In this document: one piece after another, positions 1-64,000 of the stretch
Layout of the letters: every line of letters begins with the position of its first letter
Numbering within the stretch: the stretch's first letter is position 1
Made by a program: the position numbers and the translations under genes
From: Candidatus Sungiibacteriota bacterium
GTDB lineage: Bacteria; Patescibacteriota; Minisyncoccia; Sungbacterales; JACQCQ01
DNA length: 64,000 bases
Direction of reading: 5' to 3'
NCBI GenBank assembly: GCA_016201505.1
Contig: JACQCQ010000009.1
Location: 1,991-65,990, forward strand
Notes under the pieces: generated by a model
Told to the model about the DNA's origin: nothing
Database searches by the model: none
Seen by the model: only the letters and a program-made list of their open reading frames with translations

Positions 1-280
1 GGGCGAGGCGGAAGGGGGGTGTGGGGGGAATTCCGCCTCGCCCGAGCCGAAGCGAAGCCCCGCCGCCCTGCTCGGTCAGAGCAGAGTCCCGCAAAAAAGT
101 TTTCTTTTCCTTTTAGAAGAAAAAGAAATCGCGCGCCAAATCAAAAAATGCGAAGAAAACTTTTTTGCGGAACAGCGAGCGAAGCGAGCGGCGGCGGGGC
201 GGAGCGTCAGTTTCGCTCAAAGAAATTTCGCGCAAGGTTTAGAATATCCCACAAAAAAAGACGCGCCATCCTCCCATAAA
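1..280. repeat. Low-complexity GC-rich segment sharing a ~30-nt block (cgtttcgctcaaagaaaNttcgcgcaaNgt followed by a TAGAAT/TATAAT -10-like box) with 18036-18068
   Basis: Matched to 18036-18075 by eye. The ORF 19..279 is Arg/Lys-rich low complexity and not credible. Confidence 0.4.
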
Positions 281-304
281 GATGTACGCGTCAGGTTACA
301 CGTC

Positions 305-904
305 ATGAATCAAAAAATAATCTACGTCATGATTGGCGCCGCGGTCGTATCCGGCGGAATTTTGTATGCGAGTTATTATCCCGCAGAACTGGCGAGCCAG
401 TTCGCAAAAACCGCCACTGTCTACGACGAGTCTATTAAAGTCTCGCCGGGCAAGGCCATCAAAGTTGCTGAAGTTATTGATGGCGATACGATTGTCCTCG
501 CTAACGGCGACCACTTGCGCTATATCGGCATGGACACCCCCGAAGAAGTTGACCCGCGAAAGCCGGTGCAGTGCTATGCCAAAGAGGCGGCCGACGCGAA
601 TCGCCGGCTGGTTCAAGGGAAAACGATTATTTTTTATCGGGATGTTTCGGAGCATGATAAATACGGCCGCTGGCTGGGGTATGTCTACCTTTTAGACGGG
701 CCCGATGCCAAAATGAATACATTTGTAAATCGAACGCTGGTCAGGTCCGGCTTTGCCTTTGCCTATAATTACAAGCCGGACACTTCCAAAGCCGCTTTAT
801 TTAAAACCGATGAAACGGCCGCAAAAAATGATCACCTCGGCCTGTGGGCGCATTGCACTGTGACTCGCTTATCGACCGGCCGCGAGCAGACGAATAATTT
901 ATGA
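305..904 (+). CDS. Thermonuclease (staphylococcal nuclease-like) family protein with N-terminal TM/signal
   Basis: SNase-like motifs VIDGDTI, RYIGMDTPE and DKYGRWLGYVY. N-terminal hydrophobic segment. Confidence 0.7.
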   Translation: MNQKIIYVMIGAAVVSGGILYASYYPAELASQFAKTATVYDESIKVSPGKAIKVAEVIDGDTIVLANGDHLRYIGMDTPEEVDPRKPVQCYAKEAADANRRLVQGKTIIFYRDVSEHDKYGRWLGYVYLLDGPDAKMNTFVNRTLVRSGFAFAYNYKPDTSKAALFKTDETAAKNDHLGLWAHCTVTRLSTGREQTNNL

Positions 905-1623
905 ATTTTGCCCTTAGCTACATACGCTATATCGTTTTGACGGGCAGCATTATTCTGGCGGCCGTTTTATTTTTGAGTCTGGTGTCCGGGTCTTCGCTGC
1001 CTGCGAGCAGCTATCTAAAACTCGATCGGCTGTACGGTCTGATCGCCGTTTCATTTCTATACCTTGCCTTACTCGCCACACCCCTCACCCAAGCCTGGCC
1101 AACTATCCCCTATCGTGTTGTTTACGTAAAAGCCCGCCGCGCCATCGGGGTCTCGGCTTTTTTCTTCGGTCTGCTCCACGCACTGATTTCGTTTTTTGTG
1201 TTACTCGGCGGCTATTCCGGCCTTTTCTTTTTAAATTCAACGTCTGCCTTGGCGATAGCGCTCGGATTCCTTCAGCTTTTAATTTTGGCGATCCTAGCTT
1301 CGACCTCATTTGATTCTATGGTGCGAAAACTCGGCACGCGCTGGAAGCAACTACACCGGCTCGTTTACATCGCCGCGTTTTCAATTTTAATTCACGCCAT
1401 CATTCTCGGCAGCGATATCGGTGATTGGTCGAATTCCATTTCTCAAGTCTTCTATATCGCCGTCATATTTCTGTTCGCTCTCGAGGATCTGCGCATATTT
1501 GGGTATCTAAAAAGAAAATTCCCGACATTTTCACGGCGACTGCTTCTGGCCCCCTGTATTCTGGTTTATTTGGTTTTCTCCATTTTGCTCTACCGGTTCA
1601 TGAGTTTCGGCCATGCGCATTAG
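901..1623 (+). CDS. Polytopic membrane protein, ferric-reductase-like transmembrane domain (MsrQ/YedZ-like)
   Basis: Six predicted TM helices with conserved His in helices (LLHALISF, LHRLVYIA, LIHAIILG). Overlaps the upstream stop by 4 nt. Confidence 0.4.
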   Translation: MNFALSYIRYIVLTGSIILAAVLFLSLVSGSSLPASSYLKLDRLYGLIAVSFLYLALLATPLTQAWPTIPYRVVYVKARRAIGVSAFFFGLLHALISFFVLLGGYSGLFFLNSTSALAIALGFLQLLILAILASTSFDSMVRKLGTRWKQLHRLVYIAAFSILIHAIILGSDIGDWSNSISQVFYIAVIFLFALEDLRIFGYLKRKFPTFSRRLLLAPCILVYLVFSILLYRFMSFGHAH

Positions 1624-2137
1624 AAAATGGGTTGAGGTTTTTTCCATTTTCTATTTGCTGTTTGCTATTTGCTTCTCCGCCTCCGCCCATGTTTTAAAGA
1701 GCGACGGCGTAATCGGCGCCGATCTTCACATTGAGCCGGATGACGATCCTTACGTCGGAGCTCCCGCGACGCTGTACCTCGATTTTAAGGACTTGAGCGG
1801 AAAGTTTTTGCTCGATCAATGCGACTGCCGCATGAGTATTTCTCTAGATAACAGCCAGCTGTATGAAGCGAGCCTCGTCTCTTTCACCGCCTCGTACACA
1901 TTTGCCAAACCCGCAAGCTATCTGCTCACGGTGAGCGGAACACCGAAACACATTCGCGCATTCCAGCCGTTTTCACTAGAATATCCAATACGAGTCGCCC
2001 GTATGGTCCCGCCAGCCGCGGCCTCGCAAAAGTCAAAAACTCATAATCATAATTCGATAATTCTGTACGGCATTTCGGCCATCATCACGTTCTTTATTTT
2101 GTACTACGAAAAAAATAAAGCGAAGTTGTTTTCGTAA
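1613..2137 (+). CDS. Hypothetical secreted protein with C-terminal membrane anchor
   Basis: N-terminal signal-like segment, C-terminal hydrophobic helix, and coding-like composition. Confidence 0.4.
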   Translation: MRIRKWVEVFSIFYLLFAICFSASAHVLKSDGVIGADLHIEPDDDPYVGAPATLYLDFKDLSGKFLLDQCDCRMSISLDNSQLYEASLVSFTASYTFAKPASYLLTVSGTPKHIRAFQPFSLEYPIRVARMVPPAAASQKSKTHNHNSIILYGISAIITFFILYYEKNKAKLFS

Positions 2138-2226
2138 CATGCCGGAATCATTATTTACCGCGGCGCTTATCCAGCATTTGCTCCTCCGGCAATTTTTGAC
2201 ATTACCAATGGCGGGAGATAGGCTAT

Positions 2227-2871
2227 TTGAGTATGTCTAAATTTTCCATCGGCATCATGCTCTTAGTTCTGGTTCTTTCCGGCGGGCTTTTTTATATCGC
2301 GAAACATAGACCCGAAGACGCTGCCCATGTCCTAACGCTGGCCGTGACTCCCGGTGATCACGCCACGGGGACGCCGACCGCAAGGGTCACTTTGCTCGAA
2401 TACGGCGATTATCAGTGTCCGGCCTGCGCCGCCTATTTTCCGCTGGTCGAGCAAATCCGCAAAGATTATGCGGGCAAAATCCTCTTTGTCTTCCGCAATT
2501 TTCCGCTTACAGCGATCCATTCAAATGCCGAGATCGCGGCCCTGGCGGCTGAAGCCGCCGGCCTGCAGGGAAAATATTTTGAGATGTATGCAACACTCTA
2601 TCCGCATCAAAACGATTGGTCGGGTTCCCGAAATGCCAAAGATATTTTTATGGGGTATGCCGAAAGTCTCGGCCTCGATAAAACCAAGTTCTCGAACGAT
2701 CTTGATTCAGATAGCTTAAAGAAAAAAATTGAAGATGATGCCAACAGCGGACTGGCCGCGGGCGTCCAGGGCACGCCGACTTTCTTTATCAATGGTAAGT
2801 CGATTCAAAATCCGCAAAGTTATGATGGATTCAAAAAACTCATTGACGACGCCCTCGCCAAGAATCCCTAA
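2227..2871 (+). CDS. DsbA-family thiol:disulfide oxidoreductase (thioredoxin fold)
   Basis: CPAC active site (YGDYQCPACAAYFP), N-terminal TM anchor, and thioredoxin-like length. Confidence 0.8.
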   Translation: MSMSKFSIGIMLLVLVLSGGLFYIAKHRPEDAAHVLTLAVTPGDHATGTPTARVTLLEYGDYQCPACAAYFPLVEQIRKDYAGKILFVFRNFPLTAIHSNAEIAALAAEAAGLQGKYFEMYATLYPHQNDWSGSRNAKDIFMGYAESLGLDKTKFSNDLDSDSLKKKIEDDANSGLAAGVQGTPTFFINGKSIQNPQSYDGFKKLIDDALAKNP

Positions 2872-3298
2872 GTGGCTGGCACCAGCCATTATTATCGTAT
2901 CCGCCATCGGGCTGCTTGATTCCGCCTATCTGGCCATGAAGTATTATTTGGGCGAGCCCGTTACCTGCTCGCTCTTTTGGGGCTGCGAGGCCGTGACCAC
3001 CAGCCAATATGCCGCCGTGGGCCATGTTCCGACGGCACTATTCGGCGTTTTATTTTACCTCGGCACATTTTTACTCGGGATTCTCTATTACGAAACCAAA
3101 AAAGAAATCTATTTGCGCCAATTTTCGTATCTCTCCGCGATTGGATTTTTAGTTTCACTGGGTCTCCTCTGGCTTGAACTGTTTGTCATCCGCGCCATCT
3201 GCGTCTACTGCTCAATTTCAACCCTCGCCTCAACCATTCTTTTCATCTGCGGCGTCTTCAGCCTGCGTAATACATCGAGCGCGCGGAACTCTCCTTGA
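2822..3298 (+). CDS. Vitamin K epoxide reductase (VKOR) family protein
   Basis: VKOR signature CSLFWGCEAV plus C-terminal CVYC within a 4-5 TM protein. Start ATG at 2822 overlaps the dsbA end by ~50 nt (the ORF track gives a longer 2729 start). Confidence 0.7.
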   Translation: MMDSKNSLTTPSPRIPKWLAPAIIIVSAIGLLDSAYLAMKYYLGEPVTCSLFWGCEAVTTSQYAAVGHVPTALFGVLFYLGTFLLGILYYETKKEIYLRQFSYLSAIGFLVSLGLLWLELFVIRAICVYCSISTLASTILFICGVFSLRNTSSARNSP

Positions 3299-3364
3299 AG
3301 TAAAAAGACATTTTGGCATACTGGATGGTAGAGTTTGCCCCCACTCCACGAAGGAGGTGAGGCG

Positions 3365-4108
3365 ATGAGCCTTGTCGGGAGAGTCATCATCGTCGCCAGC
3401 GTTCTGGTTTTCGGATTCTCGTCCTGCGCGCCGTTCAAAGTAACGGGGGTAAAACCCGCCGCCCAGGCACAGGCCGCGGCCAGCGACTCCGCCAAATCGG
3501 CCGCTCAATGCTCGCGTACTGCGCAAGAATCGGTCGGCAAGTTTCTGGCCGGGTTGATGGAGGCCATCTGGAAATCGAGTCTCGTGCTTCTTCGTTCGGT
3601 CTTTCCGCCGGACATGAATCTTCTGCAGGCCTTCAGCGACAAGAACGACGGCGGCGAGGTGGTGAAAGCCATCATGCAATACTCGAAAGAACAAATGGGC
3701 GACCAGGTTGCCCCCGAGTACGATCCGGGGGCCGTCGTCATAGACACCGAAAACCCGCTGGTCAAGCTGGTCACGGTCCGGCGGCATATCGATCACACCA
3801 GTTACAAGACGGGCAAAACCGAGGAGTTGGATGAAGAGCGCCAATTCATGGTCATGTTTGACAGTCCGGACCGAAACTGCATCATCTGGATCCGGGCGAT
3901 TGACCCCGCTTGGAGAAGAATCAGCGAGAGCCAAACCACCGGCTCTCGTTTTATTTTGAATTATTTTTATCCGCCGTCGCAGCAGACCTCAGGCATTAGC
4001 CTAAGGGTGAGTGTGATTATGACAGATAATCTTGAGTCGAGTTTGGGAGTGGATGCTTTGGCGCCTGCTCGCCAGTGCCTGTGTCATAAGGACTCCCTAA
4101 TGTCTTAA
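3365..4108 (+). CDS. Hypothetical lipoprotein (GC-rich islet)
   Basis: Strong SD AAGGAGGTG 7 nt upstream of the ATG at 3365. Signal peptide ending ...GFSSC (lipobox-like). GC-rich codon usage unlike neighbouring genes. Confidence 0.45.
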   Translation: MSLVGRVIIVASVLVFGFSSCAPFKVTGVKPAAQAQAAASDSAKSAAQCSRTAQESVGKFLAGLMEAIWKSSLVLLRSVFPPDMNLLQAFSDKNDGGEVVKAIMQYSKEQMGDQVAPEYDPGAVVIDTENPLVKLVTVRRHIDHTSYKTGKTEELDEERQFMVMFDSPDRNCIIWIRAIDPAWRRISESQTTGSRFILNYFYPPSQQTSGISLRVSVIMTDNLESSLGVDALAPARQCLCHKDSLMS

Positions 4109-4160
4109 GCACACTCTGTATTCTCACTCTCTCCTAAGCTCGTCTAGCAGGCAGATGGCA

Positions 4161-4245
4161 GGCGGGGATTCCGCTGATCTCGCAAGAGTTCGCCTGAAAG
4201 CGAATTGCGAGATGCCACGGCCTCATGGCCGTGTAGCTTCATAAA
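4161..4245. repeat. REP-like double-hairpin element (copy A); copy B at 59195-59265
   Basis: Shared ggattccgcYgatctcgca...gcgaaNtgcgagat (hairpin 1) followed by ccacggcc..ggccgtg (hairpin 2) and gcttcat. Confidence 0.55.
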
Positions 4246-4253
4246 AAAAATAC

Positions 4254-4297
4254 CACCTCGCCCTGATCCGCCCGCTGGCGGGATCGAGGGCGAGGTG
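4254..4297 (-). terminator. Rho-independent terminator for the minus-strand gene 4326..4715
   Basis: ~19-bp GC-rich inverted repeat cacctcgccctgatccgcc/ggcgggatcgagggcgaggtg followed (minus orientation) by a T8 tract. Confidence 0.55.
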
Positions 4298-4325
4298 TGT
4301 GATGCAGGGAGCGCTGCTCCCTTAC

Positions 4326-4715
4326 CTACTTCGGGAAAGCGAAGACGGGTCCGTCGGCCAGGTTCTCGAGCCTCTTCGGCTTCAGCGGATCCACGAACCC
4401 GACCGAGACGGCGGTAGGCACCGTGCTCACGATCGAGGCGGCCGAGTCAATGGCGGTCAACGGCGTGTTAATGACGGCGGCTCCGAGGCCGGTGGCCACA
4501 CCGACGGGGCCGCGCTTGTCCACCTCGTCGCCGACGCTCTTGAAGGGGGCGAGCCCGACGTTGGCTGCGCCGACCACGACGGTCTGGACGCCGTCCCAGA
4601 GGCCCATGAGCGGGTTCGAGTTCACCTTGACCTTGATGTCCGCAGCCGCCGCCGGGGCCGGCGCGACCAGGATTAGAGCGAAAACCGCCATCACTATGAT
4701 GCCGAGTGCTTTCAT
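4326..4715 (-). CDS. Hypothetical small secreted protein (GC-rich islet)
   Basis: Signal peptide MKALGIIVMAVFALILVAPAPAAAAD and an SD-like GGGAGGG upstream. Confidence 0.45.
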   Translation of the reverse strand: MKALGIIVMAVFALILVAPAPAAAADIKVKVNSNPLMGLWDGVQTVVVGAANVGLAPFKSVGDEVDKRGPVGVATGLGAAVINTPLTAIDSAASIVSTVPTAVSVGFVDPLKPKRLENLADGPVFAFPK

Positions 4716-4896
4716 GTTCCCTCCCGGGGGATGGGGTGAACTGCGCCTACTTCGTGTGCTGAAGAAACCATACCACGCTCGTCAGTTCTTTTAAGCGGAC
4801 TTATCCACACCTGTGTATAATTCAAGCCGCAAAAGCACATAGTATAAAGAGAGATACTTCGGGTCGCAGTCAAGCCCAAGAAAAGGGAGGCGGCCA

Positions 4897-5334
4897 ATGA
4901 AGGTGCTCTTTGTCATTCTAGTCATGCTCGCGATGGTTGCCGGATCGGTTCCGGCGGCGGGACAGCCAACCCTGCCTCTCTTCAATCCCTACCCGGGAGT
5001 GACGCAGGAGAAGATGGACACGGACACCAAGTACTGCCTGAACTTCGCCACCGTTCAGGTAACGACGCAAGTGCCCGGCCAAGATAACACCGGCCGCGAC
5101 GCGGCTGTCGGCGCGCTCGGCGGTGCCGCTACCGGTGCCGCCATCGGTGCGATCGCCGGGGGTGGCAAAGGCGCCGGCAAAGGCGCTGCGATCGGTGGTC
5201 TGGCGGGACTCATTTTCGGTGGGCTATCTGGCGCAAGCCAGGCACAGTCGAGTCAAACCCAAACGACGCCCATGCTTGATGGAAATCGATATGCCGCCTG
5301 CATGAACCAGTTGGGATACCCGCGCGTGCCGTAG
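4897..5334 (+). CDS. Glycine-zipper (YMGG/Pcp-like) small secreted/membrane protein
   Basis: GxxxG/AxxxG zipper run AVGALGGAATGAAIGAIAGGGKGAGKGAAIGGLAGLIFGG, signal peptide, and SD GGGAGG upstream. Confidence 0.55.
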   Translation: MKVLFVILVMLAMVAGSVPAAGQPTLPLFNPYPGVTQEKMDTDTKYCLNFATVQVTTQVPGQDNTGRDAAVGALGGAATGAAIGAIAGGGKGAGKGAAIGGLAGLIFGGLSGASQAQSSQTQTTPMLDGNRYAACMNQLGYPRVP

Positions 5335-5359
5335 CCGGTGATCCCCAGGAGGAGAAAAG

Positions 5360-5890
5360 ATGATCACTACGACGACACTGCAGTCAAACGGGGCTGGAGT
5401 TACCGCCAAGTCAAGAAGCATGGGCACTCGCCAGGACGGCCTTGTCGGTTGGAAGCTGGTGCTGCCGATCGTTCTCGGCCTGCTCGCAATGTTTGCCTTC
5501 TCGACGGGGATCATGCTCGCGGCAGATCACGGCGGACGGACGCTGCGTAACGCCGTCATGACGACCTGGCTGCTCGCGTTCTTCTATCCGATCAGCATGC
5601 TCTTCCTGACGCTCGTTCTCGTGCGGATCGGCTGTCAGATCTCGAGATACCCGCCGAGTTCGAAGCTCACCAGCTGGGGATCGAATGCCCCCGGACTCGC
5701 AGTCGGGGTTCTTCTGCTCGCTGTGTTCATTGGTCTAAAGATTCTCACGGGGATGCCGACGAAGACGGGAGCAGAAGCGCTTCAGTCACTGCTCACCTAC
5801 TTCTGCGCCTTGGCGGTCCTGGTGGCCATCTGCGAGGTTGTCCGCTGGCTGGGGCGAGAGATCACGCATCCAGCCTTGAGCCTCATGTAG
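5360..5890 (+). CDS. Hypothetical polytopic membrane protein (GC-rich islet)
   Basis: SD CCAGGAGGAG upstream; 4-5 predicted TM helices. Confidence 0.5.
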   Translation: MITTTTLQSNGAGVTAKSRSMGTRQDGLVGWKLVLPIVLGLLAMFAFSTGIMLAADHGGRTLRNAVMTTWLLAFFYPISMLFLTLVLVRIGCQISRYPPSSKLTSWGSNAPGLAVGVLLLAVFIGLKILTGMPTKTGAEALQSLLTYFCALAVLVAICEVVRWLGREITHPALSLM

Positions 5891-5922
5891 CAGAGGTACT
5901 GCTACATGATCTCGGCTTCGAG

Positions 5923-5964
5923 AGCCGGCCGCTTCCTTCATCTGAAGCGACCGGCTATTTTTTT
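5923..5964 (+). terminator. Rho-independent terminator after 5360..5890
   Basis: Inverted repeat agccggccgcttc/gaagcgaccggct followed by a T7 tract. Confidence 0.55.
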
Positions 5965-6080
5965 GTCAATCGATTTTACTACCACACCAGAAAGCCTCGT
6001 CTCTAAAGACGCGAGTGAATGATTAAAAAATGCCACGCCTTAGTCAGAAAGCCGCGGATTTGCACCCGTGGTGTGGGGGT

Positions 6081-6656
6081 TTACTCAAGATCCGATAGTC
6101 TCCCGATCAAAAATTCAAGCAGGATGAATACCAGCAGACCCGAAAGTAGCGCGATCTCGGTAAATCTCAAATAGTGCCGGACATGAATGAGCGTCGCCGA
6201 TGAAAAAAAGCCCAGCGAAGCTACAATTAAAAACCACATGAAAACAGCCAGAGAATCTTTGCGCCAGATTTTTTTTGGCTCTATATTTAAGAGTCCGGCT
6301 TTGACCACCATCAAATGGCCGAGGCCGTACATAAATTTTGAAATGAAGAGTGTGCGGGCGGTTCGTTCGGCGAGATGAGTGTTGAAACGATTGGTCAGCC
6401 GTTCAATCCAATGGCGGACAAAAAGCCAAACTTTTGTTTCGCGGAGCCAGACGCCGATTTGATACCAGAATGTCTCGCCGATCAGCAGTCCGACAGCAAC
6501 GACCAGAATTGTTTTTGCCGGATTTAAATACCCGAGACGCGCGAGAAAAGCCGCGGTAAATAAAATGATATCGCCTTCAAAAATCATGCCGAAGAATATA
6601 AATGCATAGGCCAAGGGTCGCGAAATAAGTAAATACGGCAATAAAAAAGAGCGCAT
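6081..6656 (-). CDS. DedA/SNARE-associated (VTT domain) membrane protein
   Basis: DedA-like motifs (FIFFGMIFEGD, LARLGYLNP, FISKFMYGLGHL) and topology. Confidence 0.7.
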   Translation of the reverse strand: MRSFLLPYLLISRPLAYAFIFFGMIFEGDIILFTAAFLARLGYLNPAKTILVVAVGLLIGETFWYQIGVWLRETKVWLFVRHWIERLTNRFNTHLAERTARTLFISKFMYGLGHLMVVKAGLLNIEPKKIWRKDSLAVFMWFLIVASLGFFSSATLIHVRHYLRFTEIALLSGLLVFILLEFLIGRLSDLE

Positions 6657-6660
6657 CCGT

Positions 6661-7401
6661 TTAGGGTTTTATCAATTGGTAGAGCTCATCATCCAGTCGG
6701 AACACTTCCTCCGATCTCATATTGCGCGGTCGCGGCAGATGATTTTGGATTATGCGTTCAACCCGGGCTGGCGGTTTTGTCAGCACAGCAATGCGGTCCG
6801 CCATTTCGACCGATTCGTGGATGTTGTGCGAAACCATCACGATCGTAACTTTTCGCTCGGCCCAGACGTCGAGCAGTTCTTGGCGCAGGGCGTCGCCGGT
6901 GAATGAGTCAAGTTCGGAAAACGGCTCGTCCATGAAGATTATTTTTGGGTCGGTGGCGAGCGCCCGGGCAATGCCGACGCGCTGCTTCATGCCGCCGGAC
7001 AATTCATGCGGGTGATGATTTGCGAATTTTTCCAGTCCAAAGATTTTAAGTTCTTGCCAGACGCGTTCTCTTCGTTTCTCCTCCGAAGTCTCGCGCTCGA
7101 GGAGACCGAGTTCGATATTCTCGCCGACCGTCAGCCAGGGCAGAAGCGCAAACTGCTGAAAGACAAAGCTGATATCTTTTTGGCTAAGCCCTGCGCCTAA
7201 GACCCTCTCCCCGGTGTAAGCTGGCTCGATGCCGGCGAAGATGCGGAGCAAGGTTGATTTGCCTGAACCCGAGGGCCCCATTAGGACAAAGAACTCGCCA
7301 AAATGAATTTCCAGGTTGATGTCTTTTAACGCATGAAAAGGACTGGCGTTTTTTCCGTCCATAAAAGTTTTATTTATATTTTTTGCTTCAAGTGCAAACA
7401 T
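6661..7401 (-). CDS. ABC transporter ATP-binding protein (NitT/TauT/SsuB-like family)
   Basis: Walker A GPSGSGKST, signature LSGGMKQRVGIARAL, Walker B IIFMDEP. Confidence 0.85.
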   Translation of the reverse strand: MFALEAKNINKTFMDGKNASPFHALKDINLEIHFGEFFVLMGPSGSGKSTLLRIFAGIEPAYTGERVLGAGLSQKDISFVFQQFALLPWLTVGENIELGLLERETSEEKRRERVWQELKIFGLEKFANHHPHELSGGMKQRVGIARALATDPKIIFMDEPFSELDSFTGDALRQELLDVWAERKVTIVMVSHNIHESVEMADRIAVLTKPPARVERIIQNHLPRPRNMRSEEVFRLDDELYQLIKP

Positions 7402-7404
7402 AGG

Positions 7405-8136
7405 TCAATCGTCGGTCCGCGTGTGCGACCACTCAAGCAACGGCAGCCAGATTATTTTATTGATGAGGAAGATGAGCGCGAGTAATCCCAAAATGCCAAA
7501 AGCGGTCACGGTGGGGTTGCTGGAAAATGATTGGAAAAATTCCCCCAGCCCGCGCGGCGCGCGCGCGATAATTTCGGTGGCCACCAGTCCCTCCCAGCCG
7601 TTGCCCAAGCCGATGATGGAGCCGGTAATAAATCCCGGTGCGGAGGCGGGCAGCAAAAATTTTTTAATATAGGTCAAGCCGCGCAAATCGGCGATGGCTA
7701 CGGCCTCATGCCAGTCGCGCTTAATAAGCCGCAGCGAGCTGGTAATCGTAAAAAAAATCGGCCAGACGATGATCATAAAAAGAAAGAAAATAACAACCAG
7801 ACTAGCGTTCCCAAATACTAAAACGGCAAACGGCAGTGCCGCGAATGTCGGGAAACTCTGTAGCACATCAAAAAACGGCAGGGCCCATTCTGCTTTCTTG
7901 CCGCGGTAGAACAAAACCGCCAGAACCCAACCAACGCAGGAAGACAGAAAATACGCAATCGCAAGCCGCAATACAGATATGCCGACATCGTACGAAAGCC
8001 GCCAGAGCTCAATGTTGGCGTAGGCCGAGAATAATGCCAAAAGAAAAAAGGGCAGAGCGACGACAGCGGCTGTTACAGCCAGATGCCGTGAAGAGGTATA
8101 TATGCCTACCGGGACCCGGTGCGCGTGATGTCTCAT
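7405..8136 (-). CDS. ABC transporter permease (binding-protein-dependent inner membrane component)
   Basis: Six predicted TM helices with an EAA-like loop (IADLRGLTYIKKFLLPASAP). Adjacent to the ATPase with a 3-nt gap. Confidence 0.8.
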   Translation of the reverse strand: MRHHAHRVPVGIYTSSRHLAVTAAVVALPFFLLALFSAYANIELWRLSYDVGISVLRLAIAYFLSSCVGWVLAVLFYRGKKAEWALPFFDVLQSFPTFAALPFAVLVFGNASLVVIFFLFMIIVWPIFFTITSSLRLIKRDWHEAVAIADLRGLTYIKKFLLPASAPGFITGSIIGLGNGWEGLVATEIIARAPRGLGEFFQSFSSNPTVTAFGILGLLALIFLINKIIWLPLLEWSHTRTDD

Positions 8137-8448
8137 GTATTTTCTATTATGCCGGTAGATAAACTGCGGAAGGTTCCGTTAAAACCGAACTGGATCTACC
8201 GCTGAAAACTAAAAATCTATAACCAACCGACTGTCCATGACAAAATAGTAGCATAAAAATTCGAAGTTATTCTCACCGGGTATGCGCTAGACGAGGTTCT
8301 TTCCAAAGACAGCAAAATAGCGTATAACAATCAGTATTATGCCCGCCTAAATTTTTTGGCGGGCAGGATAATCTGAAGAAACATAAAATTTCCAGTATAA
8401 TTTAAGAAGTCGAAACATATGCTGCGTGACTTAAAAACTTAAGCCGGT

Positions 8449-9378
8449 ATGCCGCCGGAAACTCGCACGTCGCCGAAAGATGTCTTTTTGCATCTGCTCG
8501 CCCTGCTGACGCTTTATCTCTCGGCGATCTCGGCCATCGCTTTGCTATTTCAGTACGTTGATTATTTTTTTCCTGATGCCCTAAATCCATACGCACCGGG
8601 TGCCGGCATTCGTTGGGCAATTGCCGCGCTCGTCATTCTTTTTCCGGTGCATGTCATCATCATGAGACTACTGCAAAAAGATTTTGTAAAGACGCCCGCG
8701 CATCGCGAGGGACGACTGCGCAAATGGCTGATTTATTTTACGCTGTTTGCGGCGGCCGTTACGCTGATCGTCGATCTTGTCGTTTTGGTGTTTCACTTTT
8801 TAGACGGTGATTTAACATTTAGTTTTATCGGCAAAGTCTTGTCGGTGGGGCTGGTTGCCGGCGGGGTATTTGGCTATTACATCTGGGATTTAAAAAGACA
8901 AGAGGTTCGCATATCGGTTAAAGCCGCGCGAATTCTTTGGGCCGCGGGTGTGGTTCTGGCTCTTACCGTCATTGGCGGATTTTTTGTCATCGGCTCGCCG
9001 TTTGCCCAGCGCCAAGTCCGATTCGATGAAGAGCGCGTAAATAATTTAATGCTGGTTCAATCAGAAATAATTTCATACTGGCAGGCCAAACAAAAACTGC
9101 CCCCAAGTTTGAGTGATCTGAAAAATGATATCTCGGGATTTGTTCCGCCGCACGATCCGGAGTCCGGCGCGTCATATCAATATGCGGTGACGGGACAATA
9201 CGCATTCGATCTCTGCGCAGTCTTTGATCGGCCGAGTTCTAAAACTCCCTCGCCAGCCTACCGCTATCCCGCCAGCCAGAACGATGTCTGGCAGCATGCC
9301 TCCGGCCGCGTCTGCTTTTCGCGTTCCATTGACCGAGAGTTGTATCCGCCGAATGCGGGCCTAAAACCAGTGCGCTAG
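8449..9378 (+). CDS. Hypothetical membrane protein (N-terminal multi-TM region plus C-terminal soluble domain; DUF5671-like by recollection)
   Basis: Hydrophobicity pattern only; no catalytic motifs recognised. Confidence 0.45.
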   Translation: MPPETRTSPKDVFLHLLALLTLYLSAISAIALLFQYVDYFFPDALNPYAPGAGIRWAIAALVILFPVHVIIMRLLQKDFVKTPAHREGRLRKWLIYFTLFAAAVTLIVDLVVLVFHFLDGDLTFSFIGKVLSVGLVAGGVFGYYIWDLKRQEVRISVKAARILWAAGVVLALTVIGGFFVIGSPFAQRQVRFDEERVNNLMLVQSEIISYWQAKQKLPPSLSDLKNDISGFVPPHDPESGASYQYAVTGQYAFDLCAVFDRPSSKTPSPAYRYPASQNDVWQHASGRVCFSRSIDRELYPPNAGLKPVR

Positions 9379-9465
9379 GCAGAGAAAGCCCCCGCGCGAG
9401 ACGTTGCGGGGCTTTTCAATCCGGCCAAACGTCCGTAGAGTGGAACGGTTATACGTATAAGAGAT

Positions 9466-9741
9466 ATGCAGCGGCTTGAAGCAAAAATATTTGGGCGCGT
9501 CCAGATGGTACTGTTTCGCGATTTTACCAGGAGACACGCTCTGAAGCTGGGGCTTTCCGGGTTTGTGCGCAATGAAACCGATGGCAGTGTGTTGGTAGTT
9601 GCAGAAGGTAAGAAGGAGTTTCTGGATAAGCTGCTTTCCAAAATTCACCGCGGGCCGATGTTTTCGCGCGTTTCTGACGTTGAGATCGAGTGGAAGGAAG
9701 CTGACGGGAAATTCCCGACGTTCAGTATTGATTTTTCTTGA
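9466..9741 (+). CDS. acyP: Acylphosphatase
   Basis: Acylphosphatase motifs VQMVLFRDFT and GFVRNETDGSV; ~90 aa. Confidence 0.8.
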   Translation: MQRLEAKIFGRVQMVLFRDFTRRHALKLGLSGFVRNETDGSVLVVAEGKKEFLDKLLSKIHRGPMFSRVSDVEIEWKEADGKFPTFSIDFS

Positions 9742-9742
9742 A

Positions 9743-10429
9743 ATGAGCCAAGCAGGAAGGATCCCGACTTGTATCGGCATTATTCCCGATGGCAATCGCC
9801 GCTGGGCGAAGGCTAACGGCCTCTCGTCGCTCGAGGGCCATCACGCCGGGTATCAAAAATTTAAGGAAGTAGTCCATTGGGCTTTTGAGCGCGGCGTGTC
9901 CACGGTGATTTTTTATGCTTTCTCGACTGAAAATTGGCGACGTGAACCCAAAGAAGTTAAATATTTAATGAAAATGCTGGAATGGGTTTTGTCGAGCGAA
10001 GTCGATGAACTGCATACGGAGGGCATTCGAGTTCGCGTCATCGGCGATATCCGATCACTTTCCGACAGGCTCCAAGAGTTAGTTCGTAAAACCGAGGCGA
10101 AAACAAAAGATAATGCAAATGGGACTGTTGCGATTTTGCTCTCTTACGGGGGCAGAAAAGAAATCATGGAAGCTTTAAAAAAAGCGCGGCTTGATCCCTC
10201 GCTCGCGGCCGAAGAAAGTTTTGCCAAACTCTTATGGACAGAGGAATTGCCCGACCCTGATTTGGTCCTGCGGACGAGCGGCGTTAAACGCCTGTCTAAC
10301 TTTTTGATCTGGCAGACGGCCTACAGCGAGCTTTTTTTCTCCGATACGCTCTGGCCGGATTTTTCGAGGCCGGAATTTGAGGCGGTACTCGCCGAATTCG
10401 CCGAACGTGAGCGAAGATTCGGCGCCTAA
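9743..10429 (+). CDS. uppS: Isoprenyl transferase (undecaprenyl diphosphate synthase)
   Basis: IIPDGNRRWA, FSTENWRR and RTSGxxRLSNFLxWQ motifs. ATG at 9743 (the track ORF starts earlier in frame). Confidence 0.85.
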   Translation: MSQAGRIPTCIGIIPDGNRRWAKANGLSSLEGHHAGYQKFKEVVHWAFERGVSTVIFYAFSTENWRREPKEVKYLMKMLEWVLSSEVDELHTEGIRVRVIGDIRSLSDRLQELVRKTEAKTKDNANGTVAILLSYGGRKEIMEALKKARLDPSLAAEESFAKLLWTEELPDPDLVLRTSGVKRLSNFLIWQTAYSELFFSDTLWPDFSRPEFEAVLAEFAERERRFGA

Positions 10430-10430
10430 G

Positions 10431-10455
10431 AAAAAATCCCTTAGCGGGATTTTTT
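10431..10455. terminator. Bidirectional hairpin aaaaaatccc-ttagc-gggatttttt
   Basis: Perfect 10-bp stem with an A-tract on one side and a T-tract on the other, immediately after the uppS stop. Confidence 0.55.
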
Positions 10456-10674
10456 CTTAGGCTTGACCAGTCGTTTCAGCGACCTTTTATGCTTTCGTTT
10501 CAGCAGTGTTCCCAACTGCAGCCCATCTTTCCCTAGGGTGCGGTGGTAGATTTGCTGAAGCGTTCCGATCTTGGTATCGTTTCGCTTTCGGCGCAATTTG
10601 CCCGAACTTTTTACTCGAGAGCGCGAGCCTCGCATACCGGGGGCATCCTTGGCTTTTTTTTGCCGTCGTTTCAT
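10441..10674 (-). CDS. Hypothetical very basic small protein (possibly spurious)
   Basis: Lys/Arg-rich 77 aa ORF with no recognised family; its 3' end overlaps a terminator hairpin. Confidence 0.25.
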   Translation of the reverse strand: MKRRQKKAKDAPGMRGSRSRVKSSGKLRRKRNDTKIGTLQQIYHRTLGKDGLQLGTLLKRKHKRSLKRLVKPKKKSR

Positions 10675-10787
10675 CCCGTTAGAAGCAGATCGCGATAAAT
10701 GCTGCTTTCCGCTTAATTAGTTTTTTAATTTTATTAAACAAAGTTTTATGTCCAAAGATTCTACCGTGATCGCGGCTTCTAACGGGA

Positions 10788-11276
10788 TCAATCTGATTTT
10801 ACCCGAAGTTTTTGCGCCTTGTTGCGATCGCGTTTCGGCAGCTTAACGGTCAGCAGGCCGTTTTTCATTGAAGCTTCGGCTTCATCGGAAATAATCTCTT
10901 GCGGCAGGATAATAGATCTGACAAACGACCCCCAGTAGAGCTCCTGGTAGAAGAAATTTTCTTCACGCACCTCATTCGTTCTCGAGCGTTTTCCGCGGAT
11001 GGTGACCATTTCATCCGTTACTTGCACATCGAGGTCCTCGGGTTTTACGCCGCCGACGATGGCCTGCACCGTGACATAATCCCCGTCGTCAAAAATATCA
11101 ACCGAGAGTTCGCCCTCCTCGACAGTCTCCGCCTCCCCCTCTGGTGCTGCTTCAAGTTCTGGTTTTGCGGCTTCGGCAATTTTTTTTGTAGTTTGTGAAA
11201 TTCGCTCGCGCGGCGGCTCGGACGGCGTGGGCGCGGGTTTCGATCCCGTCAGTCTTTCAAAAAAAGATTTTGCCAT
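10788..11276 (-). CDS. Hsp20/alpha-crystallin family small heat-shock protein
   Basis: Alpha-crystallin domain (DIFDDGDYVTVQAIVGG...MKNGLLTVKLPK). Confidence 0.8.
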   Translation of the reverse strand: MAKSFFERLTGSKPAPTPSEPPRERISQTTKKIAEAAKPELEAAPEGEAETVEEGELSVDIFDDGDYVTVQAIVGGVKPEDLDVQVTDEMVTIRGKRSRTNEVREENFFYQELYWGSFVRSIILPQEIISDEAEASMKNGLLTVKLPKRDRNKAQKLRVKSD

Positions 11277-11302
11277 AGAATTGAGAGCTGATGTTCAAAA
11301 AA

Positions 11303-12022
11303 TTATCCGGCCGTCTCTCCTTTCAATTTATGAAAATCAATCAAAATAACGATGAGCGCCGAGGAGAGAAGGGCGGCCAGGTAGAGCGCGCTGCCCGGCA
11401 GATGGTCTTTCAATATAATAAGGTAGTCAAATCCGGCATGCAAGCAGGCCGCAGCCAGGATGCCGAGGGCGATAACATGTTTCCGGTGGGGAGAAAACCA
11501 AGCTCGGGCAATGGCGTAGCCCACGACGCCGGAAGACAAGGCATGCAGAAAGTTGGCGCCAATAAATCGAGCGATGGATAATTTGGCGCCGAGGATTAAG
11601 TTTCTGCCAATCAGCATTTGCGGATTGTAACTTTGATTGAAGAGAAACAGGATATTCTCCATCGCCGCAAAGCCCATGCCGGCGGTCATCATATAAATCA
11701 TGGCGTCAATCGGTTCGTTAAAATCCTTTCGGGAGAAAGCCAGTAATTTTGCCGCCAGGTATTTGGCGTATTCCTCAACCAGCGCCACGATAAAAAATGT
11801 AAAGAAAAAATTCGTAAACGGGTCGGTTTTATAAAACAGCGCTTCTTGCGCGAGCAAAGCAAAAATGGCCGCGGCCGCCCCGCCCAAAAACGTGATTAAA
11901 ATAAGATGCACGGGTTCGGCATGCCGATCCTCCCGCAGGTAAATCAAAAGCCAAATGATCGGCGGAATAACGCCAAGCGCCAGAAATCCCGAGCTGGTGG
12001 AAACAACGGCCGCGTAATCCAT
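11303..12022 (-). CDS. PrsW-family intramembrane metalloprotease
   Basis: EExxK motif (ALVEEYAKYLAAK), FxxxH, and HxxxD-like (ACLHAGFDY) in a multi-TM protein. Confidence 0.65.
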   Translation of the reverse strand: MDYAAVVSTSSGFLALGVIPPIIWLLIYLREDRHAEPVHLILITFLGGAAAAIFALLAQEALFYKTDPFTNFFFTFFIVALVEEYAKYLAAKLLAFSRKDFNEPIDAMIYMMTAGMGFAAMENILFLFNQSYNPQMLIGRNLILGAKLSIARFIGANFLHALSSGVVGYAIARAWFSPHRKHVIALGILAAACLHAGFDYLIILKDHLPGSALYLAALLSSALIVILIDFHKLKGETAG

Positions 12023-12159
12023 CCCGTTAGAGGCGGACCTGCCTGCCGGCAGGCAGGATCGCGATCAAACGCGTTCGCCGCACAATAATTTTATAAATTG
12101 ACATATATCTAATATATAACTTTTGCGGTCGCGGCCTCTCACGGGATCCATTTTTTTAT

Positions 12160-12225
12160 TGTCTACCGTCTACCGACTACAGTCTACTGCCTAAACCTTT
12201 GCGGTAGTCAATGTCAGTAGCCCGT
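12160..12225. repeat. Leader-repeat family copy (gtctaccgtctaccgactacagtctactg...gcggtagtcaatgtcagtag)
   Basis: Same word composition (CTACAG/GACTAC/GGTAGTC) as the copies at 26432, 44505, 45410 and 46010. Confidence 0.5.
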
Positions 12226-12234
12226 GGTCTTTAA

Positions 12235-14493
12235 TCAGTGTCGGGGCCAAGGCTCAATCATGAGCAATCTTTTTTCTTTCACGGGCAGATGCTCCCAAAT
12301 GGCTTCGGTCACGTAGGGCATAAAAGGATGCAGTAAAATCAAGCTAGTTTTTAAGATCGTGTAGATCAAAATTTTTGCCGCTTCTCGGTCTTTTTCATCA
12401 TCTGATTGGAGCCGCGGTTTCGCCGACTCGATGATTGTGTCGGCGAAGGTGTGCCAGAAATAATGGTAGAGAGTTTCCGCGGCGTGATGGAACTTAAACG
12501 CTTCCATATCTTGGCTGACTTGTTTTGTGAGCCCATCCAAGTCTTTTAGCAGTTTTTTGTCATGCTTCGTTAGCTTGGCTTTTTTCGCATTCGGCTCCGT
12601 ATCTTCGAGATGAATCAAGACAAACCGCGAAGCATTCCAAATCTTATTGGCAAAATTTCGATAGCCGCGGATTTTATCTTCAGAGATAATCGGATCATTC
12701 CCCGGCGTGTTGCCGACAACCAGCGACATGCGAACGGCGTCGGTGCCGTATAATTCTGCGACACCCAGCGGGTCAATTACATTGCCCTTTGATTTTGACA
12801 TTTTCTGCCGATCCTGATCGCGGACGAGGCCATGCAGATAGACTTTTTTAAACGGCACTTTCCCGGTCCGGTACATGCCAAGCATAATCATGCGAGCCAC
12901 CCAAAAAAAGAAAATATCCCAGCCCGTTTCCATGACTGAAGTCGGGTAAAATTCTTTAAAATCTTTGCCGTCAGGATAGCCGAGCGCCAAAAACGGCCAC
13001 TGGCCGGATGAAAACCAGGTATCAAGAACGTCCGGATCTTGAATAAGATTATGATCGCCGCATGCGGGGCATTGGAGAGGCGCTTCCTTTGAAACAATCG
13101 GGGGGCAGCCCTCCCTCGCTCTGCCGGAGCTTTGGCGGGCGCTCAATTCTCTGGCCGCACCCTCGTCGCGGAGAAAATTGGCGCAAAACCAGGCCGGAAT
13201 GCGAATGCCCCAGCTAATCTGGCGCGAAATATTCCAGTCGCGGAGCCCTGACATCCAATGATAAAAAACTTTTTCAAATCGCTTCGGGATGAACTCGATT
13301 TGTTTTGATTTAATGGCCTTTACGCCGAGATCGCGCAGCGAAGTTTTTGTATTTCCTTTGTCGGTCATTTTTACAAACCACTGCGGGATGACCATCGGCT
13401 CAATAATGCCGCCCGATCTCGCCGAAACCGCGACCGAATGTTTATATGACTCATCGATTTTAGTAACGAGGCCCTTGGCTTGCATATCTTCTACGACCTT
13501 TTTGCGCGCTTCTTCGACTTTCATCCCCTGATAGGGCCCAGCCCGTTCATTCATTCGTCCGTATTTGTCGATGACCTGCTTGATTTCAAGATTATGCCGC
13601 AAGGCGATTTCAAAGTCGGCCGCATCATGCGCCGGCGTTACTTTGACAACACCCGTGCCGAATTCGGGGTCGACCGCCGCATCTGCGATGACCGAAATTT
13701 TTGCTGGTCCCAAAACTGTTTCAATATCAATCATCTGGCCGACAAATTCCCTGTATCGTTTGTCTTTCGGGTTTACCGCGACCGCTGTATCACCAAATTT
13801 AGTCTCGGGACGAACTGTCGCGAGTTCCAACGGCCCGTATTTTATGAAATAGAGCGGATCATTGCGCTCTTCGTATTTTATTTCTAAATCGGAAAGCGCT
13901 GTTTGATCTTTGACCGACCAATTGATGATGCGCCTCCCGCGATAAATGAGACCATCTTGATACATTTGGACAAATGAATCCTCTACTTTTCCAACGATGT
14001 CGGCATCAAGCGTAAATTTTTCTCTAGACCAATCGCATGAAGCGCCCAGTTTGCGTAACTGGTTTTCCATGACGACTTTATTTTTTTGCGTGAACTCGAA
14101 AATTTGGCTGTACAATTCTTCACGCGAAAAATCTGACCAGCGCTTGCCTTCTTTTTCCAACTTTTTTCGATAGACAAATTCGGTTTCGATGCCGGCGTGA
14201 TCGGCGCCCGGCAGCCAAAGCGCTACTCGCCCGCGCATGCGCTCGAACCTCGTCATAATATCCTGAAGCGTCACGAATAAGGCGTGGCCGATATGGAGTG
14301 CTCCGTTCGCATTCGGCGGCGGCATGATGATGGAAAATAGCTCTTTCTGCTTACCGGCCTTACCCCGCGAAACTCCAGTTGAGCGGAGTGGGGGCAGTTT
14401 GTCGGGATTAAAAAAACCAGACGCTTCCCAGCGCTTGTAAATCGCACCTTCTACTTTTTGCGGCAGATAAGCCCCGTTAGGAAATGTATCCAT
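12235..14493 (-). CDS. valS: Valine--tRNA ligase (class I aaRS; compact form without C-terminal coiled coil)
   Basis: PPPNANGALHIGHA (HIGH), KMSKSKGNV (KMSKS) and DWNISRQISWGIRIP; 752 aa. Confidence 0.7.
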   Translation of the reverse strand: MDTFPNGAYLPQKVEGAIYKRWEASGFFNPDKLPPLRSTGVSRGKAGKQKELFSIIMPPPNANGALHIGHALFVTLQDIMTRFERMRGRVALWLPGADHAGIETEFVYRKKLEKEGKRWSDFSREELYSQIFEFTQKNKVVMENQLRKLGASCDWSREKFTLDADIVGKVEDSFVQMYQDGLIYRGRRIINWSVKDQTALSDLEIKYEERNDPLYFIKYGPLELATVRPETKFGDTAVAVNPKDKRYREFVGQMIDIETVLGPAKISVIADAAVDPEFGTGVVKVTPAHDAADFEIALRHNLEIKQVIDKYGRMNERAGPYQGMKVEEARKKVVEDMQAKGLVTKIDESYKHSVAVSARSGGIIEPMVIPQWFVKMTDKGNTKTSLRDLGVKAIKSKQIEFIPKRFEKVFYHWMSGLRDWNISRQISWGIRIPAWFCANFLRDEGAARELSARQSSGRAREGCPPIVSKEAPLQCPACGDHNLIQDPDVLDTWFSSGQWPFLALGYPDGKDFKEFYPTSVMETGWDIFFFWVARMIMLGMYRTGKVPFKKVYLHGLVRDQDRQKMSKSKGNVIDPLGVAELYGTDAVRMSLVVGNTPGNDPIISEDKIRGYRNFANKIWNASRFVLIHLEDTEPNAKKAKLTKHDKKLLKDLDGLTKQVSQDMEAFKFHHAAETLYHYFWHTFADTIIESAKPRLQSDDEKDREAAKILIYTILKTSLILLHPFMPYVTEAIWEHLPVKEKRLLMIEPWPRH

Positions 14494-14873
14494 AGACTCA
14501 CAACAAATTTTATAGGCTGATATTCAGATTTTCAGATATAAATCTCAAGTTAAATTTTCTAACGGGGTAAACTTGCCATGGTCAAATTTCTTCGATATAT
14601 CTAAAGCGGGCTCGTGGTTAGCGTACCATAGAGAAGAACGCTCGTTCCATTCTTGAAATTTCGGCCTTGAGGAGGTGAATAGGCAGTCATGAATTTTTAC
14701 CTCTGCGAATTCAGTGATCTCGAGCCGGTCATCGCGGCGAGACTCGCCGAAGAAGGTTTCTGTCCCGGAATTCCCCAGTGCGGCATTCGGGCTAAGGATT
14801 ATCGCGCGGGGAAGTGCGATCTCGAAGGCTGTCCCCGGCGAGCCCGGGAGAAGGCCTATCTGCAAACCACTGG

Positions 14874-16088
14874 CTAGGCCAGGCGCAGCGCCGGCTCGGC
14901 GCGGAGATCGCTCCGCGCCGCTTTTTTATTTCGCTGGTAATAGGCCGCCACCGCAATCATTAAGCCGTTATCGGTCGTTTCTTTTGGGTGCGGCAGAAAT
15001 ACTTTCACGGTGGGCAGCGCGCGAGAAAAACTTTCAGCCAGATCTTTGCGCAATTTTTTATTTGCCGCGACTCCCCCGCCGAGAATGAATGTTTTCACGC
15101 CGTATTTTCTGGCCGCAGCAATAGTTTTTTTAACGAGTACCTCAACCACCGCATTCTGAAACTCATGCGCGATATCAGCGAATAACGAATCTCCTTCGAA
15201 TATACGAATTCGTTTATTCGTTTTAAATTCGGTATTCGTTGTTGTGAGTTCACGAAGTTTATATAACACCGCTGTCTTTAACCCTGAAAACGAAAAATCA
15301 AAGTTGGGTGAATCGATCATCGGCCTCGGCAGCCTGATTCTCGGTTCTTTATTCTTGATTCTAAATTTCTCGGCGAGCCGAGAAATTTGTGGTCCTCCCG
15401 GATACGTAAGGCCCAAGAGTTTTGCGACCTTATCAAAAGCTTCGCCGGCGGCATCGTCCCGCGTCTCGCCGATAATTTGATACGCGCCGTGTTTTTTCAT
15501 GAGCACGAGTTCGGTATGTCCCCCCGAGACAATCAAAGCCAGCGCCGGGAAATCAATTTTTTTCTGATGCAGGAGATTGACATATATATGGCCCGCCAGA
15601 TGATTTACGGAAACGAGCGGCACCTGCCATACGCGCGCCAGGCCTTTAGCAAAATTAACCCCGGTCCAGAGCGCCGGCGCCAGCCCCGGCCCGTAGGTGA
15701 CGGCAATGACATCAATGGCGGGTTTTTCAATTTTAGGGATTTCTTTTTTAAATTGACGGAACAACTCCGGCTCGTGCGAAAAACAATCAGCCAATATCGA
15801 ATTGTTTGCGAATATACGAATTCGCTTATTCGTTTTAGATTCGTTATTCGCTGATGAGCGATAGAGCCTCGCTTCTTTGAGCGCTGTTTTTAATACCGGC
15901 ACTAAGTTTTTCTCATGCTCTCTTTTCGCCAGGTTTGGCACGACGCCGCCGAACTTGGCGTGGATGGCAATCTGCGATGAGACAACATTGGCAAGCGGCT
16001 TAAATTTCGGCGCGTTGATACGTCCATCTGCTTCAAGCACAGCAATCGCCGTTTCATCACATGATGTTTCAATGGCTAGAATTCTCAT
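14874..16088 (-). CDS. tsaD: tRNA N6-adenosine threonylcarbamoyltransferase TsaD (Kae1/Gcp family) with two in-frame insertions
   Basis: ILAIETSCDETAIAV N-terminus, HLAGHIY, DFSFSGLKTAV and ILGGGVAAN. 404 aa versus ~340 typical. Confidence 0.85.
   Translation of the reverse strand: MRILAIETSCDETAIAVLEADGRINAPKFKPLANVVSSQIAIHAKFGGVVPNLAKREHEKNLVPVLKTALKEARLYRSSANNESKTNKRIRIFANNSILADCFSHEPELFRQFKKEIPKIEKPAIDVIAVTYGPGLAPALWTGVNFAKGLARVWQVPLVSVNHLAGHIYVNLLHQKKIDFPALALIVSGGHTELVLMKKHGAYQIIGETRDDAAGEAFDKVAKLLGLTYPGGPQISRLAEKFRIKNKEPRIRLPRPMIDSPNFDFSFSGLKTAVLYKLRELTTTNTEFKTNKRIRIFEGDSLFADIAHEFQNAVVEVLVKKTIAAARKYGVKTFILGGGVAANKKLRKDLAESFSRALPTVKVFLPHPKETTDNGLMIAVAAYYQRNKKAARSDLRAEPALRLA
15197..15241. 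repeat. Intragenic palindromic element copy 1 inside tsaD (cgaatatacgaattcgtttattcg...)
   Basis: Near-palindrome centred on GAATTC. An 86% identical copy lies at 15808-15850. Translated in frame as KTNKRIRIF. Confidence 0.6.
15808..15850. repeat. Intragenic palindromic element copy 2 inside tsaD (cgaatatacgaattcgcttattcg...)
   Basis: See copy 1; same in-frame peptide KTNKRIRIF. Confidence 0.6.
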
Positions 16089-16196
16089 GACTGAAGCATT
16101 ATATCCCGAAATAGTAAGTTTACAATTAGGCGGATTTGAGTTATTTTGGGCTTCAGTTAATTAGAAATTAAGAATTAGAGATTAGGAATTCTTCCT

Positions 16197-16269
16197 GCTC
16201 CCATCGTCTAGAGGCCCAGGACCCGGGCTTTTCAAGCCCGTTACACCAGTTCGAATCTGGTTGGGAGCG
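16197..16269 (+). tRNA. tRNA-Glu (anticodon TTC); no encoded CCA
   Basis: Cloverleaf read by hand: acceptor gctccca/tgggagc, anticodon loop cttttcaa, T-loop ttcgaat. Confidence 0.85.
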
Positions 16270-16318
16270 CAAAGCAGAGTTAGTTTCTTAGTTCAATCTC
16301 CTGCGATAGAATAGTCTT

Positions 16319-16861
16319 ATGCCTGACCGACGCGTCATTGATTTAAAAAATTCAATTGCGGCAACCGAATCTGACGCCGAGGAAAATTCTGATTCTTTTT
16401 TTTCAATTCTGCATTCGTGGAGAGCTCCGGAGTATCACCACATTCCGAAAGAACGAAACTGGTATATTGCCGGCGCGATTATCGCCGGCAGTCTTCTCGT
16501 TTACTCCCTGATGACCGCAAATTATTTTTTTGCGATATTCACTCTGCTTGCGACATTTATCGTCTATACCTATTCCGTCCGCCTGCCTAAAGAAATGTAC
16601 GGCGCGATCACCTCGCACGGCGTGCAGATCAACAATCGATTGTATGGCTTTGAGGATTTAAATTCTTTCTGGATTTTTTATGAACCCGGTGGTATAAAAG
16701 AGCTTAGCCTTGAATCAAAAAAAGCCGTTATGCCGTATATTCGCCTGCCGCTGGGCGATGCCGAGCCGGTAAAAATTCGCGAAATTTTGGTCCAATACGT
16801 ACCCGAGGTGCGTCACGAAGAATCTCTTGCCGAGACTCTTTCAAGGTTTATAGGATTTTAA
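16319..16861 (+). CDS. Hypothetical membrane protein
   Basis: Two central TM helices; no recognised motifs. Confidence 0.4.
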   Translation: MPDRRVIDLKNSIAATESDAEENSDSFFSILHSWRAPEYHHIPKERNWYIAGAIIAGSLLVYSLMTANYFFAIFTLLATFIVYTYSVRLPKEMYGAITSHGVQINNRLYGFEDLNSFWIFYEPGGIKELSLESKKAVMPYIRLPLGDAEPVKIREILVQYVPEVRHEESLAETLSRFIGF

Positions 16862-16888
16862 TTCAGGCAAGTGCGCGACAAGCGCCCT

Positions 16889-16963
16889 GCGCTCGTCGTT
16901 CAACGGATAGGACACAAGCTTGCGGAGCTTGTAATAGGGGTTCGATTCCTCTCGAGCGCACCA
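16889..16963 (+). tRNA. tRNA-like gene, apparent anticodon GCG (Arg), with encoded 3' CCA (atypical for this genome)
   Basis: Acceptor gcgctcg/cgagcgc, D-loop aacggata, anticodon stem caagc/gcttg with loop ttGCGga, T-loop ttcgatt, then CCA. The other tRNAs here lack CCA. Sits at the edge of a degraded mobile region. Confidence 0.5.
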
Positions 16964-17103
16964 ATCAGGAAAAGTCAAATCCTCGCGGCGCGTGCCGCGC
17001 CGCTCGGCCACCAATTCGTACGGATTTTTTGGCTCAAAACGGAACTGACGGTTTTCGGCGGGAAAAGAAAATTTTTTCATTTACTAATTAACCAAACAAA
17101 ACT

Positions 17104-17313
17104 ATGCGCTATGTAATCTATGCTCGTAAATCTACCGAGGACGAAGATCGTCAGATTTTGAGTATTGAAGCTCAACTCGTTGAACTCAAAGAATTTGCCG
17201 CCAAAGAAAAACTTGAAATTGTCGCTTCCTTTCAGGAAGCAAAAACTGCCAAAGAACCTGACGAAAAACATCGACTCGAACCATATTTTTGGGAAAAGAA
17301 AATTTTTTCATAA
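17104..17313 (+). pseudogene. Serine recombinase (resolvase/invertase) N-terminal fragment, truncated
   Basis: MRYVIYARKSTEDEDRQ..SIEAQ is the catalytic N-terminus of serine recombinases; the ORF stops after 69 aa. Confidence 0.55.
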
Positions 17314-17451
17314 GATTTTTCAGAAAAGAAACTCAATGAGTTTCTTTTCTGTTTTAGCTTGATTTTCCTTGGTATTTTTGCTAATGTAATTTTGGTAATC
17401 AGCCCGATAGTCGGGCTGAAGTCGCACATTCCCAACTAGGAGGATAGACGC

Positions 17452-17790
17452 ATGGAGCTACAAACCGAAGTCGCAGATATCCGATTGGAGCACCCGTTGA
17501 TGAACGCGGCAGGAACGTGCAAGATGCTGGTGACAAGCCCCAGAAAAACTAGACAGTTGCGGATAAAGAATTATGGCCGGAAGAAAGCTCGGAGAGCCGA
17601 GTTTTCTCCTGTTCGTAAAATGTATGCGGCGGCATTACGCACGGCGAAGACATTCGGGAGTATCGCGAGAGCGGCGCTGTGGCAACGCAAGTGGCCACTG
17701 CCTATCTCGAGCGACACGAGCAAGTGTTCAGTTCACTCCTCGGCGAGCTCCTCGAAGTTGCGAGCGCGTGAATCGCTCGCGGAAAACCGT
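17452..17790 (+). pseudogene. Dihydroorotate-dehydrogenase-like (FMN TIM-barrel) gene remnant with an internal deletion/frameshift
   Basis: Frame A gives LEHPLMNAAGTCK (N-terminal DHODH-like motif). Frame +1 at ~17640-17780 gives GGITHGEDIREYRESGAVATQVATAYL (C-terminal motif). No intact ORF. Confidence 0.35.
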
Positions 17791-18035
17791 CCCACGGGAC
17801 GCTCATCGGCAACAGTGTGCGTCCCTTTCTTTTTAAATTTGAAAGAACAAAGAATTTGCCGCCAAAGCTGAAATTCGCTAGAATTTCAGTAATCCGAATT
17901 CCGCCAAAGAAAAACTTGATTCGCCAGCTGGCGAATGTCAGCGGTGCGGCTCACTTCGACTTCGCTCAGTACGAGCCGCCGCCTTTCCGTCCGCCAGCTG
18001 GCGGATTCGCGGGGGGTTCTCGCCGCAGGCGTTTC

Positions 18036-18075
18036 GCTCAAAGAAAGTTCGCGCAAAGTGTATAATTACAGCATT
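18036..18075 (+). promoter_or_regulatory. Candidate promoter for hicBA (extended -10 TGTATAAT), within a block repeated at 205-250
   Basis: gtttcgctcaaagaaagttcgcgcaaagtgtataattacagc lies ~40 nt upstream of the hicB ATG. Confidence 0.35.
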
Positions 18076-18112
18076 GTACGATATTCTTTGATTATGTTAG
18101 AGTGCCCTTGTT

Positions 18113-18355
18113 ATGAAGAAATCAGGAGGCAAAAAGTTATCGAAATTTAGTATTGATCTGGATCGTGAGGAAGATGGACGATGGATTGCAGAAGTTCCCA
18201 AAGTTCCCGGTGCTATGGCATATGGCAATACGAAGCAAGAGGCGGTCCGAAGGGCATATGCCATTGCTTTACGAACACTTGCAGATAGCATAGAACAAGG
18301 CCATACACCCGTGATCGTTTCTCGCTTACTTGAACATGCAATGGCACGCCGTTAA
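18113..18355 (+). CDS. hicB: HicB-family antitoxin (UPF0150)
   Basis: EDGRWIAEVPKVPGAMAYGNTKQEAVRRAYAIAL matches the HicB N-domain pattern. Confidence 0.7.
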   Translation: MKKSGGKKLSKFSIDLDREEDGRWIAEVPKVPGAMAYGNTKQEAVRRAYAIALRTLADSIEQGHTPVIVSRLLEHAMARR

Positions 18356-18545
18356 AGCGCGGGAGGTTCTTAAGGCATTGCTGGATTCCGGGTGGCGGAT
18401 CAAAAGACAAAAAGGGTCGCATAGAATTCTTAGTAAAGTTGGTTACACCAATTTCACTTTTGCTTTCCATGATCGAGAAGAAATCGGTCCCCGAATGCTT
18501 GCTCGAATTGCGAAGTATACCGATATAACTCCGGACGTGTTTTGA
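18330..18545 (+). CDS. hicA: HicA-family mRNA-interferase toxin
   Basis: LDSGWRIKRQKGSHRIL (the KGSH motif of HicA/YcfA). Overlaps hicB by 26 nt. Confidence 0.7.
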   Translation: MNMQWHAVKAREVLKALLDSGWRIKRQKGSHRILSKVGYTNFTFAFHDREEIGPRMLARIAKYTDITPDVF

Positions 18546-18731
18546 CTCTCAAACGTAATATAGGTGAGATGGGGGTAGCGTCCACGAAGGTGAGGCTCGA
18601 TTCCTCACGGGGGCGCCACCAAGAAAAAATACACCCTGGGGTGTATTTTTTCTTTGCGGTTGCATTTTTTAAATATTTGAGGTACACCAGTAACCAAGCC
18701 GAGGATAGAACAGGAAAACAGGAGGAGGCCG

Positions 18732-19304
18732 ATGGCCAAAAAAGGCTACGTGACGTTCCCGAAGAAGAAACGTAACAGTAAGTCGAGAGAACCTCTCTCG
18801 AGGGCGGTCGCTGCTGTGTTGGATCCGATTCTCGTCGAGGCTCGTTCAGTCGATGAGGCGAAGTACCATGTCGTGCCGCTTGGGGCCGGTGATACGGCCG
18901 CGTCGCTGGCGCTCGCATATAAGGTCGCACTCGAGGCTTCCCGAGCCACTGGCGTCGTCCTTGAGGCCGCGAAAGCCAAACTTTTCGCGGCCTTTGTCCA
19001 GAAGGGATGGAAAGAGTTCCCGGTCTCACCAGGGGTGGCCTTCAAGGTAACGACTCCCGATGTGGTCTACGTGGATACCGAAGAGCTCCCGCATCTCGGC
19101 GAGCCGATGCACATCGCGCTCACTCGTTCTGCTCGTGTTATTGATCTCGAGAAGGTCGCAAGAGCACTCGTCGAGAAGGACTCACGGGTGACGCATTTGA
19201 CGTCGGGGCAACGGGAGCAACTCATTGTCGTCGAGTGTAAGATGCAAGTCAGCGGGGGTGGCGACAAGGAGTCGCCCCTTGAAGAGCTGGATGAGCTGGG
19301 ATAG
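18732..19304 (+). CDS. Hypothetical protein (GC-rich islet)
   Basis: SD AGGAGGAGG 6 nt upstream of the ATG; Ala/Val/Glu-rich GC-rich composition; followed by a strong terminator. Confidence 0.5.
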   Translation: MAKKGYVTFPKKKRNSKSREPLSRAVAAVLDPILVEARSVDEAKYHVVPLGAGDTAASLALAYKVALEASRATGVVLEAAKAKLFAAFVQKGWKEFPVSPGVAFKVTTPDVVYVDTEELPHLGEPMHIALTRSARVIDLEKVARALVEKDSRVTHLTSGQREQLIVVECKMQVSGGGDKESPLEELDELG

Positions 19305-19345
19305 TTCAGCTAGACCCCGCAGTCCCGCCGCCGGCGGGACTGCGG
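19305..19345 (+). terminator. Rho-independent terminator
   Basis: Perfect 14-bp inverted repeat cccgcagtcccgcc/ggcgggactgcggg followed by atatatttttt. Confidence 0.65.
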
Positions 19346-19406
19346 GATATATTTTTTAGGCGCACCCCGCGAGAAAATTTTCGCGTTCGATTTTTGATAA
19401 GCATAA

Positions 19407-21584
19407 TTGAGGTTTAATTTTCTCGCGGGGTATACTTTTTATATGTTGACAGCGGAAACGCCAATCGAAAAATTGCCGAAGGTAATTCCGGCACTCGCTA
19501 AACGGCTGCATCACCTGGGCATTAAAACCGTTCGCGACCTCTTATTTCATTTTCCCGCCCGCTATGATGATTTTACAAATGTAAAATCCATCGGCGATTT
19601 GACAATCGGCGAAATTGCGACCATTTCAGGCCGCATTAAAAAAATTTCATCAACCCGCGCCTGGCGCCGCCGTATGTCCATTACGGAGGCGATTGTCGAA
19701 GATGATTTAGATTCGATACGCGTCATTTGGTTTAATCAGCCCTACCTCGTCAAAACCTTGCCGGTTGGTTCGCGAGTGAGTCTGGCGGGAAAATTAACCA
19801 CATCCAAGCGCGGCGAATATTTTGCCAACCCAGCATATGAAAAAATCGGAATGTCAGACGGCCTGCGGCATACCGGCGGATGGGTGCCCATTTATCCCGA
19901 GACGACTGGGCTTACCTCGCGCTGGATTCGGTTTCTGATGCGTGAAGTCGCCCCCGTTATAAAAAAAATTCCCGATCCCTTGCCGTCGGCCTTGCTTAAA
20001 AAAAGCACCTTACTTCCGCTTGAGCGCGCGCTTAGTAAAATCCATTTTCCTGAATCAAAAGACGAGTACGAAGAAGCTCGCAAGCGCTTCGCCTTCGAGG
20101 ATATTTTATTGATTCAGCTGCGCGTGTTGATGTCCAAAAAACAACTGGAAGAAAAAAAAGCGCCGCCGATTCCTTTAGGCCTCGAAGAAATTAAAAAGTT
20201 TATCGCCTCTCTCCCGTTCTCCTTAACCGATGGCCAACGCCGGGCCGCCTGGGACATCATGCGGGACACGGCAAAATCGGTGCCCATGAACCGCCTGCTG
20301 GAAGGCGATGTCGGATCGGGAAAAACCGTTGTGGCCGCGCTCACCTCGTTTAATGCCATCAGGTCCGGCTACCAGGTGGCCTATCTCGCGCCAACCGAAA
20401 TCCTGGCCATCCAGCATTTTAATACCTTAAGGCACTGGCTCTCTCCGTTTGGCGTTTACGTGGGTCTCCTGACAGCGGCGCATAAAAAATTTATTTCAGA
20501 TTACGGCGAGAGAGACCGAGTAAGCATCAGGAGCATGACCGAGGCGGGCGAAATTCCTATGCTGATCGGAACCCAGGCGGTGATCCAAGACGGCGTCAAA
20601 TTTAAAAACTTGGGTCTCGTGATTGTTGACGAACAGCACCGCTTCGGGGTCGCACAACGCGCCAAGCTGCTTCGGCAAAAGCAAACAGGCAATAGCCAAG
20701 AGGACTATTCCCCATCCCTCATCCCCCATTTTCTCTCCATGACGGCAACGCCCATCCCGCGAACTCTCGCGCTTACCATTTACGGCGATCTCGATGTTTC
20801 AATTTTAAATCAAGTCCCTCAAGGACGAAAGCCGATTGTGACCAAAATTGTGCCGGAAGAGAAAAGAAGCGCCTGCTATCAATTCATCCGAGACGAGGTG
20901 CATCGCGGCCGCCAAGTTTTTGTTATTTGTCCCAGAATTGAATTAAACGAGGAAATGGGAAATGGGAAATGGGAAATGGGAAATGTTTTGCGAGAAGAGG
21001 TGAAAGCCGTCAAAACCGAGTATGAAAAATTATCAAAACAAATTTTCCCTGACTTAAAAGTCGCCATGCTCCACGGCAAAATGAAATCAAAAGAGAAAGA
21101 AAATGTTATGCGCGATTTTAAAGAGGGAAAATCGGATGTCTTGATTTCAACTTCAGTGATTGAAGTTGGTGTCGATGTGCCGAATGCCACGATTATGTTA
21201 ATTGACGGAGCGGAAAAATTCGGGCTGGCGCAAATTCATCAGTTCCGCGGCCGGGTGGGCAGAGCCTCGCATCAGTCGTATTGTTTTTTAATGACCGGCT
21301 CAAGGGCCGCAGCAGAATCACAACGCTTAAAAGCCTTGGTTACTGCCAAAAATGGATTTGAACTGGCCGAAAAAGATCTCGCCATCCGCGGCCCCGGAGA
21401 TTTTTTGGGCACGCGCCAATCCGGCATCCCGCCCTTTGCTTATAAAAGTTTTAATGATCTGGAACTGGTTCAATCATCTCGCGATGCGGCGCGGGAGATT
21501 ATCGAGAAAGATCCGAAACTGGAGAGGCACGTCGCGCTGCAGAAAAATCTGGTGAAATTTGAAGAGACCGTGCACTTTGAATAA
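19407..21584 (+). CDS. recG: ATP-dependent DNA helicase RecG
   Basis: TDGQRRA, GDVGSGKT (Walker A), DEQHRFGV (DEQH), helicase C motifs (QFRGRVGR). Possible later start at 19443. Confidence 0.85.
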   Translation: MRFNFLAGYTFYMLTAETPIEKLPKVIPALAKRLHHLGIKTVRDLLFHFPARYDDFTNVKSIGDLTIGEIATISGRIKKISSTRAWRRRMSITEAIVEDDLDSIRVIWFNQPYLVKTLPVGSRVSLAGKLTTSKRGEYFANPAYEKIGMSDGLRHTGGWVPIYPETTGLTSRWIRFLMREVAPVIKKIPDPLPSALLKKSTLLPLERALSKIHFPESKDEYEEARKRFAFEDILLIQLRVLMSKKQLEEKKAPPIPLGLEEIKKFIASLPFSLTDGQRRAAWDIMRDTAKSVPMNRLLEGDVGSGKTVVAALTSFNAIRSGYQVAYLAPTEILAIQHFNTLRHWLSPFGVYVGLLTAAHKKFISDYGERDRVSIRSMTEAGEIPMLIGTQAVIQDGVKFKNLGLVIVDEQHRFGVAQRAKLLRQKQTGNSQEDYSPSLIPHFLSMTATPIPRTLALTIYGDLDVSILNQVPQGRKPIVTKIVPEEKRSACYQFIRDEVHRGRQVFVICPRIELNEEMGNGKWEMGNVLREEVKAVKTEYEKLSKQIFPDLKVAMLHGKMKSKEKENVMRDFKEGKSDVLISTSVIEVGVDVPNATIMLIDGAEKFGLAQIHQFRGRVGRASHQSYCFLMTGSRAAAESQRLKALVTAKNGFELAEKDLAIRGPGDFLGTRQSGIPPFAYKSFNDLELVQSSRDAAREIIEKDPKLERHVALQKNLVKFEETVHFE
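20951..20978 (+). repeat. (GGAAATG)x4 heptanucleotide tandem repeat inside recG
   Basis: ggaaatgggaaatgggaaatgggaaatg encodes ..EEMGNGKWEMGN.. in a loop of the helicase C-domain. Confidence 0.8.
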
Positions 21585-21594
21585 TGAGGTTTTA

Positions 21595-23187
21595 TCAAAT
21601 AGTGGCAGGCGTTTCTGTCCGCGACAATCTAACTTTTGGTGTCACCCAAAACCCCATGTAGCGCCCCAGCATGAGCCGCGTTTCGGCATCAATTCCCGGG
21701 ATTGAACCAAACACAATGAGCGTTATCGGAATCAAAACCCACTGAAGCGCAATCCAGAGATAGTGACGCGGGGAGCGATGCGCGGGCCGCGGCGGCAGAA
21801 GTTTTAATGAATATATGGCAGAAGTTATCATGCCGATGGAGGCAAGCGTCATGAGATAGCGCGTAATCCGCGGCAGGTTGTAGGCCAGCACCGAGACTTC
21901 AAATTTGTGCCCGCCGATTACAATCGGCAGCCAGCCGAGCAAAAAAATCATCAGCGCGTTTGTGCCGATTGACCAGAAGCCCTCGATTTGATTAAAACCA
22001 AAGAACAATTTTTTGGAGAATGGAATTTTTTTGTTTTTTACGAAACCGAATAAAAGATAAGGCACGTTTTCCACTCCCCAAATCCAGCGGCGCTGCTGGC
22101 GGTAGACATTTTTGACGGTCTCATATGTTGTTGGTGCCAGATTCGCGTCCATCGAAACGGGATAATACAACGGGACGACTTCATAGTTGCCGTCATAATA
22201 CATAAGCGCTTGCCAGAAGATGCGCGAGTCCTCCGAGACCATATTGGTGTGCCAATAATTCATTTCGGCGAGGGGTGAGAGCGGAATCGAGTGCGAGGAA
22301 AACGTGGCCAGGCGCTCCGGCCGGGCTTGTTGCATCATCTGCCAAAACGTGCCGGATGTGGCGACAACTCGCGAAAAGGCCGACGCGTCCCAGACGTTGT
22401 TGTTGTAGACCGGAATCGGCTGGAATGACGAGTAGAGAGGTTTTCGAGCCGTGATATATGAATACGTGAGTATGCCGAAATATTCCGGGTAGACTTCGGT
22501 ATCAACATCAAATGAGGAAACCAGGACGTGCTGATAAGGGATATGATTTCTATCGATCAGTTCGGGTATGGCGGTTTTGGCCGCATATGATTCGTTTGAA
22601 CCCTTGCCGGGAATCTCACCGGCCAGGTTCGCCGGATGCTTTGTAACGAGAATTGAGCCAAAGTGCTTGGAAAATTCATTTTTGGCGCGGATGGCATCGG
22701 CTTCCGCCTCCTGCCCGGCCCGCTCCTCGGCCGCGAGAACTATAAAAAAGTTCTCCAGCGGATAATTTGATTTTACTATTGCGTCCAGCCCGCCCTTTAA
22801 AACTTCATAGGGTTCTTTATAGAAGGGAATGATGATAAGCTGTTTGATTTCGCGCCAGTCCGAAACCTGAAGTTCAGCCGCGTATTGACGGGGTACAAGC
22901 GCATCTAATTTTTCCCTCCAATTAATTTTTAGGTTCTTCTGCATTTCGTTAAATGAGTGACGCAGATGGAGCGAGAGAAAAATAGTTTTGAGTAGCCAAT
23001 AAATGTCAAAGGCAATGATGAAAAAGCTGGCGCCAATCGGGAAAAAGTATGAGGCGAGCACAGTGCCCGCAAGTGTCGCCCACATTAAAACCCCGGGCAA
23101 GATTTCAAAAAACCGGAATAGGGCGTAGTCGCCCGGTTTTTCAAAATCCGGCGCGTGAGCCGCTTTGAGATACCACTTTTCTTCCAT
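21595..23187 (-). CDS. Membrane-bound family-2 glycosyltransferase (processive, cellulose/chitin-synthase-like)
   Basis: Q(Q/R)xRW motif (YRQQRRWIWG), D-containing motifs (SSFDVDTE), multiple TM helices. Confidence 0.65.
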   Translation of the reverse strand: MEEKWYLKAAHAPDFEKPGDYALFRFFEILPGVLMWATLAGTVLASYFFPIGASFFIIAFDIYWLLKTIFLSLHLRHSFNEMQKNLKINWREKLDALVPRQYAAELQVSDWREIKQLIIIPFYKEPYEVLKGGLDAIVKSNYPLENFFIVLAAEERAGQEAEADAIRAKNEFSKHFGSILVTKHPANLAGEIPGKGSNESYAAKTAIPELIDRNHIPYQHVLVSSFDVDTEVYPEYFGILTYSYITARKPLYSSFQPIPVYNNNVWDASAFSRVVATSGTFWQMMQQARPERLATFSSHSIPLSPLAEMNYWHTNMVSEDSRIFWQALMYYDGNYEVVPLYYPVSMDANLAPTTYETVKNVYRQQRRWIWGVENVPYLLFGFVKNKKIPFSKKLFFGFNQIEGFWSIGTNALMIFLLGWLPIVIGGHKFEVSVLAYNLPRITRYLMTLASIGMITSAIYSLKLLPPRPAHRSPRHYLWIALQWVLIPITLIVFGSIPGIDAETRLMLGRYMGFWVTPKVRLSRTETPATI

Positions 23188-23188
23188 G

Positions 23189-23260
23189 TGCGCGCGCTAG
23201 GATTCGAACCTAGGACCCACTGTGTATAAGACAGTTGCTCTACCGCTGAGCTACGCGCGC
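23189..23260 (-). tRNA. tRNA with anticodon TAT (tRNA-Ile UAU), no encoded CCA
   Basis: RC reads gcgcgcgtagctcagcggtagagca-actgt-cTTATac-acagt-gggtc-ctaggttcgaatcctag-cgcgcgc-a, a regular cloverleaf. Confidence 0.6.
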
Positions 23261-23352
23261 CAATCAAGAATCAAGAATGATGAATTATGGATACTATAAA
23301 GCCAGCGGGCCGTCTACCCATGATGCTTGATTCTGTATCCTCGATTCTTTTC

Positions 23353-25176
23353 CTAGGCGCGAGCCGCGACTAACGTATTAAACTCATCCTGTTCGATGGT
23401 TTCTGTTTCAATCAAGCGCCTGGCAATTTTATCGAGGATGGATCGGCGTTTTACAATAATATCTTTGGCGCGCTTTAAGGCTTTGCCTAAGAGGTTTTTT
23501 ACTTCGCTATCAATCAGTTCCGCCGTGGCTTCCGAATAATTTTTCGGACTCGATATGTCTTTACCCAAGAAGGTAAGCTCGGGCGCATCAGTAAATGAAA
23601 GCGGCCCCAACTTCTCCGACATGCCGTATTTGGTGACCAAGGCACGGGCTAAATCGGTTGCTTTCTGAAGATCACTATGAGGTCCGGTGGTTAATTCTTT
23701 AAAAACTAAAAGTTCGGCCGCATACCCGCCTAAGTCCACCGCTAACTCATCCAAGAAATGCGGCCGCGAGAAGAGATGCCGATCTTCGCTCGGCAATTTT
23801 AAGGTGTATCCCGCGGCGCGGCCGCGGGCGACAATCGAGACTTTGTGCACCGGATCGGCGTTCGGCAGTGAAGCGGCAACCAGCGCATGTCCGGCTTCGT
23901 GATAGGCCGAGATTTCTTTTTCTTTTTCTGAAAGCAAATGACTTTTTCGTTCTGGGCCGAGCAAGACTTTTTCAATCGATGAAATTAAATCCAGTTGGGC
24001 GATGACGGTACGATTGGCGCGGGCCGCTAAAATCGCGGCTTCATTGACCAAGTTTGAAAGATCGGCCCCCGCAAATCCGGGTGTCCTCTCGGCAATTTTT
24101 CGTAACGCCACATCCGGCGCCAATTTTTTGTTTTTAGCGTGAATGGCTAAAATTTCTTCGCGATCATTAATATCCGGAAGATCGAGGATGACGCGCCGAT
24201 CGAACCGGCCCGGCCGCAAAAGCGCAGGATCCAAAACATCCGGCCGGTTGGTCGCTGCCATTACGATCACGGATTCATTGGTTTCAAATCCATCCATTTC
24301 GACTAGAATCTGATTTAAGGTTTGTTCTCTTTCATCATGTCCCCCGCCGACGCCGGTGCCGCGATGTCGTCCGACGGCGTCAATCTCATCAACGAAGATA
24401 ATCGAAGGGGCTGATTTTTTGGCGAGTTTAAACAAATCGCGAACGCGCGCGGCACCCACGCCGACAAACATCTCGACAAACTCGGATCCGGAAAGATGGA
24501 AAAAAGGCACGCCGGCCTCTCCGGCCACCGCGCGGGCCAGCAAGGTCTTCCCCGTTCCGGGCGCACCCATTAAAAGGACGCCTCGCGGAATCCGCGCGCC
24601 AATATCAAAAAACTTTTTGGGACTCTTCAAAAAGTCAACGATCTCAACTAATTCTTCTTTGGCTTCTTTGGCCCCCGCGACATCCTTAAACATGACGCGT
24701 TCTTTGGCATCATCCGGCGAAATGACGCGGGCTCTCGTTTGGCCGAATGAGAAGGCTTGCATGCCGCCTTGTTTTAATTGGCGCGCCGAAAACCAGATGA
24801 AAAAGGCGATTAAGAGCACCGGGCCGGCAATCGGGATGATGACCGAAAGCCAGAGCGAAAGTGTGCTTGCGCCTTTTACATCCAGCTGAATTTGGCCAAG
24901 CTTCTCCGGGTTGACACTGTAATTTTTCAAAGTTTCGGTGAATCCGGCCTCTGACTCTTTCCGGGAAACTTCAACCGAGCCGTCTTTTTTGGTCGCCTCA
25001 ATATCATTGTCCTGGACGACAATTTTCTGAATCTCCCCGCCGTTAATCTGCTGAACCAATTGCGAAAGCGAGACCTCCGGTTTTGGTTTAAAAGGATTGG
25101 CAAGCAATGCATACAGACCCGATAAAATCATCAGGATCAGCAAGGCGTAGACAAATTGTTTGGAGAATTGTTTCAT
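23353..25176 (-). CDS. ftsH: ATP-dependent zinc metalloprotease FtsH
   Basis: AAA motifs GAPGTGKT and IIFVDEIDA, the SRH region, and HEAGHAL zinc site. Confidence 0.9.
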
Positions 25177-25234
25177 TTTTATTTTTAATCCACCGCTCCC
25201 CTTTCCCCATTTCCCATTCTCTATTCCCTATTTC

Positions 25235-26425
25235 CTATTCTGCGGTTGCCTCAAGACGAGACGCCGTCGTTTCATCTACGGGGGCAGCTGCCTCCGCTGC
25301 TTTTGGCGCGAGAAAGCCCTCAAGCGCCAGCGAAAGCCGATGTTCCGGGATATCAATCGAGACGATTTTGAAGTCGTAGGTTTTGCCAAGCTCCAAGACT
25401 TCGCGCATTTTGGTGCGTGTCCCGAATTCGGAGATGTGGGCCAGTCCCTGGATCGTCTCGTCAATCTGGACAAATGCGCCGTAGGGATTAAATTTGGTCA
25501 CTTTGCCTGAAATAATTTCACCCTTTTTATACTTCTCACCGGCGGCAATCCAAGGGTCAGGTGTTAGGGCTTTCAATGATAACGAAATTTTATCGCCCTC
25601 GATATCAATAATTTTAGCCTGCTTTTTCTCGCCGACTTTCAGCACCGCTTTCGGGTCTTCAATCAGCTGCCAGTCAATTTCCGAGATATGAATCAGACCC
25701 TCAAGCCCGTCGTCAAATTTCATGAAGGCGCCGAAGTTAACCACACCGGTAATTTCACCCTCGACCGTGTCGCCTTTGGCATATTTTGCAAGTTTCTCTT
25801 TCATTTCAGCCGAATCACTATCACGTTCGGAGAAAATCAGTTTATTTTCATACGGATTTACATCCAAAATTTTCACTTTCAACTCTTGGTTCATAAATTT
25901 CTGCAGTTCGGCAAGGATGCGCTCTTTGTCGCCGTTTTCGACTCTCGGGTAGTGCTTTAAGGCAAGCTGTGAGACGGGCAAAAATCCGCGCACGCCGTGA
26001 AGCTCTAAAATCAGTCCGCCGCGGTTAGCTTCTTTCACCGGAAGTGATAAAACTTCGCCCGCTTGCATCTTGTCTTTTAAGTCACGCCAGGACTTTTCGC
26101 GCCCGGCTTCTTTTAAGGAAAGTTCAACGTAGCCCTCGTCATTATCCAGTTCGACGACTTTCGCCGTAACCAGGCTGTCGGGCTCGATATTCTTGATGAT
26201 GTCTTGGGCTTCATAATATTCGCGGCCGTAGATAATGCCCGTGCCGCGAACGCCAAGATCGATAAAGAGTTTGGCACCTTTTTTCTCGATGGCCGTGCCC
26301 TCGACAATCTCGCCGACTTTCGGCACGTTTAAAAAGTCACCGCGTGACTTGAGCATATTCTCCATCGGATGACGGATGGCGCTCGCCACCGCCGTCTTCC
26401 CATCTTCGGCTGTTTCGTCGTTCAT
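25235..26425 (-). CDS. rpsA: 30S ribosomal protein S1 (short four-S1-domain form)
   Basis: Repeated S1-domain pattern (GxVxGxVxxIxxFGAFV...) four times. Confidence 0.8.
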   Translation of the reverse strand: MNDETAEDGKTAVASAIRHPMENMLKSRGDFLNVPKVGEIVEGTAIEKKGAKLFIDLGVRGTGIIYGREYYEAQDIIKNIEPDSLVTAKVVELDNDEGYVELSLKEAGREKSWRDLKDKMQAGEVLSLPVKEANRGGLILELHGVRGFLPVSQLALKHYPRVENGDKERILAELQKFMNQELKVKILDVNPYENKLIFSERDSDSAEMKEKLAKYAKGDTVEGEITGVVNFGAFMKFDDGLEGLIHISEIDWQLIEDPKAVLKVGEKKQAKIIDIEGDKISLSLKALTPDPWIAAGEKYKKGEIISGKVTKFNPYGAFVQIDETIQGLAHISEFGTRTKMREVLELGKTYDFKIVSIDIPEHRLSLALEGFLAPKAAEAAAPVDETTASRLEATAE

Positions 26426-26431
26426 CTGGTT

Positions 26432-26505
26432 GACTGCTGGCTACGATCTACAGACTACGGCGTGAGTTGCAGTAGTCGGTAGTCAGTTTGCTGTAGACCG
26501 TACTA
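26432..26505. repeat. Leader-repeat family copy immediately upstream of the rpsA start
   Basis: ctacgatctacagactacggcgtgagttgcagtagtcggtagtcagtttgctgtagaccg. Confidence 0.5.
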
Positions 26506-26871
26506 CTATATGGAATAGACGCCTTCATGTAAAGTCTCTGGCGCACCATTTTTCTTCACGCCTCCATTTTTTAAGCTCGCCTGCGGCGAGCTTCTAAAGA
26601 TCCCACCGCCAGCCCGATGAAGAAAAATGGCGCGCTTGGATGAGGGCCTACCGAAAGTAGCGCTTCACGCTTTGCTGGACTTTCAGAGAGAATCGGATAA
26701 AAAATGCTGGTAGTGAAAATTATGCCTATTACAGTGACAGATGGACCGACCAGTTCATAACTTTTTTGTCAGTCAATTTCGACCTTTTCAGCTCTTCAAA
26801 AACGGCTCAAAAAATGCTAAAATACTTGAGTTATCATTGAAAATTTAGCCTTTATCCTTCAGCCTTTCCGT

Positions 26872-27537
26872 ATGGTTATCTCCTGGTACGGCCAGTCTTC
26901 GTTTAAGATTCAATCCGGGGAGCTCGTGATTGCGACCGACCCCTATCATAAAGAAATTGGACTTACTCCGCCTCGCTTCAAGGCGGATATTGTTGTCGTA
27001 ACCCACGAGCATCCGGACCACAACAATATAGAAACGATACCCCAGGCCGGCGAGGCGGAGGGCGCATTTATCGTAAGAGGCCCCGGCGACTACGAAATCA
27101 AGGGAGTGACCATCACCGGCATTGAGACCTTCCATGATAAGGTGAGTGGGAAAGAACGCGGAGCCAATACCGCCTATATCATTGAGTTAGAAAATATTCG
27201 GCTCTTGCATCTAGGAGACTTCGGCGAGGCCAAGCTGCGGCCGGAGACAATTGATGCCCTCGGTGAAATCGATATTCTCTTGGTGCCGGTTGGCGGGACA
27301 TATACCATTGACGCTGAAGAAGCGGCAGAAATCGCCTCTCAAGTCGAACCAAAAGTTGTCATTCCGATGCACTATAAAATTCCCGGGCTTAAAGTAAATT
27401 TGGCGCCCGTGGATACATTTTTAAAAGAAATGGGGGCGAAGTCAGCCGAAGTCGAAGATCGGCTCACGATCAAAAAGAAAGATCTGGCCGAAGATGAGAG
27501 CGCAAAAGTCGTTGTCTTAAAACCAGTCAATTCATAA
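26872..27537 (+). CDS. MBL-fold metallo-hydrolase
   Basis: HEHPDH metal-binding motif plus downstream HLGDFG/His ligands. Confidence 0.75.
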   Translation: MVISWYGQSSFKIQSGELVIATDPYHKEIGLTPPRFKADIVVVTHEHPDHNNIETIPQAGEAEGAFIVRGPGDYEIKGVTITGIETFHDKVSGKERGANTAYIIELENIRLLHLGDFGEAKLRPETIDALGEIDILLVPVGGTYTIDAEEAAEIASQVEPKVVIPMHYKIPGLKVNLAPVDTFLKEMGAKSAEVEDRLTIKKKDLAEDESAKVVVLKPVNS

Positions 27538-27544
27538 CCCGGGC

Positions 27545-27988
27545 ATGAAATCATTTTTTTCGTTTATCGAATCATTGCGAAACAAGCCCGAGCCCGTGCG
27601 CTGGGCGGCGGTTTTCGGTATCACCGCGGTTTTGAGTATTTTGCTTATTTTCGGCTGGATCTCAAGCGTGAAGCAAAAATTTACGCCTATGAATCCAGTT
27701 GATTTGATTGCCATTTTAGAAACGAAAAGCCAAGTAGCCGCCGAGCCAAAACCCGCCGAACCGTCTTTTTTTGATAATCTCTCGGAGACTTTTTCGAGTC
27801 TCTTGGGAAAAACGGCCGGGCTCTCGGCCGTCCACGAGGGCATCGTCAATGAAAAGCCAGCGCGCGTCGAGACGGTCGCTGCGGTTTCCGCTCCGGGGTT
27901 TATGGCCCGTCTCGTGACAGTCGTTCAATATAATGTAGGAATTATGATGGAGATGTTTCGGAGCTTCGGCAAGTCGTTCAAGTTTTAA
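27545..27988 (+). CDS. Hypothetical membrane-anchored protein
   Basis: Single N-terminal TM helix; no recognised motif. Confidence 0.4.
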   Translation: MKSFFSFIESLRNKPEPVRWAAVFGITAVLSILLIFGWISSVKQKFTPMNPVDLIAILETKSQVAAEPKPAEPSFFDNLSETFSSLLGKTAGLSAVHEGIVNEKPARVETVAAVSAPGFMARLVTVVQYNVGIMMEMFRSFGKSFKF

Positions 27989-28010
27989 GATTGAGAAATC
28001 TCGTTGAGTC

Positions 28011-31000
28011 ATGGATATCGGCGAAGTAAAAAATCGAGAAATAGTGGCGGAAATGCAGGAGTCGTATTTGGATTATGCGATGTCGGTTATTGTCTCTCGG
28101 GCTCTGCCCGATGTACGAGACGGATTAAAGCCCGTCCATCGCCGCATTCTCTATGCCATGCATTTACTCCATTTAACGCGCCAATCCAAACATCGAAAAT
28201 CGGCATTGGTGGTTGGCGAGGTGCTGGGTAAATTCCATCCGCACGGGGATGTGGCGGTGTATGACTCAATGGTGCGGCTGGCGCAGGATTTTTCGATGCG
28301 GTACCCCTTAATCGACGGGCAGGGAAATTTCGGTTCGGTGGACGGCGACGGAGCCGCCGCCATGCGGTATTGCATCACCGGCGATACGCGCGTTGTCACA
28401 GATAAAGGCCTTATTCCAATCCAAGAAATTTCCGAGAGCGGGCATGAAGACATCTCAATTTCTGTGTTATCAAAACATAGCATTCAAAATAAAGCGACCA
28501 AATGGTTTGATAGCGGATTTCATCCCACGATTAAAATCGAGACTCGTTCTGGTCAGTCGCTCCAAGGTTCATATAATCACCCTATTTTAATCTGGGCTAA
28601 AAATCCCGTAAGCGGATCGCCTGAATTTCGTTGGAAACTCTTAAGTCAATTGAAAATCGGCGACGTGGCAGTCGTTGATCGCAGGGCCGACACTTTGTGG
28701 CCTAAGGCCGAGCCTTCTCTTTTGCCATACGAGCCCAAAATTCTCGGCAGGAGACAAAAGAAAGTGTTGCCTCAATCTCTGTCTTCTGATCTTAGTTTTC
28801 TCTTAGGTTCATTAACCGCTGAAGGAACCTTAAAAGAACATGCATTGGGATTCTGCAGTAGTGACCTCAATTGGATAGAAGAGTTCAGTCAAAAATGGCA
28901 ACTGGTATTTCCCGATTGCAGATTGCATTCATTCCGGCGCAATCCAAATTCATACGGCAAAAAATCTTATTTTACTCATGAAATTCATTCTCGTCACGTC
29001 ATCGAGTTTCTTAAAAATTTGGGGCTCTCTCCGGTAAAATCAGTCGATCGACAGGTCCCCGGAGTCGTATTTAAAGGCACGAAGTCAACGGTCGCCTCAT
29101 TTTTACGAGCTTATTTTGAAGGCGGCGGGAGCATAAGCTTCAGCGGGAAAATGACAGAGTTGAGCTGTTGCTCGAAGAGTGAGATTCTTTTAAAACAAAT
29201 TCAAATTCTTCTGCTTCGTTTTGGGATCGCCTCCACGCGGCGATATGACCGCTATAAATTAACACACAAAATTTATATTCGCGGACTGGCTAATTGCCGT
29301 CTCTTCCAAGAAGCCATCGGCTTTAATTCCAAAGAGAAACAAGAAACGCTTGAAATGGCTATTCAAAGATTGCATAAAGAATACCCCGCGACAGATTTTA
29401 TTCCGTTCATCAGCGATTTTGTTCGAACGAATGAAAATCGGGCGGTTCGTTTTCGCGAGCGCAGCTTTATGCATAAGCCTAACTTCGATCGGTACGGCTC
29501 TCTTAAAACAAACGGCGAAGCAATTCTTAACCTTCTTCGACCAAGCATTCAATCGGAAATCGGATTTCTGTTTCAAGAATTAATTGAGCAGAATTATTTC
29601 TTTGATCCGGTGGTAAAAATTGAAGCGGGCGGAGTCCACAGAGTCTATTCTATTAAAGTTGAAAGCACCTGCCACTCATTTGTGGCGAACGGGTTTATCA
29701 ACCATAACACCGAAGCACGGATGGCCGATATCACCGCGCTACTCCTTGAAGACATTGATAAAGAGACCGTTGACTTCGCGGATAACTATGACGGGACGCA
29801 AAAAGAGCCGCGCGTTTTGCCGGCGGCGGTGCCCAATTTGTTACTAAACGGCACGCTCGGGATCGCGGTTGGCATGACCACCAATATTCCGCCGCACAAT
29901 TTAACTGAAGTCATTGATGCGGCCGTAACACTGATTGATAAACCCAAATCCACCAATGATGACCTGCTTGAATATGTAAAGGGACCCGATTTTCCGACGG
30001 GCGGCGTCATCTACAACGAAAAAGAAATTAGGGAGGCTTATGCCACCGGCAAGGGCTCGATTGTGATGCGCGGGGTGGCGGAAATTGGCGAAAAGAAAAA
30101 CGGCTATCAGATCATCATCAGCGAAATCCCCTATCAGGTAAATAAATCCGAGTTAATCGAGAAAATTGCCGATCTCGTAAAAGAAAAAAAGATTGAGGGC
30201 ATCCGCGATCTGCGTGATGGGTCGGATCGGGAAGGTATGCGCATTGAGATTGACCTAAAAGCCGACAGCTATCCGCAGAAAGTTTTAAATAATCTATTTA
30301 CGCATACGGATCTAGAAAAGCGCTTTCATATCAATATGTTGGCGCTCGTCGACGGCATCCAGCCGCAGGTTCTGTCGCTTAAATCGATCCTGGAGGAATA
30401 TTTAAAGCACCGATTTCAAATTGTCACGCGGCGCAGCACATTTGATCTGGCCCGCGCCAAAGACCGCGCTCATATTTTAGAAGGACTGAAAAAAGCGCTC
30501 GACAATATTGATAAAGTTATCGACACGATTAAAAAATCGGCCGATCGGGACGTAGCGCGCGATAATTTAATCAAAAAGTTTTCTTTGTCCGAAAAACAAG
30601 CACTCGCCATTTTGGAGATGCGGCTGGCCACACTTGCTGGTCTCGAGCGGCAGAAAATCGAGGCTGAATTAAAAGAAAAACTGGCCTTAATCCGCGATCT
30701 GGAAGCCTTACTAAAAGATCCAGCCAAAATTCAGACGGTGATTAAAAAAGAATTAGTAGCTACACGCGAGAAATACGGTGATGAGCGGAAGACGAAAGTC
30801 ATCAAATCCGCCGTTCGCGAATTTTCCGATGAAGATTTGATTCCCGAAGAGGAGACACTGGTGGTGGTGACCCGCGGCGGCTACATCAAGCGGGTAAAAC
30901 CGGAATCCTACCGCATGCAAAAGCGCGGCGGCAAGGGGTTGATTGGCATTGAAACGAAAGAAGAAGACGTGGTCGAACATCTAGTTTCGGCGAGCACTCA

Positions 31001-31787
31001 TTCGGATCTTTTGTTTTTTACCTCATCCGGCAAAGTTTTTCAGGTGAAAGCCTATGAGATTCCCGAAGCCTCCAGGACCGCCAAGGGCAAGGCCATTTTT
31101 AATTTCCTTTCGGTAAATCAAGATGAATTAATCACCTCGATTTTAGCTGCTCCCAAAACGCGGGCGCGCCGCGGCGAAAGAGAAAAATCGGAATTCTTTG
31201 TGATGCTAACGCGCCGCGGCGTGATTAAAAAAGTAGAGGCCTCGGCTTTTGGCGATGTGCGACATTCGGGCTTAATCGCCATCGGCTTAAAATCAGATGA
31301 TACGCTGGGCTGGGTTAAATTAACCAATGGCGCCCATGATATTATCGCGGTCACTAAATTGGGCCAGGCCATCCGGTTCTCCGAGCGTGATGTCCGAGCC
31401 ATGGGACGTACCGCCTCCGGCGTTACCGCCCTGCGGCTTAAAAAATCAGACGAAGTCGTCGGCATGGACGTGGTGATTGATGCCGGCGCTAATCTTTTGG
31501 TTATCATGTCGCAAGGCTACGGCAAGAAGACCCCCTTAAAACAATATAAGCGGCAGAAACGCGGCGGCTCGGGCATTAAAACAGCCAAAGTCGTACCCAA
31601 AAACGGCTACGTCATTTCGACTCACGTCATCCAGGCTGAAGAAACCCAACTCGTCTGCATTTCGCGCAAAGGCCAGGTCATTCGGATTGAGCTTTCGGCC
31701 ATTCCAACGCTCGGCCGCGCCACCCAGGGTGTTCGCATCATCCGACTCGAGACCTCGGACGCGCTCGCCTCAATGACGACGTTTTAA
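28011..31787 (+). CDS. gyrA: DNA gyrase subunit A containing an in-frame intein (extein ~812 aa)
   Basis: GyrA N-terminus ([21 protein letters not shown]), active-site AAMRY followed by CITGDTRV (intein N-terminus). ...FINHN|TEARMADI restores the GyrA sequence, and the C-terminal beta-pinwheel repeats follow. Confidence 0.9.
28371..29708 (+). mobile_element. GyrA intein (446 aa) with LAGLIDADG homing-endonuclease domain
   Basis: Cys1 after MRY (canonical gyrA-a insertion site) and C-terminal HN followed by Thr+1. Internal LAGLIDADG-like blocks [10 protein letters not shown] and [12 protein letters not shown]. Confidence 0.8.
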
Positions 31788-31853
31788 AAAATGAGCGTAG
31801 AGAAGCGTCCCCGACCAAATCGGGCGTTTTTCTTTTGCGCCTCCTCATTTATA

Positions 31854-32405
31854 ATGAGATGTATGCAAGACCCTTCGTCTTTTTTAAATCCCGAACGGGT
31901 GGTTTCTTATTTTGACATCGCAAAAGGCTCGATCGTCGCTGATTTCGGCGCTGGTGCGGGGTATTACACCATTCCGCTGGCGCGTAAAGTCGGGCCGGAG
32001 GGGAAGGTCTACGCCTTCGACATCCAGCCGCATTCGGCCGACCTTGTCCGGTCGAAAGCCCGCATGCATCATATATTGCAAGTTGAAGCCTTGACGGCGG
32101 ATCTGGAACGAAATCATGGGACGCATTTAAAAGATGCAGTCGTTGATTTTATTCTTTGCTCATCAGTCCTGCATCAGGCCGAGGATAAACTGGCCGTATT
32201 GCACGAAGCCGCACGCATTCTAAAACCCGGCCGCCTGCTGGCCGTAATTGAATGGGATCTTATCCCTGCGCCCGGGGGGCCCAAGCCGGAATTTCGCATT
32301 GCCAAAGCTCGCGCGCGCGAGCTTTGCGAGTCTTCCGGTTTCATGCTCGATCGGGAATTCGAAGCCGGCACGCATCACTACGGACTTTTATTTAAAAAAC
32401 GCTGA
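31854..32405 (+). CDS. Class I SAM-dependent methyltransferase
   Basis: Motif I DFGAGAGYYT and an acidic post-I residue (YAFDIQ). Start chosen at ATG 31854; the track start 31791 overlaps the gyrA end. Confidence 0.6.
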   Translation: MRCMQDPSSFLNPERVVSYFDIAKGSIVADFGAGAGYYTIPLARKVGPEGKVYAFDIQPHSADLVRSKARMHHILQVEALTADLERNHGTHLKDAVVDFILCSSVLHQAEDKLAVLHEAARILKPGRLLAVIEWDLIPAPGGPKPEFRIAKARARELCESSGFMLDREFEAGTHHYGLLFKKR

Positions 32406-32411
32406 TCGGCC

Positions 32412-33719
32412 ATGCTGAAAAATCTCAAATCTAAAATTATAGCTTTCGCTGTTGCGGGGTTTGTCATTTTGTTGGCCATGCTGATTTTGACTGGTGTCAT
32501 TTCGCCGTTTAAAGCTAAGCCCGTCTCCGGCCAAGTTACGGTCTGGGTGCCGCCGCAATATAAGAGCGCCATGGCTCCAATAGTTACTTCTTTTCAATCT
32601 CAATACCCGGCGGTCAAGGTGACGCTAGAGGAAAAAAACGAGACGACCTACGAGACCGATTTAATCAATGCTCTCGCCTCCGGCGCGGGGCCGGATGTCA
32701 TCCTCCTGCCTTCTTCTGATATTGGTCTTTGGCAAAATAAGTTACTCCCCGCTCCTAGAACGAATGTCCTAACACTTGATCAATTTGAGTCCCAAGCCCC
32801 TGACGCGGCGATTGCCGACCTGGTAACGCAAAAAGGCGAGATGCTCGGCCTTCCGCTCTCCGTCGATACGTTGGCGCTCTACTATAATAAGGATTTGTTT
32901 AACGCGGCCAATATCATTAGTCCGCCGCAAACCTGGGATGATTTTGCCGCCGCTTCAGGCCTCATGGTGGCCCGTTTAATAAACGGCGACCTGACTCAAT
33001 CCGGCGCCTCGATCGGAACGGCGCAAAATGTAAATCATTTTTTTGAGATTCTTTCTGAACTGATTTTGCAAACGGGAAATCCGATCGCGACACTGGATGG
33101 GCATGTAACACTCGCGGATAAAACCGGCGACTCCTACCCCGCTCTTTCGGCGCTTAACTTCTACACCTCCTTCGCCGATCCCTCAAATAAAAACTATTCT
33201 TGGACGAATGCCGGCCCCAATTCGCTTGAGGCCTTCGCCCAAGGCCAGGCGGGCATGTATTTCGGCTATGCCGCTGATTTAGAGACGATTATTACCAAAA
33301 ACCCGCATCTTAATTTCAGCGTGGCGCCCTTCCCCCAGCTTGCCAAAGGCAGCCGCAAATCGTTCGCCCGCTATCCGGTTTTAGCGGTCACGCGCGCCTC
33401 GACCAATCCAACTATTGCCTGGGCTTTCATCAGTAATTTTTATACCGCGGCCAATCAAAAAATTCTGATTGACGCGCTTGGCCTTCCGCCGGCGCGGCGC
33501 GATTTGATACATTCGTTGCCGCCGAATAAAATTTTGCGCCCCTTTTATGATCAGGTGCTGTCCGGCCAGTCCTGGCCCATTCCGGATTACGGCCGCGCGC
33601 AGTCTATTTTCCGCACGATGATTGAGTCGGCCGTATCGGGCGGCTCGATTGGTTCGGCTGATGCCATCAGTCGGGCCGCAGGCCAATTAAAACTTTTGTT
33701 AAATCCCAATGGCCAGTAG
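32412..33719 (+). CDS. Extracellular solute-binding protein (ABC transporter, family 1; orphan)
   Basis: N-terminal TM/signal, MalE-like length and composition. No permease genes adjacent. Confidence 0.6.
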   Translation: MLKNLKSKIIAFAVAGFVILLAMLILTGVISPFKAKPVSGQVTVWVPPQYKSAMAPIVTSFQSQYPAVKVTLEEKNETTYETDLINALASGAGPDVILLPSSDIGLWQNKLLPAPRTNVLTLDQFESQAPDAAIADLVTQKGEMLGLPLSVDTLALYYNKDLFNAANIISPPQTWDDFAAASGLMVARLINGDLTQSGASIGTAQNVNHFFEILSELILQTGNPIATLDGHVTLADKTGDSYPALSALNFYTSFADPSNKNYSWTNAGPNSLEAFAQGQAGMYFGYAADLETIITKNPHLNFSVAPFPQLAKGSRKSFARYPVLAVTRASTNPTIAWAFISNFYTAANQKILIDALGLPPARRDLIHSLPPNKILRPFYDQVLSGQSWPIPDYGRAQSIFRTMIESAVSGGSIGSADAISRAAGQLKLLLNPNGQ

Positions 33720-34650
33720 AAAAATAATTATAATCTTTTTTAGTCTCTTGGGGCTCGCGCTGGTTGCTTCGCCGATTCTCGTCATGTCGCAAAGCTCGGG
33801 GATTGTGCCGTGCGGCAACGGCGGCGGGCTTTCTGGCTGGATACCCTGCACCTTCTGCGACTTTTGGGGGCTGTTAAAAAATCTGATTGATTTTATCGCC
33901 GTAAAGTTAGCGCTCCCGCTCGCGGTCATTATGTTCATCTACGCCGGATTTCGCTATGCGTTTTCCGCCGGCAAGGAATCAAACATTAGCGCCGCGCGCG
34001 AGATTTTAACCCAAACGGCGATCGGCCTTTTAATCGTCTTCGGCGTCTATTTCATAACCGATACTTTGATAAAAATTATCGCCGGCGGCGCGCCGAAAGC
34101 CATAGAAAATCTTGGGCCCTGGAGGAATCCTTTTGAGCCCGGCAAATCAATCTGCACGCCACCTGTTTCAGTCCCCATTTCAAAAGAACCTCCCGTTCCT
34201 TACCCCCGATCAAATGATCAGTCAATTCCTTTGCCGCAGGGAACATTGTCACGGGCTGACGCCGTCGCTCGATTACAGGCGGGAGGGGTAGATACGGGGT
34301 TTATCAGCGCCGAATGTTCTCCCGGTGTCGGTCGCGGGTGCACTTCTCTATCCGGCGTTCTACCCTCGACCATTGATGGCGCCGTCGCCCTGCAAAAGGC
34401 CTGTGATGCGGCAACAAGCGGCGAGAGATGCCAATTATTGATTACCGGGGGCACCGAGACGGGGCACTCTGACAACGGCGTTACGCACGCCAGTGGTCAA
34501 AAATTAGATTTTGCAAATTCACCCACTCTCTATCGCTACCTGCAACGCTTGCCTGATATGGGCAATGGCGTTCGGCAAGGACCGGATGGAACACTCTATA
34601 GATTTGAAACTAATCCGTTTCACTGGGATGTCGCATTCCCCAAGAAATAA
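33709..34650 (+). CDS. T4SS-pilin-like (VirB2/TrbC-type) N-terminal domain fused to a peptidase M15-like (D-Ala-D-Ala/L-Ala-D-Glu peptidase) domain
   Basis: Signal peptide, then IVPCGNGGG...CTFCDFW...LPLAVIMFIYAGFRYAFSAGKE..AREILTQTAIGLLIVFGVYFI (the pilin module). C-terminal half carries the M15-like zinc-ligand spacing ITGGTETGH...THASGQKLDF...FHWDV. Confidence 0.5.
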   Translation: MASRKIIIIFFSLLGLALVASPILVMSQSSGIVPCGNGGGLSGWIPCTFCDFWGLLKNLIDFIAVKLALPLAVIMFIYAGFRYAFSAGKESNISAAREILTQTAIGLLIVFGVYFITDTLIKIIAGGAPKAIENLGPWRNPFEPGKSICTPPVSVPISKEPPVPYPRSNDQSIPLPQGTLSRADAVARLQAGGVDTGFISAECSPGVGRGCTSLSGVLPSTIDGAVALQKACDAATSGERCQLLITGGTETGHSDNGVTHASGQKLDFANSPTLYRYLQRLPDMGNGVRQGPDGTLYRFETNPFHWDVAFPKK

Positions 34651-34671
34651 TATTTCGCCTACAATAGACCT

Positions 34672-35529
34672 ATGGAAATTTCAATCATGAAGTCGGGATC
34701 CCGACGTATCGTCGGGATTGTTTCCGCATTTTGTTTCCTGTCGCTTGTTTTCTGTATTCCGGCTTTCACATCTGCTCAAACTGCCTACCCCAATCCGATT
34801 GATCCGATCAACTCCATTCCGGCGCTGGTTGATGGTTTGGCGAATTCAATCAAGCCCATTGTTATCACCTTATCCGCCATTTCGATTTTGATCGGCGCGT
34901 TTTTGTATGTCACTGCGGGCGGGGATGAGAAAAAAATTAAAACAGCCCATGCCGCGCTGACCTATGGTGTTCTGGGCATCATCATCATGCTTTCCGCCAG
35001 CACGATTTCAGAGACCTTAAAAAGTTTTGGCGACCAAGCCAAAGGCAAAAGCCCGCAAGAGTTCCTTGACTTTATCATCAATCTCTTTGGGACGTTAATT
35101 ATGGCGATTTCGGTATTCGCCATTTTGTATGCCGCGTTTCTTTACATCACTTCTGGCGGAGATACCACAAAAGTCTTCCAAGCCAATCGGCTTATTTTAT
35201 ACGCGGTGGTAGGTATCGCTATTGCGGTACTCGCCAAGATCATTCCTAAGGCGTTAGAAACACTCCTTCCCTCCGCCGGTTCAGGCCCGATTTCAAATCA
35301 AATCAGCACGCTCGCTGGCAGAATCGCGCAGGCTTTTGGCACCATCGTGATGGCCGCCTCGGTTCTGGCCGTTCTCTACGCCTCATTCTTATTTGTAACG
35401 GTAACAGAGGATTCTGATCGGGCCACGACCGCGCGCCGCGTTCTGCTCTATGCCTTAATCGGCGTAGCAGTTGGCCTTTTGGCGTATATCATTCCAAATG
35501 TCATTTTGAAATTTGCCCAGTCGTTATAG
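34672..35529 (+). CDS. Protein with three tandem T4SS-pilin-like modules
   Basis: Signal peptide then three repeats of [TM helix]-LY(V/I)T(A/S)GGDxxK-[TM helix], for example ILIGAFLYVTAGGDEKKIKTAHAALTYGVLGIIIMLSA. Confidence 0.5.
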   Translation: MEISIMKSGSRRIVGIVSAFCFLSLVFCIPAFTSAQTAYPNPIDPINSIPALVDGLANSIKPIVITLSAISILIGAFLYVTAGGDEKKIKTAHAALTYGVLGIIIMLSASTISETLKSFGDQAKGKSPQEFLDFIINLFGTLIMAISVFAILYAAFLYITSGGDTTKVFQANRLILYAVVGIAIAVLAKIIPKALETLLPSAGSGPISNQISTLAGRIAQAFGTIVMAASVLAVLYASFLFVTVTEDSDRATTARRVLLYALIGVAVGLLAYIIPNVILKFAQSL

Positions 35530-35590
35530 TACCTTTCTGCGGCTGGGGATAAGTTTTTTCTAAAGTAAGGGTCGATTCTATATAATAAAG

Positions 35591-36013
35591 ATGCTGGAAA
35601 GTACTCAATTTTTGGTTAAGAATTTTATGAAATATCACTCATTACTCAAAATAGGCACTGTGGCGACAGTTGTTGTTTCGTTAGGTCTTTTTATCCCGCA
35701 AATCTCCGGTGCGGCTGCGGTCCCTACGCCATCGTATGCGCCAAATAATACCGGCACCATAAGTGATTTTCCGAATTTTATCTCGAGACTAGGTGGGAAC
35801 GTTGCTAATATTTTTGGGACACTTATTTTGGCTATTTCTGTGATTATGATTCTCTATTCAGCTTTTTTATTTCTCACTGCACAGGGTGATGCGACAAAAC
35901 TTACCACAGCTCGTAACGTGTTACTTTTTGCTTTGGTTGGTGTAGCAGTAGCATTGCTGGCATATATTCTGCCGAATGCTGTAAGTAATTTTGTTCAAAC
36001 AAACGTACAATAG
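35591..36013 (+). CDS. T4SS-pilin-like protein (single module)
   Basis: Signal peptide then ILAISVIMILYSAFLFLTAQGDATKLTTARNVLLFALVGVAVALLAYILPN. Possible start at 35627. Confidence 0.5.
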   Translation: MLESTQFLVKNFMKYHSLLKIGTVATVVVSLGLFIPQISGAAAVPTPSYAPNNTGTISDFPNFISRLGGNVANIFGTLILAISVIMILYSAFLFLTAQGDATKLTTARNVLLFALVGVAVALLAYILPNAVSNFVQTNVQ

Positions 36014-36032
36014 TCATACAGCAAACAAGAAA

Positions 36033-36093
36033 CCGCCCAGCTCCCCTTGCGGGGAACTGGGCGGTCTTCGTTTCGCGGGGCATCCGCGAAACG
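36033..36093. terminator. Two consecutive hairpins forming a bidirectional terminator between convergent genes
   Basis: ccgcccagctcccc-ttgc-ggggaactgggcgg and cgtttcgcgg-ggcat-ccgcgaaacg. Confidence 0.6.
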
Positions 36094-36099
36094 GTTGGG

Positions 36100-37356
36100 T
36101 CAGGATTTCGCTTGCGGCGTTACCCTGACCGTGAAGACGGCTCGCGCGACTTTGTCGCGCGAGCGCTCCTGAACAAGAAGACGCAGGTCGGAGAGCCCAG
36201 GTTTCTCCGGCAAGGGGAAACTTCCCATTGTCGGCTCGCCGTTTTGGCAGGGCCAGCGAACGTTCTCGTACTTCCATTCGCTGGTTTCCGCGTTGAACGT
36301 CGCGAGATTGGTCTCGACATCGCAAAGAGCAACCGGCAGGCCGTTACCGGCCCTTTCGCCAGTCAGTCCCTCGCGGTACTCGAGCACCGACTCCGATTTG
36401 GCGAGAATCGGCCGCGAGACCAGTTTCCACTTGGTGTCGGTCGGCTGGATGACGACGTCCTCCCGCCAAGCCTCGACCGCGATCTGCCGCGGCGTGAAGC
36501 TTGTCGCCGGCCGCGACGTGATCCAGTTGTGCCCCCACATGAGACCAAGTCCCACCAGGAGCACAAGCACTGCGAGCGCTACCTTCTGTGTGAACCAGCT
36601 AAGCACCACCGCCGTCTTGGTACCGGCTGCAGCGACTTGCCGCTTCTCTCTCATCGCGAGGATGATCAAGATGGCGGCAACGGCAACAGCGAGGAACCGG
36701 AGGATGGTGGCGTAAGGCGTCCACCAGCTGGACGAAAAGATCGTCTGCTTATCGAAGACCGTCCGCCAGCTTGCATCGCTCGGATACAGCCAACAGCCGA
36801 GGCTCACCAGCACATGGATCGCGAAGATGACAAGGACCAATTTCTTGATCCGTCGCGATCCACTCTGGTCCCAAACCCCGTAGAAAATTGCCAACCCGAT
36901 GCAGCCGAGGAAGACCATGAAGGCAACCTCGGGCCGCTCATCAACGGGGAGCCAGACTTCGGCGAAGCCGATCATCATCAGGACGCAGACGACGCCTGCG
37001 GCGAGTTGTAGATACTTTTTTGCCGACTCGATGATGATGTGGGCGATGCGCTCGTCTCGCACGGGCGACGTAGCCGGTTGCCGATTGAACAGAGTCTCCA
37101 GCTCGATACCGATCACGGCACGCCGCCACTCGAGCCAGAAGAAGATTCCCATGCCGATCGGCATGGCGACGTCGAGCGCCACGAGCTTCTGGTAGAAGCC
37201 GTAGGCTCCGGCGATTCCGCCTGCCAGGATCAGCCCGAGCGTAGCAAGAACGGCCACGAAAACCGAGTTCCGCAGCCGGCGCAGCTCGGTCAGGTGCCAG
37301 GTCAGAGCCTCCTGGATCGTGTGGATAATGGTCATGAAGGTTTGCATTAGATCCAC
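36100..37356 (-). CDS. Hypothetical polytopic membrane protein with C-terminal soluble domain (GC-rich islet; third gene of an overlapping operon)
   Basis: ~8 TM helices; its start overlaps the upstream gene's stop by 10 nt; GC-rich. Confidence 0.5.
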   Translation of the reverse strand: MDLMQTFMTIIHTIQEALTWHLTELRRLRNSVFVAVLATLGLILAGGIAGAYGFYQKLVALDVAMPIGMGIFFWLEWRRAVIGIELETLFNRQPATSPVRDERIAHIIIESAKKYLQLAAGVVCVLMMIGFAEVWLPVDERPEVAFMVFLGCIGLAIFYGVWDQSGSRRIKKLVLVIFAIHVLVSLGCWLYPSDASWRTVFDKQTIFSSSWWTPYATILRFLAVAVAAILIILAMREKRQVAAAGTKTAVVLSWFTQKVALAVLVLLVGLGLMWGHNWITSRPATSFTPRQIAVEAWREDVVIQPTDTKWKLVSRPILAKSESVLEYREGLTGERAGNGLPVALCDVETNLATFNAETSEWKYENVRWPCQNGEPTMGSFPLPEKPGLSDLRLLVQERSRDKVARAVFTVRVTPQAKS

Positions 37357-37958
37357 CTCCTCCAGCCGCGGGCGTTTCGAGCGTTGATGGCCCGGAGGCC
37401 ATAAGCAATTCGATCGATTTGCTGTGCGACCGCCTGGTCAGCCGCAGCCAGTCTCGGCAGTGTCGTTTGGGCTACCACATGGATGGCCATCTTCAGAAAC
37501 TCGGCCAGTCCATCATTATGGTAGATTCCGAGACGTGCGATGAAGTTCGCGACTCCCTGTCGGGGGTCGGAATCCCAGAGCAACTGCTCAAGCTCAGGGT
37601 AAACCTTAGCACGGTCTCGCTGGGGAACCTTCGTCAACATGTTGACGATCCAGTTCTCCCGCGTGTACGTGTCACCGACAGGGATGAATCCCCCTTCGGT
37701 ATTCATGTACTCGAGGAGCTGCACGATCCTCTGGCAGTTGAACCTGCCGAGGTCCTGTACCATCTCGATGCGGTCGGTATCGAAGATGTGGCCGAGTTCT
37801 CGGCCAAACCCCTCCGCCGCACGCCGGTGGCGCTCTTTCGGGTCGCTCGTCATCTCGGCATCAGGATTATGCTTGTGCCAGAAATGTAACCCGACCCCGA
37901 GAACGCTCCAGAACAGCGTTTCCGTCCCGACCTCTTTCAGCCAGTCAGGGATTCTCAT
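37347..37958 (-). CDS. Hypothetical protein (GC-rich islet; second gene of the operon)
   Basis: ATGA start/stop overlap with the upstream gene; His-rich N-terminus (HFWHKHNPD). No confident family. Confidence 0.5.
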   Translation of the reverse strand: MRIPDWLKEVGTETLFWSVLGVGLHFWHKHNPDAEMTSDPKERHRRAAEGFGRELGHIFDTDRIEMVQDLGRFNCQRIVQLLEYMNTEGGFIPVGDTYTRENWIVNMLTKVPQRDRAKVYPELEQLLWDSDPRQGVANFIARLGIYHNDGLAEFLKMAIHVVAQTTLPRLAAADQAVAQQIDRIAYGLRAINARNARGWRRWI

Positions 37959-38551
37959 GGCTTCAGTCCTTTCAGCCAGCTCTTGTCAGCCGGCCCGAAG
38001 TTTTTCCCCGGGAGAATTTTCTCCCAGATGAGTTCATCGTTGAGTCCGGCGATGACGCGAACGAGTGCACCCTCGTTTCCCGTGAAGGAAAATGAGAGCG
38101 AACCATCCGCTTCAGTCTTGAGGTTCGACTGCTTGATTCCCGCGACCTCGACAGTCACGGGACAGTCACCGATCAGCTGATCATCCGCGTCCGCGGCGCT
38201 GATAAGAAGACGCCAGTTGCCCGGCTCGCCCGTGTCGCTCACGCGGAGCTTCGCGGGCTTCTTCTTTTCCCTCATCTTCGGGGTCTCGATCGTCTCACGC
38301 GCATGATCTTCCAAAGCTTCGCACTGCGCGGTGATGAGATAGTTCCCCGCGGCAAGACCCGACCATTTGTAATTTGCACGACCGTGGTCGCTTGTCCGCC
38401 TTTCCTCTTGCGCGGCGATGCCGTTCAAAAAAAAGGTGACACGCTTGTTGATGTCTGGTTGCCTGCGTTCTCTTACGAGAACAGTCGCTTCGACTGTCCC
38501 CATGTCACCTTCTTTATTGGCGACGGTTTTGAGACTTATCCAGTCCGCCAT
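37955..38551 (-). CDS. Hypothetical protein with two carboxypeptidase-regulatory-like (transthyretin-like beta-sandwich) repeats (GC-rich islet; first gene of the operon)
   Basis: SD AGGAGGA upstream; repeats VTFFLNG..SGLAAGNYLITAQ and VTVEVAG..TEADGSLSFSF. Confidence 0.45.
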   Translation of the reverse strand: MADWISLKTVANKEGDMGTVEATVLVRERRQPDINKRVTFFLNGIAAQEERRTSDHGRANYKWSGLAAGNYLITAQCEALEDHARETIETPKMREKKKPAKLRVSDTGEPGNWRLLISAADADDQLIGDCPVTVEVAGIKQSNLKTEADGSLSFSFTGNEGALVRVIAGLNDELIWEKILPGKNFGPADKSWLKGLKP

Positions 38552-38823
38552 TTTCCGATCCTCCTGCCGCGAATGCGGCGTCCACGTTCTCTACGTGGGT
38601 TAAGGTTAGATTCGTTTGCTTGCGCTCGTATCTATCGGAAAAGGCAGTTTTTGCCTTTTGTTAGTATATTCAGCTGTCAAACAGCCTTAGTTAAGCCAAA
38701 TTTCAGGCTCAACCAACTGGCCGCTATTTTAAACTATAATTATAGTAAAAGTCAACCGCTTGTCATGGTTCAATAGCTTGGCGATAATTTACCAAAATCT
38801 AACTCCCCGTACCTACCGATATC

Positions 38824-38851
38824 TCCCTATAGTACAATATAGGTATGAAGT
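38824..38851. repeat. Inverted-repeat motif copy (RC: attgtactatagggagatatcggtagg) left of the PaaX-like gene
   Basis: Pairs with 39415-39441. A third, near-identical copy lies at 48066-48098. Confidence 0.5.
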
Positions 38852-39393
38852 CTAAGATGGGGCCCATCCAAAGTTCATTGCTTGAGGCGTTGTCCGAACT
38901 CGGCACAATCACCTACGCGGTTTTGACATCGTCGAGGAACACAAAGCTCCTGCGGCGTAAACTCGGCGCGTATGGAGTACCCAATCCGGCATTTCGCCGT
39001 TCTCTGGAGAAACTTAAGGAACGCGGCTACGTGGAATTTAAAATTATCCAGGGGGAAGAATATTTGGTACTGTCGAAATCAGGCAAAGAAAAAATGAAGA
39101 GTAAGGAAGTGCTTGAATTAAAATTGCCTCGGCAGCCAAAGTGGGACAAGAAGTGGCGCGTCATACTGTTTGATATCCCCGAGCGTTTTAAAACGGCGAG
39201 GCGTGCACTCTCATTTCAATTGCGATCGATGGGGGCCGTTCCGTTTCAGAAAAGTGTCTTTGTCTTCCCCTACCATTGCAAAAAAGAAGTCGAGTTTGTG
39301 TCAAATTTTTTCGGCGTGGGGCCATACATTCGTTATATGGAAGCCAAGATTATGGGCGATGACGAATCTTTGCGAAAGCACTTTAACCTTTGA
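38845..39393 (+). CDS. PaaX-like regulator: winged-HTH N-domain plus Cas2/VapD-fold-like C-domain
   Basis: C-domain WRVILFDIPERFKTARRALSFQLRSMGAVPFQKSVFVFP follows the Cas2/PaaX pattern (hhhhYDI..RR..L...L...G.R.Q.SVF). Family assignment is from memory. Confidence 0.45.
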   Translation: MKSKMGPIQSSLLEALSELGTITYAVLTSSRNTKLLRRKLGAYGVPNPAFRRSLEKLKERGYVEFKIIQGEEYLVLSKSGKEKMKSKEVLELKLPRQPKWDKKWRVILFDIPERFKTARRALSFQLRSMGAVPFQKSVFVFPYHCKKEVEFVSNFFGVGPYIRYMEAKIMGDDESLRKHFNL

Positions 39394-39414
39394 CACAGCC
39401 GACACGACCGATAG

Positions 39415-39441
39415 CAAACTATAGGGAGATATAGGTCGGTT
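39415..39441. repeat. Inverted-repeat motif copy (aaactatagggagatataggtcgg) right of the PaaX-like gene
   Basis: Shares the 14-nt core actatagggagata in opposite orientation with 38826-38839. Confidence 0.5.
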
Positions 39442-39644
39442 GTGTCGATGGGCCAGAGTTTCAAATTTGATGCTAAGACGGTATGCTGACGGAGCGCCGA
39501 GATGGCGGAACCCAGCACCAAATTCCGAGATGAGAAAAACTTTCATATTGCCCGTGGTCATGTCTTTAATTCATCCTGATCTGATTTGCGGATAAATTTG
39601 TAGAATTGATGCTGGGCGAGCTGGTATATCTACCCCGTACCAAT

Positions 39645-39726
39645 GCCTCTGTGGCGGAACTGGAATACGCGCGCGGCTTAGAACCGCGTGGGGAAACCCT
39701 TACAGGTTCAAATCCTGTCAGAGGCA
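39645..39726 (+). tRNA. tRNA-Leu (anticodon TAG), embedded in an extended hairpin
   Basis: ggcggaactggaatacgcgc D-arm typical of tRNA-Leu, anticodon loop cTTAGaa, long variable arm, T-loop ttcaaat. Flanks ccccgtaccaat and attggtacgggg extend the acceptor stem by 12 bp. Confidence 0.85.
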
Positions 39727-39749
39727 TTGGTACGGGGCGCGTACGGCCT

Positions 39750-39797
39750 GTAACCATATCCCGAAGGTCTTGAGGGTTCGACTCCCTCTCTCGACAC
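39750..39797 (+). other. Orphan tRNA 3'-half-like fragment (T-arm gagggttcgactccctc plus acceptor-3' tctcgaca)
   Basis: Canonical T-arm and acceptor strand with no matching 5' half nearby. Confidence 0.35.
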
Positions 39798-39853
39798 AAA
39801 CTAAAGTGCCATTGGCTATTTGCGAGTTGCGGTTGGCTTAGTAAACTAAAAAT

Positions 39854-40315
39854 ATGGCAGACGAAAAAATATTTCCCAAATCAGAAAACGAAGTTTTCTC
39901 GCGTCACGAGGCGCGCAATCGCGCGATTGCCAAAAAGATCGCCGATTTGAAGTCAGAAAAATTCACGCGGCTGGATCGTGTGGCGTTATGGGTCAATCGC
40001 GCTATCGGCTCCTTCCGTTTTTTTATACTGCTGGCGCTGTGGACTGGCGGCTGGCTTTTATGGAACGCTTTCGCGCCGCCAGAATTTCGTTTTGATCCGT
40101 ATCCGGCATTTGTGCTTTGGCTTTTTATTTCCAATATGATTCAGCTGTTGTTCCTGCCGCTTTTGATGGTCGGCCAGGATTTGCAGGGGCGGCACGCCGA
40201 GCTCCGGGCTGAAATCGATTTTGAAATCAATCGGAGAGCCGAAGAAGAACTGCATGAAGTCTTGCGCCGGCTTGAACTGCAGCAAAGAGAAATTAAGCAG
40301 ATTCTCAAACAATAA
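39854..40315 (+). CDS. DUF1003-family membrane protein
   Basis: FDPYPAFVLWLFISNMIQLLFLPLLMVGQ block recalled as DUF1003; coiled-coil C-terminus. Confidence 0.55.
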   Translation: MADEKIFPKSENEVFSRHEARNRAIAKKIADLKSEKFTRLDRVALWVNRAIGSFRFFILLALWTGGWLLWNAFAPPEFRFDPYPAFVLWLFISNMIQLLFLPLLMVGQDLQGRHAELRAEIDFEINRRAEEELHEVLRRLELQQREIKQILKQ

Positions 40316-40378
40316 TCGAGTTGCGAAAGAAAGAACTTCGCGATACTATTTGTCAGGCATTAAAAATTATGAAATAGT

Positions 40379-40450
40379 GCCGGAGTAGCTCATCGGTAGA
40401 GCAGCACCATGGTAGGGTGTTGGCAGCGGGTTCAATTCCCGCCTCCGGCT
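40379..40450 (+). tRNA. tRNA-Thr (anticodon GGT)
   Basis: Acceptor gccggag/ctccggc, anticodon loop atGGTag, T-loop ttcaatt. Confidence 0.85.
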
Positions 40451-40495
40451 CCGTAGATTAGAAATTAAGCGATAGGAATTAGAAATTTAGTTGAT

Positions 40496-40657
40496 ATGCC
40501 CCAAGATAATCTTATTAGATTTCAGTGTTCACAATGTAAGCGCTATAACTATTGGGCGCATAAAAATGTTCGCAAAGTCGAACGCAAATTAGAGTTCAAA
40601 AAATTTTGTAAGTGGTGCCGGAAACACACGAAGCATACGCAGGCGAGGAAAACTTAA
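40496..40657 (+). CDS. rpmG: 50S ribosomal protein L33 (zinc-ribbon form); 53 aa, below the ORF-track cutoff
   Basis: MPQDNLIRFQCSQCKRYNYWAHKNVRKVERKLEFKKFCKWCRKHTKHTQARKT with CxxC...CxxC. Followed by the hairpin cttaatcc-ttaa-ggattaag. Confidence 0.7.
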   Translation: MPQDNLIRFQCSQCKRYNYWAHKNVRKVERKLEFKKFCKWCRKHTKHTQARKT

Positions 40658-40708
40658 TCCTTAAGGATTAAGTTTTGCAAATAGCCTGCGGCTGATAGTA
40701 TGTAGCTA

Positions 40709-41062
40709 ATGTTTCGGTTTGAAAATTTGGAGATTTGGAATTTTGCGATCGGATTCGCAAAATCAATCTATGGAGTTACTGAGAAGTTCCCGCAAATTGA
40801 ACAATTCACTCTTGGTGACCAATTGAGACGTGCATCGGTCTCGGTATCGGCTAATATTGCTGAAGGCAGTGGAAGTTCGACCAATAAAGATTTCCAAAAT
40901 TTTTTGTCCATTGCCGCCAAATCTTTATTTGAAGTTGTCAGTTTATTGAAAATTGCTGAGCAAAATGGCTATATGAGTGAATCAGAGTATAACGATACAT
41001 ATCAGACAGCCGAAAACCTTGCGAAGAAAATCTACGCTTTCAGGAACGCTATCAGCAATTAG
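40709..41062 (+). CDS. Four-helix-bundle protein (the family often encoded in 23S rRNA intervening sequences)
   Basis: FENLEIW..A, SANIAEG and LSIAAKSLFEV motifs typical of the TIGR02436-like family. Confidence 0.7.
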   Translation: MFRFENLEIWNFAIGFAKSIYGVTEKFPQIEQFTLGDQLRRASVSVSANIAEGSGSSTNKDFQNFLSIAAKSLFEVVSLLKIAEQNGYMSESEYNDTYQTAENLAKKIYAFRNAISN

Positions 41063-41085
41063 CTATAAGCCATTTGCATAAGCAT

Positions 41086-41156
41086 GGGGAATTGGTGAAG
41101 TGGTATCACAAGGGCCTCCAAATCCCTTGTCGGGGGTTCGATTCCCTCATTCCCCG
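41086..41156 (+). tRNA. tRNA-Trp (anticodon CCA)
   Basis: Anticodon loop ctCCAaa, acceptor ggggaat/attcccc, T-loop ttcgatt. Confidence 0.8.
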
Positions 41157-41176
41157 CAGGATTTGACCTACGTAGG

Positions 41177-42148
41177 CTACTGGTTCACGATCAGGGCCTC
41201 GCGATCATGCTGGTCCAGGAAATTGGCCATGGCATCGGCGACTGCCTTTCTTGCGGGCGACATATCGGCGGTAATCGGCGAGGGGATGAGACCGTGCGCG
41301 GCATTTTTTACCAGCCTGAACTCGGTCGGAACACCAACTTTTTCTAACGCATTGAACAGGTTTTGAGATTCAGACCAGGGCACGGTCGAATCTTTATCGC
41401 CATGAAAGAAGGCGATCGCGGGGCTTTGCGGCCCAACATACGAAATGGGACTTGCCTGTTGTAATGTCGGAATAGCGGCGGGGTCGCCAGTTCGGTAGCC
41501 AAAAACTCTAGGCATGGGGTCGTCGTTTTGGTTGTGGAAAAAATATGATTGAGTCAGATCAGTTGGGCCGAAGTAGCTGACGACGGCTTTGACTTGGCTT
41601 GAGACGCCCGCGTATCCACCGTTTCCCTCAAGCCCCGCCTCGGGCCCCGCGAGGCCGAGCATCAACGCAATATGCGCGCCGGCGCTCGCGCCAAAAACGG
41701 CGATACGATTAGGGTCGATGCCATATGATGCGGCATTGGCGCGGATATGGCGCACCGCGCATTTGGCATCTTCCATAAATGCCGGCCATTTGTTCTCCGG
41801 CGCCAGCCGATAATTGATTGCGGCTACAAAATATCCGCGCTCGATCAGGACTGCTTTTTCAGGCAAGAGATCAATGGCCAGTTTATCGCCCGTCCGCCAG
41901 CCGCCGCCATGAATAAAAATGACGACGGGCTTTAGTGCTTTTGACCCATCGAGCGGCGTGTAGGTATCCATCTTGAGATCCTGTCCGCCGCCGGTGCAGT
42001 AGACGATGTTATAGGTTGATTTAATACGGCCGCCGCCCGCCACAGGCAGTTTTCGCCAAACCCAAAATGAGGCCAGAGCTAAGCCGATGATGAAAAGAAT
42101 CAGCGCCGAAAACATCAAGCTGTGAGATTTAAAATATTCGCCGGTCAT
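41177..42148 (-). CDS. Alpha/beta-hydrolase-fold esterase/lipase
   Basis: HGGGW oxyanion motif, GASAGAH nucleophile elbow, N-terminal TM anchor. Confidence 0.8.
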   Translation of the reverse strand: MTGEYFKSHSLMFSALILFIIGLALASFWVWRKLPVAGGGRIKSTYNIVYCTGGGQDLKMDTYTPLDGSKALKPVVIFIHGGGWRTGDKLAIDLLPEKAVLIERGYFVAAINYRLAPENKWPAFMEDAKCAVRHIRANAASYGIDPNRIAVFGASAGAHIALMLGLAGPEAGLEGNGGYAGVSSQVKAVVSYFGPTDLTQSYFFHNQNDDPMPRVFGYRTGDPAAIPTLQQASPISYVGPQSPAIAFFHGDKDSTVPWSESQNLFNALEKVGVPTEFRLVKNAAHGLIPSPITADMSPARKAVADAMANFLDQHDREALIVNQ

Positions 42149-42290
42149 ATCTATCTAAAATGGTGGCGGGGGAGCGGCGAGGTGTCAACCCGTTTTGCTT
42201 CATCAGCCGATAGAAAATAGGCAGTTGCCATTTTTTACTCCGGAGTTATACTAGAAATCGTCGAAATTAATATTAATATTGTTCTCATCT

Positions 42291-42731
42291 ATGGATAAAG
42301 CAAAAATCATATCAGCTGTTTCACTTGGCGCTTTGCTCTTGGGTATAGTGCCGGCACTCGCCCAAACAGGAACCACGACACCGCCCACAAATTCAGCAGC
42401 GATCGCCTGCCTTGCGGCGGCTGTCAGCACTCGTGAAAAAGCACTTGGCGCCGGAGTCGGCACCTATACCGGAGCGATCAACGCCGCCTACACGGCGCGC
42501 GCCTCGGCACTCGCCTCGGCCTATGCCCAAACCGGAGGCAATACTGCCATCCGCACGGCGGTGCGTGCCGCCTGGAGCGCCTTCAATAAATCCATGCGCA
42601 GCGCCCGCCAGACCTGGAATTCTACGCGTCTTTCGGCCTGGTCCCAATTCCGCACGGCCGCCAAAGCCTGCAGAGCGCCATCGTCGGTCAGCGACTCGGC
42701 GAATGCGGCCAGCGAAGTCTCGGGTCAGTAA
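42291..42731 (+). CDS. Hypothetical Ala-rich secreted protein
   Basis: Signal peptide ending ALAQ; low-complexity Ala-rich helical repeats. Confidence 0.4.
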   Translation: MDKAKIISAVSLGALLLGIVPALAQTGTTTPPTNSAAIACLAAAVSTREKALGAGVGTYTGAINAAYTARASALASAYAQTGGNTAIRTAVRAAWSAFNKSMRSARQTWNSTRLSAWSQFRTAAKACRAPSSVSDSANAASEVSGQ

Positions 42732-42743
42732 AGTTAAATCCAA

Positions 42744-42783
42744 CCAAAACAAAAGCGGCATTCCAGCGCCGCTTTTGTTTTGG
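42744..42783 (+). terminator. Rho-independent terminator
   Basis: ccaaaacaaaagcggc/gccgcttttgttttgg 16-bp stem. Confidence 0.6.
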
Positions 42784-42810
42784 TCGGCTTCGGGGTAAGG
42801 TGGAAAAATC

Positions 42811-43908
42811 ATGGAATCGGAGTTCGGCCATCCCAAAACCCCGCCTCGTGCGCCGCTTTTTTGGTTTTGGGTTATAACCAGCGCCATGGGCGTAATTTTG
42901 ATGCTGGGGTTTGGCTGGCTCGTCTACGAAGTTTATCTGCCACACACGTCATTTTTCGGCGAGAAGAAAATTGTGATACCGGCAAGTTACGGCTCACGCC
43001 TGATCGGCGATCTTTTAAAACAAGGAGGTTTTATCGGCTCTAAATGGGCTTTTGTAACCTATGCCACGTTTAAAAATCAAGCTTCAAGTTTAAAGCCGGG
43101 GACATACTCTTTCTCGGAAAACTCGACAATGATTGAGATTTTGCATAATCTCGTCGTCGGCGAGCCGTATGCCAACGAGCGCTTTGTCGTTATTCCCGAG
43201 GGCTGGAATCTTGGCGACATCGGCCATTATTTAGAGACAGAGAATATTGTCGCATCCAAAGAATTTTGGCGCGTCGCCGGATATCCCGCCAAGGATTACA
43301 CTTTTGCGCTGGCCTCATCCAGACCAGAAGATTTTAGCCGAGACTTTCCCTTCCTGGTTGGTAAAAATAATGGCACGGGACTCGAGGGCTACTTGTTTCC
43401 CGATACCTATCGCGTCTATCGGAACGCCACGGCTGAAGATATTGCCAAAAAAATGCTGGCCAATTTTAAAACCAAGGTGATTGGCGCCTACGGCGATGAA
43501 GTCTTGGGCCAAAATAAAAAACTGGCCGATATTATTACGGTTGCCTCATTAGTTGAAAAAGAAGTCAGGCAAGACAATGACCGTGCGGTTGTGGCGGGAA
43601 TATTATGGAAACGGCTTAGCGCAGGCTTGCCTCTGCAAGTCGACGCAAGCTTAATTTATATTCGCGGCGTAAGTGGCGCGCCGATCACCGCACGCGACAA
43701 AGAGAGCCTTTCCCGATTTAATACCTATCGCTATCCGGGCCTGCCGCTCGGCCCGATTTCGAATCCGGGAATTTCAGCCATCACCGCGGCACTGCATCCG
43801 AACAATTCGCCCTATCTCTATTATCTTTCCGCGCCCGACGGAACGACGATATTTTCCAAGACTCTAGCCGAGCATAATGCGGCCAAAGCGAAGTTTCTCG
43901 GCAAATAG
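42811..43908 (+). CDS. mltG: Endolytic murein transglycosylase MltG (YceG family)
   Basis: N-terminal TM anchor, YceG-like blocks (LVEKEV, LQVDASLIY, YNTYRYPGLP). Confidence 0.8.
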   Translation: MESEFGHPKTPPRAPLFWFWVITSAMGVILMLGFGWLVYEVYLPHTSFFGEKKIVIPASYGSRLIGDLLKQGGFIGSKWAFVTYATFKNQASSLKPGTYSFSENSTMIEILHNLVVGEPYANERFVVIPEGWNLGDIGHYLETENIVASKEFWRVAGYPAKDYTFALASSRPEDFSRDFPFLVGKNNGTGLEGYLFPDTYRVYRNATAEDIAKKMLANFKTKVIGAYGDEVLGQNKKLADIITVASLVEKEVRQDNDRAVVAGILWKRLSAGLPLQVDASLIYIRGVSGAPITARDKESLSRFNTYRYPGLPLGPISNPGISAITAALHPNNSPYLYYLSAPDGTTIFSKTLAEHNAAKAKFLGK

Positions 43909-44091
43909 CAAAAAGCCAATAGCCAATAGTTTTGAACCGAAAATCCTTCCGCCTCGGCGGAAGGATTTTCGGTTTTCCTGCTCAGTTTAAGTGAGCCGCT
44001 TCTAAATTTTTTATCGGGTTGGCCGTGGGGACATTTTAGCCCGAAGGCTTTCAGAATAGGGGCGTAAAAAATTTGAAGACGCGAGTGCTCT

Positions 44092-44499
44092 CTACATACC
44101 TGACGACATAGGCATTGAAGCCATGGCGGGCTTTTTCATGGCCGCCCAGAGCGCCCAGGCGCCGACAACCAAGTGCAGAAAGGTGTCTGCCGGATTCTCA
44201 AGGTTGGCACCTAAGAAGTTGCTTGAGTAGACGAGGCTATAAAGGCCTACGAGTACGCCGATGACGCCAAGCAATAGCACTAATGGCTTTTGCAGTGATG
44301 CGGGAAAGGCGAATGCCGCAATCAGGCCCACGACTCCCAAGACCAAGTGCGCCCAGTTTTCTCCGTTATCAAACCACCAGGTAGCGCCGAAGATGCTCCC
44401 ATCAGGCGAGGGGCCGATAACGCCCATAAAACCAAGGATGGCGACCAGGACGAGCACAATACCGCCGATAGTTAGAAATCCTTTTGGAGTTAAGATCAT
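44092..44499 (-). CDS. Hypothetical small membrane protein
   Basis: Four TM helices, Gly-rich. Confidence 0.45.
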   Translation of the reverse strand: MILTPKGFLTIGGIVLVLVAILGFMGVIGPSPDGSIFGATWWFDNGENWAHLVLGVVGLIAAFAFPASLQKPLVLLLGVIGVLVGLYSLVYSSNFLGANLENPADTFLHLVVGAWALWAAMKKPAMASMPMSSGM

Positions 44500-44504
44500 T
44501 TAGA

Positions 44505-44570
44505 ATGACTACCGACTACCGCCCACAGTCTACGGCACTAGGCGTAGTCTGTAGTCAGTCGACTGTAGAC
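44505..44570. repeat. Leader-repeat family copy upstream of the 44499 start
   Basis: gactaccgactaccgcccacagtctacggcactaggcgtagtctgtagtcagtcgactgtagac. Confidence 0.5.
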
Positions 44571-44796
44571 ATTATAAAAAAACGAGCTCGACCTTTTAAC
44601 CCCGTTAGAAAAATACCTTGTGCTTCAGCTTAAAACTTAAATGCGAAGCTCTAACGGGGTGAACTGAACTTTAGTATAGCATTGTCGTTTATAGGCTCAA
44701 GAGTTTTAGCGGTTTATTTTTCGACGCGATTATTGACATATGCATATTTATATGATATAAGACATGAAGATTTGATCATTCTAGTTTCTTGGGGGT

Positions 44797-45129
44797 GTGT
44801 CCATGGGATTCGTCCTCGTCTCCATCGCACTCGTCGTTCTCGCTCTCGGCATCATCTACTACCTCCGCCAGCCGAAGCCCGAGCCGCCCTCCCCCGCCGT
44901 GACGAGCCTGGCGCCTATCCGTCTCGCGAAGACCGATGCGGTCGGGCAGCTCAACGGGCACCCGACGGGCGCCCGGCGCGGCGACCTGAAGGGTCAGCTC
45001 GTCGCCTTCCGTGCTTCGCGCGGAAGGCGCGCCTTCGGCGTCGTGGAGCGCGGCCGGTACCGGCTCCGCGTCCGTCAGCCGGACGGTTCTCGTCGCCACC
45101 CCTGGCGGCGGGACGTCACCGTCGTCTAG
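44797..45129 (+). CDS. Hypothetical protein (GC-rich islet)
   Basis: GC-rich 110-aa ORF with an N-terminal TM helix. Competing antisense ORFs make the call uncertain. Confidence 0.3.
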   Translation: MSMGFVLVSIALVVLALGIIYYLRQPKPEPPSPAVTSLAPIRLAKTDAVGQLNGHPTGARRGDLKGQLVAFRASRGRRAFGVVERGRYRLRVRQPDGSRRHPWRRDVTVV

Positions 45130-45409
45130 TTTCGTCCCCATGCGGGGCGGCGCGTAACGCGCCGCCCCGCTCTTCATTTTCGCCCGATTGTTGACAGGCG
45201 GTTATCGCCTTCCTATACTTCTCATGCAATCGCTTCAGAGACAGCAGGCAGGCTAGGTAATAGAAAATAGGCAATGGGGAATAGCGGTAACTGCGTACCC
45301 ATTGCCTGTTCCCCAGTCCCTATTCCCTAGCCGTAAGTCCCGCCGAGAGGCATATTCTCTTCCCTTCTTAGGGAATCTCTGTGGCCCTTGGGGTCATTTT
45401 ATTGTAAAA

Positions 45410-45477
45410 GTCTACAGTCTACTGGCTACAGACTACGGCGCATTGAAGCTGTAGTCGGTAGACGGTAGTCGGTAGCC
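45410..45477 (+). repeat. Leader-repeat family copy immediately upstream of rplJ (~90% identical to 46010-46077)
   Basis: tctacagtctactggctacagactacggcgcattgaagctgtagtcggtagacggtagtcggtagcc. Confidence 0.6.
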
Positions 45478-45483
45478 AAAGCA

Positions 45484-46005
45484 GTGTTAACCAAAGTCGA
45501 AAAAGGAAAAATTGTGGAGGAGTTAAAAGAAAAGATTGCCAAACAACGTGTGGCGATTTTCTCCAACTTCCATGGCTTGTCGGTAACGAAACAGCAAGAA
45601 CTGCGGCGCAGCCTTAAAAAAGAAAATGCCGAATACAAGGTGGCGAAAAAAACGCTGATCAGCCGGGCCTTTGAATCCGCTAAAATTCCCTTTGTGCATA
45701 AAGATTTTAAGGGAGAACTGTCCGTCATTTTTGGATACGGCGATGAGGCGAGTCCGGCGAAGTCGCTTTTTAAATTTGGCAGAAAAAATCCTGATGCCAT
45801 CTCCATCGTAGGCGGCATTTTGGGTTCACGCGCGCTTTCCAAAGATGAAGTCGTTTCGCTCGCAAAATTGCCGTCGCGAGAGGAACTCTTGGGCCAAGTG
45901 GCCCGTGCAATTTCCGCTCCGATCCGGGGGTTCCTGAACGTACTAAACGGTAATCAGCGAAAGCTCGTTCTTGCACTTTCGGAAATTGCCAGAAAGAAAT
46001 CATAA
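45484..46005 (+). CDS. rplJ: 50S ribosomal protein L10
   Basis: L10 N-terminal pattern (KVEKGKIVEELKEKIAKQRVAIFSNFHGLSV); GTG start. Confidence 0.85.
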   Translation: MLTKVEKGKIVEELKEKIAKQRVAIFSNFHGLSVTKQQELRRSLKKENAEYKVAKKTLISRAFESAKIPFVHKDFKGELSVIFGYGDEASPAKSLFKFGRKNPDAISIVGGILGSRALSKDEVVSLAKLPSREELLGQVARAISAPIRGFLNVLNGNQRKLVLALSEIARKKS

Positions 46006-46009
46006 AATA

Positions 46010-46077
46010 GTTTACAGTCTACTGGCTACAGACTACGGCATATTGAAGCGGTAGTCGGCGGACGGTAGTCAGTAGTC
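46010..46077 (+). repeat. Leader-repeat family copy immediately upstream of rplL
   Basis: tttacagtctactggctacagactacggcatattgaagcggtagtcggcggacggtagtcagtagtc. Confidence 0.6.
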
Positions 46078-46085
46078 ATAAATCA

Positions 46086-46457
46086 ATGAAAGACATATTA
46101 GAAAAAATTGAGAAGATGACGGCGCTTGAATTATCGGAACTGGTGAAAGCGCTGGAAGAAAAATTCGGCGTCTCGGCTTCGATGCCGATGATGGCGGCCG
46201 CGGCTCCTGCGGGTGAAGAAGATGAGAGTCCGGCCAAAGAAGAAAAATCCACCTTCACGGTTGAACTAAAATCAGCTGGCGGTCAGAAGATCGCCGTCAT
46301 TAAAGCGCTTCGCGAGATCATGGGGCTGGGACTCGCCGAAGCCAAAGGCGTGGCCGATGCCGCGCCGAAAGTTGTGAAAGAAGGCGTAGCCAAAGCCGAG
46401 GCCGAGGAAATAAAGAAGAAGCTGGAAGAGGCCGGCGCGACTGTGGAACTAAAATAG
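46086..46457 (+). CDS. rplL: 50S ribosomal protein L7/L12
   Basis: Ala/Glu-rich hinge and C-terminal domain ([39 protein letters not shown]). Confidence 0.9.
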
Positions 46458-46725
46458 TGCCGCGGGTATATCTTTCTTCGACTCGCGCGGAAATCCCAGC
46501 GAGATTTTCGCGCTCAGCGCTCGCCTCACTCGTCCCTCGATTTTACTCGGGACACTATACTCGCTCGGCTCGCGATGGTCTCAGAAAGATATACCCCGTG
46601 TCGCACCGAGGAAGAAAAAGGAACAATACCAAAAAGCACCCTCGATGGGTGCGTTTTGGTAAGCAGGATAAAAAATTTGGCGCATGGGGTCTTCCCCCAT
46701 GCGCCTCTGGTCGCCGACTCCTTTC

Positions 46726-46884
46726 CTAGGCGGCCTTCGGCCGCAGATCTCGCCGAAGGAGCTCCCTTTCGAGCGGTTCGAGCTCCTCGTCGAACGCCTT
46801 CTCGAATTGCTTCAGGCTCATCTCGTCGATCCGGCCAGTGTCCAGGATGGAAAACCCATCTCCGGGATTGTCCATGATCTCCAT
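46726..46884 (-). CDS. Hypothetical 52-aa acidic protein (GC-rich islet)
   Basis: SD AGAGGAGG 7 nt upstream of the ATG. Clean helical acidic sequence MEIMDNPGDGFSILDTGRIDEMSLKQFEKAFDEELEPLERELLRRDLRPKAA. The larger competing ORFs here are Arg-rich frame shadows. Confidence 0.3.
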   Translation of the reverse strand: MEIMDNPGDGFSILDTGRIDEMSLKQFEKAFDEELEPLERELLRRDLRPKAA

Positions 46885-46988
46885 GTGCCGGCCTCCTCTG
46901 GGTCAGTAACTCATTCAATATACCGACAGAAATAGCTTGTCAATTTCAGGTTTAAATCGAGCCTATCCAGCCTTGCGCGCTCGGGACG

Positions 46989-47645
46989 TTGGCATATAGT
47001 GAAGATGCTATGGAACTTGTCTTAGAAAAACTTTTCGAGTCGAAGGCAAAAGTCAGAATTTTGCGCTTATTTTTAAGGAATCCGGCCAGTCATTTTTCGC
47101 TCGATCAAGTCTCGCGTCTGGTGGGATTGAAAGAAGAAGAAACGGCAAAAGAAATTTCAAAATTTTTGCAGCTTGGCATTTTAAAATGGCGCACGACGCA
47201 AGTCGTCGTTTCGGAACTTTCCGGCAAAGGCAAAATGAAAAAATTGCGCATGCGCCAAAAAACGGTCAGAGTTTTTATCGCCGATGAGAACTTTTATTTT
47301 TTCAAGGAACTGCAGGCCTTAATTCTGCGCCAGGTGCCGGAGTCGCGTCATCGGCTGGTTTCAAAAATCAAAAAACTGGGCCGCGTGAAGCTGGCCATCG
47401 CGACCGGCGCTTTCGTCAATAATGATTCGGCGCGGGTTGATCTTTTAATCGTGGGTGACTCTATCAATCGCCGCAGGCTCGAGAACATGCTGCATACCTG
47501 GGAGGCCAACGCCGGCAAAGAACTGACTTATGCCCTGATGACGACTGAAGAGTTTAAATATCGCGTGGATATGTTTGACCGGTTTACCCGCGACATTCTT
47601 GAAACTTCGCATGATAAGTTGATCAATGCGCTGAATGTGAGTTAG
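46989..47645 (+). CDS. Hypothetical protein (possible wHTH N-terminus)
   Basis: Coding-like composition; no confident motif. Confidence 0.45.
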   Translation: MAYSEDAMELVLEKLFESKAKVRILRLFLRNPASHFSLDQVSRLVGLKEEETAKEISKFLQLGILKWRTTQVVVSELSGKGKMKKLRMRQKTVRVFIADENFYFFKELQALILRQVPESRHRLVSKIKKLGRVKLAIATGAFVNNDSARVDLLIVGDSINRRRLENMLHTWEANAGKELTYALMTTEEFKYRVDMFDRFTRDILETSHDKLINALNVS

Positions 47646-47761
47646 GAAATGGGAAATTGGAAATAGTGAATAGACGCTTGAACCAAAAAGTCGCCTCGAC
47701 TTCCGCCAGCCGGCGGATCGCGGACGATTTTTTGCTACTATCACTTCGTGACAGATCATCT

Positions 47762-47800
47762 GCGCGCATAGCTTGGTGGCAGAGCGTTCGATTTCGCGGA
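47762..47800 (+). pseudogene. Mini pseudo-tRNA (tRNA-Val-like acceptor plus D-arm joined directly to a T-loop)
   Basis: gcgcgcatagcttggtggcagagcg|ttcgatttcgcgga; the D-arm is nearly identical to that of the neighbouring tRNA-Val. Confidence 0.35.
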
Positions 47801-47834
47801 CACTTAGTTCAGTGGTAGAACGTCGCATTCATTC
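47798..47834 (+). other. 5' half of a split tRNA (acceptor, D-arm, anticodon stem tcgca and loop ttCATtc; anticodon CAT)
   Basis: Pairs with the 3' half at 47949-47983: anticodon stem tcgca/tgcga is perfect and acceptor ggacact/agcgtcc matches 6 of 7. Confidence 0.4.
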
Positions 47835-47851
47835 ATCCCATTAGATTTCCT

Positions 47852-47923
47852 GGGTGATTAGCTCAGTGGCAGAGCGTTGCATTCACATTGCAAAGGCCAC
47901 AGGTTCGATACCTGTATCACCCA
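47852..47923 (+). tRNA. tRNA-Val (anticodon CAC)
   Basis: gggtgattagctcagtggcagagcg-ttgca-ttCACat-tgcaa-aggcc-acaggttcgatacctgt-atcaccc-a. Confidence 0.8.
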
Positions 47924-47948
47924 CTCAAATAAATCTAACGGGACAAGT

Positions 47949-47983
47949 TGCGAAGGCCGCTGGTTCGATCCCAGCAGCGTCCA
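47949..47983 (+). other. 3' half of the split tRNA (anticodon stem 3' strand, variable loop, T-arm, acceptor 3' strand)
   Basis: tgcga-aggcc-gctggttcgatcccagc-agcgtcc-a. Confidence 0.4.
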
Positions 47984-48065
47984 TCGCTGGAAACACTCTG
48001 GCAAAACGCCGAAGAGACGAAATCAAAAAGAATGAATTGAAATTAGTCTCGTCTTAGACCTCATA

Positions 48066-48098
48066 CCGATATTGTACTATAGGGTAATATAGGTATAT
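48066..48098. repeat. Third copy of the attgtactataggg... motif
   Basis: cataccgatattgtactatagggtaatataggtat matches the RC of 38824-38851 at 22 of 23 positions. Confidence 0.5.
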
Positions 48099-48196
48099 TT
48101 CTATCCGCGCTCCAATTTCTGCCAACTGGCGGATCGCGAATCGATTCCGACTAAAAAAGAACGGCCCGCATGAACTTCATGGTTCATGCGGGTCTA

Positions 48197-48430
48197 TTAG
48201 GTCCCCGCTGCTTCTGCAAAAATCCAGACCTCGTCCTCCGAGCGCAGATCTTTCGGAAGCCGCGCCGGTATCCGGCCGCGATGGATAAAGTCGCACATCA
48301 GCCGATTGCCTTCGGCCCAGTTTGCTCCCAGCCCAGAGTGGTGGTACGGACAGAGCGCCTCCTCACCCTCCTCACCCTCCTCACTTCTCGTCGCGGTTAT
48401 TTCCGCGCCGCAGTAGCTACAGCGTGGCAT
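48197..48430 (-). CDS. Hypothetical zinc-ribbon protein (GC-rich islet)
   Basis: SD TAGGAGGT upstream. CxxC...CPYHH. Contains an internal 9-bp tandem repeat (cctcaccct) x2.5 encoding EEGEEGEE. Confidence 0.4.
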   Translation of the reverse strand: MPRCSYCGAEITATRSEEGEEGEEALCPYHHSGLGANWAEGNRLMCDFIHRGRIPARLPKDLRSEDEVWIFAEAAGT

Positions 48431-48593
48431 AGGAAGGACCTCCTATCTTTTTTGTATTCTTCAATCTAAATCAGGTCAAGCTCGCGGGTAGAGGAAAACT
48501 TTTATAGTTGTTCATTTTGTCTCATAAGATTCTATAGGACATTATATAAAATCTAAAGGACATCAGAGACAGTCTCATAGATGTCCTTTAGAT

Positions 48594-48610
48594 GTAACAC
48601 GTAAAACTTT
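48594..48610. repeat. Left 17-bp inverted repeat GTAACACGTAAAACTTT abutting the homing-endonuclease stop codon
   Basis: Perfect reverse complement of 49028-49044. Confidence 0.8.
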
Positions 48611-49027
48611 CTAGTAAAGGTCTGGGAACTTGAGCCTAAAGGCATCATGGAAAAATCGATATGAGGGGTTAGTAGCACTGGATTTGAATTGCTTGAACCA
48701 CCATTGGAATTGACGTTTTTTATAACCTGAAAGTTTTGGCCACAATAGAGGTATCACGATATTTTTAAGGCTGCCGATGTTTCGTACAATTAGCATCGCA
48801 TAATGGCGGCCTCCATGATGATATTCGTATACCTTTTCTGACGTTAGGCCAAGAGAGTCTCGTACATCCATAACAAGGTTATAATCCCGGATAGGCATTT
48901 TTAAGCAAAATACAGGCCGCTTATACCCGTCGCCAGCCATAGTCCAATAAAAAGTCCCTTCGCCCACTACGAGTCCAGCAACAAAATCCAAGCTCAAGGT
49001 TTCACGTGTTACGCCAATTTCAGTCAT
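48611..49027 (-). CDS. Free-standing LAGLIDADG homing endonuclease (single-motif, I-CreI-like)
   Basis: LDFVAGLVVGEGTF LAGLIDADG motif; 138 aa; markedly AT-rich compared with its flanks. Confidence 0.7.
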   Translation of the reverse strand: MTEIGVTRETLSLDFVAGLVVGEGTFYWTMAGDGYKRPVFCLKMPIRDYNLVMDVRDSLGLTSEKVYEYHHGGRHYAMLIVRNIGSLKNIVIPLLWPKLSGYKKRQFQWWFKQFKSSATNPSYRFFHDAFRLKFPDLY

Positions 49028-49044
49028 AAAGTTTTACGTGTTAC
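49028..49044. repeat. Right 17-bp inverted repeat AAAGTTTTACGTGTTAC abutting the homing-endonuclease start codon
   Basis: Perfect reverse complement of 48594-48610. Confidence 0.8.
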
Positions 49045-49091
49045 ATTGAAAGTGTGTACGGGTACTACAATTATACAAGTTTCACAAAATA

Positions 49092-49481
49092 ATGTCATTA
49101 TCTAACGCTCAAATAGCCCAGGCTGGAGAGGACGCAGCCGCCGATCTGCTCAAACAGAAGGGCTACGCTATTATTACCAGAAACTATGATCTGCCGATGG
49201 GCGAGATTGATATTGTGGCCCAAAGGAGGGGGAAACTTCGGTTCATTGAGGTAAAAGCCAGCCTTGATACATATCGGGACGTTTTTAGCCCAGAGGAGCG
49301 GGTGGATAGGCGAAAGAGGCAAAGGTTGCAGGGACTTTGTGAACTGTACTGCCTGCGGGAGGGGATTAAGCCTGGAACTGACTGGCAGATTGATATCATA
49401 GGCGTAACACTCGACACGGAGGGGAAAACCCAGCATATTGAACATATCGAAAATGCAGTTTGGGACTATAGGGGGGTGTAA
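49092..49481 (+). CDS. YraN-family (UPF0102) PD-(D/E)xK endonuclease-like protein
   Basis: GEDAAADLLKQKGYAII..GEIDIVA..LRFIEVKAS pattern of the UPF0102 family. Confidence 0.7.
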   Translation: MSLSNAQIAQAGEDAAADLLKQKGYAIITRNYDLPMGEIDIVAQRRGKLRFIEVKASLDTYRDVFSPEERVDRRKRQRLQGLCELYCLREGIKPGTDWQIDIIGVTLDTEGKTQHIEHIENAVWDYRGV

Positions 49482-49522
49482 ATCCAGATTAGGCTAGATG
49501 GTTTTGATTAAAATTTAGAAAT

Positions 49523-49585
49523 GACCCGCCATAGCTCGGCTCGGCTGAATGGATTTCGCCCGCCGAAGCCGAGCTATGGCGAGGC
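49523..49585 (+). other. Long imperfect hairpin (18-bp stem) preceding tRNA-Pro
   Basis: cgccatagctcggctcggc ... gccgaagccgagctatggcg. Confidence 0.5.
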
Positions 49586-49590
49586 GAAGG

Positions 49591-49661
49591 CGGGCTGTAG
49601 TATACCGGTAGTACGCGTGCTTTGGGAGCATGTAGACTGGGTTCAATTCCCAGCAGCCCGA
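49591..49661 (+). tRNA. tRNA-Pro (anticodon TGG), C1:G72 acceptor pair
   Basis: cgggctg acceptor, anticodon loop ttTGGga (G37), T-loop ttcaatt. Confidence 0.8.
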
Positions 49662-49887
49662 TTGTAAGGATTTCTAACGGGATGAAGGAGCACGTAGTCC
49701 AAGTTCTTCGCCAGCCGGCGGATCGATAGCCCAACTAGAAAAGTCTATAAAGTCTATCTATATAAGAATTTACCCCTGCGTCCTAGGAGGACGCAGGGGG
49801 CATTGGCCGTTGTTTCACTTCAGTATCTCTTCCAGTCGGCCGATGAGGTAGACAGCGCAGTTTGGGTTATATCCCGACTGATTAAAC

Positions 49888-50594
49888 TCATCGACCATGC
49901 TCTTGATTTTCATGAGCTTGGTGTCTTCGGCTGGTTGGCGGTGCTTCCGGCGCCGGCTCCACCATAGGTGGTGGTAGCGCCTGAGGCGGCTCCTCAACCA
50001 CCAGCTCCCAGCGCTCGTTTCGCTTGACGCTCCTTGTGCGTCGAAAGCGACTGGGGTAGGCGGTGAGGACTCTGCCGATGGCCTGATGGGCATTCTCTGG
50101 CCAGCCCGCGAGCTTCAAGATCTCCGAGCGAGTTAGGGGTTTATCTGCCTCGCGCATGATGCGCTCGACGATCGGCAGCCGCTCCTCAACCCTCACAATC
50201 GACTTGGGTAGAGCTTCACTCATGGATTTCGTCTCCTCTTGGCAACTTAACCTCCACCGCTCGGCCTCGCTTTGATTCCATGCTTCCAAGTCCTCGCGTG
50301 TGCCCGGCGCGGCTCTTTGCAGCTGATCGGGCCTCTGCGCGAGCTGTGATTTAGCTGGTGCTCCGCTCGTGGGCTTGCCGCCTCGCTTTTCGGGGGGCCT
50401 TATCAGACCCTCTTCAAGCGCCATGCGGTTTGCTAGAACTTCATAGTTTCGGAAAGCCCTTGTGCCGCTAAGATTGCTCGGTACAGGCAGAACCTTATTT
50501 CCGATCTGCCATCGGCGGTGTTTCCTCCCTGGGGCGATCTCCTTCGCTCCCAGTGAGCGAAGGAACTTAAAGAAGTCCGATATCTCGCTCACAC
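49888..50594 (-). CDS. Hypothetical protein (GC-rich islet), possible HTH
   Basis: GTG start with SD AAGGAGGTG upstream; a second internal SD+ATG sits at 50223; Arg/Pro/Glu-rich. Confidence 0.4.
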
Positions 50595-50726
50595 CACCCA
50601 CCTCCTTTCTTTTGCGGTAGGTATTAAGCTGTACAATTATGGCAATTTTTATCTTTTTATCAATAGAATTCGTAGAAGATTGCTTTTTCACTCTATTTCT
50701 TACAAAATATTTGAGTACTCAAAATT

Positions 50727-50797
50727 GCGGGTATCGTATAGTGGCAATACCACAGGTTTCCAACCTGTTGCCAGGGGTTCGATTCCCCTTACCCGCT
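50727..50797 (+). tRNA. tRNA-Gly (anticodon TCC)
   Basis: gcgggta acceptor, anticodon loop ttTCCaa, T-loop ttcgatt. Confidence 0.85.
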
Positions 50798-51071
50798 CAA
50801 GTATTAGAAAAAGTAAGAGCTCTCGTAAGAGAGCTCTTACTTTTTCTGTTTGTGATAGTCGGGGAATCGCAGGGTATTTCAAAAACTAAATTGTTTATAT
50901 TTTAAAAACCCGGGCCTGGAAGAGCCGCGGAGCCTGCGCATTCTTACACGCGCGAAGCAGCGGAGGAGAGGATTCCTCTTACCCCATATTTTTTTATCTC
51001 TTCTTACTGACTGACCCGATTTCGGTCCTGCGATGTAGTCATCTGCAACTTTAGCGATACTCAACGCTTTT

Positions 51072-53129
51072 TTGTGCTATAATTCCTACATGTTCAGGAA
51101 AGTATCAGTCGGTATCGTTATTAGTTTTGCTTTGGCTACGCCTTTAATGAGTTGGGGACAAAACAATCCGCCAACTTCAAATTTGCAGGCACTCATAGAG
51201 CAACTTCAGACACAGATAAAAACTCTGCGGGGGCAGGTAGTATCACTTCAGGCACAGCTTGAAACCACCAAAAAAGAAGTGGCCGAGGTGAAAGAAGAAC
51301 TCAAAATCACTCGCTCACTTCAGAGAGGAGTAAGCGGCGATGAAGTAAAGAAACTTCAAGAATTCCTGAAGAAGTTCCCGGACATTTATCCGGAGGGATT
51401 AGTGACCGGTTACTTCGGCCCCCTGACTGAGGCGGCAGTGAAAAAACTGCAAGAGAAACAAGGCATAGAGGCTATTGGCATTGTCGGCCCAAAAACTGCC
51501 ATAAAGATCAACGAACTCCTGACTCAAGGTGCTGGCGCTTCGGGTATTGTCCCGCCCGGACTCACTACTGCCCCCGGAATTCAGCAGAAGTTGGGTGAAA
51601 CGACAACCACCATCCCACCGACAGCCACCACTACAACTTCAACTTCAACTTCTACTCCACCCACGGCAATCGCAACTACTACTCTCGCTGTTACCCCAAA
51701 CACAGGCAGTTCTGCTGTGCCGCCTCCGGTGACTGCTTCGCCGCCGACTACCACGAGCACTACTGCCACCACGTCTACCAACGCGACATCGGACACAACG
51801 TCTCCCTCTGTGCCCACCAATTTGAGCGCATCCGCTGTTTCAACCAGCCAGATAAATCTTTCGTGGCTTAACTCTACGGATAATGTTGGGGTATCGGGAT
51901 ACAAAATTTATCGAAGCGGCGCGCAAATAGCGACCGCCGTTGCATCTACGTCAGCCACAGCAACCGCCGCCTATTCAGATACCGGCCTCCAAGCTTCCAC
52001 TGCGTATACCTATGCCGTCGCTGCCTATGACGCAACGGGAAATAATAGTGCTCAGTCAGCGAGTGCGAGTGCGACAACGCAGTCGCCGCCACCTGCTTAC
52101 AATACACCCCCCGTCATCTCATCTGTTGCGGTGTCTTCGATTACCTCAAATTCAGCCATGATTAGCTGGATAACCGATGTACCCGCTACTGGATTTGTAA
52201 ACTATGGCACACCGACTATCGGGATAGTTACTCCAGAAAATACTTCCTATCTTACGTCACATTCTTTTACCATCTCAAACTTAGCGGCCAGCGCGCTTTA
52301 TAATTTTAGAGTTTATTCTCATAATGCGTATGGAGATCAAACCGATTTGGTCAGTGGCTATCCGCCCAATCGTACTTTCACAACTTTGAGCGGTCCTCCA
52401 TCTTGTTCAAGTATAAATGTAACCCTTAACGATGGTAAAACCACCTATATCAAAGGCGTAGATAATTTTGTGAATTATACTTGGACATGCGCTCCCGGTG
52501 GTTCAGCTGATGTAAATGTCGGGATTCAAAAACCGGGAGGCTGGATATCTCTTAATACAACCACGAATAGTCCAACACAAACTTTGTTTATTGATATTTC
52601 TAGTGATAGCTACCCGATAGGAACATACCGGTTAGAGGCCTGCTTCAATGTTTGCGGAAGTATTGTCGCCGGACAGACATTTAGTATTTCATCTCCGCCG
52701 GTCGACACCACACCGCCTGTCATTTCTTCACTTAGAGTGGATGTCGCTTATAGTTCTGCCATGGCCTCATGGACTGCCCTTCCTGTCTGGATTACAGATG
52801 AACCTTCTACATCACAGGTAGAGTTTGGATTAACATCTTCCTATGGCACTATAACCCCGCTTGATTCGTCCGGAGCCTTTCTGCGTACGGTGCATTCCAT
52901 TATTCTTTCCCCGGAATACGGATATAACCTCACCAGCAACACGACTTACCATTACAGAATGATATCAAAAGATGCTCAGTGGAATTCTGCTGTCAGCGGC
53001 GATTATACATTTACGACCGCCTCATCTACCACCTCTGCAGATTTTACTCATTCTAATTTAGCTTCTATTTTTGAATCTTTGCGATCTTTAGCCCTAATAC
53101 TTCAAAAACTTCAGAGCTTATTTCATTAG
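51072..53129 (+). CDS. Large secreted surface protein: coiled coil, peptidoglycan-binding (PG_binding_1-like) domain, Thr/Ser/Pro-rich linker, fibronectin-III-like domains
   Basis: Signal peptide. GVSGDEVKKLQEFL...LVTGYFGPLTEAAVKKLQEKQG (PG-binding-like). Linker TTTTSTSTSTPPT. FN3-like SPSVPTNLSASAVSTSQINLSWL..GVSGYKIYRSG. Confidence 0.65.
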   Translation: MCYNSYMFRKVSVGIVISFALATPLMSWGQNNPPTSNLQALIEQLQTQIKTLRGQVVSLQAQLETTKKEVAEVKEELKITRSLQRGVSGDEVKKLQEFLKKFPDIYPEGLVTGYFGPLTEAAVKKLQEKQGIEAIGIVGPKTAIKINELLTQGAGASGIVPPGLTTAPGIQQKLGETTTTIPPTATTTTSTSTSTPPTAIATTTLAVTPNTGSSAVPPPVTASPPTTTSTTATTSTNATSDTTSPSVPTNLSASAVSTSQINLSWLNSTDNVGVSGYKIYRSGAQIATAVASTSATATAAYSDTGLQASTAYTYAVAAYDATGNNSAQSASASATTQSPPPAYNTPPVISSVAVSSITSNSAMISWITDVPATGFVNYGTPTIGIVTPENTSYLTSHSFTISNLAASALYNFRVYSHNAYGDQTDLVSGYPPNRTFTTLSGPPSCSSINVTLNDGKTTYIKGVDNFVNYTWTCAPGGSADVNVGIQKPGGWISLNTTTNSPTQTLFIDISSDSYPIGTYRLEACFNVCGSIVAGQTFSISSPPVDTTPPVISSLRVDVAYSSAMASWTALPVWITDEPSTSQVEFGLTSSYGTITPLDSSGAFLRTVHSIILSPEYGYNLTSNTTYHYRMISKDAQWNSAVSGDYTFTTASSTTSADFTHSNLASIFESLRSLALILQKLQSLFH

Positions 53130-53324
53130 TCCTAAAGCCAAATGAAATATCAAAGACCAAGATGGAGGGTAGACGATGATGGGGCTACGCAAAATTCGGA
53201 ATTAGGCTTTATCTGTTAGACTGAAAATAGGTTCTCGCGTAATTCACTAACCCGCTCAAATTTCATTTAAATAATTTAAAATAGGAATCGGAGCGAGGCT
53301 CGCCCGTAGGGCGGCTCGTTCAAG

Positions 53325-53363
53325 AAAATCAAAATCCCGGATAAACTCCGGGATTTTGATTTT
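53325..53363. terminator. Bidirectional terminator (perfect 17-bp hairpin aaaatcaaaatcccgga/tccgggattttgatttt)
   Basis: Between the convergent 51072..53129 (+) and hup (-) genes. Confidence 0.7.
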
Positions 53364-53415
53364 AGTAATTTATCTAACTGCTGGCTGTGAGGTTACCTGA
53401 CCGTTTGTAGTGAGC

Positions 53416-53688
53416 TTACCGAACTGCTTCTTTTAAAACTTTGCCGGCGCGGAATTTCGGCGTCGTGGTGGCTTTAATCTGAATCTTCTCGCCGGTGCGC
53501 GGATTGACACCCTGGCGTGCGGCCCGTTTCCTTACAATGAACGTGCCAAAACCCGAGATCGAAACTTCTTGGCCTTTTGAAAGTCCATTGGTGATGCTTC
53601 CAAATACTACTTCGACGGCCTCCTCGGCTGACTTTTTGGTGCCTTGGAGTTTTCCGTGCACCGCCTCAATAATGTCTGCTTTGTTCAT
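53416..53688 (-). CDS. hup: DNA-binding protein HU
   Basis: MNKADIIEAV..., GFGTF..R.ARQGVNPRTGEKIQI arm. Confidence 0.85.
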   Translation of the reverse strand: MNKADIIEAVHGKLQGTKKSAEEAVEVVFGSITNGLSKGQEVSISGFGTFIVRKRAARQGVNPRTGEKIQIKATTTPKFRAGKVLKEAVR

Positions 53689-54032
53689 GAGTATGTTTTT
53701 TCCTTGAAGTGTTCGACCTTTTTACCTAGTTGTGATCCTAATAATCCGGATGCATCCGAATGACCCGAAACAATCTGAAGTAACAAATTACTTCATCCAT
53801 CTCCATCGTATTTTTGGTCTGCGGAACATTCGCGAGCTATGCGGGATGTTCGGATCGGCACGTGAACTACTCAACTATTGTAGATGAGGCCGCGATTATT
53901 ACGCAAGGCCCGTTACTCGGTAGACTTTTAGAAAAAATATGTCGCTGTGATTAACTTTTTATTTTCGTGAGGACCGAGTAACGGGCCAAGCCCGCCTAAA
54001 TTTTGCTATATAAAACTTGGCCGGGCAAGGGC

Positions 54033-54845
54033 TTAGGTTTGGAGAATCGGTTGATTTAAAATTTGTCGCAGTCGGATTATTTCCGTACTTTTTCCAGTCG
54101 TTTCATCGATAGTGACGAGAATAGCATTGACCTCATAGGGCGGGGCTTCGGCAATGTCCGGCTTTACCTGTTCCTGCCGCACCAAGATACCAAGTCTCGG
54201 GTCAATGGCCTCGCCAATGATGGAATTATGTGGTCCGGTCATGCCAATGTCCGATATGCAGGCTGTTCCATAGGACAAAATGCGCTCATCAGCCGTAGCA
54301 ATATGGGTATGTGTCCCATAGACGCATGAAACTTTGCCGTTGAGCCACCAGCCCATAGCCATCTTTTCGGAGGTCGTATCGGCATGCCAATCAACGATGA
54401 TAATCTTAGTTTTTTGATTTTCGGAGTTCTCTGTTAAAACTTTTTCAATCGCGGCGTAGGGCGAATCATAATGGGTTCGCATGTGCGTTTGGGCTATCGC
54501 ATTGATAATTAAAATCTCTTGCCCCTTTTTTACGAGCCTCAAAAGTCCACGTCCTGGATGAGACGCGATAAAATTTATGGGGCGCGTGAGCGGAAGTTTT
54601 GGGTCATCGAGTAACTCACCCGCATTTTTTCCTTCGAGTGAATGATTGCCGCCAGTGATGACATCAACGCCGGCATCCAACATTTCGCGGACGGTGATTT
54701 CAGAAATGCCTTTGCCGTGTGAAAGATTTTCTCCGTTCGCCATTATTAAATCGGCAGAATATTCTTCTTTCCATTTCGGCGCGATATATTTGATGGCTTC
54801 TCTGCCCGGCCGCCCGAAAATGTCGCCGAAAATTAACAATTTCAT
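54033..54845 (-). CDS. ymdB: YmdB-like TIGR00282-family metallophosphoesterase (2',3'-cyclic-nucleotide phosphodiesterase)
   Basis: MKLLIFGDIFGRPGR N-terminus, GNH, and conserved His/Asp motifs. Confidence 0.75.
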   Translation of the reverse strand: MKLLIFGDIFGRPGREAIKYIAPKWKEEYSADLIMANGENLSHGKGISEITVREMLDAGVDVITGGNHSLEGKNAGELLDDPKLPLTRPINFIASHPGRGLLRLVKKGQEILIINAIAQTHMRTHYDSPYAAIEKVLTENSENQKTKIIIVDWHADTTSEKMAMGWWLNGKVSCVYGTHTHIATADERILSYGTACISDIGMTGPHNSIIGEAIDPRLGILVRQEQVKPDIAEAPPYEVNAILVTIDETTGKSTEIIRLRQILNQPILQT

Positions 54846-54966
54846 AGTTACAAATTCTAAATCAGAATATCGAAATCCGAAACAATATCAAAAATCAAAA
54901 TCAAAAAACTGGTGAAACGTTTAGATATCGGAATTTGTTTCTAGTTTCGTATTTCATGCTTCGGGT

Positions 54967-56502
54967 TTAGCGCGCGTATTCTATGACGCGGGTTTCCCGA
55001 ATAACGTTGACTTTGATTTCGCCGGGGTATTTGAGTTCTGACTCAACACGGCCGGCAATTTTTTGGGCGAGGTCGCGTGCCTCAAAATCGCTAACTTTTT
55101 CGGGCGTAACAAAGATACGTATCTCGCGGCCGGCCTGAATGGCGTATGATTTTTCCACGCCCTCAAATGAATTGGCGATGGCCTCAAGATCTTGCAGTCG
55201 TTTTAAATAATTCTCAACCGAGTCTCTGCGCGCCCCGGGGCGTCCGGCGGAAATCACATCAGCTACTTGGACCAGGATCGATTCCAGCGTTTCGTAGGGG
55301 TACTCTTCGTGATGCGATTGCATGGCCTGGATGATGTGCGGATCGGCGTTGAACTTTTGTAAAATGCGCCGCCCGATTTCAACGTGCGTGCCCTGCACTT
55401 CATGGTCGACAGCCTTTCCAATGTCATGAAGCAGGGCGCCTTTCTTGGCGACCACCACATCACCGCCCAATTCTTCGGCTAGCATGCCGGCCACATGCGC
55501 CATCTCAATTGAGTGGACCAGGACGTTTTGGCCGTATGAGGTGCGGAATTTAAGCCTGCCAAGGAGCGAAATGAGCCGCGGGTCGAGGTCAAAGATACCA
55601 ACTTCAAAGGCGGCCGTATCACCCGCGGCTTTAATCTGTTTTTCGATTTCCTGCCGCGCTTTATCCACGGCTTCTTCGATGCGGGCTGGCTGGATGCGGC
55701 CATCACTAATCAGGACTTCGAGCGCATTTTTGGCAATATGGCGGCGCACCGGATCAAAGGCCGAGATAACGATGGCTCCCGGCGTATCGTCAACAATAAT
55801 TTCAACCCCGGCCGCGCGCTCGAGCGCGCGGATGTTGCGACCCTCCCGCCCAATGATCTTGCCCTTAATTTCATCATTCGGAATCTGAACGGTGGTAGTT
55901 GTTACTTCCGAAACAGTCGGAGTCGATACCCGTTGAATAATCGTGGCGAGTATTTGTTTGGCGCGGCGCTCCAATTCATCCAGTCCCGTGGTTTCCAACT
56001 TGCGGATTCGCTGCATCAGGCTCTCACTGTGGTCTTTTTCAATTTTTTTGTTTAATTCTTCAAGCGCCACATCTTGCGAGAGTCCGGCGACGCGTTCCAA
56101 TTCCTTGCCAACTTTAGTTTTTGTTTCCTCAATTTCGGTCTTTATACTTTTTACCTTCTCAACATTTTTTTCGAGATCCTTTTCGCGCTCGTCAATTTCG
56201 AGCATCTTTCGATCGAGTAACGATTCACGGTTTTCGAGTCGGTCCTGGAGACGCTTAATTTCCTGCTCGCGATCTTTTTCTTCTTTTTTGGCTTCTTCTA
56301 AAATTTGAACCGCATTAGCTTTGGCTTCGATGAGTATTTCTTTGGCTTCGGTCTTCGCGTCTTCGATTAATTTTTGTGTGCGCTGTTCGAGTGAATTGAT
56401 GCGCTGCTTTGAAATCAACTGGCGGAGAATGTAGCCGAGACCCGCGCCCACCGCGATTAAAAGCACCGCACCGACGGATAACGTCAGGGTGATTGATTGC
56501 AT
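54967..56502 (-). CDS. rny: Ribonuclease Y
   Basis: N-terminal TM, long coiled coil, KH domain (IGREGRNIRALE), HD domain (LLHDIGK). Confidence 0.9.
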   Translation of the reverse strand: MQSITLTLSVGAVLLIAVGAGLGYILRQLISKQRINSLEQRTQKLIEDAKTEAKEILIEAKANAVQILEEAKKEEKDREQEIKRLQDRLENRESLLDRKMLEIDEREKDLEKNVEKVKSIKTEIEETKTKVGKELERVAGLSQDVALEELNKKIEKDHSESLMQRIRKLETTGLDELERRAKQILATIIQRVSTPTVSEVTTTTVQIPNDEIKGKIIGREGRNIRALERAAGVEIIVDDTPGAIVISAFDPVRRHIAKNALEVLISDGRIQPARIEEAVDKARQEIEKQIKAAGDTAAFEVGIFDLDPRLISLLGRLKFRTSYGQNVLVHSIEMAHVAGMLAEELGGDVVVAKKGALLHDIGKAVDHEVQGTHVEIGRRILQKFNADPHIIQAMQSHHEEYPYETLESILVQVADVISAGRPGARRDSVENYLKRLQDLEAIANSFEGVEKSYAIQAGREIRIFVTPEKVSDFEARDLAQKIAGRVESELKYPGEIKVNVIRETRVIEYAR

Positions 56503-56797
56503 ATAGCATTGCAGGTCTCGACCTCTGCTGAGGTTTGGCGAATCGTTCGGAAAACTTAAGAAGGTCTCTTTCTAAAGAGGCAAAAGGCTGTCTTTAAACT
56601 GTTGCGAAATTTTTTTTCGACGAGACTCTTTCATTGAACGGTTGGCTTGTTTCAGCAGCGGGTTCGAGTGCCCGCTGTTTTAAGTTCCAGATAGTTTAAT
56701 ATGAACGTGGTGCGAGTATACTGCAAACATATACAATCGTCAACGATTTTAGGTTTTAGCTATTCGTTTATGAGCCTAGAATGATAGAATTAAGCTA

Positions 56798-57030
56798 TGA
56801 ATCCCGTTAGAGAATGAATCAGAGACTACATTTCGAACATGAAACTCACGACACATAAAGACATGAGACCAGCAACAGAGTTAGTAGTTAATTCTCTAAC
56901 GGGATGAATCCCGTTAGAGAATGAATCAGAGACTACATTTCGAACATGAAACTCACGACACATAAAGACATGAGACCAGCAACAGAGTTATTAGTTAATT
57001 CTCTAACGGGATGAATCCCGTTAGAAGCCG
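56798..57030 (+). repeat. Tandem direct repeat, 107-bp unit x ~2.2, each unit bounded by the cccgttagaga...tctctaacggg inverted repeat
   Basis: Units start at 56798, 56905 and 57012 and differ at one position. Lies upstream of gpmI. Confidence 0.85.
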
Positions 57031-57239
57031 TGATCGTCGAAAGATCAAAAACAATGTGACGCCGGATAAATTAGATAATTTAATGCAGACTCCGCGTAGG
57101 GTCGCGATCCCGCTACCACAAAGCCTTCATGGATTTGACTACGGGACAAGCCTAACTATGACAGACTTACTATTCACTACGGCTCACCCCGTAGTCACCG
57201 AGCACGCGAGGTGTACTACCGGGGTCTCTCTCTAACGGG

Positions 57240-58844
57240 ATGAAAGCCTATAAACCCGTCGTACTCATCGTCATGGATGGATTCGGCGTTTCCTTGGAAG
57301 AAAAAGGCAATCCCGTCGCGCTCGCCAAAAAACCGACGCTGGATTTATTTGACGCCAATTTTCCCATGACGACACTGCAGGCTTCAGGCGTCGCCGTCGG
57401 GCTGCCCTGGGGCGAGGCGGGAAACTCGGAGGTCGGCCATTTAACCATGGGCACCGGCCGCATCAACTATCATCACCTGCCGCGGATTATCTACTCGATT
57501 CGTGACGGCAGTTTTTTTGAAAATCCGGCCTTTCTGCACGCCGCCGAGCACGTTAAAAAAAATAATTCAAAACTGCATATCATTGGGCTTGTTTCATCCG
57601 GCTCGGTCCACAGCTACATCGATCATCTGTATGCACTGTTAAAATTTGTTGAACTGCAGGGTCTTGCGCAGGCATTTTTGCACGTTATTACCGATGGCAA
57701 AGATTCTCCGCCGCAGGAAGGCGTTAAATTTTTAGCGCAACTTGAAGAAAGAATGATTAAAGAATTTCCGCAGACGAAAATCGCCTCAGTTGTCGGCCGA
57801 TTTTTTGCCATGGACCGCGATGAAAAATGGGATCGGATTGAGAAAGCTTATCAGTTGTGGACCGAAGCCAAAGGCAGTCCGATAACGAATATATCCGAGT
57901 ATGTATCGAGCGAATACCAAAACGGGCGCAGTGACGAATTTGTTGAACCCGGCTATGTCGCGCCAAATAATGCTCCCTTGGCTACGATCCACGACGGCGA
58001 CGCAGCCATTATTTTTAACTTCCGTGAGGATTCAGTCAGAGAAATTTCGCATGCCCTTATTGACCAGGTTTTTGATCGCTTCCCGCGAACGCAGGTCGCC
58101 GATTTATTTTTGGCGACGATGACGATGTATGAAGATTCACTCGCCGCCGAAGCGGCGTTTCCGCCGCTTCAGGTCAGTTATCCGCTCGCCCGCGTCATTT
58201 CGGACGCCGGCCTGCGGCAACTCCATATTGCCGAAACGGAAAAATACGCGCATGTAACCTATTTTTTCAATGGCGGGCGTGAAAAACCGTTTCCCAGCGA
58301 AGAACGCATACTCGTCTCCTCGATTTCGACCGCCCATTTTGATGAAGTACCCGAGATGAAAGCGGCCGATATTACAGCCAAAGTTATTGCCGAGCTCCCG
58401 CGGCATGATTTTGTCTTGGTTAATTTTGCTAACGCCGATGTGGTGGGCCATTCCGGCAATCAAGCAGCGGCCATCAAGGCAGTTGAGTCGGTTGATCGCT
58501 GTATCGGCGAAATTTATGAGGCGGTCGCGCGTGAGGGCGGCGTTTTAGTGGTCACCGGAGACCACGGCAACGTCGAGGCCAAACGCAACCTGCTGACGGG
58601 CGAGCGGCTGACCGAGCACTCATTAAATCCCGTACCGTTCTATTTAGTCGGGGCAGACTTTCGTGTTTCAGTGGCCCGCTCTCGCGATGAAGTGATCAAA
58701 CAGAAGAAAGAAACCGGCGGCATTTTAACCGATGTGGCGCCGACCATCATTGAGCTGATGGGATTAAAAAAGCCGCTTGAGATGACGGGAAGCTCGTTGC
58801 TACCCATGCTGATCTCACAGCACTTTGTTCACCCCGTTAGTTGA
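57240..58844 (+). CDS. gpmI: 2,3-bisphosphoglycerate-independent phosphoglycerate mutase
   Basis: PVVLIVMDGFG N-terminus, SEVGHL, metal-binding His/Asp blocks (VVTGDHGN). Confidence 0.9.
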   Translation: MKAYKPVVLIVMDGFGVSLEEKGNPVALAKKPTLDLFDANFPMTTLQASGVAVGLPWGEAGNSEVGHLTMGTGRINYHHLPRIIYSIRDGSFFENPAFLHAAEHVKKNNSKLHIIGLVSSGSVHSYIDHLYALLKFVELQGLAQAFLHVITDGKDSPPQEGVKFLAQLEERMIKEFPQTKIASVVGRFFAMDRDEKWDRIEKAYQLWTEAKGSPITNISEYVSSEYQNGRSDEFVEPGYVAPNNAPLATIHDGDAAIIFNFREDSVREISHALIDQVFDRFPRTQVADLFLATMTMYEDSLAAEAAFPPLQVSYPLARVISDAGLRQLHIAETEKYAHVTYFFNGGREKPFPSEERILVSSISTAHFDEVPEMKAADITAKVIAELPRHDFVLVNFANADVVGHSGNQAAAIKAVESVDRCIGEIYEAVAREGGVLVVTGDHGNVEAKRNLLTGERLTEHSLNPVPFYLVGADFRVSVARSRDEVIKQKKETGGILTDVAPTIIELMGLKKPLEMTGSSLLPMLISQHFVHPVS

Positions 58845-59043
58845 TTTATAGCAGTGAAACTAATCTTAACAGGGATCTATTCAAGCCTAAGGTCAGATCA
58901 ACTGACGGGGCAAGCCCATTACGCGGATAGGAGGCGATCAAACACGAGCGCACGGTGGGAAAGTTCTTGCTAGATTCCGTATAAGTCGAGCTCCGGTAAC
59001 ACAGAAGAATTCGCCCCCCGCTTTTTACATAATTCTCGCAACC

Positions 59044-59079
59044 AAAAAACTTCTCCGACGAATGTCGGAGAAGTTTTTT
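59044..59079. terminator. Bidirectional terminator (cttctccgac-gaat-gtcggagaag with A- and T-tracts)
   Basis: Between the convergent gpmI and clpP. Confidence 0.6.
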
Positions 59080-59194
59080 GGGTTTTGTTTTCTGTTTTTT
59101 TATCCCCCGCCGCAGAAGACCACAGGCGTCAGCCTATGGCTGAATGCAAAAATAAGTAAGTATTTCCATGTGAGCTTCAATGCGTATGCGCTGG

Positions 59195-59265
59195 GGGATT
59201 CCGCCGATCTCGCATTTCGCCCGAGGGCGAAATGCGAGATACCACGGCCGTAGGGCCGTGGCGGC
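59195..59265. repeat. REP-like double-hairpin element (copy B)
   Basis: ggattccgccgatctcgcatttcgccc-gag-ggcgaaatgcgagat plus ccacggcc-gtag-ggccgtgg, then gcttcat. Same family as 4161-4245. Confidence 0.55.
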
Positions 59266-59266
59266 T

Positions 59267-59971
59267 TCATTTCTCTTTCTCCGTTTTCTTTCCGCTGCGC
59301 TGGATGATTTCATCAATGATGCCGTATTTTAAGGCTTCCTCGGTATTCATCCAGTAGTCCCGCTCGGTATCAGCTTCAACTTTTTTCAAATTCTGTCCGG
59401 TGTGATGCGCCAGAACTTCGTTGGTCTTTTGTTTCATCTTTAAAATCTGGCGCGCGGCGATTTCGATTTCGGTGGCTTGGCCCTCCGCTCCGCCCATCAC
59501 CTGATGAATTAAGATTTGCGAATTGGGCAGTGAAAAACGCTTGCCCTTTTTCCCGGCGGCCAGTAGCAGTGCTGCAGCCGAAGCCGCAGTGCCGACAACG
59601 ATTGTGGCTACATCCGGTTTTACATACTGCATGGTGTCGTAGATCGCCATGGCGGCATAGACCGACCCGCCGGGGGAATTGATGTAAAGTTTGATGTCGT
59701 TTTTGATGTCCTGCGCCTCTAAAAATAAGAGTTGGGCAATCACGGTGTTCGCCACGGCATCATTGATCGGCCCGCCGAGGAATATAATGTTGTCTTTTAG
59801 GAGGCGCGAATAAATATCATAGGCGCGCTCGCCAAACTGCGACTTTTCAATCACGGTCGGGATTAAATATTGTCCGTAGGGTTCTTGGGTCATGAGAATA
59901 GTCTTCGATGTATCAGTATAATCGCAACTTCTTTTTAAATCAAGGAGATTTTCAATCAGGGGCATGACCAT
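59267..59971 (-). CDS. clpP: ATP-dependent Clp protease proteolytic subunit
   Basis: Catalytic-Ser block [32 protein letters not shown]. Likely true start at ATG 59893. Confidence 0.85.
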
Positions 59972-60009
59972 AGTCAGTTCATTCTCATATTCTCAAGAAT
60001 ATGAGAATT

Positions 60010-61293
60010 CTATTCGAGCCCTTCTAGATATTGAAACACCAATTCATTCCGGCGAATCCCTCGCGCATAGCTGCGAAGGGCTTGAGGCTCAACTTGCTTT
60101 TTGGCTTCCTCGGGGGACTTAAATCGCGAAAGGATGGCCTGCATTTCTTCATCGACATCTTCCTTGGCCGGATCTAAGTGCTGGGCTTCGGCAATTTTCC
60201 GTAGCACTAAAGCAATTTTTACCCTGCGCTCGGCATCCGGCCGCATGTCTTTTTTCAGCACCTCCTCGGTTTTTTTAAGATGCGAAAGATAATCATCGTA
60301 TTTTAGTCCCATAGACTCGATACTCTCGCGGAGCTCGGCCAGCATTTTCTCCAATTCCTGCGCGACCATGACTTCCGGGATTACGATGCTGACTTCTGTG
60401 GCAATCGAGTCCAAGATGCGAACGCGAATCCGATCCTTTTCTTTTATTTTTTTCTCCTCGCCGATACCCTCATGGACGCTCTGACGCATCTCATCCATCG
60501 AGTTAAATCTACCGATTGTTTTGGCAAAGTCATCATTTAATTCAGGCAGGATCTTTTCCTTGATTTCATTCATGCGGACGGAAAAATCCATCTTTTTGCC
60601 GCGGAGTGCTGCTTGCGCGTGCGACTCCGGAACGAGAAGCGAGAATTTTTTTTCATCCCCGACCTGCATGCCGATCAGCGCCTCTTCAAATCCGGGAACC
60701 ATTGTGCCTTTGCCGATGGTGAGCGGATGATTTTTGGATGGTTCAGAAATTGGCGAGTCGCCATCACTCATCTCAAAATCAATTTCAACGTCGTCGCCTT
60801 CGCGCGCCGGTCGTGAGACGAGTTTTAATTCGCCACGTTCTTCCTGCAGCCAGCGCAAGGCCTCATCAATTTCTTTTTCTTCAACGTTCGGGGCTATTTT
60901 TGTTTTTAAAACTTTCTTTGCGATTGATTCAACATCGGGCAGTGAAAATTCCGGCACGAGGGCGGATTTCAAACTAAATTCGAGCGGATTTCCCGGCGCT
61001 AACTTTTTAACCGAGACCTCGGGGCGCCCAACAAGCTTTAATGTATGCTCGGCAATAATCTGCGGCATCACACCGTTTACGGCAAAGGGCACCGCGCGCT
61101 CCAAAATCGCCGCTTCGCCGTAGCGCTCTTTTAACACCTGGTAGCTGGCTTTCCCCGGGCGAAACCCTTCAATCGGCCGCTCCTTCGATAATTCTTCGGC
61201 GGCGCGCGCGAGATAGGGTTTTAGTTCGTCGGGTGAGAGCTCGACGGCGATTGTTACTGTTGAGTCAGAATTTTTCGTGACCTTGGTTTGCAT
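60010..61293 (-). CDS. tig: Trigger factor
   Basis: MQTKVTKNSDSTVTIAVELSPDEL N-domain, FKBP-like middle domain (PGFEEALIGM). Start at the ATG encoding MQTKVTK (the track ORF extends further upstream). Confidence 0.85.
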   Translation of the reverse strand: MQTKVTKNSDSTVTIAVELSPDELKPYLARAAEELSKERPIEGFRPGKASYQVLKERYGEAAILERAVPFAVNGVMPQIIAEHTLKLVGRPEVSVKKLAPGNPLEFSLKSALVPEFSLPDVESIAKKVLKTKIAPNVEEKEIDEALRWLQEERGELKLVSRPAREGDDVEIDFEMSDGDSPISEPSKNHPLTIGKGTMVPGFEEALIGMQVGDEKKFSLLVPESHAQAALRGKKMDFSVRMNEIKEKILPELNDDFAKTIGRFNSMDEMRQSVHEGIGEEKKIKEKDRIRVRILDSIATEVSIVIPEVMVAQELEKMLAELRESIESMGLKYDDYLSHLKKTEEVLKKDMRPDAERRVKIALVLRKIAEAQHLDPAKEDVDEEMQAILSRFKSPEEAKKQVEPQALRSYARGIRRNELVFQYLEGLE

Positions 61294-61378
61294 ACAAATT
61301 GATCTGCTGGAGTATAACGAAGAATGGAAGAGATAGAAAGGCGCGGCCCCGAAGGGGCCGCGCCGTGCCGCGCGCACG

Positions 61379-61930
61379 TTAGCGGAGATCTAGCCCGGCG
61401 AGCTCGCGCGTCTCATCTCCCCGCAGCTGAAAGATCTGGGAAAACGATTGCTCGCTCTCGCGGCTTCGAGGAGTATCCGGCGGGATGAAGGCGTCGCGGA
61501 TCCATTGAAAGTGACCCTTCAAAATTCCGCGATCTTTTTCACAAGAGGGGTGGTGGATCTCGCCCCGCCAGGCGCGAACAAGCTCGGTGCCGGCGGCAAA
61601 CAAAATTGAGGTGCGTTTTTTCAATGCCTCGGACTCTGGAACGCCGACGATATGATTCCAGAAAAAGTCTCGCGGGACCTCCTGCTCGCCTTCAGCGGCG
61701 TAGCGCTCCATCTCGCGCGCAAGCGCGAGGGCGGCTTGATACTGCACGGCCTTCTCGAATCCTTCGCAGGATTTTCCCGCGCGAGGGAAATAATCCGCGG
61801 TTGCCCGATAGACCGTCCGGAAGAGAAGCACATTTTCATATGACCTCTGCGAGACGACGATGAAGGCGGAGGCGGAAATCGGCCCGAAACCAAAAGAACA
61901 AACGAGGAGCAGGATTAGCCATCGCGTCAT
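61379..61930 (-). CDS. Hypothetical secreted protein (GC-rich islet)
   Basis: SD AAGGAGGT upstream; signal peptide MTRWLILLLVCSFGFGPISASA. Confidence 0.45.
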   Translation of the reverse strand: MTRWLILLLVCSFGFGPISASAFIVVSQRSYENVLLFRTVYRATADYFPRAGKSCEGFEKAVQYQAALALAREMERYAAEGEQEVPRDFFWNHIVGVPESEALKKRTSILFAAGTELVRAWRGEIHHPSCEKDRGILKGHFQWIRDAFIPPDTPRSRESEQSFSQIFQLRGDETRELAGLDLR

Positions 61931-62056
61931 CGCGAACCTCCTTTCTCAACGTGTATCCATTCAATTCGAGAATGAAAAAATCCGCAAGGCTTACAAAATC
62001 TAATGTTTGTGCTACCATCGGCTTGGTTTTTTAAGACACATATCAGGGAGGGAAGC

Positions 62057-63409
62057 ATGCTTCCACGCTATACCCGGCCGCCGTTTGATCAGCTCTGGTC
62101 CGAAGAGGCGAAATTCCGCCGCTGGCTCAATGTAGAGATGGCAATCATAAGTGCCCGGGCGAAGCTCGACGATCTTTCTCCAACGATCGCCGGTCGCATT
62201 AAGAACCATTTTCGGTTCCTGGAAATCAACTCGAATGTCGTTTGGCAAATTGAAGCGATCGAGGTTGAGCTCGTGCATGACATGAACGCCTTCATCGTGG
62301 CCATGCGGGAGACGATGACGGGCGACCTCGAGCCTCACCGCGGTGAATTCCACAAAGGAGTTACCTCCTACGACATTGAAGATCCCGCCTTTATCCTGGC
62401 GTTGCGCCTCGCCGCCGGCTGCATCCTCGACAACGTAAGGGCGCTCCACCAAGCACTGCAAAAAAAGTCCTACGAGCATCGCTCGACACTCATGATCGGC
62501 CGAACGCATGGACAATACGCAGTGCCGGACACTTTCGGCCGATTACTCCGGACATTCGCCGAGGCACTCCGGAAGGACATCCAGGCGATCGAGCGATCGG
62601 TGGCCTACGACCTTTCGGAGGGGAAGATCTCAGGCGCCATCGGAAACTACGGCGACATGGATCCGCAGATAGAAGAGTTAGCACTCGCAGAGCTCGGCCT
62701 GCAGGCGGCGATCTGCGAGACGCAGATTCTGCATCGCGGCAGACATTTCAGCTTCATGGCGGCGCTTGCTAGGGCCGCAGGCACGATCGCCGGAATGGCA
62801 AAAACGTTCTGGCCCATGATGCGGAGCGATGTCGGCGAGTTGGAAGAGCCGCGAAAGTCAAAACAGCGCGGATCGTCCACCATGTCGCAGAAGAAAAATC
62901 CGATCAAGGTCGAGCAGATGGATGATGGAATTCCGCGGTTGTTTGCCGGTTACCTCGCGGCGGCATTCGCCAACATCGGCTCGCGCGAGGGGCGTGATAT
63001 TTCGCAATCCATAGTTGAGCGGCACATCTGGCCTGACGCCACGTCCCTCATCTACTATATGGCCGAAACGATGACGAGGGTCGTCGATGGTCTCGTCGTC
63101 CACGCCGACGATATGTATCAAAGGTTGGAAGTTGAGACGCGAGGCGTTTGGGCGGCCGAGCGAGTTAGGCTCGCGCTCGTTGATGCGGGCGTTGACCCGA
63201 ATCTCGCCTACGACTACACGCAAGCAGTTTCCTTCGAGGCCACGAAGACAAAAAAGCAACTTTACGTTCTGCTTCAAACTCGAGCCTTGAAGAGCGATGA
63301 TCATCGCACTGCTTATGAGATCCTGGGGGAAGAAAAGCTCGTTTGGTGTTTCGACGCGAGAGGCTACGTCGCCAACGGCGTGAAGCACATCTTCGGTAGT
63401 GACGAGTAA
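62057..63409 (+). CDS. purB: Adenylosuccinate lyase-like class-I fumarate-lyase superfamily enzyme (GC-rich islet)
   Basis: SD AGGGAGGGA upstream of ATG 62057. N-terminus MLPRYTRPPFDQLWSEEAKFRRWLNVEMA is PurB-like. Signature GSSTMSQKKNP. Confidence 0.7.
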   Translation: MLPRYTRPPFDQLWSEEAKFRRWLNVEMAIISARAKLDDLSPTIAGRIKNHFRFLEINSNVVWQIEAIEVELVHDMNAFIVAMRETMTGDLEPHRGEFHKGVTSYDIEDPAFILALRLAAGCILDNVRALHQALQKKSYEHRSTLMIGRTHGQYAVPDTFGRLLRTFAEALRKDIQAIERSVAYDLSEGKISGAIGNYGDMDPQIEELALAELGLQAAICETQILHRGRHFSFMAALARAAGTIAGMAKTFWPMMRSDVGELEEPRKSKQRGSSTMSQKKNPIKVEQMDDGIPRLFAGYLAAAFANIGSREGRDISQSIVERHIWPDATSLIYYMAETMTRVVDGLVVHADDMYQRLEVETRGVWAAERVRLALVDAGVDPNLAYDYTQAVSFEATKTKKQLYVLLQTRALKSDDHRTAYEILGEEKLVWCFDARGYVANGVKHIFGSDE

Positions 63410-63414
63410 CATAC

Positions 63415-63464
63415 CCAGCACTTTGTTTGCGACAGCAAACAAAGTGCTGGGCTCTTTCGTTTTT
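63415..63464 (+). terminator. Rho-independent terminator
   Basis: 16-bp stem ccagcactttgtttgc/agcaaacaaagtgctgg followed by gctctttcgttttt. Confidence 0.65.
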
Positions 63465-64000
63465 GAGCAAATTTAAAACTTTTATGAAAACAAAAACACC
63501 TTGGAGAGCGATGCGAGAGGAGATACTTTCAAATGAAAGAACATTCGCACCGCTCTCTAAGGTGTCACTGGATTCTTTTTCGCGACATTCTCACATTCTC
63601 AAGAATGTTGGAATGTCATAAATTGTTTTTATATTCTCTAATTCCTGCCTGCTGGCAGGCAGGCGCGCGAATAAGCGAATGGACAAATCACGCGTGACTT
63701 TTATTCTAATGTTCTTAAGAACTTGAGAATAAAGAATCTTTTTGCTACTTCTCAAAGTCCGCGAATCAAGTCGTGAGCTTAGTTGAAGCACGAGGTGCGT
63801 CTTGCGAACTTCGCAAGACGCACCTCGTTTTCGCGTGCCTCGTCCGAGGCTTCCCGCCGCGAAGCGGTTCGGTTCTCTTTGGCGTAGATTGTGGCAGGGC
63901 TCTACGCTCACCAAAACCGAAAAAGGATTTGCCAGCCCCAGGAAGATATTTTTAGTCTTGGTGATCTCGCCGTCTTCCCCGACGAGGCCAAGTGTTTTCA

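Follow-up and report, generated by a model that had tools for sequence, protein, structure and literature searches.

Compositionally atypical islets of acquired DNA are interpreted within the Lawrence-Ochman amelioration framework, and the DNA acquired in this way is usually AT-richer than its recipient. Bacterial lineages that make little use of Shine-Dalgarno (SD) sequences include those with Bacteroidota-type non-SD genomes and the leaderless-rich Actinobacteria and Deinococcus; in leaderless-rich model bacteria, the leadered genes with SDs share the composition of the genome in which they reside. A large part of bacterial diversity belongs to the CPR, and very little is known about the ways in which these organisms express and exchange their genes. 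We analyzed a stretch of 64,000 nucleotides (the window), which is part of a 140.8-kb contig from a Candidatus Sungbacteria MAG (Parcubacteria, CPR), and found that it contains two classes of genes that differ both in their translation-initiation signals and in their composition.

A preliminary description of the window had distinguished GC-rich islets, in which every ORF was said to have a canonical SD, from a background of host genes lacking one. The computed GC profile was not uniform, lying at 0.55-0.62 between positions 3500 and 6000 and at 0.57-0.61 between positions 36000 and 38500, compared with a window mean of 0.50. Per-gene statistics were obtained from a curated list of 60 genes, in which a gene with a GC content of at least 0.55 was scored as GC-rich and an SD/anti-SD duplex of -9 kcal/mol or lower as a strong SD. 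A strong SD preceded 11 of the 12 GC-rich genes and only one of the 48 remaining genes (Fisher p = 4e-10), indicating that the two initiation styles are real and tightly coupled to composition. In GC-rich regions strong SDs precede internal ATG or GTG codons at a chance rate of 2.7% (binomial P ~6e-17), so that the SDs of the GC-rich genes are well above chance. Thirteen of the 14 SDs have a perfect GGAGG core spaced 4-8 nt from the start codon, and the 14th is GGGGG at 7 nt. Each of the eight islets listed in the preliminary description holds at least one SD-led, GC-rich ORF. Its wording needs some correction: the gene at 37347-37958 has only a weak SD, and some of the islets are single small genes with a modest regional GC of 0.53-0.58. 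In total, the SD class comprises at least nine small cassettes of 0.2-2.6 kb with about 15 genes (GC 0.54-0.71), or approximately 17% of the coding DNA, and its cargo consists mostly of small secreted or membrane ORFans, plus purB. The first islet, flanked by a VKOR gene (2822-3298) and a DedA/VTT gene (6081-6656), is organized as follows:

3299-5970, unstranded: islet 1, GC-rich genes with SDs in three units that each have their own boundaries (A; B; C-D)
3351-3359, plus strand: SD of gene A, AAGGAGGTG, duplex -13.0 kcal/mol, its GGAGG core spaced 7 nt from the start codon at 3365 (ATG)
3365-4108, plus strand: gene A, 247-aa ORFan, GC 0.56, GC3 0.69
4326-4715, minus strand: gene B, 129-aa secreted ORFan with a signal peptide, GC 0.66, GC3 0.88; SD GGGAGGG at 4720-4726, terminator hairpin at 4250-4297
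4897-5334, plus strand: gene C, 145-aa secreted glycine-zipper protein, GC 0.63; SD GGGAGG at 4885-4890, extended -10 element TGTGTATAAT about 80 nt upstream
5360-5890, plus strand: gene D, 176-aa ORFan membrane protein with four TM segments, GC 0.60, GC3 0.76; SD AGGAGGAG at 5347-5354, hairpin and T-run at about 5921-5965 downstream

Only the coding segments of islet 1 are raised in GC; the GC of its spacers is that of the background. The product of gene A begins with a lipoprotein-like signal peptide (…VFGFSSC). Its last ~55 codons run through a terminator-like hairpin (3923-3950) into a repeated element that is described below, and are probably not part of the native protein; an AlphaFold2 single-sequence model of this protein was unusable (pLDDT 44). 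A UniRef label of gene B, "exosortase-associated TIGR04073", could not be recovered from NCBIfam, even with a cutoff of E <= 10, and was therefore dropped as a clue to the donor. The remaining members of the SD class are the following:

36100-38551, minus strand: islet 2, operon G-F-E, GC 0.56-0.61
37955-38551, minus strand: gene G, Ig-like Big_1 protein
37347-37958, minus strand: gene F, weak SD, start overlapping the upstream stop
36100-37347, minus strand: gene E, seven TM segments plus a C-terminal domain
17452-17871, plus strand: SD-led ORF (TAGGAGGAT), 139 aa, basic low-quality sequence, GC 0.54
18732-19304, plus strand: SD-led ORF (CAGGAGGAGG), 190 aa, GC 0.58, just upstream of recG
44803-45129, plus strand: ORF with an SD-like GGGGGTG, 108 aa, one TM segment, GC 0.71, GC3 0.86
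46726-46884, minus strand: SD-led ORF (AGAGGAGG), 52 aa, TTGACA-17-TATATT promoter, terminator at 46684-46710
48197-48430, minus strand: SD-led ORF (TAGGAGGT), 77 aa, Cys-rich, GC 0.61, adjoining tRNA-Val
49888-50592, minus strand: SD-led ORF (AAAGGAGGTG) with a GTG start, 234 aa, GC 0.59, between tRNA-Pro and tRNA-Gly
61379-61930, minus strand: gene H, SD AAAGGAGGT, 183-aa secreted ORFan, GC 0.58, divergent from purB
62057-63409, plus strand: purB-like adenylosuccinate lyase gene, SD GGGAGGG, GC 0.57, GC3 0.69, SD-class codon usage

Within islet 2, gene F is translationally coupled, and the SD of gene E consists of two overlapping cores (GGAGGAGG), the second of which fits the 4-8 nt spacing while the first lies at 11 nt; a single-sequence AlphaFold2 model of the gene E product was poor (pLDDT 50). 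The ORF at 17452-17871 is SD-led despite its near-background GC. It is possibly a decayed gene, and a 25-residue N-terminal likeness (E = 0.18, with no support from tblastn) gives the weak idea that it is a remnant of pyrD. Genes of the SD class have their own σ70-type promoters 35-80 nt upstream, their own leaders and their own terminators, as seen for the ORF at 44803-45129, which lies just upstream of rplJ with a TTGACA-17-TATAAG promoter and a terminator. Beyond the SD, no regulatory motif shared by the upstream regions of these genes was found, a result that does not support a dedicated regulon.

The background genes have start regions of a different kind. Among the non-SD operon heads, nine had TATAAT-like hexamers (at least five of six positions matching) starting 10-15 nt before the ATG, against 1.4 expected (P = 1.6e-5), and 13 had TANNNT in the same position, against 4.0 expected (P = 2.7e-4). 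None of the SD genes had a -10 box abutting the ATG. Approximately one third of the operon-leading background genes have a -10 box 10-15 nt from the ATG, and their mRNAs thus probably begin at the AUG; operon-internal background genes are tightly packed and lack an SD. Judged from this placement of the -10 box together with the missing SD, as expected of leaderless mRNAs, many background genes are probably leaderless. The same tendency was seen in a survey of at least 25 Parcubacteria-type loci, which were generally SD-poor with -10 boxes near the ATG, consistent with the report that no more than 48% of Parcubacteria have a detectable anti-SD motif (Tsurumaki et al. 2022, PMC9297842). The window contains no rRNA gene, and no 16S 3′ end was present in any of the comparison loci. 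The retention of SDs on purB and purC across CPR loci argues indirectly that the SD may still be read by the ribosome.

The two classes are also separated by codon usage. By leave-one-out codon-usage log-likelihood, all 13 SD-class genes ranked above all 47 others, and the GC content at two-fold sites was 0.34 in the background and 0.65 in the SD class, which prefers C- or G-ending two-fold codons, as compared to 0.67 and 0.72 at four-fold sites. The 5′-end depression of GC3 was equal in both classes (0.06). Translational selection is an unlikely source of the codon difference, because the codon usage of the highly expressed genes rplJ, rplL, tig, clpP and ftsH is that of the rest of the background, and because most members of the SD class are small ORFans. 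The GC-normalized tetranucleotide correlation between islets and background was 0.63, whereas equally sized pieces of the background gave 0.96-0.98. The islets therefore deviate from the resident genome in GC, codon usage and tetranucleotides alike, the last two being comparisons that the preliminary description had suggested as a check. The tetranucleotide signature of the background resembles that of CPR relatives; the best match of the islets among the comparison loci was a 55%-GC Sungbacterium (L006; r = 0.77), to which the islets are also near in codon usage. Both in the window and in L006, the difference between the classes is almost confined to two-fold sites and the four-fold GC is shared, which would not be predicted for a random foreign donor; in two other CPR loci, L029 and L056, the four-fold sites differ between the classes as well.

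A contrast of this kind could be produced by assembly or binning, with chimeric joins between a CPR genome of ~49% GC and foreign DNA of ~60% GC. MAG contigs are sometimes chimeric, and one independent assembly breaks within islet 1, at 4134-4161. However, about 18 precise joins would be required. We compared the window with the Logan single-run assemblies of SRR12113409 and SRR12113410, and the junctions of islet 1, islet 2 and 61379-63409 were reproduced by these assemblies with 99.96-100% identity. Contigs L001 (window 223-4161) and L003 (window 4134-7000) contain the islet 1 junctions and contig L002 (window 35652-38841) contains both junctions of islet 2, in each case at 100% identity, and contigs L031 and L032 contain those of 61379-63409. 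This independent recovery indicates that the three tested islets are not assembly chimeras, as had been supposed from the sequence. In addition, the spacers of islet 1 are of background GC and carry an element that is repeated in background DNA, and the same islet architecture occurs in unrelated CPR assemblies. The artefact reading is thus largely refuted, and we regard it as scarcely credible.

The repeated element, the recurrence of which in an AT-rich context had been noted for a single REP-like module, proved to have a second module:

3965-4245, plus strand: copy 1, module 1 at 3965-4010 and module 2 at 4164-4245, with an insert of ~150 nt between them
59100-59266, plus strand: copy 2, modules at 59100-59150 and 59195-59266, in background DNA between convergent background genes, next to clpP

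Overall identity between the two copies is 71%, and the changes include compensatory ones; their modules are joined by a long-range helix around a variable insert, and their fold z-scores are -3.0 (copy 1) and -6.2 (copy 2), with compensatory pairs present. No Rfam family matched. Like REP/BIME-type repeats and small structured RNAs, the element is short, hairpin-forming and intergenic and is repeated between convergent genes; unlike REP/BIME, only two copies of it are seen in the window, with two modules, a long-range helix and no Rfam family. An identity of 71% combined with compensatory changes is more in keeping with a structured RNA than with a REP, and we consider the element a candidate structured RNA.

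We then considered whether a prophage, plasmid, integron or other mobile element had left the islets behind as remnants, a reading suggested by their small, cassette-like units with signals of their own and by the positions of 48197-48430 beside tRNA-Val and of 49888-50592 between tRNA-Pro and tRNA-Gly. These two small islets are the only ones adjoining tRNA genes. No integrase, transposase or recombinase gene was found in or beside any islet, and direct repeats or target-site duplications at the islet boundaries did not exceed the chance level, so that the boundaries are unlikely to be recombination sites of a common type. Islet 1 DNA did not match plasmids or phages, protein A did not match viral contigs, PADLOC gave no matches, and PHROGs gave only three weak, low-complexity matches to the glycine zipper; these searches showed no affinity to phages, plasmids, viruses or defence systems. 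We consider descent from such an element very improbable.

Considering that the preliminary description had named the host lineage of an epibiont as a candidate donor, we weighed recent import from a non-CPR host or another high-GC free-living bacterium, such as a member of the Chloroflexota or Proteobacteria. The codon usage and GC of the islets are also compatible with non-CPR genomes of 56-61% GC (Anaerolineae, L019; Chloroflexota, L025-L028), SD use is normal in those genomes, and diderm bacteria commonly possess glycine-zipper/OmpA-like and Big_1-like domains. By contrast, the named nearest relatives of purB, the only islet gene with a recognizable family, were exclusively CPR/Patescibacteria (42-58% identity), and the islets match the tetranucleotides of L006 at least as well as those of any non-CPR locus. 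After a recent transfer that preserved composition, recognizable homologs should also be present in a donor from the same samples, yet the ORFans B and E had no real homolog among 5.8 billion protein clusters, including Logan assemblies of those samples, and gene B likewise had none when 1.84 billion representatives were scanned in full with HMMER. The donor search with B and E returned only weak compositional matches to Calx-beta-like repeats of giant proteins. The homolog search proposed for identifying the donor gave named CPR relatives for purB and no homologs for B and E; no donor lineage with homologs was identified, a host donor is unsupported, and we judge such an import improbable.

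The relatives of this genome were examined around the islets. The core genes around the islets are in synteny with those of L006 (ftsH 71%, recG 50%), no homolog of the islet genes was found in the loci of relatives, and the ftsH-recG block of L006 has a different SD-led ORF. Scans of GTDB genomes and JGI metagenomes anchored on ValRS found no relative above 58% identity, and hence none near enough to reveal an empty site at islet 1. The window purB is 56-58% identical to its closest contigs, compared with 48% to the L006 purB, a difference that is no more than suggestive of a phylogeny incongruent with the species tree. Across CPR loci, the GC and GC3 of purB exceeded the local background in eight of eight and purB was SD-led in six of eight. 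The GC offset of purB tracks genome GC, with orthologs only 42-58% identical, and thus looks like a stable property, which an unameliorated recent import would not show; nor would simple recent import from one high-GC donor predict a GC-richer purB in all eight diverged loci. In other CPR genomes the SD-led, GC-elevated class includes purB, purC, pyrD and pyrF: L029 has a GC-rich, SD-led pyrD-pyrF-purB block (GC +0.12-0.16), and GC-rich, SD-led blocks occur also in L056 (p = 0.001), L006, L030 and L058. This recurrence points either to a pool of genes internal to the CPR or to a second class of genes that is being maintained.

The second of these possibilities is a native class, in Sungbacteria and related Parcubacteria, of genes for nucleotide metabolism (such as purB, purC, pyrD and pyrF) and accessory envelope proteins with leadered, SD-dependent mRNAs and a higher GC3, which would be due to selection, for example a release from the constraint of unstructured, A/U-rich mRNA in SD-independent initiation, or to GC-biased gene conversion in accessory genes that recombine often. 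The islets would then be resident genes under another regime. It would account for the behavior of purB, for recurring SD-led genes of one functional group across genomes, for the four-fold GC shared by both classes in the window and L006 with differences at two-fold sites only, and for the absence of mobility signatures and donors. However, two classes that differ in expression alone would not be expected to diverge so strongly in GC-normalized tetranucleotides, the islet cargo except purB is not common to the genomes, the few SD-like genes in ValRS-anchored CPR loci show no GC shift, the four-fold sites also differ in L029 and L056, and the equal 5′ drop in GC3 gives no sign that core genes are globally held to an "unstructured mRNA" constraint. 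We consider a native class, with either cause of its GC3, rather unlikely. A related proposal is offered tentatively: in Sungbacteria and other Parcubacteria whose core genes have given up SD-dependent initiation, SD-led translation would survive only in the compositionally distinct, GC3-elevated class (purB, purC, pyrD, pyrF and fast-turnover envelope ORFans), which persists in genomes of ~40% to 58% GC.

We favor, with about even confidence, the reading that the islets are laterally acquired accessory cassettes, probably from a gene pool among GC-richer, SD-using CPR/Parcubacteria. Their deviant signature, their own promoters, leaders and terminators and the absence of a counterpart in the syntenic block of the nearest relative fit acquired cassettes; the foreign acquisition first proposed is plausible, but no donor was found. 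The resident core genes initiate translation without an SD, and the cassettes may have entered the chromosome without any site-specific system, for instance through transformation and recombination of the illegitimate or homology-facilitated kind. Their source would most likely be a pool circulating in GC-richer, SD-using CPR/Parcubacteria and less likely a non-CPR host. Each cassette would arrive with a leadered promoter and with an SD readable by the recipient ribosome, and we propose that its expression would for this reason be autonomous. Counted against acquisition were the lack of a donor and of mobility genes or repeats, the stable purB offset and the shared four-fold GC.

If SD-led translation does survive only in this class, either a dedicated gene pool would circulate among CPR bacteria together with expression signals of its own, or one very small genome would actively maintain two regimes of translation and codon choice; if the lineage also lacked the 16S anti-SD, as about half of Parcubacteria reportedly do, the SDs would be fossils marking the direction and recency of transfer. 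The SD motif offers a simple, sequence-only marker of the accessory or exchanged fraction of an otherwise SD-less genome. It also raises the question of which genes, if any, the ribosomes of such lineages still translate with the help of an anti-SD. A gene finder that fits a single RBS model to the whole genome will assign wrong starts to the genes of one class or the other. Should the pattern be general, it would bear on the spread of purine and pyrimidine enzymes among episymbionts.

The islets share with known acquired islets a sharp deviation in GC, GC3, codons and oligonucleotides, accessory or ORFan cargo, a patchy distribution and, in some cases, adjoining tRNA genes. They differ from the usual acquired islets in being GC-richer than the recipient, in measuring only 0.2-2.6 kb, in lacking an integrase and direct repeats and in having an initiation signal of their own, and the persistence of the purB GC offset in genomes that have diverged deeply is not predicted by amelioration theory. 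Like integron cassettes, the units are short, mostly single-ORF, without function by annotation and placed between unrelated genes; unlike them, they have no integrase nearby and form no array, being scattered in both orientations with their own promoters. As in SD-poor lineages, the background genes of the window lack an SD and many operon heads have a -10 box abutting the start, whereas the minority of genes with perfect SDs is, in the window, also compositionally distinct.

The GC content of the window was 0.50, rising to 0.55-0.62 within 3500-6000 and 36000-38500. Each of 60 curated genes was given a start score, the energy of the duplex that its 17 upstream nt form with the 16S tail ACCUCCUUA. 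A Shine-Dalgarno (SD) site of −9 kcal/mol or below preceded 11 of the 12 genes with a GC content of at least 0.55 and 1 of the 48 others (Fisher p = 4e-10), confirming the preliminary description of GC-rich islets led by SD sites; all of the eight islets listed there held SD-led, GC-rich ORFs (8/8). Since internal ATG/GTG triplets within GC-rich regions showed such an SD in only 2.7% of cases (binomial P ~6e-17), GC-richness is not the source of the SD signal. A perfect GGAGG at the canonical spacing of 4-8 nt was present in 13 of 14 SDs, the spacing for gene E being taken from the second core of the overlapping GGAGGAGG. There were two exceptions: gene F of islet 2 (37347-37958) had a weak SD and a start overlapping the stop of the upstream gene, and ORF 17452-17871 had an SD yet a GC content near background. 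The features concerned are as follows.

3365-4108, plus strand: islet 1 gene A, a lipoprotein-like ORFan whose ORF runs through a terminator-like hairpin into a repeated element
3965-4010: module 1 of the repeated element, recurring at 59100-59150
4164-4245: module 2 of the repeated element, recurring at 59195-59266; both copies lie between convergent genes
4326-4715, minus strand: islet 1 gene B, a secreted ORFan (GC3 0.88)
4897-5334, plus strand: islet 1 gene C, a secreted glycine-zipper protein
5360-5890, plus strand: islet 1 gene D, a 4-TM ORFan
37955-38551, 37347-37958 and 36100-37347, minus strand: islet 2, operon G-F-E encoding an Ig-like (Big_1-like) protein, a soluble ORFan and a 7-TM protein
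44803-45129: SD-led, GC-rich membrane ORF of 108 aa in a listed islet
46726-46884: SD-led, GC-rich ORF of 52 aa in a listed islet
61379-61930, minus strand, and 62057-63409, plus strand: last islet (H and purB), a secreted ORFan and a purB-like adenylosuccinate lyase

The products of the small islets are short ORFans of basic, Cys-rich or membrane type. In islet 1, GC was elevated in the coding segments only and the spacers 3925-4150 and 4720-4890 had background GC, indicating that this islet is divided into three units with boundaries of their own: A, B and C-D. The reading frame of gene A stays open through the gene's own terminator-like hairpin (3923-3950, with a T-run after it) and extends ~55 codons further into the repeated element (3923-4108); the gene has either lost its stop codon or undergone remodelling at the 3′ end. 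Neither an integrase or transposase nor any link to phages, plasmids or defence systems could be detected in the islets, and flanking direct repeats did not exceed chance; we regard it as quite improbable that they are remnants of mobile elements.

The two classes, SD-led GC-rich genes and the remaining background genes without an SD, were also separated by codon usage. In a leave-one-out log-likelihood ratio, 13/13 SD-class genes ranked above 47/47 others (U = 611 = 13 x 47). The difference sits mainly in two-fold codons, where the background prefers GAT, GAA, TTT, AAA, AAT and TAT (GC 0.34) and the SD class GAC, GAG, TTC, AAG, AAC and TAC (GC 0.63-0.66); GC at four-fold sites was alike (0.67 vs 0.72). 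The background usage is itself odd in combining AT-rich two-fold with GC-rich four-fold sites, a split that recurs in milder form (0.56/0.78) in L006, a Sungbacterium of 55% GC (GCA_016203655.1). The GC-normalised tetranucleotide signatures of islets and background correlated at r = 0.63, compared with 0.96-0.98 for background chunks of the same size. L006 was close to the islets in both codon usage and tetranucleotide signature, and generic genomes of 56-61% GC matched the islet codon usage about equally well. Four-fold GC is common to the two classes in both Sungbacteria, leaving two-fold sites as their only difference; in two further loci, L029 (GCA_034680565.1) and L056 (GCA_964626675.1), both kinds of site differ.

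Background genes showed a different arrangement upstream of the start. Among non-SD operon heads, a hexamer matching TATAAT at 5/6 positions or better began 10-15 nt before the ATG 9 times, where 1.4 were expected (P = 1.6e-5), and TANNNT 13 times, where 4.0 were expected (P = 2.7e-4); no SD gene of the window had a −10 box abutting the ATG. With a −10 box at this distance, transcription would begin on the AUG or beside it, which suggests that these genes are expressed from leaderless mRNAs. In SD-class units, a canonical promoter lay 35-80 nt upstream instead (for example, TTGACA-17-TATATT ahead of 46884 and TGTGTATAAT ahead of gene C), and the SD was the only upstream motif that these units had in common. 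At least 25 Parcubacteria-type loci fetched through ValRS had the same background style as the window, with SD-like starts at ~11%, near the chance level of the caller, and a −10 box at 10-15 nt in 25-45% of non-SD genes. In non-CPR control loci, an SD preceded 20-60% of genes (0-7% in three alphaproteobacterial loci at the threshold used) and no consistent link between SD and GC was seen. The scarcity of SDs in the Parcubacteria-type loci agrees with Tsurumaki et al. (2022, PMC9297842), who reported that an anti-SD could be detected in just 48% of the 16S rRNAs of Parcubacteria. The 16S 3′ end, on which reading of the SDs depends, was absent from the 64-kb window and from every comparison locus examined; the SD of purB and of purC is conserved among CPR genomes, which suggests that ribosomes do read the sites.

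That the islets are artefacts of chimeric assembly is hardly credible. Logan contigs, assembled from the single runs SRR12113410 and SRR12113409 independently of the MAG, were identical to the window. Islet 1 is spanned at its left junction by 223-4161 and at its right junction, in two samples, by 4134-7000; 35652-38841 runs across islet 2 with its two junctions, and 60428-63180 and 61358-63729 cover the H-purB islet. For the three islets compared, the earlier view that they are not chimeric therefore holds. The sole break, at 4134-4161, coincides with a 28-nt overlap of contigs L001 and L003 directly 5′ of repeat module 2, and could be a graph branch caused by strain heterogeneity in islet 1. 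Occurrence of the repeated element in both an islet spacer and background DNA further supports co-residence of islet 1 in this genome. This element, previously described as REP-like at 4161-4245 and 59195-59265, proved to be genuine and more extensive than that description. In copy 2 (fold z = −6.2), a long-range helix connects the modules and a two-hairpin domain comes after it; the same helices are retained in copy 1 with compensatory changes, and this copy also has a central insert of ~100 nt. The element matched no Rfam family and is a candidate novel small structured RNA.

We then considered the origin of the islets. Proteins B and E had no homolog among 5.8 billion protein clusters, and when B was run by HMMER against the full set of 1.84 billion representatives, the only returns were weak, compositional matches to Calx-beta-like repeats. 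Because that cluster database includes assemblies from the same samples, a co-resident host is unlikely as a recent donor. The one islet gene with a family, purB, had 324 homologs, and the named ones within the best ~100 were all Patescibacteria at 42-58% identity (Sungbacteria, Spechtbacteria, Colwellbacteria, Kerfeldbacteria and Parcubacteria). The proposal of the preliminary description that the host lineage was the donor thus found no support, and import from the host appears improbable. No relative above 58% ValRS identity was found in GTDB genomes or JGI metagenomes. L006 shares core synteny with the window (ftsH 71%, the adjacent gene 61%, recG 50%, rplL 64%) and has none of its islet ORFs; its ftsH-recG block holds a different SD-led ORF.

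Comparable blocks recur in other CPR genomes. The background genes of L029 (GC 0.36-0.44) lack SDs and have their −10 boxes at the ATG; the locus also contains a 6-kb block (ORF, pyrD, pyrF, ORFs, purB) of GC 0.51-0.55, in which 6/6 genes of at least 90 aa have a strong SD and a GC content 0.12-0.16 over background; smaller such ORFs occur too. Its rpsU (bS21; 2287-2526) belongs to the small group of background-composition genes that have an SD-like site (AAAGGTGG), recalling the bS21 autoregulation of SD-poor Bacteroidota. In L056 (GC 0.46), an SD precedes purB, purC-purE and small ORFs, whose GC is 0.49-0.56, compared with grpE, dnaK, dnaJ, rplI, rpmA and uppS, which have no SD and GC 0.45-0.51 (p = 0.001); L006, L030 and L058 show a milder pattern. 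Islands of different genomes shared no cargo except purB. In 8/8 CPR loci, purB exceeded the local non-SD background in GC and GC3, and it was SD-led in 6/8, the orthologs being 42-58% identical to the window copy. Its GC offset (+0.02 to +0.11, at background GC of 0.40-0.58) tracks the GC of the recipient, which recent import from a single donor does not predict. These purB data favour either a long-lived CPR gene pool or the main rival explanation, in which SD-led genes with elevated GC3 are a resident class kept by selection or biased gene conversion. By contrast, acquisition gains support from the ORFan cargo and from the strong difference in oligonucleotide signature, and we consider a resident class possible but rather unlikely.

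The background itself is ordinary housekeeping DNA. Exact matches of ten of its proteins place the window in a 140,836-bp contig (locus tags HY220_021xx-024xx) of a MAG annotated as 'Candidatus Sungbacteria bacterium' (Parcubacteria/CPR group). The window carries valS, recG, ftsH, rplJ/rplL, tig, clpP, RNase Y, dsbA-VKOR, ABC transporter and T4SS-pilin-like genes, and gyrA (28011-31787), which is split by an intein with a LAGLIDADG homing-endonuclease domain. AT-rich outliers (GC 0.39-0.43) at 35591-36013, 40709-41062 and 48611-49027 encode a T4SS-pilin-like ORF, a 23S-rRNA-intervening-sequence protein and a free-standing LAGLIDADG endonuclease, so that the genome is compositionally mosaic in both directions. 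Upstream of rplJ-rplL (45484-46457), rplK-rplA is missing, as it is in L006, and the slot is filled by the SD-led ORF 44803-45129, which has hairpins made of short CTACNGTCTAC-like repeats on either side (region 44500-46100). This absence may be tied to the Parcubacteria subgroup that lacks both uL1 and the anti-SD (PMC9297842). At a PaaX-like gene (38845-39393), a 34-44 nt sequence including promoter and start (38811-38857) recurs inverted just 3′ of the gene (39407-39440), with a further copy, 89% complementary, beside tRNA-Val at 48052-48095; both sites are edges of SD islets.

Pairs of conserved arms in inverted orientation, ATCCCGTTAGA…TCTAACGGGAT, make stems of 11-18 bp that enclose variable, AT-rich interiors (40-210 nt) in the window (10675-10786, 12023-12145, 14473-14566, 44601-44658, 47837-47942, 56803-57239, 49673-49681) and in L006 (2762-2790 and 7350-7470). 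Allowing at most 1 mismatch, the arm motif had 25 matches against 11.5 +/- 3.3 in shuffles; it was present in L006 and almost absent from 56 other loci. One unit encloses tRNA-Val, and the 3′ arm abuts the start codon (GGGATG) of four background genes (10674, minus; 12022, minus; 57011, plus; 57240, plus). The stems (AUCCCGUUAGA/UCUAACGGGAU) may be RNA-processing sites that release tRNA or make mRNAs starting at AUG. A 107-nt stem-bounded unit is perfectly duplicated in tandem (56797-57010) directly upstream of ORF 57011-57235, which itself lies between arms of this kind and is possibly not a genuine gene.

In summary, we see about an even chance that the islets are accessory cassettes acquired laterally from a gene pool of GC-richer, SD-using CPR bacteria rather than from the host. 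Such cassettes would carry their own promoter, leader, SD and terminator, and would insert without site-specific machinery. Host import, mobile-element remnants and chimerism are less likely than either acquired cassettes or a resident class. Our literature search found no paper on an SD tightly coupled to a distinct compositional class in such a genome, nor on CPR-wide recurrence of this pattern. The islets resemble known acquired islets in their atypical composition, but differ from them in showing neither signs of mobility nor a donor. Acquired DNA is usually AT-rich, whereas the islets are GC-rich. The background of the window fits both the known SD-independent or leaderless lineages and the reported loss of the anti-SD in Parcubacteria.

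Follow-up and report, generated by a model that had tools for sequence, protein, structure and literature searches.

Small elements with shared 13-bp ends at bacterial start codons: a candidate MITE-like superfamily in Patescibacteria and other phyla

A 9-nt word, TCTAACGGG, and its complement recur as facing pairs at gene boundaries in the window, by which we mean the whole 64-kb stretch of DNA that was analysed. We propose that a superfamily of small, non-autonomous, MITE-like transposable elements, which have an unusual niche at start codons, carries this word as an invariant core in its ends, a reading to which we give a probability of roughly 0.7. The superfamily has apparently not been described so far. 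The initial annotation of this DNA had taken the pairs for a signal that marks gene boundaries. The pairs do sit at boundaries, but the segments between them are inserted elements rather than native DNA marked by punctuation: they are flanked by copy-specific 4-bp direct repeats, and we therefore regard them as insertions and not as native intergenic sequence. Their position would arise because mobile elements insert, or survive, at start codons.

Results

Paired Arms in the Window

Both strands of the window together hold 14 exact copies of TCTAACGGG or its complement (Table 1), against 0.39 ± 0.58 (maximum 2) in 100 dinucleotide-preserving shuffles of the window. This is a 36-fold enrichment. 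Copies with one mismatch, at 12137+, 14473-, 47837- and 58833-, complete pairs or add to the number of arms, and exact and one-mismatch arms together make eight CCCGTTAGA...TCTAACGGG pairs. Along the window CCCGTTAGA always comes first and TCTAACGGG second, and the same left-then-right order is strict in 17 loci that carry two pairs. The facing pairs reported initially are real; their arms stand 40–205 nt apart, where 45–120 bp had been given. Their positions had been given correctly to within 2–11 nt; the partner of the arm at 10675 lies at 10778, not at 10767. Among the copies that had been called single, those at 49671 and 58831 (arms at 49673 and 58833) are the only arms in the window without a clear partner, whereas those at 47932 and 57228 are paired.

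All arm copies in the window lie outside open reading frames (ORFs) or at the extreme edge of one. An arm directly precedes the gpmI ATG, and a 107-bp tandem repeat at 56797–57025 is bounded by arms, both as first described; arms also abut the ATG of a PrsW-family gene and that of a 77-amino-acid ORF. The interiors of the pairs are, as had been stated, unrelated to one another, with the exception of the two tandem units E6 and E7.

The conserved part is indeed a terminal palindrome, but a longer one than was claimed. Around the word extends a terminal inverted repeat of 13 bp, 5'-Y CCCGTTAGA nnn ... nnn TCTAACGGG R-3', which bounds elements of 58–223 bp in the window and 28–280 bp elsewhere, including minimal arm-loop-arm forms of 28–30 nt. 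Arm positions 1–9 are invariant by design, our search patterns having demanded exact arms. The outermost bases pair with each other in 97% of elements, and positions 10–12 are complementary in 93–96%, with covariation; behind them come a C.T mismatch, which is fixed, and another short helix. For each pair in the window the predicted fold has the arms as its closing stem (z = -3.5 to -6.8), and the start codon lies at the foot of a stem of 13–15 bp. Two roles had been suggested for the pairs, that of a hairpin former and that of a dimeric protein-binding site. The predicted folds, together with the complementarity kept up at the covarying positions, support the former; arms 40–205 nt apart speak against the latter. 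What the elements share is 13 bp at each end and a subterminal hairpin. Coding content over the 28–280-bp range amounts to short upstream ORFs (uORFs), in which the conserved peptide is limited to MxPVR.

Target-Site Duplications

The 4-bp flanks were identical in 94 of 144 elements among the matches listed, compared with 19.8 (maximum 31) when flanks were paired at random, and in 76 of 110 of the matches listed for a second, independent set from metagenomes. Taken position by position over a 6-nt register, again for the matches listed, flank identity was 0.60, 0.83, 0.74, 0.76, 0.80 and 0.38, against 0.42, 0.74, 0.38, 0.40, 0.62 and 0.31 for shuffled pairs; just beyond the register it was at background. 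The duplicated 4-mers vary (TGAA, TGGA, TGAG, TAAA, CAAG, CGGG, TATA and others), being mostly TNNA overall and mostly TGAA in the window. Variable 4-bp direct repeats of this kind are the signature of staggered-cut insertion. A duplication or crossover region of 6 bp was considered and rejected: position 6 is not duplicated, and elements ending in C/G turn ATG into GTG, which favours 4 bp plus a terminal base pair. Such C/G-ended elements leave a GTG start at the gene and the ATG in the distal copy. Two or three copies in the window (E1, E5 and possibly E4) have no clean duplication. Neither the flanking repeats nor the 13-bp arm, the tRNA-Val gene inside one pair or the presence of the same arms in many phyla had been mentioned in the initial annotation.

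Relatives of gpmI at 68–72% identity lack the element. Among them, the orthologues at 72% and 69% identity (loci L125 and L126) have TA(G/C)AAT-N6-ATG instead; the window keeps this box in front of the distal ATGAAT, at a distance of 437 bp upstream of gpmI. A syntenic relative is free of the word. The empty site predicted for gpmI gave 0 matches in the metagenome collection, and no allele of the same species without the element was found. A protein identical to the window's gpmI product was looked for and is not on record. In other genomes, too, native -10 boxes or Shine–Dalgarno sequences precede the distal copies; a TAnnnT box lies 4–9 nt upstream of the distal copy in 28 of 74 elements among the matches listed, compared with 14.8 in shuffles. 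In tandem arrays TGAA is common to neighbouring units.

Table 1. Elements, arms and associated features in the window
Feature	Position	Strand	Arms or parts	Flanking 4-mers	Context
Exact TCTAACGGG/complement (starts)	10675, 10778, 12023, 14558, 44601, 44650, 47934, 49673, 56803, 56895, 56910, 57002, 57017, 57231	-, +, -, +, -, +, +, +, -, +, -, +, -, +			
E1 (subfamily A, AGCCGCGATC.../...GATCGCGATCTGCT)	10674–10787	-	10675–10683, 10778–10786	TTCA/TCAA (imperfect match)	Base 10674 is both terminal base and A of ATG of 77-aa ORF (10441–10674, minus strand); other end 1 nt from hsp20 stop codon (10788–10790)
E2	12022–12146	-	12023–12031 (exact), 12137–12145 (TCTCACGGG, 1 mismatch)	TCCA, perfect (12018–12021, 12147–12150)	Adjoins ATG of PrsW-family gene (11303–12022, minus strand)
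E3	14472–14567	-	14473–14481 (CCCGTTAGG on + strand, 1 mismatch), 14558–14566	TAAG/TAAA	valS start codon at 14491–14493
E4, short (60 bp)	44600–44659	.	44601–44609, 44650–44658; C/G terminal pair	TTAA/TGAA	Intergenic, flush with no long ORF
E5	47836–47943	+	47837–47845 (CCCATTAGA, 1 mismatch), 47934–47942	TTCA/CAAG (no match)	Encloses intact tRNA-Val(CAC) gene, 47852–47924
tRNA-like gene split by E5, CAU in anticodon loop	47798–47983	+	Halves 47798–47832 (5'), 47949–47983 (3')		
Solitary arm TCTAACGGG-A	49673–49682	+			11 nt downstream of tRNA-Pro (49591–49661)
Displaced native gpmI initiation region	56785–56802	+	TAGAAT box 56785–56790, 6-nt spacer, old start copy ATGAA(T) 56797–56802		
E6, first unit of 107-bp tandem repeat	56802–56904	+	56803–56811, 56895–56903	TGAA (56798–56801, 56905–56908)	
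E7, 99% identical to E6	56909–57011	+	56910–56918, 57002–57010	TGAA (56905–56908, 57012–57015)	
E8, 225 bp including terminal bases	57016–57240	+	57017–57025, 57231–57239	TGAA (57012–57015, 57241–57244)	Base 57240 is both last base and A of gpmI ATG; interior unrelated to E6/E7
Degenerate short copy at gpmI 3' end (tentative)	58832–58875	+	CCCGTTAGT 58833–58841; possible decayed partner TCTTAACAGGG 58864–58874		

E2 has the duplicated ATGGAT beyond its distal arm, and 6 nt upstream of that lies a GACAAT box. E3 contains the valS start codon and the first seven valS codons, the proximal arm included, and its interior also carries a TATAAAAT box. For the solitary arm at 49673, no partner was found within 450 nt with two mismatches allowed.

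Distribution across Phyla

Exact pairs occur at at least 120 genome loci, and one subfamily occurs on at least 120 metagenome contigs. The hosts of the genome loci belong to six or more phyla, with Patescibacteria, Omnitrophota, Planctomycetota and Desulfobacterota among them. On the 120 metagenome contigs listed, each complete left end has a right arm 60–130 nt away. Over 0.9 Mb of loci among the matches listed, no scatter of many unpaired copies through coding DNA was seen. Copies within one genome have unrelated interiors, which is unusual for a recent MITE burst. Where the same gene (murG, ssb or rpsR) carries an element in diverged genomes, conservation is far higher in the arms than between them, a difference forced in part by search patterns that require exact arms. 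A scan against Rfam returned only tRNAs above the gathering thresholds and nothing credible at E≤5 over 10600–14650, and a search of the literature on the repeat sequences and on MITEs of the phyla concerned turned up no description of the family.

Start Codons and Upstream Reading Frames

The usual target in Patescibacteria, at a functional start codon, is A|TGAA, with TGGA and TGAG as further forms. Among the matches listed, 74 of 144 elements end flush with an ORF 60 or more codons long, and the proportion is 55 of 87 in Patescibacteria versus 5 of 38 in other phyla; sites other than start codons (gene 3' ends, the surroundings of tRNAs and plain intergenic DNA) are found especially outside Patescibacteria. 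The genes hit include ssb, rpsR, rpsH, murG, recR, topA, lepA, fba, valS and gpmI. When elements of subfamily A/B are orientated by their own sequence, the ORF lies on the same side in 95 of 105 of the matches listed (about 90%).

The insertion leaves the gene frame intact. The duplicated TGAA and the last base of the element (A or G) rebuild an ATG or GTG flush with the proximal arm. The old start codon stays outside the distal arm, together with its leaderless-type -10 box or Shine–Dalgarno sequence, and opens a short uORF (M-N/D/S-P-V-R...) that runs on into the element. In 22 of 61 elements the uORF remains open to the arm, compared with 6.8 ± 2.3 when interiors are shuffled (0 of 2,000 shuffles reached 22), and in the second set 24 of 77 are open against 8.9 ± 2.7, both counts being of the matches listed. 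E8 provides an example: its uORF runs for 74 codons from the ATG at 57011 to a TAA inside the proximal arm. Openness so far above chance suggests, on the strength of these counts, translational coupling. Coupling cannot be the whole story, however, because two thirds of the uORFs end early.

Two other readings were considered and rejected. A Shine–Dalgarno sequence or -10 box next to the ATG is at odds with a spacing of zero, and a TAnnnT box lies 4–9 nt before the proximal ATG in only 5 of 74 of the matches listed. In-frame translation of the element itself fared no better: lengths divisible by three are the rarest (15 of 74 and 15 of 77), and a single open fusion was found, all among the matches listed.

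Discussion

How Insertions at Start Codons Might Be Tolerated

According to the model that we favour, ribosomes that initiate at the old AUG would melt the arm-arm stem in which the new AUG is sequestered. They would then terminate at stop codons at the junction, which may be a UAA inside the arm and 4 nt before the AUG, or an AUGA overlap, and termination there could allow coupled re-initiation at the rebuilt start, with expression of the gene being kept. In some subfamilies an internal promoter may contribute. As a general feature, such a promoter found no clear support among the matches listed, in which -10-like boxes number 68 sense and 58 antisense, with a weak positional peak in the second set. 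The surviving elements would be only those whose orientation and position preserve expression, and such survival would account for both the location at gene boundaries and the fixed orientation. Moreover, every insertion would regenerate the preferred target on both sides and so give rise to tandem arrays, such as the three elements before gpmI.

No transposase was found among the window ORFs scanned, and neither 120 genome loci nor 120 metagenome contigs showed a related autonomous element or a transposase that could act on the ends. For the genome loci, the matches listed held no pairs of arms 0.4–4 kb apart with matching flanks, as would be sought for an autonomous copy; a search of the matches listed for lone arms of such a copy yielded nothing, and no protein family recurred near the elements listed. 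As a lead only, the 4-bp T..A duplication and the CCC-type ends point to a mobilising enzyme that may be a DDE transposase of the IS1380/piggyBac kind.

Comparison with Known Elements

The Correia/NEMIS elements of Neisseria, ERIC, RUP and MITEAba12 are bacterial MITEs: non-coding and about 100–150 bp long, they end in inverted repeats and are flanked by a short target-site duplication. Found between genes in many copies, they form long hairpins when transcribed and can affect the expression of neighbouring genes. We know of no autonomous partner for Correia or ERIC. Our elements have the size, lack of coding content, terminal repeats and duplication of this class. Known families, however, stay within one genus or family of hosts and conserve their interiors, whereas the present elements have in common only 13 bp per end and a subterminal hairpin and span at least six phyla; their duplication is 4 bp, and those of bacterial MITEs are TA or 9 bp. 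We know of no other MITE described as sitting on a start codon and rebuilding it. Bacterial MITEs are reviewed in PMC10969869 and PMC11602168, and the latter, a large survey, mentions neither Patescibacteria nor start codons.

A superfamily defined by short ends has a precedent in the plant MITEs Stowaway and Tourist, which are recognised by a 10–15-bp terminal repeat and a duplication of fixed length, have unrelated interiors and are mobilised in trans by distantly related transposases. Like them, our elements are held together by short ends alone around unrelated interiors; unlike ours, Stowaway and Tourist are eukaryotic, make TA or TAA duplications and have no preference for start codons. 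The Rickettsia palindromic elements, which are small palindromic mobile insertions inside genes and are translated in frame, and the byp elements of Magnusiomyces mitochondria, which ribosomes bypass between matching take-off and landing codons, are parallels of another kind, in that a palindromic insertion persists at a site where it would be harmful and the expression machinery copes. Here, by contrast, the insertion is at the start codon rather than inside an ORF, and the proposed rescue is a rebuilt start with uORF-coupled re-initiation.

The duplication made by IS1380 is 4–5 bp. PMC10813416 gives piggyBac a 4-bp TTAA duplication (with the variants TAAA and TCAA) and terminal repeats of about 13 bp that begin CCC, and treats IS1380 as its prokaryotic relative. 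The 4-mer TNNA in most of our copies and the arm CCCGTTAGA are similar; the extra Y/R base pair outside the CCC and a target that is not TTAA are different. On this sequence resemblance we would claim a lead and not membership.

Alternative Explanations

Better conservation of arms than of interiors at the same gene is not what an immobile, purely selfish relic ought to show, and hints at a function for the host, at recurrent replacement or at hotspots of insertion. A reading that we consider unlikely is that the elements form a start-codon module maintained by hosts across phyla. A mobile hairpin would cap the starts of many core genes (ssb, rpsR, murG, recR, topA, valS, gpmI and others), with its 13-bp stem under selection and its interior drifting or being swapped. 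Common control would come about either because the uORF unmasks the AUG or because a single conserved factor or nuclease recognises the identical stem. A variant would invoke a new form of recombination that reads the hairpin in single-stranded DNA, with the conserved one-base bulge as its mark.

It is quite improbable that the pairs recombine as folded single strands, in the manner of integron attC sites or the CTX-phage attP hairpin; a tyrosine or HUH recombinase would then move them by reading a hairpin with extrahelical bases, in place of a DDE transposase that cuts their ends. attC sites lie between genes and are imperfect inverted repeats 55–140 nt apart, of which the outer boxes alone are conserved, with a variable loop and extrahelical bases; their core hexamers are TCTAAC/GTTAGA-like, and the boxes read 5'-RYYYAAC ... 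GTTRRRY-3' on either strand. Our elements conserve the stem alone and leave the loop free to vary, have the covarying positions 10–12 with the mismatch and second helix behind them, and contain the GTTAGA/TCTAAC hexamers of classical attC core sites. In 21 of 110 members of subfamily A/B among the matches listed, one extra base in the same arm (TCTAA[A/G]CGGG) makes a conserved bulge like the extrahelical bases of attC, and where two units of an array meet, the two arms with 6 nt between them look like the core site of a recombinase. The box order, however, is reversed: all present pairs read GTTAGA ... TCTAAC, that is, GTT...AAC, whereas both strands of attC read AAC...GTT. Furthermore, the flanking 4-mer is copy-specific and duplicated, which recombination at a crossover region does not produce; the window ORFs scanned include no integrase domain and the window has no cassette arrays; and the neighbours are housekeeping genes (valS, gpmI, the PrsW-family gene, ssb, rpsR and similar), not cassettes.

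We consider it just as improbable that the arms have a present host function as a translational operator or RNA-processing stem, recognised by a conserved protein or RNase on the starts of many housekeeping genes and kept by selection, with mobility as no more than their origin. Several features would fit: the identity of the arms across phyla and their conservation where the murG, ssb and rpsR interiors have diverged, the start codon at the foot of the stem, the fixed orientation relative to the gene, the apparent selection for uORF openness and the list of core genes hit. But close relatives thrive without the gpmI element, copies also stand away from starts (at the 3' end of a gene, near tRNAs or simply between genes), no asymmetry of G.U versus A.C pairs marks an RNA strand, no Rfam family corresponds, and the exact-arm search patterns account for part of the conservation.

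We attach very little probability to the idea that the pairs are invertons, promoter segments flipped by a site-specific invertase so that the genes downstream are phase-variable. Short inverted repeats do surround AT-rich segments of about 100 bp with -10/-35-like boxes directly upstream of genes; one repeat sequence serves many loci with differing interiors, as in the Mpi-type invertons of Bacteroides; and of about 25 copies that bear the subterminal hairpin, about 5 have it beside the distal arm. Inversion, though, has no part for 4-bp duplications or duplicated start codons. One subfamily keeps a single orientation in 90% of the matches listed, -10-like boxes are about equally frequent on the two strands, the window ORFs scanned include no invertase, and the 28–30-nt forms contain nothing to invert.

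Finally, a compositional or uptake-type signal (a DNA uptake sequence in inverted pairs, for example) is extremely improbable and a chance origin of the word is already refuted: Patescibacteria are thought to depend on DNA uptake, and neisserial uptake sequences are often inverted pairs near gene ends, but the enrichment over shuffles, the strict pairing and order, the duplicated flanks, the same 13-bp ends in unrelated phyla and the absence of the word from a syntenic relative all count against both. Also rejected were a cyanobacterial HIP1 or STRR context, the gene content being that of a Patescibacterium, and IS200/IS605-type ends, since the ends are inverted repeats with duplications and not two direct hairpins by a fixed tetranucleotide.

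Implications

If the MITE-like reading is correct, the same 13-bp end across phyla would imply either frequent cross-phylum transfer or one conserved machinery in lineages poor in recognisable mobile DNA, and the elements would illustrate how a gene can survive the arrival of parasitic DNA at its start codon. They would also bear on translation start in bacteria of the candidate phyla radiation, in which the use of Shine–Dalgarno sequences is low and leaderless genes look common. Annotation would be affected through false upstream starts, N-terminal extensions (as at valS) and altered C-termini (as at gpmI), and assemblies would probably break at the starts of genes. With the conserved arms as a handle, it should be possible to trace gene flow in uncultured groundwater bacteria and to seek the missing transposase or binding factor.

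Two Unusual Sites in the Window

E5 encloses one tRNA gene and splits a tRNA-like gene (Table 1). When the E5 insertion is removed in silico, ARAGORN calls a 72-nt tRNA from the two halves. An interpretation of the nested tRNA-Val in terms of a tRNA intron is unsupported; a second example (locus L103) has no adjoining 5' half. At the other end of gpmI from E6–E8, the segment at 58832–58875 is probably, though tentatively, a degenerate short copy, and its arm CCCGTTAGT encodes the last three gpmI codons (P V S) before the TGA stop.

Elements Bounded by a 13-bp Inverted Repeat

The initial annotation had described a short word that recurs in facing pairs and bounds the units of a tandem repeat. 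We find that the word is indeed a non-random dispersed repeat: the window contains 14 copies of the 9-mer TCTAACGGG or its complement, as against 0.39 ± 0.58 copies (maximum 2) in dinucleotide-preserving shuffles, and allowing one mismatch adds four further copies (12137, 14473, 47837, and 58833) that complete pairs or lie at gene ends. The 107-bp tandem repeat is likewise present, and the annotated coordinates were right to a few bases. Read on the plus strand, the copies alternate strictly, CCCGTTAGA and then TCTAACGGG, at a spacing of 40–205 nt, forming eight pairs (elements E1–E8); two arms are without a clear partner in the window.

Coordinates of the elements and other features of the window
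Feature	Position	Remarks
E1	10674-10787	type A; flanking 4-mers non-matching
E2	12022-12146	perfect 4-bp duplication, TCCA
E3	14472-14567	flanks alike at 3/4 positions
E4	44600-44659	flanks alike at 3/4 positions
E5	47836-47943	flanking 4-mers non-matching; carries intact tRNA-Val(CAC)
E6	56802-56904	perfect 4-bp duplication, TGAA
E7	56909-57011	perfect 4-bp duplication, TGAA
E8	57016-57240	perfect 4-bp duplication, TGAA
Tandem repeat	56797-57025	unit 107 bp
Solitary arm	49673	after tRNA-Pro
Degenerate arm copy	58833	end of gpmI
Box and ATG before E6	56785-56802	TAGAAT-taagct-ATGAAT
TAnnnT-box examples	14874, 16319, 34672, 35591, 38845, 40709	
gyrA	28011-31787	intein with LAGLIDADG homing-endonuclease domain (Pfam Intein_splicing, LAGLIDADG_3)
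recG, ftsH, RNase Y, trigger factor, clpP, purB, valS, gpmI, PrsW-family protease, hsp20, L10/L12 ribosomal protein genes		other window genes
CAU tRNA-like gene	47798-47983	interrupted by E5
tRNA-Leu(TAG)	39633-39737	11-bp inverted repeat
T-arm-like remnant	39766-39797	GAGGGTTCGACTCCCTC, downstream of tRNA-Leu(TAG)
Heptamer-like runs	about 12152-12200, 25180-25234, 44505-44570, 45440-45483, 46040-46085	
GGAAATG tandem	20951-20985	inside recG ORF; five perfect units, 35 nt

The conserved unit exceeds the 9-mer. In 145 pairs from the window and other genomes, the base outside CCC is complementary to the base outside GGG in 97% (T/A or C/G), and positions 10–12 are complementary in 93–96% despite variation (AT, GC, TA, CG); the arm is therefore 13 bp long, Y-CCCGTTAGA-nnn, with position 13 as a rule a C.T mismatch. 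The interiors are AT-rich and otherwise without relation to each other, apart from subfamilies defined by the sequence inside the arms: A and B have a second short helix (GCGATC or GCGGTC) past an asymmetric internal loop, and C and D a local hairpin (AC-GGnnnnn-loop-nnnnnCC-TRYY) adjoining one arm. Each copy in the window is predicted to fold, whether as single-stranded DNA or as RNA, with the arms forming the closing stem (z = -3.5 to -6.8), which bears out part of the initial annotation's hairpin idea; the copies are best explained as insertions resembling miniature transposable elements (MITEs). The smallest elements seen, at L082 3406-3434 and L111 1263-1290 in other genomes, consist only of two arms and a 3–10-nt loop (28–30 nt).

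Flanking Duplications

The six bases outside each arm are alike in direct orientation and in sharp register, with position-wise identities of 0.60, 0.83, 0.74, 0.76, 0.80, and 0.38 that drop to background immediately beyond; pairing the left flank of one element with the right flank of another brought the middle positions down to about 0.4. The first and last positions of the hexamer differ from the rest in that the arm-adjoining base is complementary to its partner and not duplicated, and elements ended by C/G have GTG beside the proximal (gene-adjacent) arm while ATG is retained in the distal copy. The simplest reading of these sequences would be a 4-bp target-site duplication plus one extra base supplied by the element at each end. 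On this basis, 94/144 elements have the same 4-mer on both sides (19.8, maximum 31, under shuffled pairing). The duplicated 4-mers are varied (TGAA, TGGA, TGAG, TAAA, CAAG, CGGG, TATA, and others), as would be expected if different targets had been duplicated.

Probable Insertion at Start Codons

In 74/144 elements, an ORF no shorter than 60 codons begins directly at the base adjoining one arm, a position taken by 55/87 elements in Patescibacteria as against 5/38 in other named phyla. The position and polarity of the element relative to the gene are fixed, because in an independent set of metagenome contigs found by the left end of A/B (the A/B set), whose elements were oriented by their own sequence and not by the gene, such an ORF lies on the same (R) side in 95/105.

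The distal copy of the start codon mostly reads ATGAAT, ATGGAT, or ATGAGT, and upstream of it lies either a TAnnnT box (28/74, versus 14.8 in shuffles) or a Shine–Dalgarno sequence of the AGGA/GGAG type. The clearest case is gpmI, whose orthologs in L125 (72% identical) and L126 (69%) have no element and start with TAGAAT-N6-ATG and TACAAT-N6-ATG, respectively. The window has the same architecture just before its last three elements, and its gpmI starts 437 bp farther downstream with an ATGAAA flush with the last arm. The window gpmI itself is 100% identical to a protein listed by NCBI under a 'Candidatus Sungbacteria bacterium' metagenome-assembled genome. Together, the distal initiation signals and the element-free orthologs indicate that the targets are in all likelihood functional start codons (A|TGAA). 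Insertion would duplicate TGAA, the terminal A or G of the element would complete a new start codon, and the old one would be left upstream. In the closest long syntenic relative (L001) a 100-N scaffold gap (9880-9979) falls exactly at the gpmI start; it could conceal repeats of this kind, which may be a cause of broken assemblies at gene starts.

Expression of the Target Gene

The old AUG would open an upstream ORF (uORF; M-N/D/S-P-V-R...) running into the element, with the new AUG at the foot of the arm–arm stem. The junction has stop codons in both frames other than that of the gene: a UAA within the arm, 4 nt before the AUG, and, whenever the duplication begins with TGA, the UGA of an AUGA overlap. 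The uORF stays open to the arm in 22/61 elements, as against 6.8 ± 2.3 with shuffled interiors (0/2000 shuffles reach 22), and in 24/77 of the A/B set, as against 8.9 ± 2.7; of the first 22, 16 stop at the arm UAA and five at the AUGA overlap. A length that would put the uORF in frame with the gene is the least common (15/74 and 15/77 in the two sets). Upstream of gpmI, E8 has a 74-codon uORF that stops at the TAA of the arm. Coupling of termination to reinitiation, with the uORF ribosome unmasking the stem, would select for this pattern, and we tentatively propose, at somewhat less than even odds, that it keeps the gene expressed.

Two thirds of the uORFs stop early and fall outside this model; an internal promoter may play a part in these cases. 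A conserved ATAAAAT lies about 40 nt upstream of the ATG in one A-type sub-group, and valS in the window starts within its own element, with a TATAAAAT box upstream; overall, -10-like boxes show little strand bias. Few window genes have a Shine–Dalgarno sequence and many have a TAnnnT box 6–9 nt upstream of the ATG, which suggests that leaderless mRNAs may be widespread.

Distribution

Scanning one genome per species for CCCGTTAGA-N75-105-TCTAACGGG yielded at least 120 loci. Assigned by record title, the 120 listed comprise about 74 from Patescibacteria, 11 from Omnitrophota, 10 from Planctomycetota, nine from Desulfobacterota/'Deltaproteobacteria', one each from Edwardsbacteria, Stahlbacteria, Elusimicrobia, a Spirochaetia bin, and a Gammaproteobacteria bin, and 11 unclassified. 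Although the taxon labels of metagenome-assembled genomes (MAGs) can be wrong, we take the apparent breadth over phyla as real, because copies outside Patescibacteria have duplications (TAAA/TTTA) and interiors (GC-rich hairpins) of their own. A second scan, of metagenome contigs with the left end of A/B, gave at least 120 contigs. One relative syntenic with the window, whose gpmI is 68% identical, has no copies above chance, and the three matches in a viral collection were without the characteristic flanks.

Nature of the Elements

Their inverted ends, duplication, small size, absent coding capacity, and many copies would make the elements MITEs by structure. They differ from bacterial MITEs as described in having identical ends across phyla and interiors unrelated even within one genome, and in residing at start codons, where the codon is rebuilt and, as proposed, a coupled uORF arises. 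Searches of the literature by sequence words and by topic found no description of them, which does not prove absence. They are best accounted for as a MITE-like superfamily, apparently undescribed so far and widespread, whose members insert at start codons and persist at such sites because they are tolerated; we put the identity of the elements and the geometry of insertion at a probability of roughly 70%.

Two other, less likely explanations are that a hairpin-reading recombination mechanism moves the elements and that the stem has a function for the host. Both are kept alive by findings at odds with a relic that is purely selfish. Start-codon elements recur at the same genes in divergent genomes (ssb, murG, recR, rpiB, lepA, rpsR, and topA): at ssb in five contigs (L162/L178/L185/L187/L236) with protein identity down to 46%, at murG in four (L142/L149/L222/L228), at rpsR in L162/L184, and in a lepA-like pair (L135/L188) whose interiors are 78% identical and whose proteins only 42%. 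The murG and rpsR arms are 77–100% identical as against only 59–86% for interiors, a difference inflated by searches that demanded intact arms, and their type can change from GGTC to GATC on both arms jointly. Moreover, 21/110 A/B copies (among them L128, L132, L140, L160-L162, L171, L182, L184, L198, L210, L213, L216, L226, and L234) share an extra base, on the gene-proximal arm only (TCTAAACGGG or TCTAAGCGGG), that would be bulged in the stem. In the ssb group the duplication varies with the second codon of the gene concerned (TGTA or TGAA), which favors independent hits or turnover at a hotspot.

Among known kinds, attC sites are ruled out by the reversed box order and duplicated flanks, REP/BIME-like repeats because they lack a duplication, and a known RNA family because no Rfam family matched; IS200/IS605-type ends were also rejected.

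As to how a MITE-like element would move, no transposase or recombinase lies in the window, arm pairs 0.4–4 kb apart with matching flanks were not found, and proteins beside elements show no recurring family. Lone arms are very rare; all metagenome matches that were long enough have a partner arm 60–130 nt off, at times with one extra R-arm base. That the duplication is constant in length but not in sequence speaks for a staggered cut made in trans by a DDE-type enzyme. The 4-bp T..A duplication and CCC-type ends recall piggyBac and its prokaryotic relative IS1380 (PMC10813416), a resemblance that we regard as a lead only.

tRNA Composites and Other Repeats

Nine tRNA genes, one a tRNA-Ile with anticodon TAT, are scattered singly among small ORFs of the window. 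In silico removal of E5 from the tRNA-like gene that it interrupts, which has CAU in its anticodon loop and one A.C mismatch in its acceptor stem, restores a 72-nt tRNA according to ARAGORN. The same composite, with tRNA-Val(GAC) between the same arms, occurs at L103 432-575 in a MAG labeled Spirochaetia; its flanks are non-matching, as in E5 (TTCA ... CAAG), and downstream lie a sequence resembling the 3' half of a tRNA and a terminator, with no 5' half adjacent. This arrangement suggests either that a tRNA gene travels as cargo or that an ancient composite has passed from one lineage to another. The acceptor stem of tRNA-Leu(TAG) is extended by a perfect inverted repeat, CCCCGTACCAA/TTGGTACGGGG, similar to the element arm CCCCGTTAGAA, and may represent a diverged member of the family around a tRNA.

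Finally, we note a second dispersed repeat family, unrelated to the elements: heptamer-like runs (CGGTAGT, CTGTAGT, CGGTAGA, and complements) just up- or downstream of several genes, including rplJ and rplL. Runs of GGGAAAT type, similar to the tandem inside recG, follow stop codons at about 25200 and 47650.

Follow-up and report, generated by a model that had tools for sequence, protein, structure and literature searches.

Palindromic repeats in frame within tsaD of a Sungiibacteriota bacterium: an element resembling those of Rickettsia and its candidate partner nuclease

Introduction

Rickettsia palindromic elements (RPEs) are short multi-copy palindromes found between genes and, in frame, within housekeeping genes of Rickettsia (Ogata et al. 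2000, as reviewed in PMC10969869). The repeat described here, the CGAAT element, resembles RPEs in being a multi-copy short palindrome present in intergenic DNA and in unrelated housekeeping genes, in lying in frame, so that copies would be read through as additional peptides where the protein tolerates them, and in having host-dependent bacteria with reduced genomes as hosts. It differs from RPEs in length (70-72 nt versus ~100-150 bp), in being made of eight pentamers and in occurring across many classes of another phylum. An ORF-bearing form, encoding a GxxExxY protein, is known for the CGAAT element, whereas the review names no partner gene for RPEs (PMC10969869). The resemblance is functional and probably not one of homology: the CGAAT element is set apart by its hosts, which are Patescibacteria and a few other phyla, and by the lack of a match to Rfam or to a known family.

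Partner genes are part of the REPIN/RAYT system, which couples REP doublets to a tyrosine transposase (PMC3116915, PMC3337134, PMC8266576). As in that system, many ORF-less hairpin repeats accompany one or a few small genes flanked by inverted copies of the same repeat, and the gene-loaded copy occupies a conserved locus in related genomes. However, the partner is here a ~130-aa PD-(D/E)XK nuclease and not an HUH/Y1 (IS200/IS605-type) transposase, its role in moving repeats is putative, the element has no GTAG/CGTC head, and its copies go in frame into coding regions. Bacterial MITEs with intragenic, ORF-fusing copies include ERIC, Correia, BOX and the Anabaena MITEs (PMC10969869). The CGAAT element is like them small and non-coding, with terminal inverted repeats and occasional in-frame fusions, and its ends recur on a longer relative. 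Unlike them, it is one palindrome throughout and shows no detected target-site duplication, and its longer relative codes for no recognised transposase. Some 23S rRNA intervening sequences, e.g. that of Coxiella, contain a small ORF (PMC4990558). The ORF-bearing CGAAT form shares with these the layout of a selfish insert of ~400-460 nt with long complementary arms around one small ORF. Some families of small ORFs, GxxExxY among them, are annotated in rRNA intervening sequences. The CGAAT copies considered here instead lie outside rRNA, either between genes or within genes for proteins, and their solo arms are, judging from the reading frames, probably translated and not excised. Unlike TIGR-Tas, which forms tandem arrays, the element consists of one 70-nt palindrome.

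The proteins of CPR bacteria (Patescibacteria) are known for unexplained lineage-specific insertions. Translated palindromic repeats would give some of these insertions a concrete, testable origin. We analysed a window of 64,000 nt from Candidatus Sungiibacteriota (the whole stretch of DNA considered here), in which such repeats occur within tsaD.

Results

Two copies of one element in an intact tsaD

The gene tsaD lies at 14874..16088 on the minus strand. It is intact and encodes 404 aa, and its identity is based on TIGR03723 and on alignments with orthologs and PDB chains. The protein scores 370.7 bits against the TIGR03723 equivalog model (curated cutoff 296.1), matches PDB TsaD chains at E = 1e-75 and keeps the conserved residues H163, H167 and D373. 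Solved TsaDs have 327-343 aa and align with gaps opposite residues 76-123 and ~283-300. A first-pass annotation of this DNA had reported two such extra segments in a 404-aa product, each with the same GAATTC-centred near-palindrome in the frame of the peptide KTNKRIRIF, and both observations are borne out. The 42-nt degenerate pattern given there has two exact matches in the window (15197-15238 and 15809-15850), with 0 expected from 100 shuffles. The size of ~45 bp was too small, since the unit measures 70-72 nt.

Copy B occupies site 1 (15786..15856) and encodes TsaD residues 78-101 (SSANNESKTNKRIRIFANNSILAD); copy A occupies site 2 (15174..15244) and encodes residues 282-305 (TTTNTEFKTNKRIRIFEGDSLFAD). 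They match the family HMM at E = 3.6e-18 and 6.4e-18, respectively, and neither is assigned a strand. Each is a 71-nt imperfect palindrome around GAATTC; the two are 83% identical and are read in one common frame that gives ..KTNKRIRIF... The arm layout CGAATTCG-N3-ATTCG-N6-ATTCG-N2-ATTCG fits all four of their arms (4/4), against a chance expectation of 0.03. The family HMM finds no third copy in the 64-kb window: the next match has E = 1.7, versus ~1e-18 for the pair. A half-copy had been proposed at 56766. The letters there are a bare 11-mer (56761-56771) that lacks flanking units, leaves the family HMM blank and is no exact substring of the tsaD copies, i.e. a match by chance. The two copies that the 64 kb hold are both in a single gene.

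A repeat family widespread in Patescibacteria

One pattern scan of other genomes returned at least 118 loci where ~17 were expected by chance. The family HMM confirms at least 102, and the 16 failing loci agree with the chance expectation. The first-pass annotation had held that its proposal would fall if the genome had no other copies, and the loci in other genomes favour the proposal. The element is an imperfect palindrome of 70-72 nt made of eight CGAAT/ATTCG pentamers, with the consensus ATCAACGAATAACGAAT-N6-CGAAT-N3-CGAATTCG-N3-ATTCG-N6-ATTCGTTATTCGTTGAT, a modal length of 70 nt, defined termini (ATCARCG/CGYTGAT) and a median identity of 80% within the family. Among the matches listed, ~84 of the 102 verified loci (about 82%) are labelled as CPR/Patescibacteria lineages, and a few other phyla are also represented; most copies are intergenic. 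Many intergenic copies are flanked by A-rich DNA at the left and T-rich DNA at the right. A scan of viral contigs gave no family member and one unrelated hairpin, and Rfam matched only tRNAs in the window, with neither an element family nor an intron family. A protein database, searched with an X-padded profile of the peptide (23 aa) that the element encodes, yielded only 13 candidates and one insignificant match.

The element has the terminal inverted repeats, small size and lack of an ORF that characterise MITEs. As for a parent element, the same arms also occur with an ORF between them; this ORF is a GxxExxY PD-(D/E)XK gene whose transposase role would be putative. Flank logos reveal no target-site duplication: the bases at -1/+1 are complementary and not direct repeats, which leaves room for a palindromic AT duplication. 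No pair of empty and filled sites was found. We also considered the element as a selected RNA hairpin. Paired cells amount to 81.8%, versus 84.9% in shuffles, and the covariation score is 0.045, versus 0.085 in shuffles, with 500/500 shuffles scoring at least as high as the real alignment. This reading was rejected because covariation is absent.

Among the matches listed, in-frame copies with a Pfam domain to either side make up, together with the window pair, 10 of 107 near-full copies (about 9%), in eight Pfam-verified genes. Besides the window gene, these are another TsaD gene (L022), an Aminotran_5 gene (L054), a second, cysteine-desulfurase-like Aminotran_5 gene with two elements (L081), uvrC (L089), uvrD (L115), mfd (L116) and a gene with a tRNA-ligase anticodon-binding domain (L045). 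When 33 copies of 70 nt were read on both strands (66 readings), the three frames were open in 49, 27 and 0 cases. Every genic copy uses an open frame, and the L081 gene uses the second one.

A nuclease gene between split arms

The element also occurs in a loaded form, a cassette of ~460 nt with a GxxExxY ORF (PD-(D/E)XK, Pfam PDDEXK_3) at the palindrome centre and with the split CGAAT element as arms. The first-pass annotation had not foreseen this relation, in which the palindrome corresponds to a nuclease-gene cassette without its ORF. At L098 the ORF has 135 aa, and a 15-nt direct repeat is present at both ORF/arm junctions; when distant pairs of element ends, such as a classical IS would have, were looked for, the ~400-nt GxxExxY insert at this locus was the sole find. 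At L125, L126, L135-137, L140 and L149 positions 1-36 of the family HMM match upstream of the ORF and positions 35-70 downstream of it. The partner ORF matches only TIGR04256 (108.5 bits) and PF13366 (110.3 bits). It has the catalytic D...E.K motif and the restriction-endonuclease-like fold of PD-(D/E)XK enzymes, and it is not a RAYT (HUH Y1 transposase). No GxxExxY ORF lies in the 64-kb window.

Bracketing inverted arms exceed the null 95th percentile at 36 of 65 GxxExxY loci. The arm unit follows the identity of the GxxExxY protein and the arm sequence shifts with the nuclease subfamily: different subfamilies have different arm heptamers in one architecture across phyla. As in REPIN/RAYT systems, the gene is bracketed by the same repeats that occur ORF-less in the same genome. 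Staskawiczbacteria LacPavin_0818_WC45 has one loaded copy and at least six solos, and Sungiibacteriota JACPMF01 has a loaded copy (L205) alongside the solos L096 and L116. The loaded cassette sits at a conserved prfB-ftsE locus in two Staskawiczbacteria genomes.

By analogy with REPIN/RAYT, the nuclease may recognise the CGAAT-unit arms and spread the ORF-less solos in trans, an account to which we give roughly even chances. The enzyme would bind its own arms and act on solo palindromes elsewhere in the genome; loaded copies would be few and inherited vertically, and solos many. The link between nuclease and element is correlational, and the ORF could also have homed into pre-existing palindromes. 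This alternative can be developed further: the palindromes would be independent host elements (e.g. sites that bind a protein or resemble terminators, or repeats that other machinery spreads), and GxxExxY genes would home into the GAATTC centre and would not move solos. The ORF is invariably at the palindrome centre, a direct repeat like that of L098 is expected if the ORF entered an existing element, and solos vastly exceed loaded copies among the pattern-selected matches listed (129 HMM hits versus 2 ORFs). Moreover, the A-rich and T-rich flanks of many intergenic copies resemble bidirectional terminators, and the agreement between arm unit and protein subfamily may reflect shared phylogeny alone. 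Yet the start and stop codons of the ORF fall within the arms and are made from arm sequence, and the heptamers are subfamily-specific while the architecture is constant across phyla. Host elements would still require an unexplained route for 72-nt solos into essential genes. We consider this alternative unlikely, albeit the most serious one.

Origin and translation of the tsaD copies

The two copies might stem from a single insertion, the second one made locally from the first, 612 bp away, by intragenic duplication or gene conversion. Both are in tsaD and none is elsewhere in the window, the 612-bp spacing keeps the frame, and both contain TTTTAA/TTTTAG, a spacer that is uncommon among the other family members. 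Each is the best match of the other (86%), closely trailed by copies from foreign genomes (85%); the margin is so narrow that intragenic copying could have occurred. However, copies from unrelated genomes being nearly as similar (85-86%, with the family median at 80%) speaks against local copying, as do the two copies in the L081 aminotransferase gene and the lack of any tsaD flank co-duplicated past the element termini. Furthermore, the TsaD of L022, just 45% identical to that of the window, carries an element at the identical codon position (site 2, that of copy A), filled independently. Local copying is on these grounds improbable. The repeated use of site 2 is odd under random transposition.

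The rRNAs of CPR bacteria are known for carrying insertions. The elements could be untranslated hairpins excised from the tsaD mRNA like intervening sequences, or expression could be interrupted (pseudogene or RNA-level repair). On the mRNA strand the two elements form stable hairpins (-22.1 and -25.4 kcal/mol; z values of roughly -4.6 to -4.9), and ORFs bracketed by hairpins are reminiscent of the 23S rRNA intervening sequences cut by RNase III (PMC4990558). Nevertheless, 10/10 genic copies are stop-free and preserve the frame downstream, which argues against excision, as excised elements would lack such a constraint. No Rfam intron family matches and tsaD is otherwise intact. We know of no bacterial mechanism for the re-ligation of an mRNA after an RNase III cut, and we regard excision or interruption as very improbable. 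From the sequence we infer that the inserts are translated, as we infer any mobility of the element.

The TsaDs of Patescibacteria generally measure 375-450 aa, and an insertion follows ALKEA in almost all of them. In the window protein this insert 1 has ~45 aa, of which the element encodes only the first ~24, i.e. the hypervariable half. The other half (15720..15785, minus strand; residues ~102-123, CFSHEPELFRQFKKEIPKIEKP) lies outside the repeat and is kept in nearly all Patescibacteria orthologs, with E106, L109 and P123 conserved; residues 107-119 are predicted to form a confident helix (pLDDT 92-93). It is an ancient structural addition, separate from the repeat DNA. The first-pass annotation had counted ~43 aa as the extra segment that contains the palindrome, without setting this half apart. 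At site 2, ortholog alignment indicates a net gain of ~12 aa instead of 24. The structure model has a mean pLDDT of 90.8, and confidence is low in just two blocks, residues 81-100 and 281-300 (57-70 in the peptide of copy B, 55-67 in that of copy A). Both element-encoded peptides sit, in this model, at surface or loop positions compatible with the fold, and alignment with solved TsaDs places both inserts in gaps.

The 22 closest orthologs (55-62% identity), which provide the ortholog check proposed in the first-pass annotation, have no CGAAT element at sites 1 and 2. Their site 1 holds other periodic palindromes, 10 in 8 tsaD genes versus 0.15 expected. An ancient lineage-specific TsaD domain with only seemingly repetitive, immobile DNA, the reading that the first-pass annotation saw as fatal to its own, is true for residues ~102-123, but for the element segments it is contradicted and hardly credible: the 24-aa stretches are missing from 22/22 closest orthologs, the same 70-nt DNA occurs at >100 unrelated, largely intergenic places, the element is better conserved than the nearby coding DNA (76% between copy A and the L022 copy, versus 54-55% for adjoining tsaD DNA), and its peptides are the sole low-confidence parts of the model.

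Discussion

The tsaD segments are probably copies of a non-autonomous palindromic repeat widespread in Patescibacteria, selfish DNA within a protein-coding gene in the manner of RPEs. Such an in-frame selfish palindrome was the proposal of the first-pass annotation, and it is supported by element segments that are not clade-wide and by other housekeeping genes that carry the family. Element copies would have landed at two surface-loop positions of tsaD, and their translation would add poorly ordered loop peptides to the protein. Copies may persist there because the 72-nt form equals 24 codons with a stop-free frame, and elements would therefore simply be translated as additional loop peptides.

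Selfish DNA within protein genes, hitherto a textbook oddity of Rickettsia, would thus extend to a second reduced, host-dependent group of bacteria. A candidate partner enzyme, the GxxExxY nuclease, is available here, where the RPE review names none (PMC10969869). If the role of the nuclease is true, the cassette is a REPIN/RAYT-like arrangement with another class of enzyme. For the large uncharacterised GxxExxY/PDDEXK_3 family, these data provide the first genomic context, together with a role that can be tested, that of a minimal nuclease between its own repeat arms. In CPR marker genes, such repeats are liable to mislead gene callers, alignments and phylogenies.

A wider reading sees GxxExxY (PDDEXK_3) genes, together with their periodic inverted arms, as one widespread class of elements, mobile or domesticated, with each nuclease subfamily recognising arms of its own heptamer units and propagating solos, which were repeatedly written in frame into essential genes of CPR bacteria. 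We put it forward tentatively, as somewhat less probable than the nuclease acting on the CGAAT arms. A limited literature search, which is no proof of novelty, found no description of CPR palindromic repeats or GxxExxY cassettes, and we could not find an earlier account of such a class. Under the wider reading, repeated in-frame solos would be a regular source of the lineage-specific insertions that are typical of CPR proteins. The genes that it names are tsaD, uvrC, uvrD, mfd, an iscS-like gene and a tRNA ligase gene, and the units of the heptamer arms are CGAAT in CPR and CACAGAT, CACGGAT and others elsewhere.

Two copies of a palindromic element in tsaD

The tsaD ORF (14874..16088, minus strand) encodes a TsaD (TIGR03723 equivalog, 370.7 bits for a cutoff of 296.1, the match being broken into two stretches) that is, as the first-pass annotation indicated, longer than usual: 404 aa, compared with 327-343 aa in solved TsaDs. 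Relative to the latter, residues ~76-123 are unmatched and 16-17 aa near residues 283-300 fall in a gap. The annotation ascribed the two extra segments to a near-palindromic repeat of ~45 bp centred on GAATTC and translated twice in the same frame. Its 42-nt pattern occurs exactly twice in the window and never in 100 shuffles. The unit proved to be longer, 70-72 nt, and the repeat finder extends the pattern to 71 nt (copy A, 15174-15244, and copy B, 15786-15856; 83% identical). Both copies are imperfect palindromes centred on GAATTC, their 36-39-nt arms being 74-78% complementary, and both are read in the same frame, giving the peptides SSANNESKTNKRIRIFANNSILAD and TTTNTEFKTNKRIRIFEGDSLFAD. 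The arms are made of CGAAT/ATTCG pentamers at fixed spacing (CGAATTCG-N3-ATTCG-N6-ATTCG-N2-ATTCG). This layout is matched by four of four arms (0.03 expected by chance); across the two copies 15 of 16 pentamers are intact and the spacers vary. The half-copy proposed at 56766 is a bare 11-mer (56761-56771) that lacks adjoining pentamer units and does not match any stretch of the tsaD copies exactly.

A repeat family concentrated in Patescibacteria

We scanned the GTDB representatives, one genome per species, with a half-palindrome pattern of 18 specified bases. This revealed at least 118 loci where ~17 were expected by chance. A profile HMM built from these matches confirmed at least 102 loci and at least 129 copies; the 16 loci that failed are in line with the chance expectation. 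In the window, the HMM detects no copy beyond the two in tsaD (E = 3.6e-18 and 6.4e-18; next match E = 1.7). About 84 of these 102 confirmed loci are from CPR (Patescibacteria), with lineages taken from record titles: Nealson-, Staskawicz-, Lipton-, Portnoy-, Brenner-, Harrison-, Jorgensen-, Uhr-, Falkow- and Doudnabacteria, Sungiibacteriota and 'Saccharibacteria'. A few loci are from Chloroflexota, Omnitrophota and Bacteroidota. Several single genomes contribute many loci each. The family was absent from the viral contigs scanned and has no match in Rfam.

Copies are most often 70 nt long (33 of the 54 that have both termini) and their consensus is ATCAACGAATAACGAATCTATTACGAATTTACGAATTCGTAAATTCGTAATAGATTCGTTATTCGTTGAT, with many copies lengthened to 72 nt by a complementary C...G. 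The window copies bear the family termini, ATCAGC... and ...GCTGAT. In pairwise comparisons they are 86% identical to each other and 85-86% identical to the best copies in other genomes, for a family median of 80%. Intergenic copies often have flanks that are A-rich on the left and T-rich on the right, or adjoin a start codon. We found no target-site duplication.

In-frame copies in essential genes

Further copies exist in other genomes: this is a multi-copy palindromic family, mostly intergenic, with in-frame copies in several essential genes. Ten of the 107 near-full copies, window copies included, are inside genes with Pfam domains on either side. Beyond the two in the window, they occur in another tsaD (L022, at the same codon-level site as copy A; LRDLA[STNNELSANKRIRKFVKNSLFAD]VAASFEQ), UvrC (L089), UvrD (L115), Mfd (L116), a tRNA-ligase anticodon-binding domain (L045) and class-V aminotransferases: one CGAAT element in L054 (ORF 1968-3383) and two copies in L081 (174-243 and 714-783) using the other open frame (HQRI.N..R.NEFVNS..IRYSLM). 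The L054 aminotransferase also has a different 21-aa insert (SSAFGVRNEKDNRTIRTSNLE) after GALYVR, at the same position as in its homolog L081, its CGAAT element being elsewhere. Taken on both strands, the 33 70-nt copies give 66 readings: stops are absent from one frame in 49 of these and from a second frame in 27, and the third frame always contains a stop. All genic copies use an open frame and preserve the downstream frame, which explains the common frame of the two tsaD copies and favours translation of the inserts over their removal.

The TsaD proteins of L022 and the window are 45% identical. Copy A and the L022 element are 76% identical, and the flanking tsaD DNA only 54-55%. Shared ancestry is therefore a less likely explanation than either an independent and fairly recent arrival or constraint acting on the element.

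Composition and position of the TsaD inserts

The attribution of both extra segments to repeat DNA stands in part for the segment at site 1 (copy B), which is composite. Its first ~24 aa are element-derived and hypervariable among Patescibacteria orthologs (alignments of 23 and 44 sequences). Its second half, residues ~102-123 (..SHEPELF..F...IP.....P), is conserved in the same alignments, with E106, L109 and P123 nearly invariant. At site 2 (copy A) the insertion is lineage-specific, as had been supposed: 12 extra residues are unique to the window TsaD among the aligned Patescibacteria orthologs. The window protein retains the conserved TsaD residues H163, H167 and D373. An AlphaFold model built with 44 sequences has a mean pLDDT of 90.8; its only low-confidence blocks, residues 81-100 (57, 70) and 281-300 (67, 55), are the two element-encoded peptides, which lie in loops. 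The conserved half of the first insert is modelled as a confident helix (residues 107-119).

In ortholog tsaD DNA, the hypervariable stretch (aa ~75-103) carries other long palindromes with periodic arms. Those of L121:535-592 (GAAATT type), L122:524-607 and L123:472-547 (GTATCAG type) and L022 (tsaD nt 193-278, GGAAGTCCGACTTCC pair) are in frame at site 1; that of L119:824-883 (TTTCAAT type) is in frame at a third site. Across eight tsaD genes we counted 10 palindromes scoring at least 12, for 0.15 expected from codon shuffles. Site 1 has thus received palindromes repeatedly. Within the window, no long palindrome other than the two CGAAT copies falls inside a verified gene; the rest are intergenic and resemble terminators.

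Association with a GxxExxY nuclease

The palindrome is identical with the arms of a nuclease cassette. In L098, a Staskawiczbacteria locus, the element is divided at its centre by ~400 nt coding for a 135-aa GxxExxY protein (TIGR04256, 108.5 bits; PF13366, PDDEXK_3, 110.3 bits), and its halves are 79% complementary over 38 nt. PDDEXK_3 is given as 'function unknown' (PMC3424549). Among the at least 118 scanned loci, such an ORF occurs otherwise only in L071 (Anaerolineales), where it lies within an array of CACGAAT-unit hairpins (L071:6258-7000; two upstream, a lone arm then a full hairpin downstream). Several other Chloroflexota matches resemble half elements.

Scanning metagenomes for relatives of GxxExxY yielded 80 loci, 65 of them with sufficient flank. 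Inverted arms around the ORF exceed the 95th percentile of a mismatched-flank null in 36 of these 65, and start ~0-25 nt from the start and stop codons; in L208, both ATG and TAA are within the arms. In seven loci (L125, L126, L135-137, L140 and L149) the upstream flank corresponds to positions 1-36 of the element HMM and the downstream flank to 34/35-70. Arms of the (A)CGAAT type accompany nearly all ORFs at least 51% identical to that of L098, the exceptions being two with variant or degenerate units; ORFs at most 40% identical have other heptamers, e.g. CACAGAT, CACGGAT and CAGAA.

Cassettes with the ORF ("loaded") coexist with ORF-less palindromes ("solos"). In the window's own clade, a Sungiibacteriota genome has a loaded cassette upstream of rpoB (ATCAGCGAATAACGAATCCGGTACGAATATACGAATTC-ORF-ATTCGTAAATTCGTGATAGATTCGTAATTCGTTGAT) alongside solos, including an in-frame copy in mfd. 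In a Staskawiczbacteria genome, a single loaded copy accompanies six or more solos. Two Staskawiczbacteria genomes carry the cassette in the prfB-ftsE interval (L098:5420-5913 and L208:225-685; ORFs 72% identical), a common location that suggests vertical inheritance of the loaded copy. The GxxExxY gene of L211, a Nanoarchaeota-labelled contig, has only a degenerate right arm (640-680, ATTAG for ATTCG) and no left arm; either the cassette is decaying or the contig was mis-binned.

Nature of the element

On the mRNA strand, the tsaD copies give stable hairpins (-22.1 and -25.4 kcal/mol; z -4.9 and -4.6), but we rejected the reading as a selected RNA helix, as neither pairing (81.8% vs 84.9% in shuffles) nor covariation (0.045 vs 0.085; 500 of 500 shuffles at least as high) over 34 copies exceeds that of shuffles. 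The inverted CGAAT units are conserved and the base pairs are not, which suggests that recognition takes place at the level of DNA and protein.

The solos are probably non-autonomous selfish DNA, kept where 24 additional loop residues are tolerated. A cassette of ~460 nt with its own ORF and stops is expected to disrupt an essential gene, so the genic copies probably came as 72-nt solos. By analogy with REPIN/RAYT, recognition of the CGAAT arms and the spreading activity may both be due to the GxxExxY nuclease. The chief alternative mechanism has the GxxExxY ORF simply homing into host palindromes. Three observations are left unexplained: no target-site duplication is seen, identical tsaD sites are reused in distant orthologs, and the net gain at site 2 is only ~12 aa.

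Among known systems, Rickettsia palindromic elements (PMC10969869) are nearest in behaviour, REPIN/RAYT systems (PMC3116915, PMC3337134) in organisation and ORF-bearing rRNA intervening sequences (PMC4990558) in cassette shape. The CGAAT element falls outside all three: no homology is evident, the associated enzyme is of another class and the host clade differs. In the literature searched, we found no account of CPR palindromic repeats or GxxExxY cassettes.

Other repeats in the window

A run of ~5 GGGAAAT heptamers (20950-20990) is in frame in a recG-like helicase ORF (19407..21584, plus strand; ...CPRIELNEEMGNGKWEMGNVLREEV...) and could represent a second family of repeats that has entered a coding gene. 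Related GGGAAAT/ATTTCCC runs lie between genes (25203-25239, 45252-45282 and 47634-47678). An intergenic hairpin family with CTACNGN/..GTAG heptamer arms (12163-12199, 26434-26496, 44499-44582, 45406-45478 and 46006-46078) is REP-like; two 73-nt copies, 88% identical, lie on either side of rplJ (45484..46005), upstream of rplL. Three further families of short repeats have periodic or palindromic arms: TTAGAAA (16153-16190 and 40450-40487, adjoining tRNA-Glu and tRNA-Thr), ATTCTCA (59980-60008, 63586-63614 and 63702-63730) and TACCGATAT...TATAGG (38814-38857, 39406-39440 and 48052-48096). The palindrome TCTAACGGGATGAATCCCGTTAGA delimits a 107-nt unit that occurs twice at 56797-57030 (99% identical), and another TCTAACGGGATGAA lies at 57232; the related motif TCTAACGGGGT is found at 14539, 19402 and 44631. 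Finally, ARAGORN predicts a tRNA-Ile with anticodon TAT (UAU) at 23188-23260 (minus strand), an uncommon bacterial means of reading AUA.
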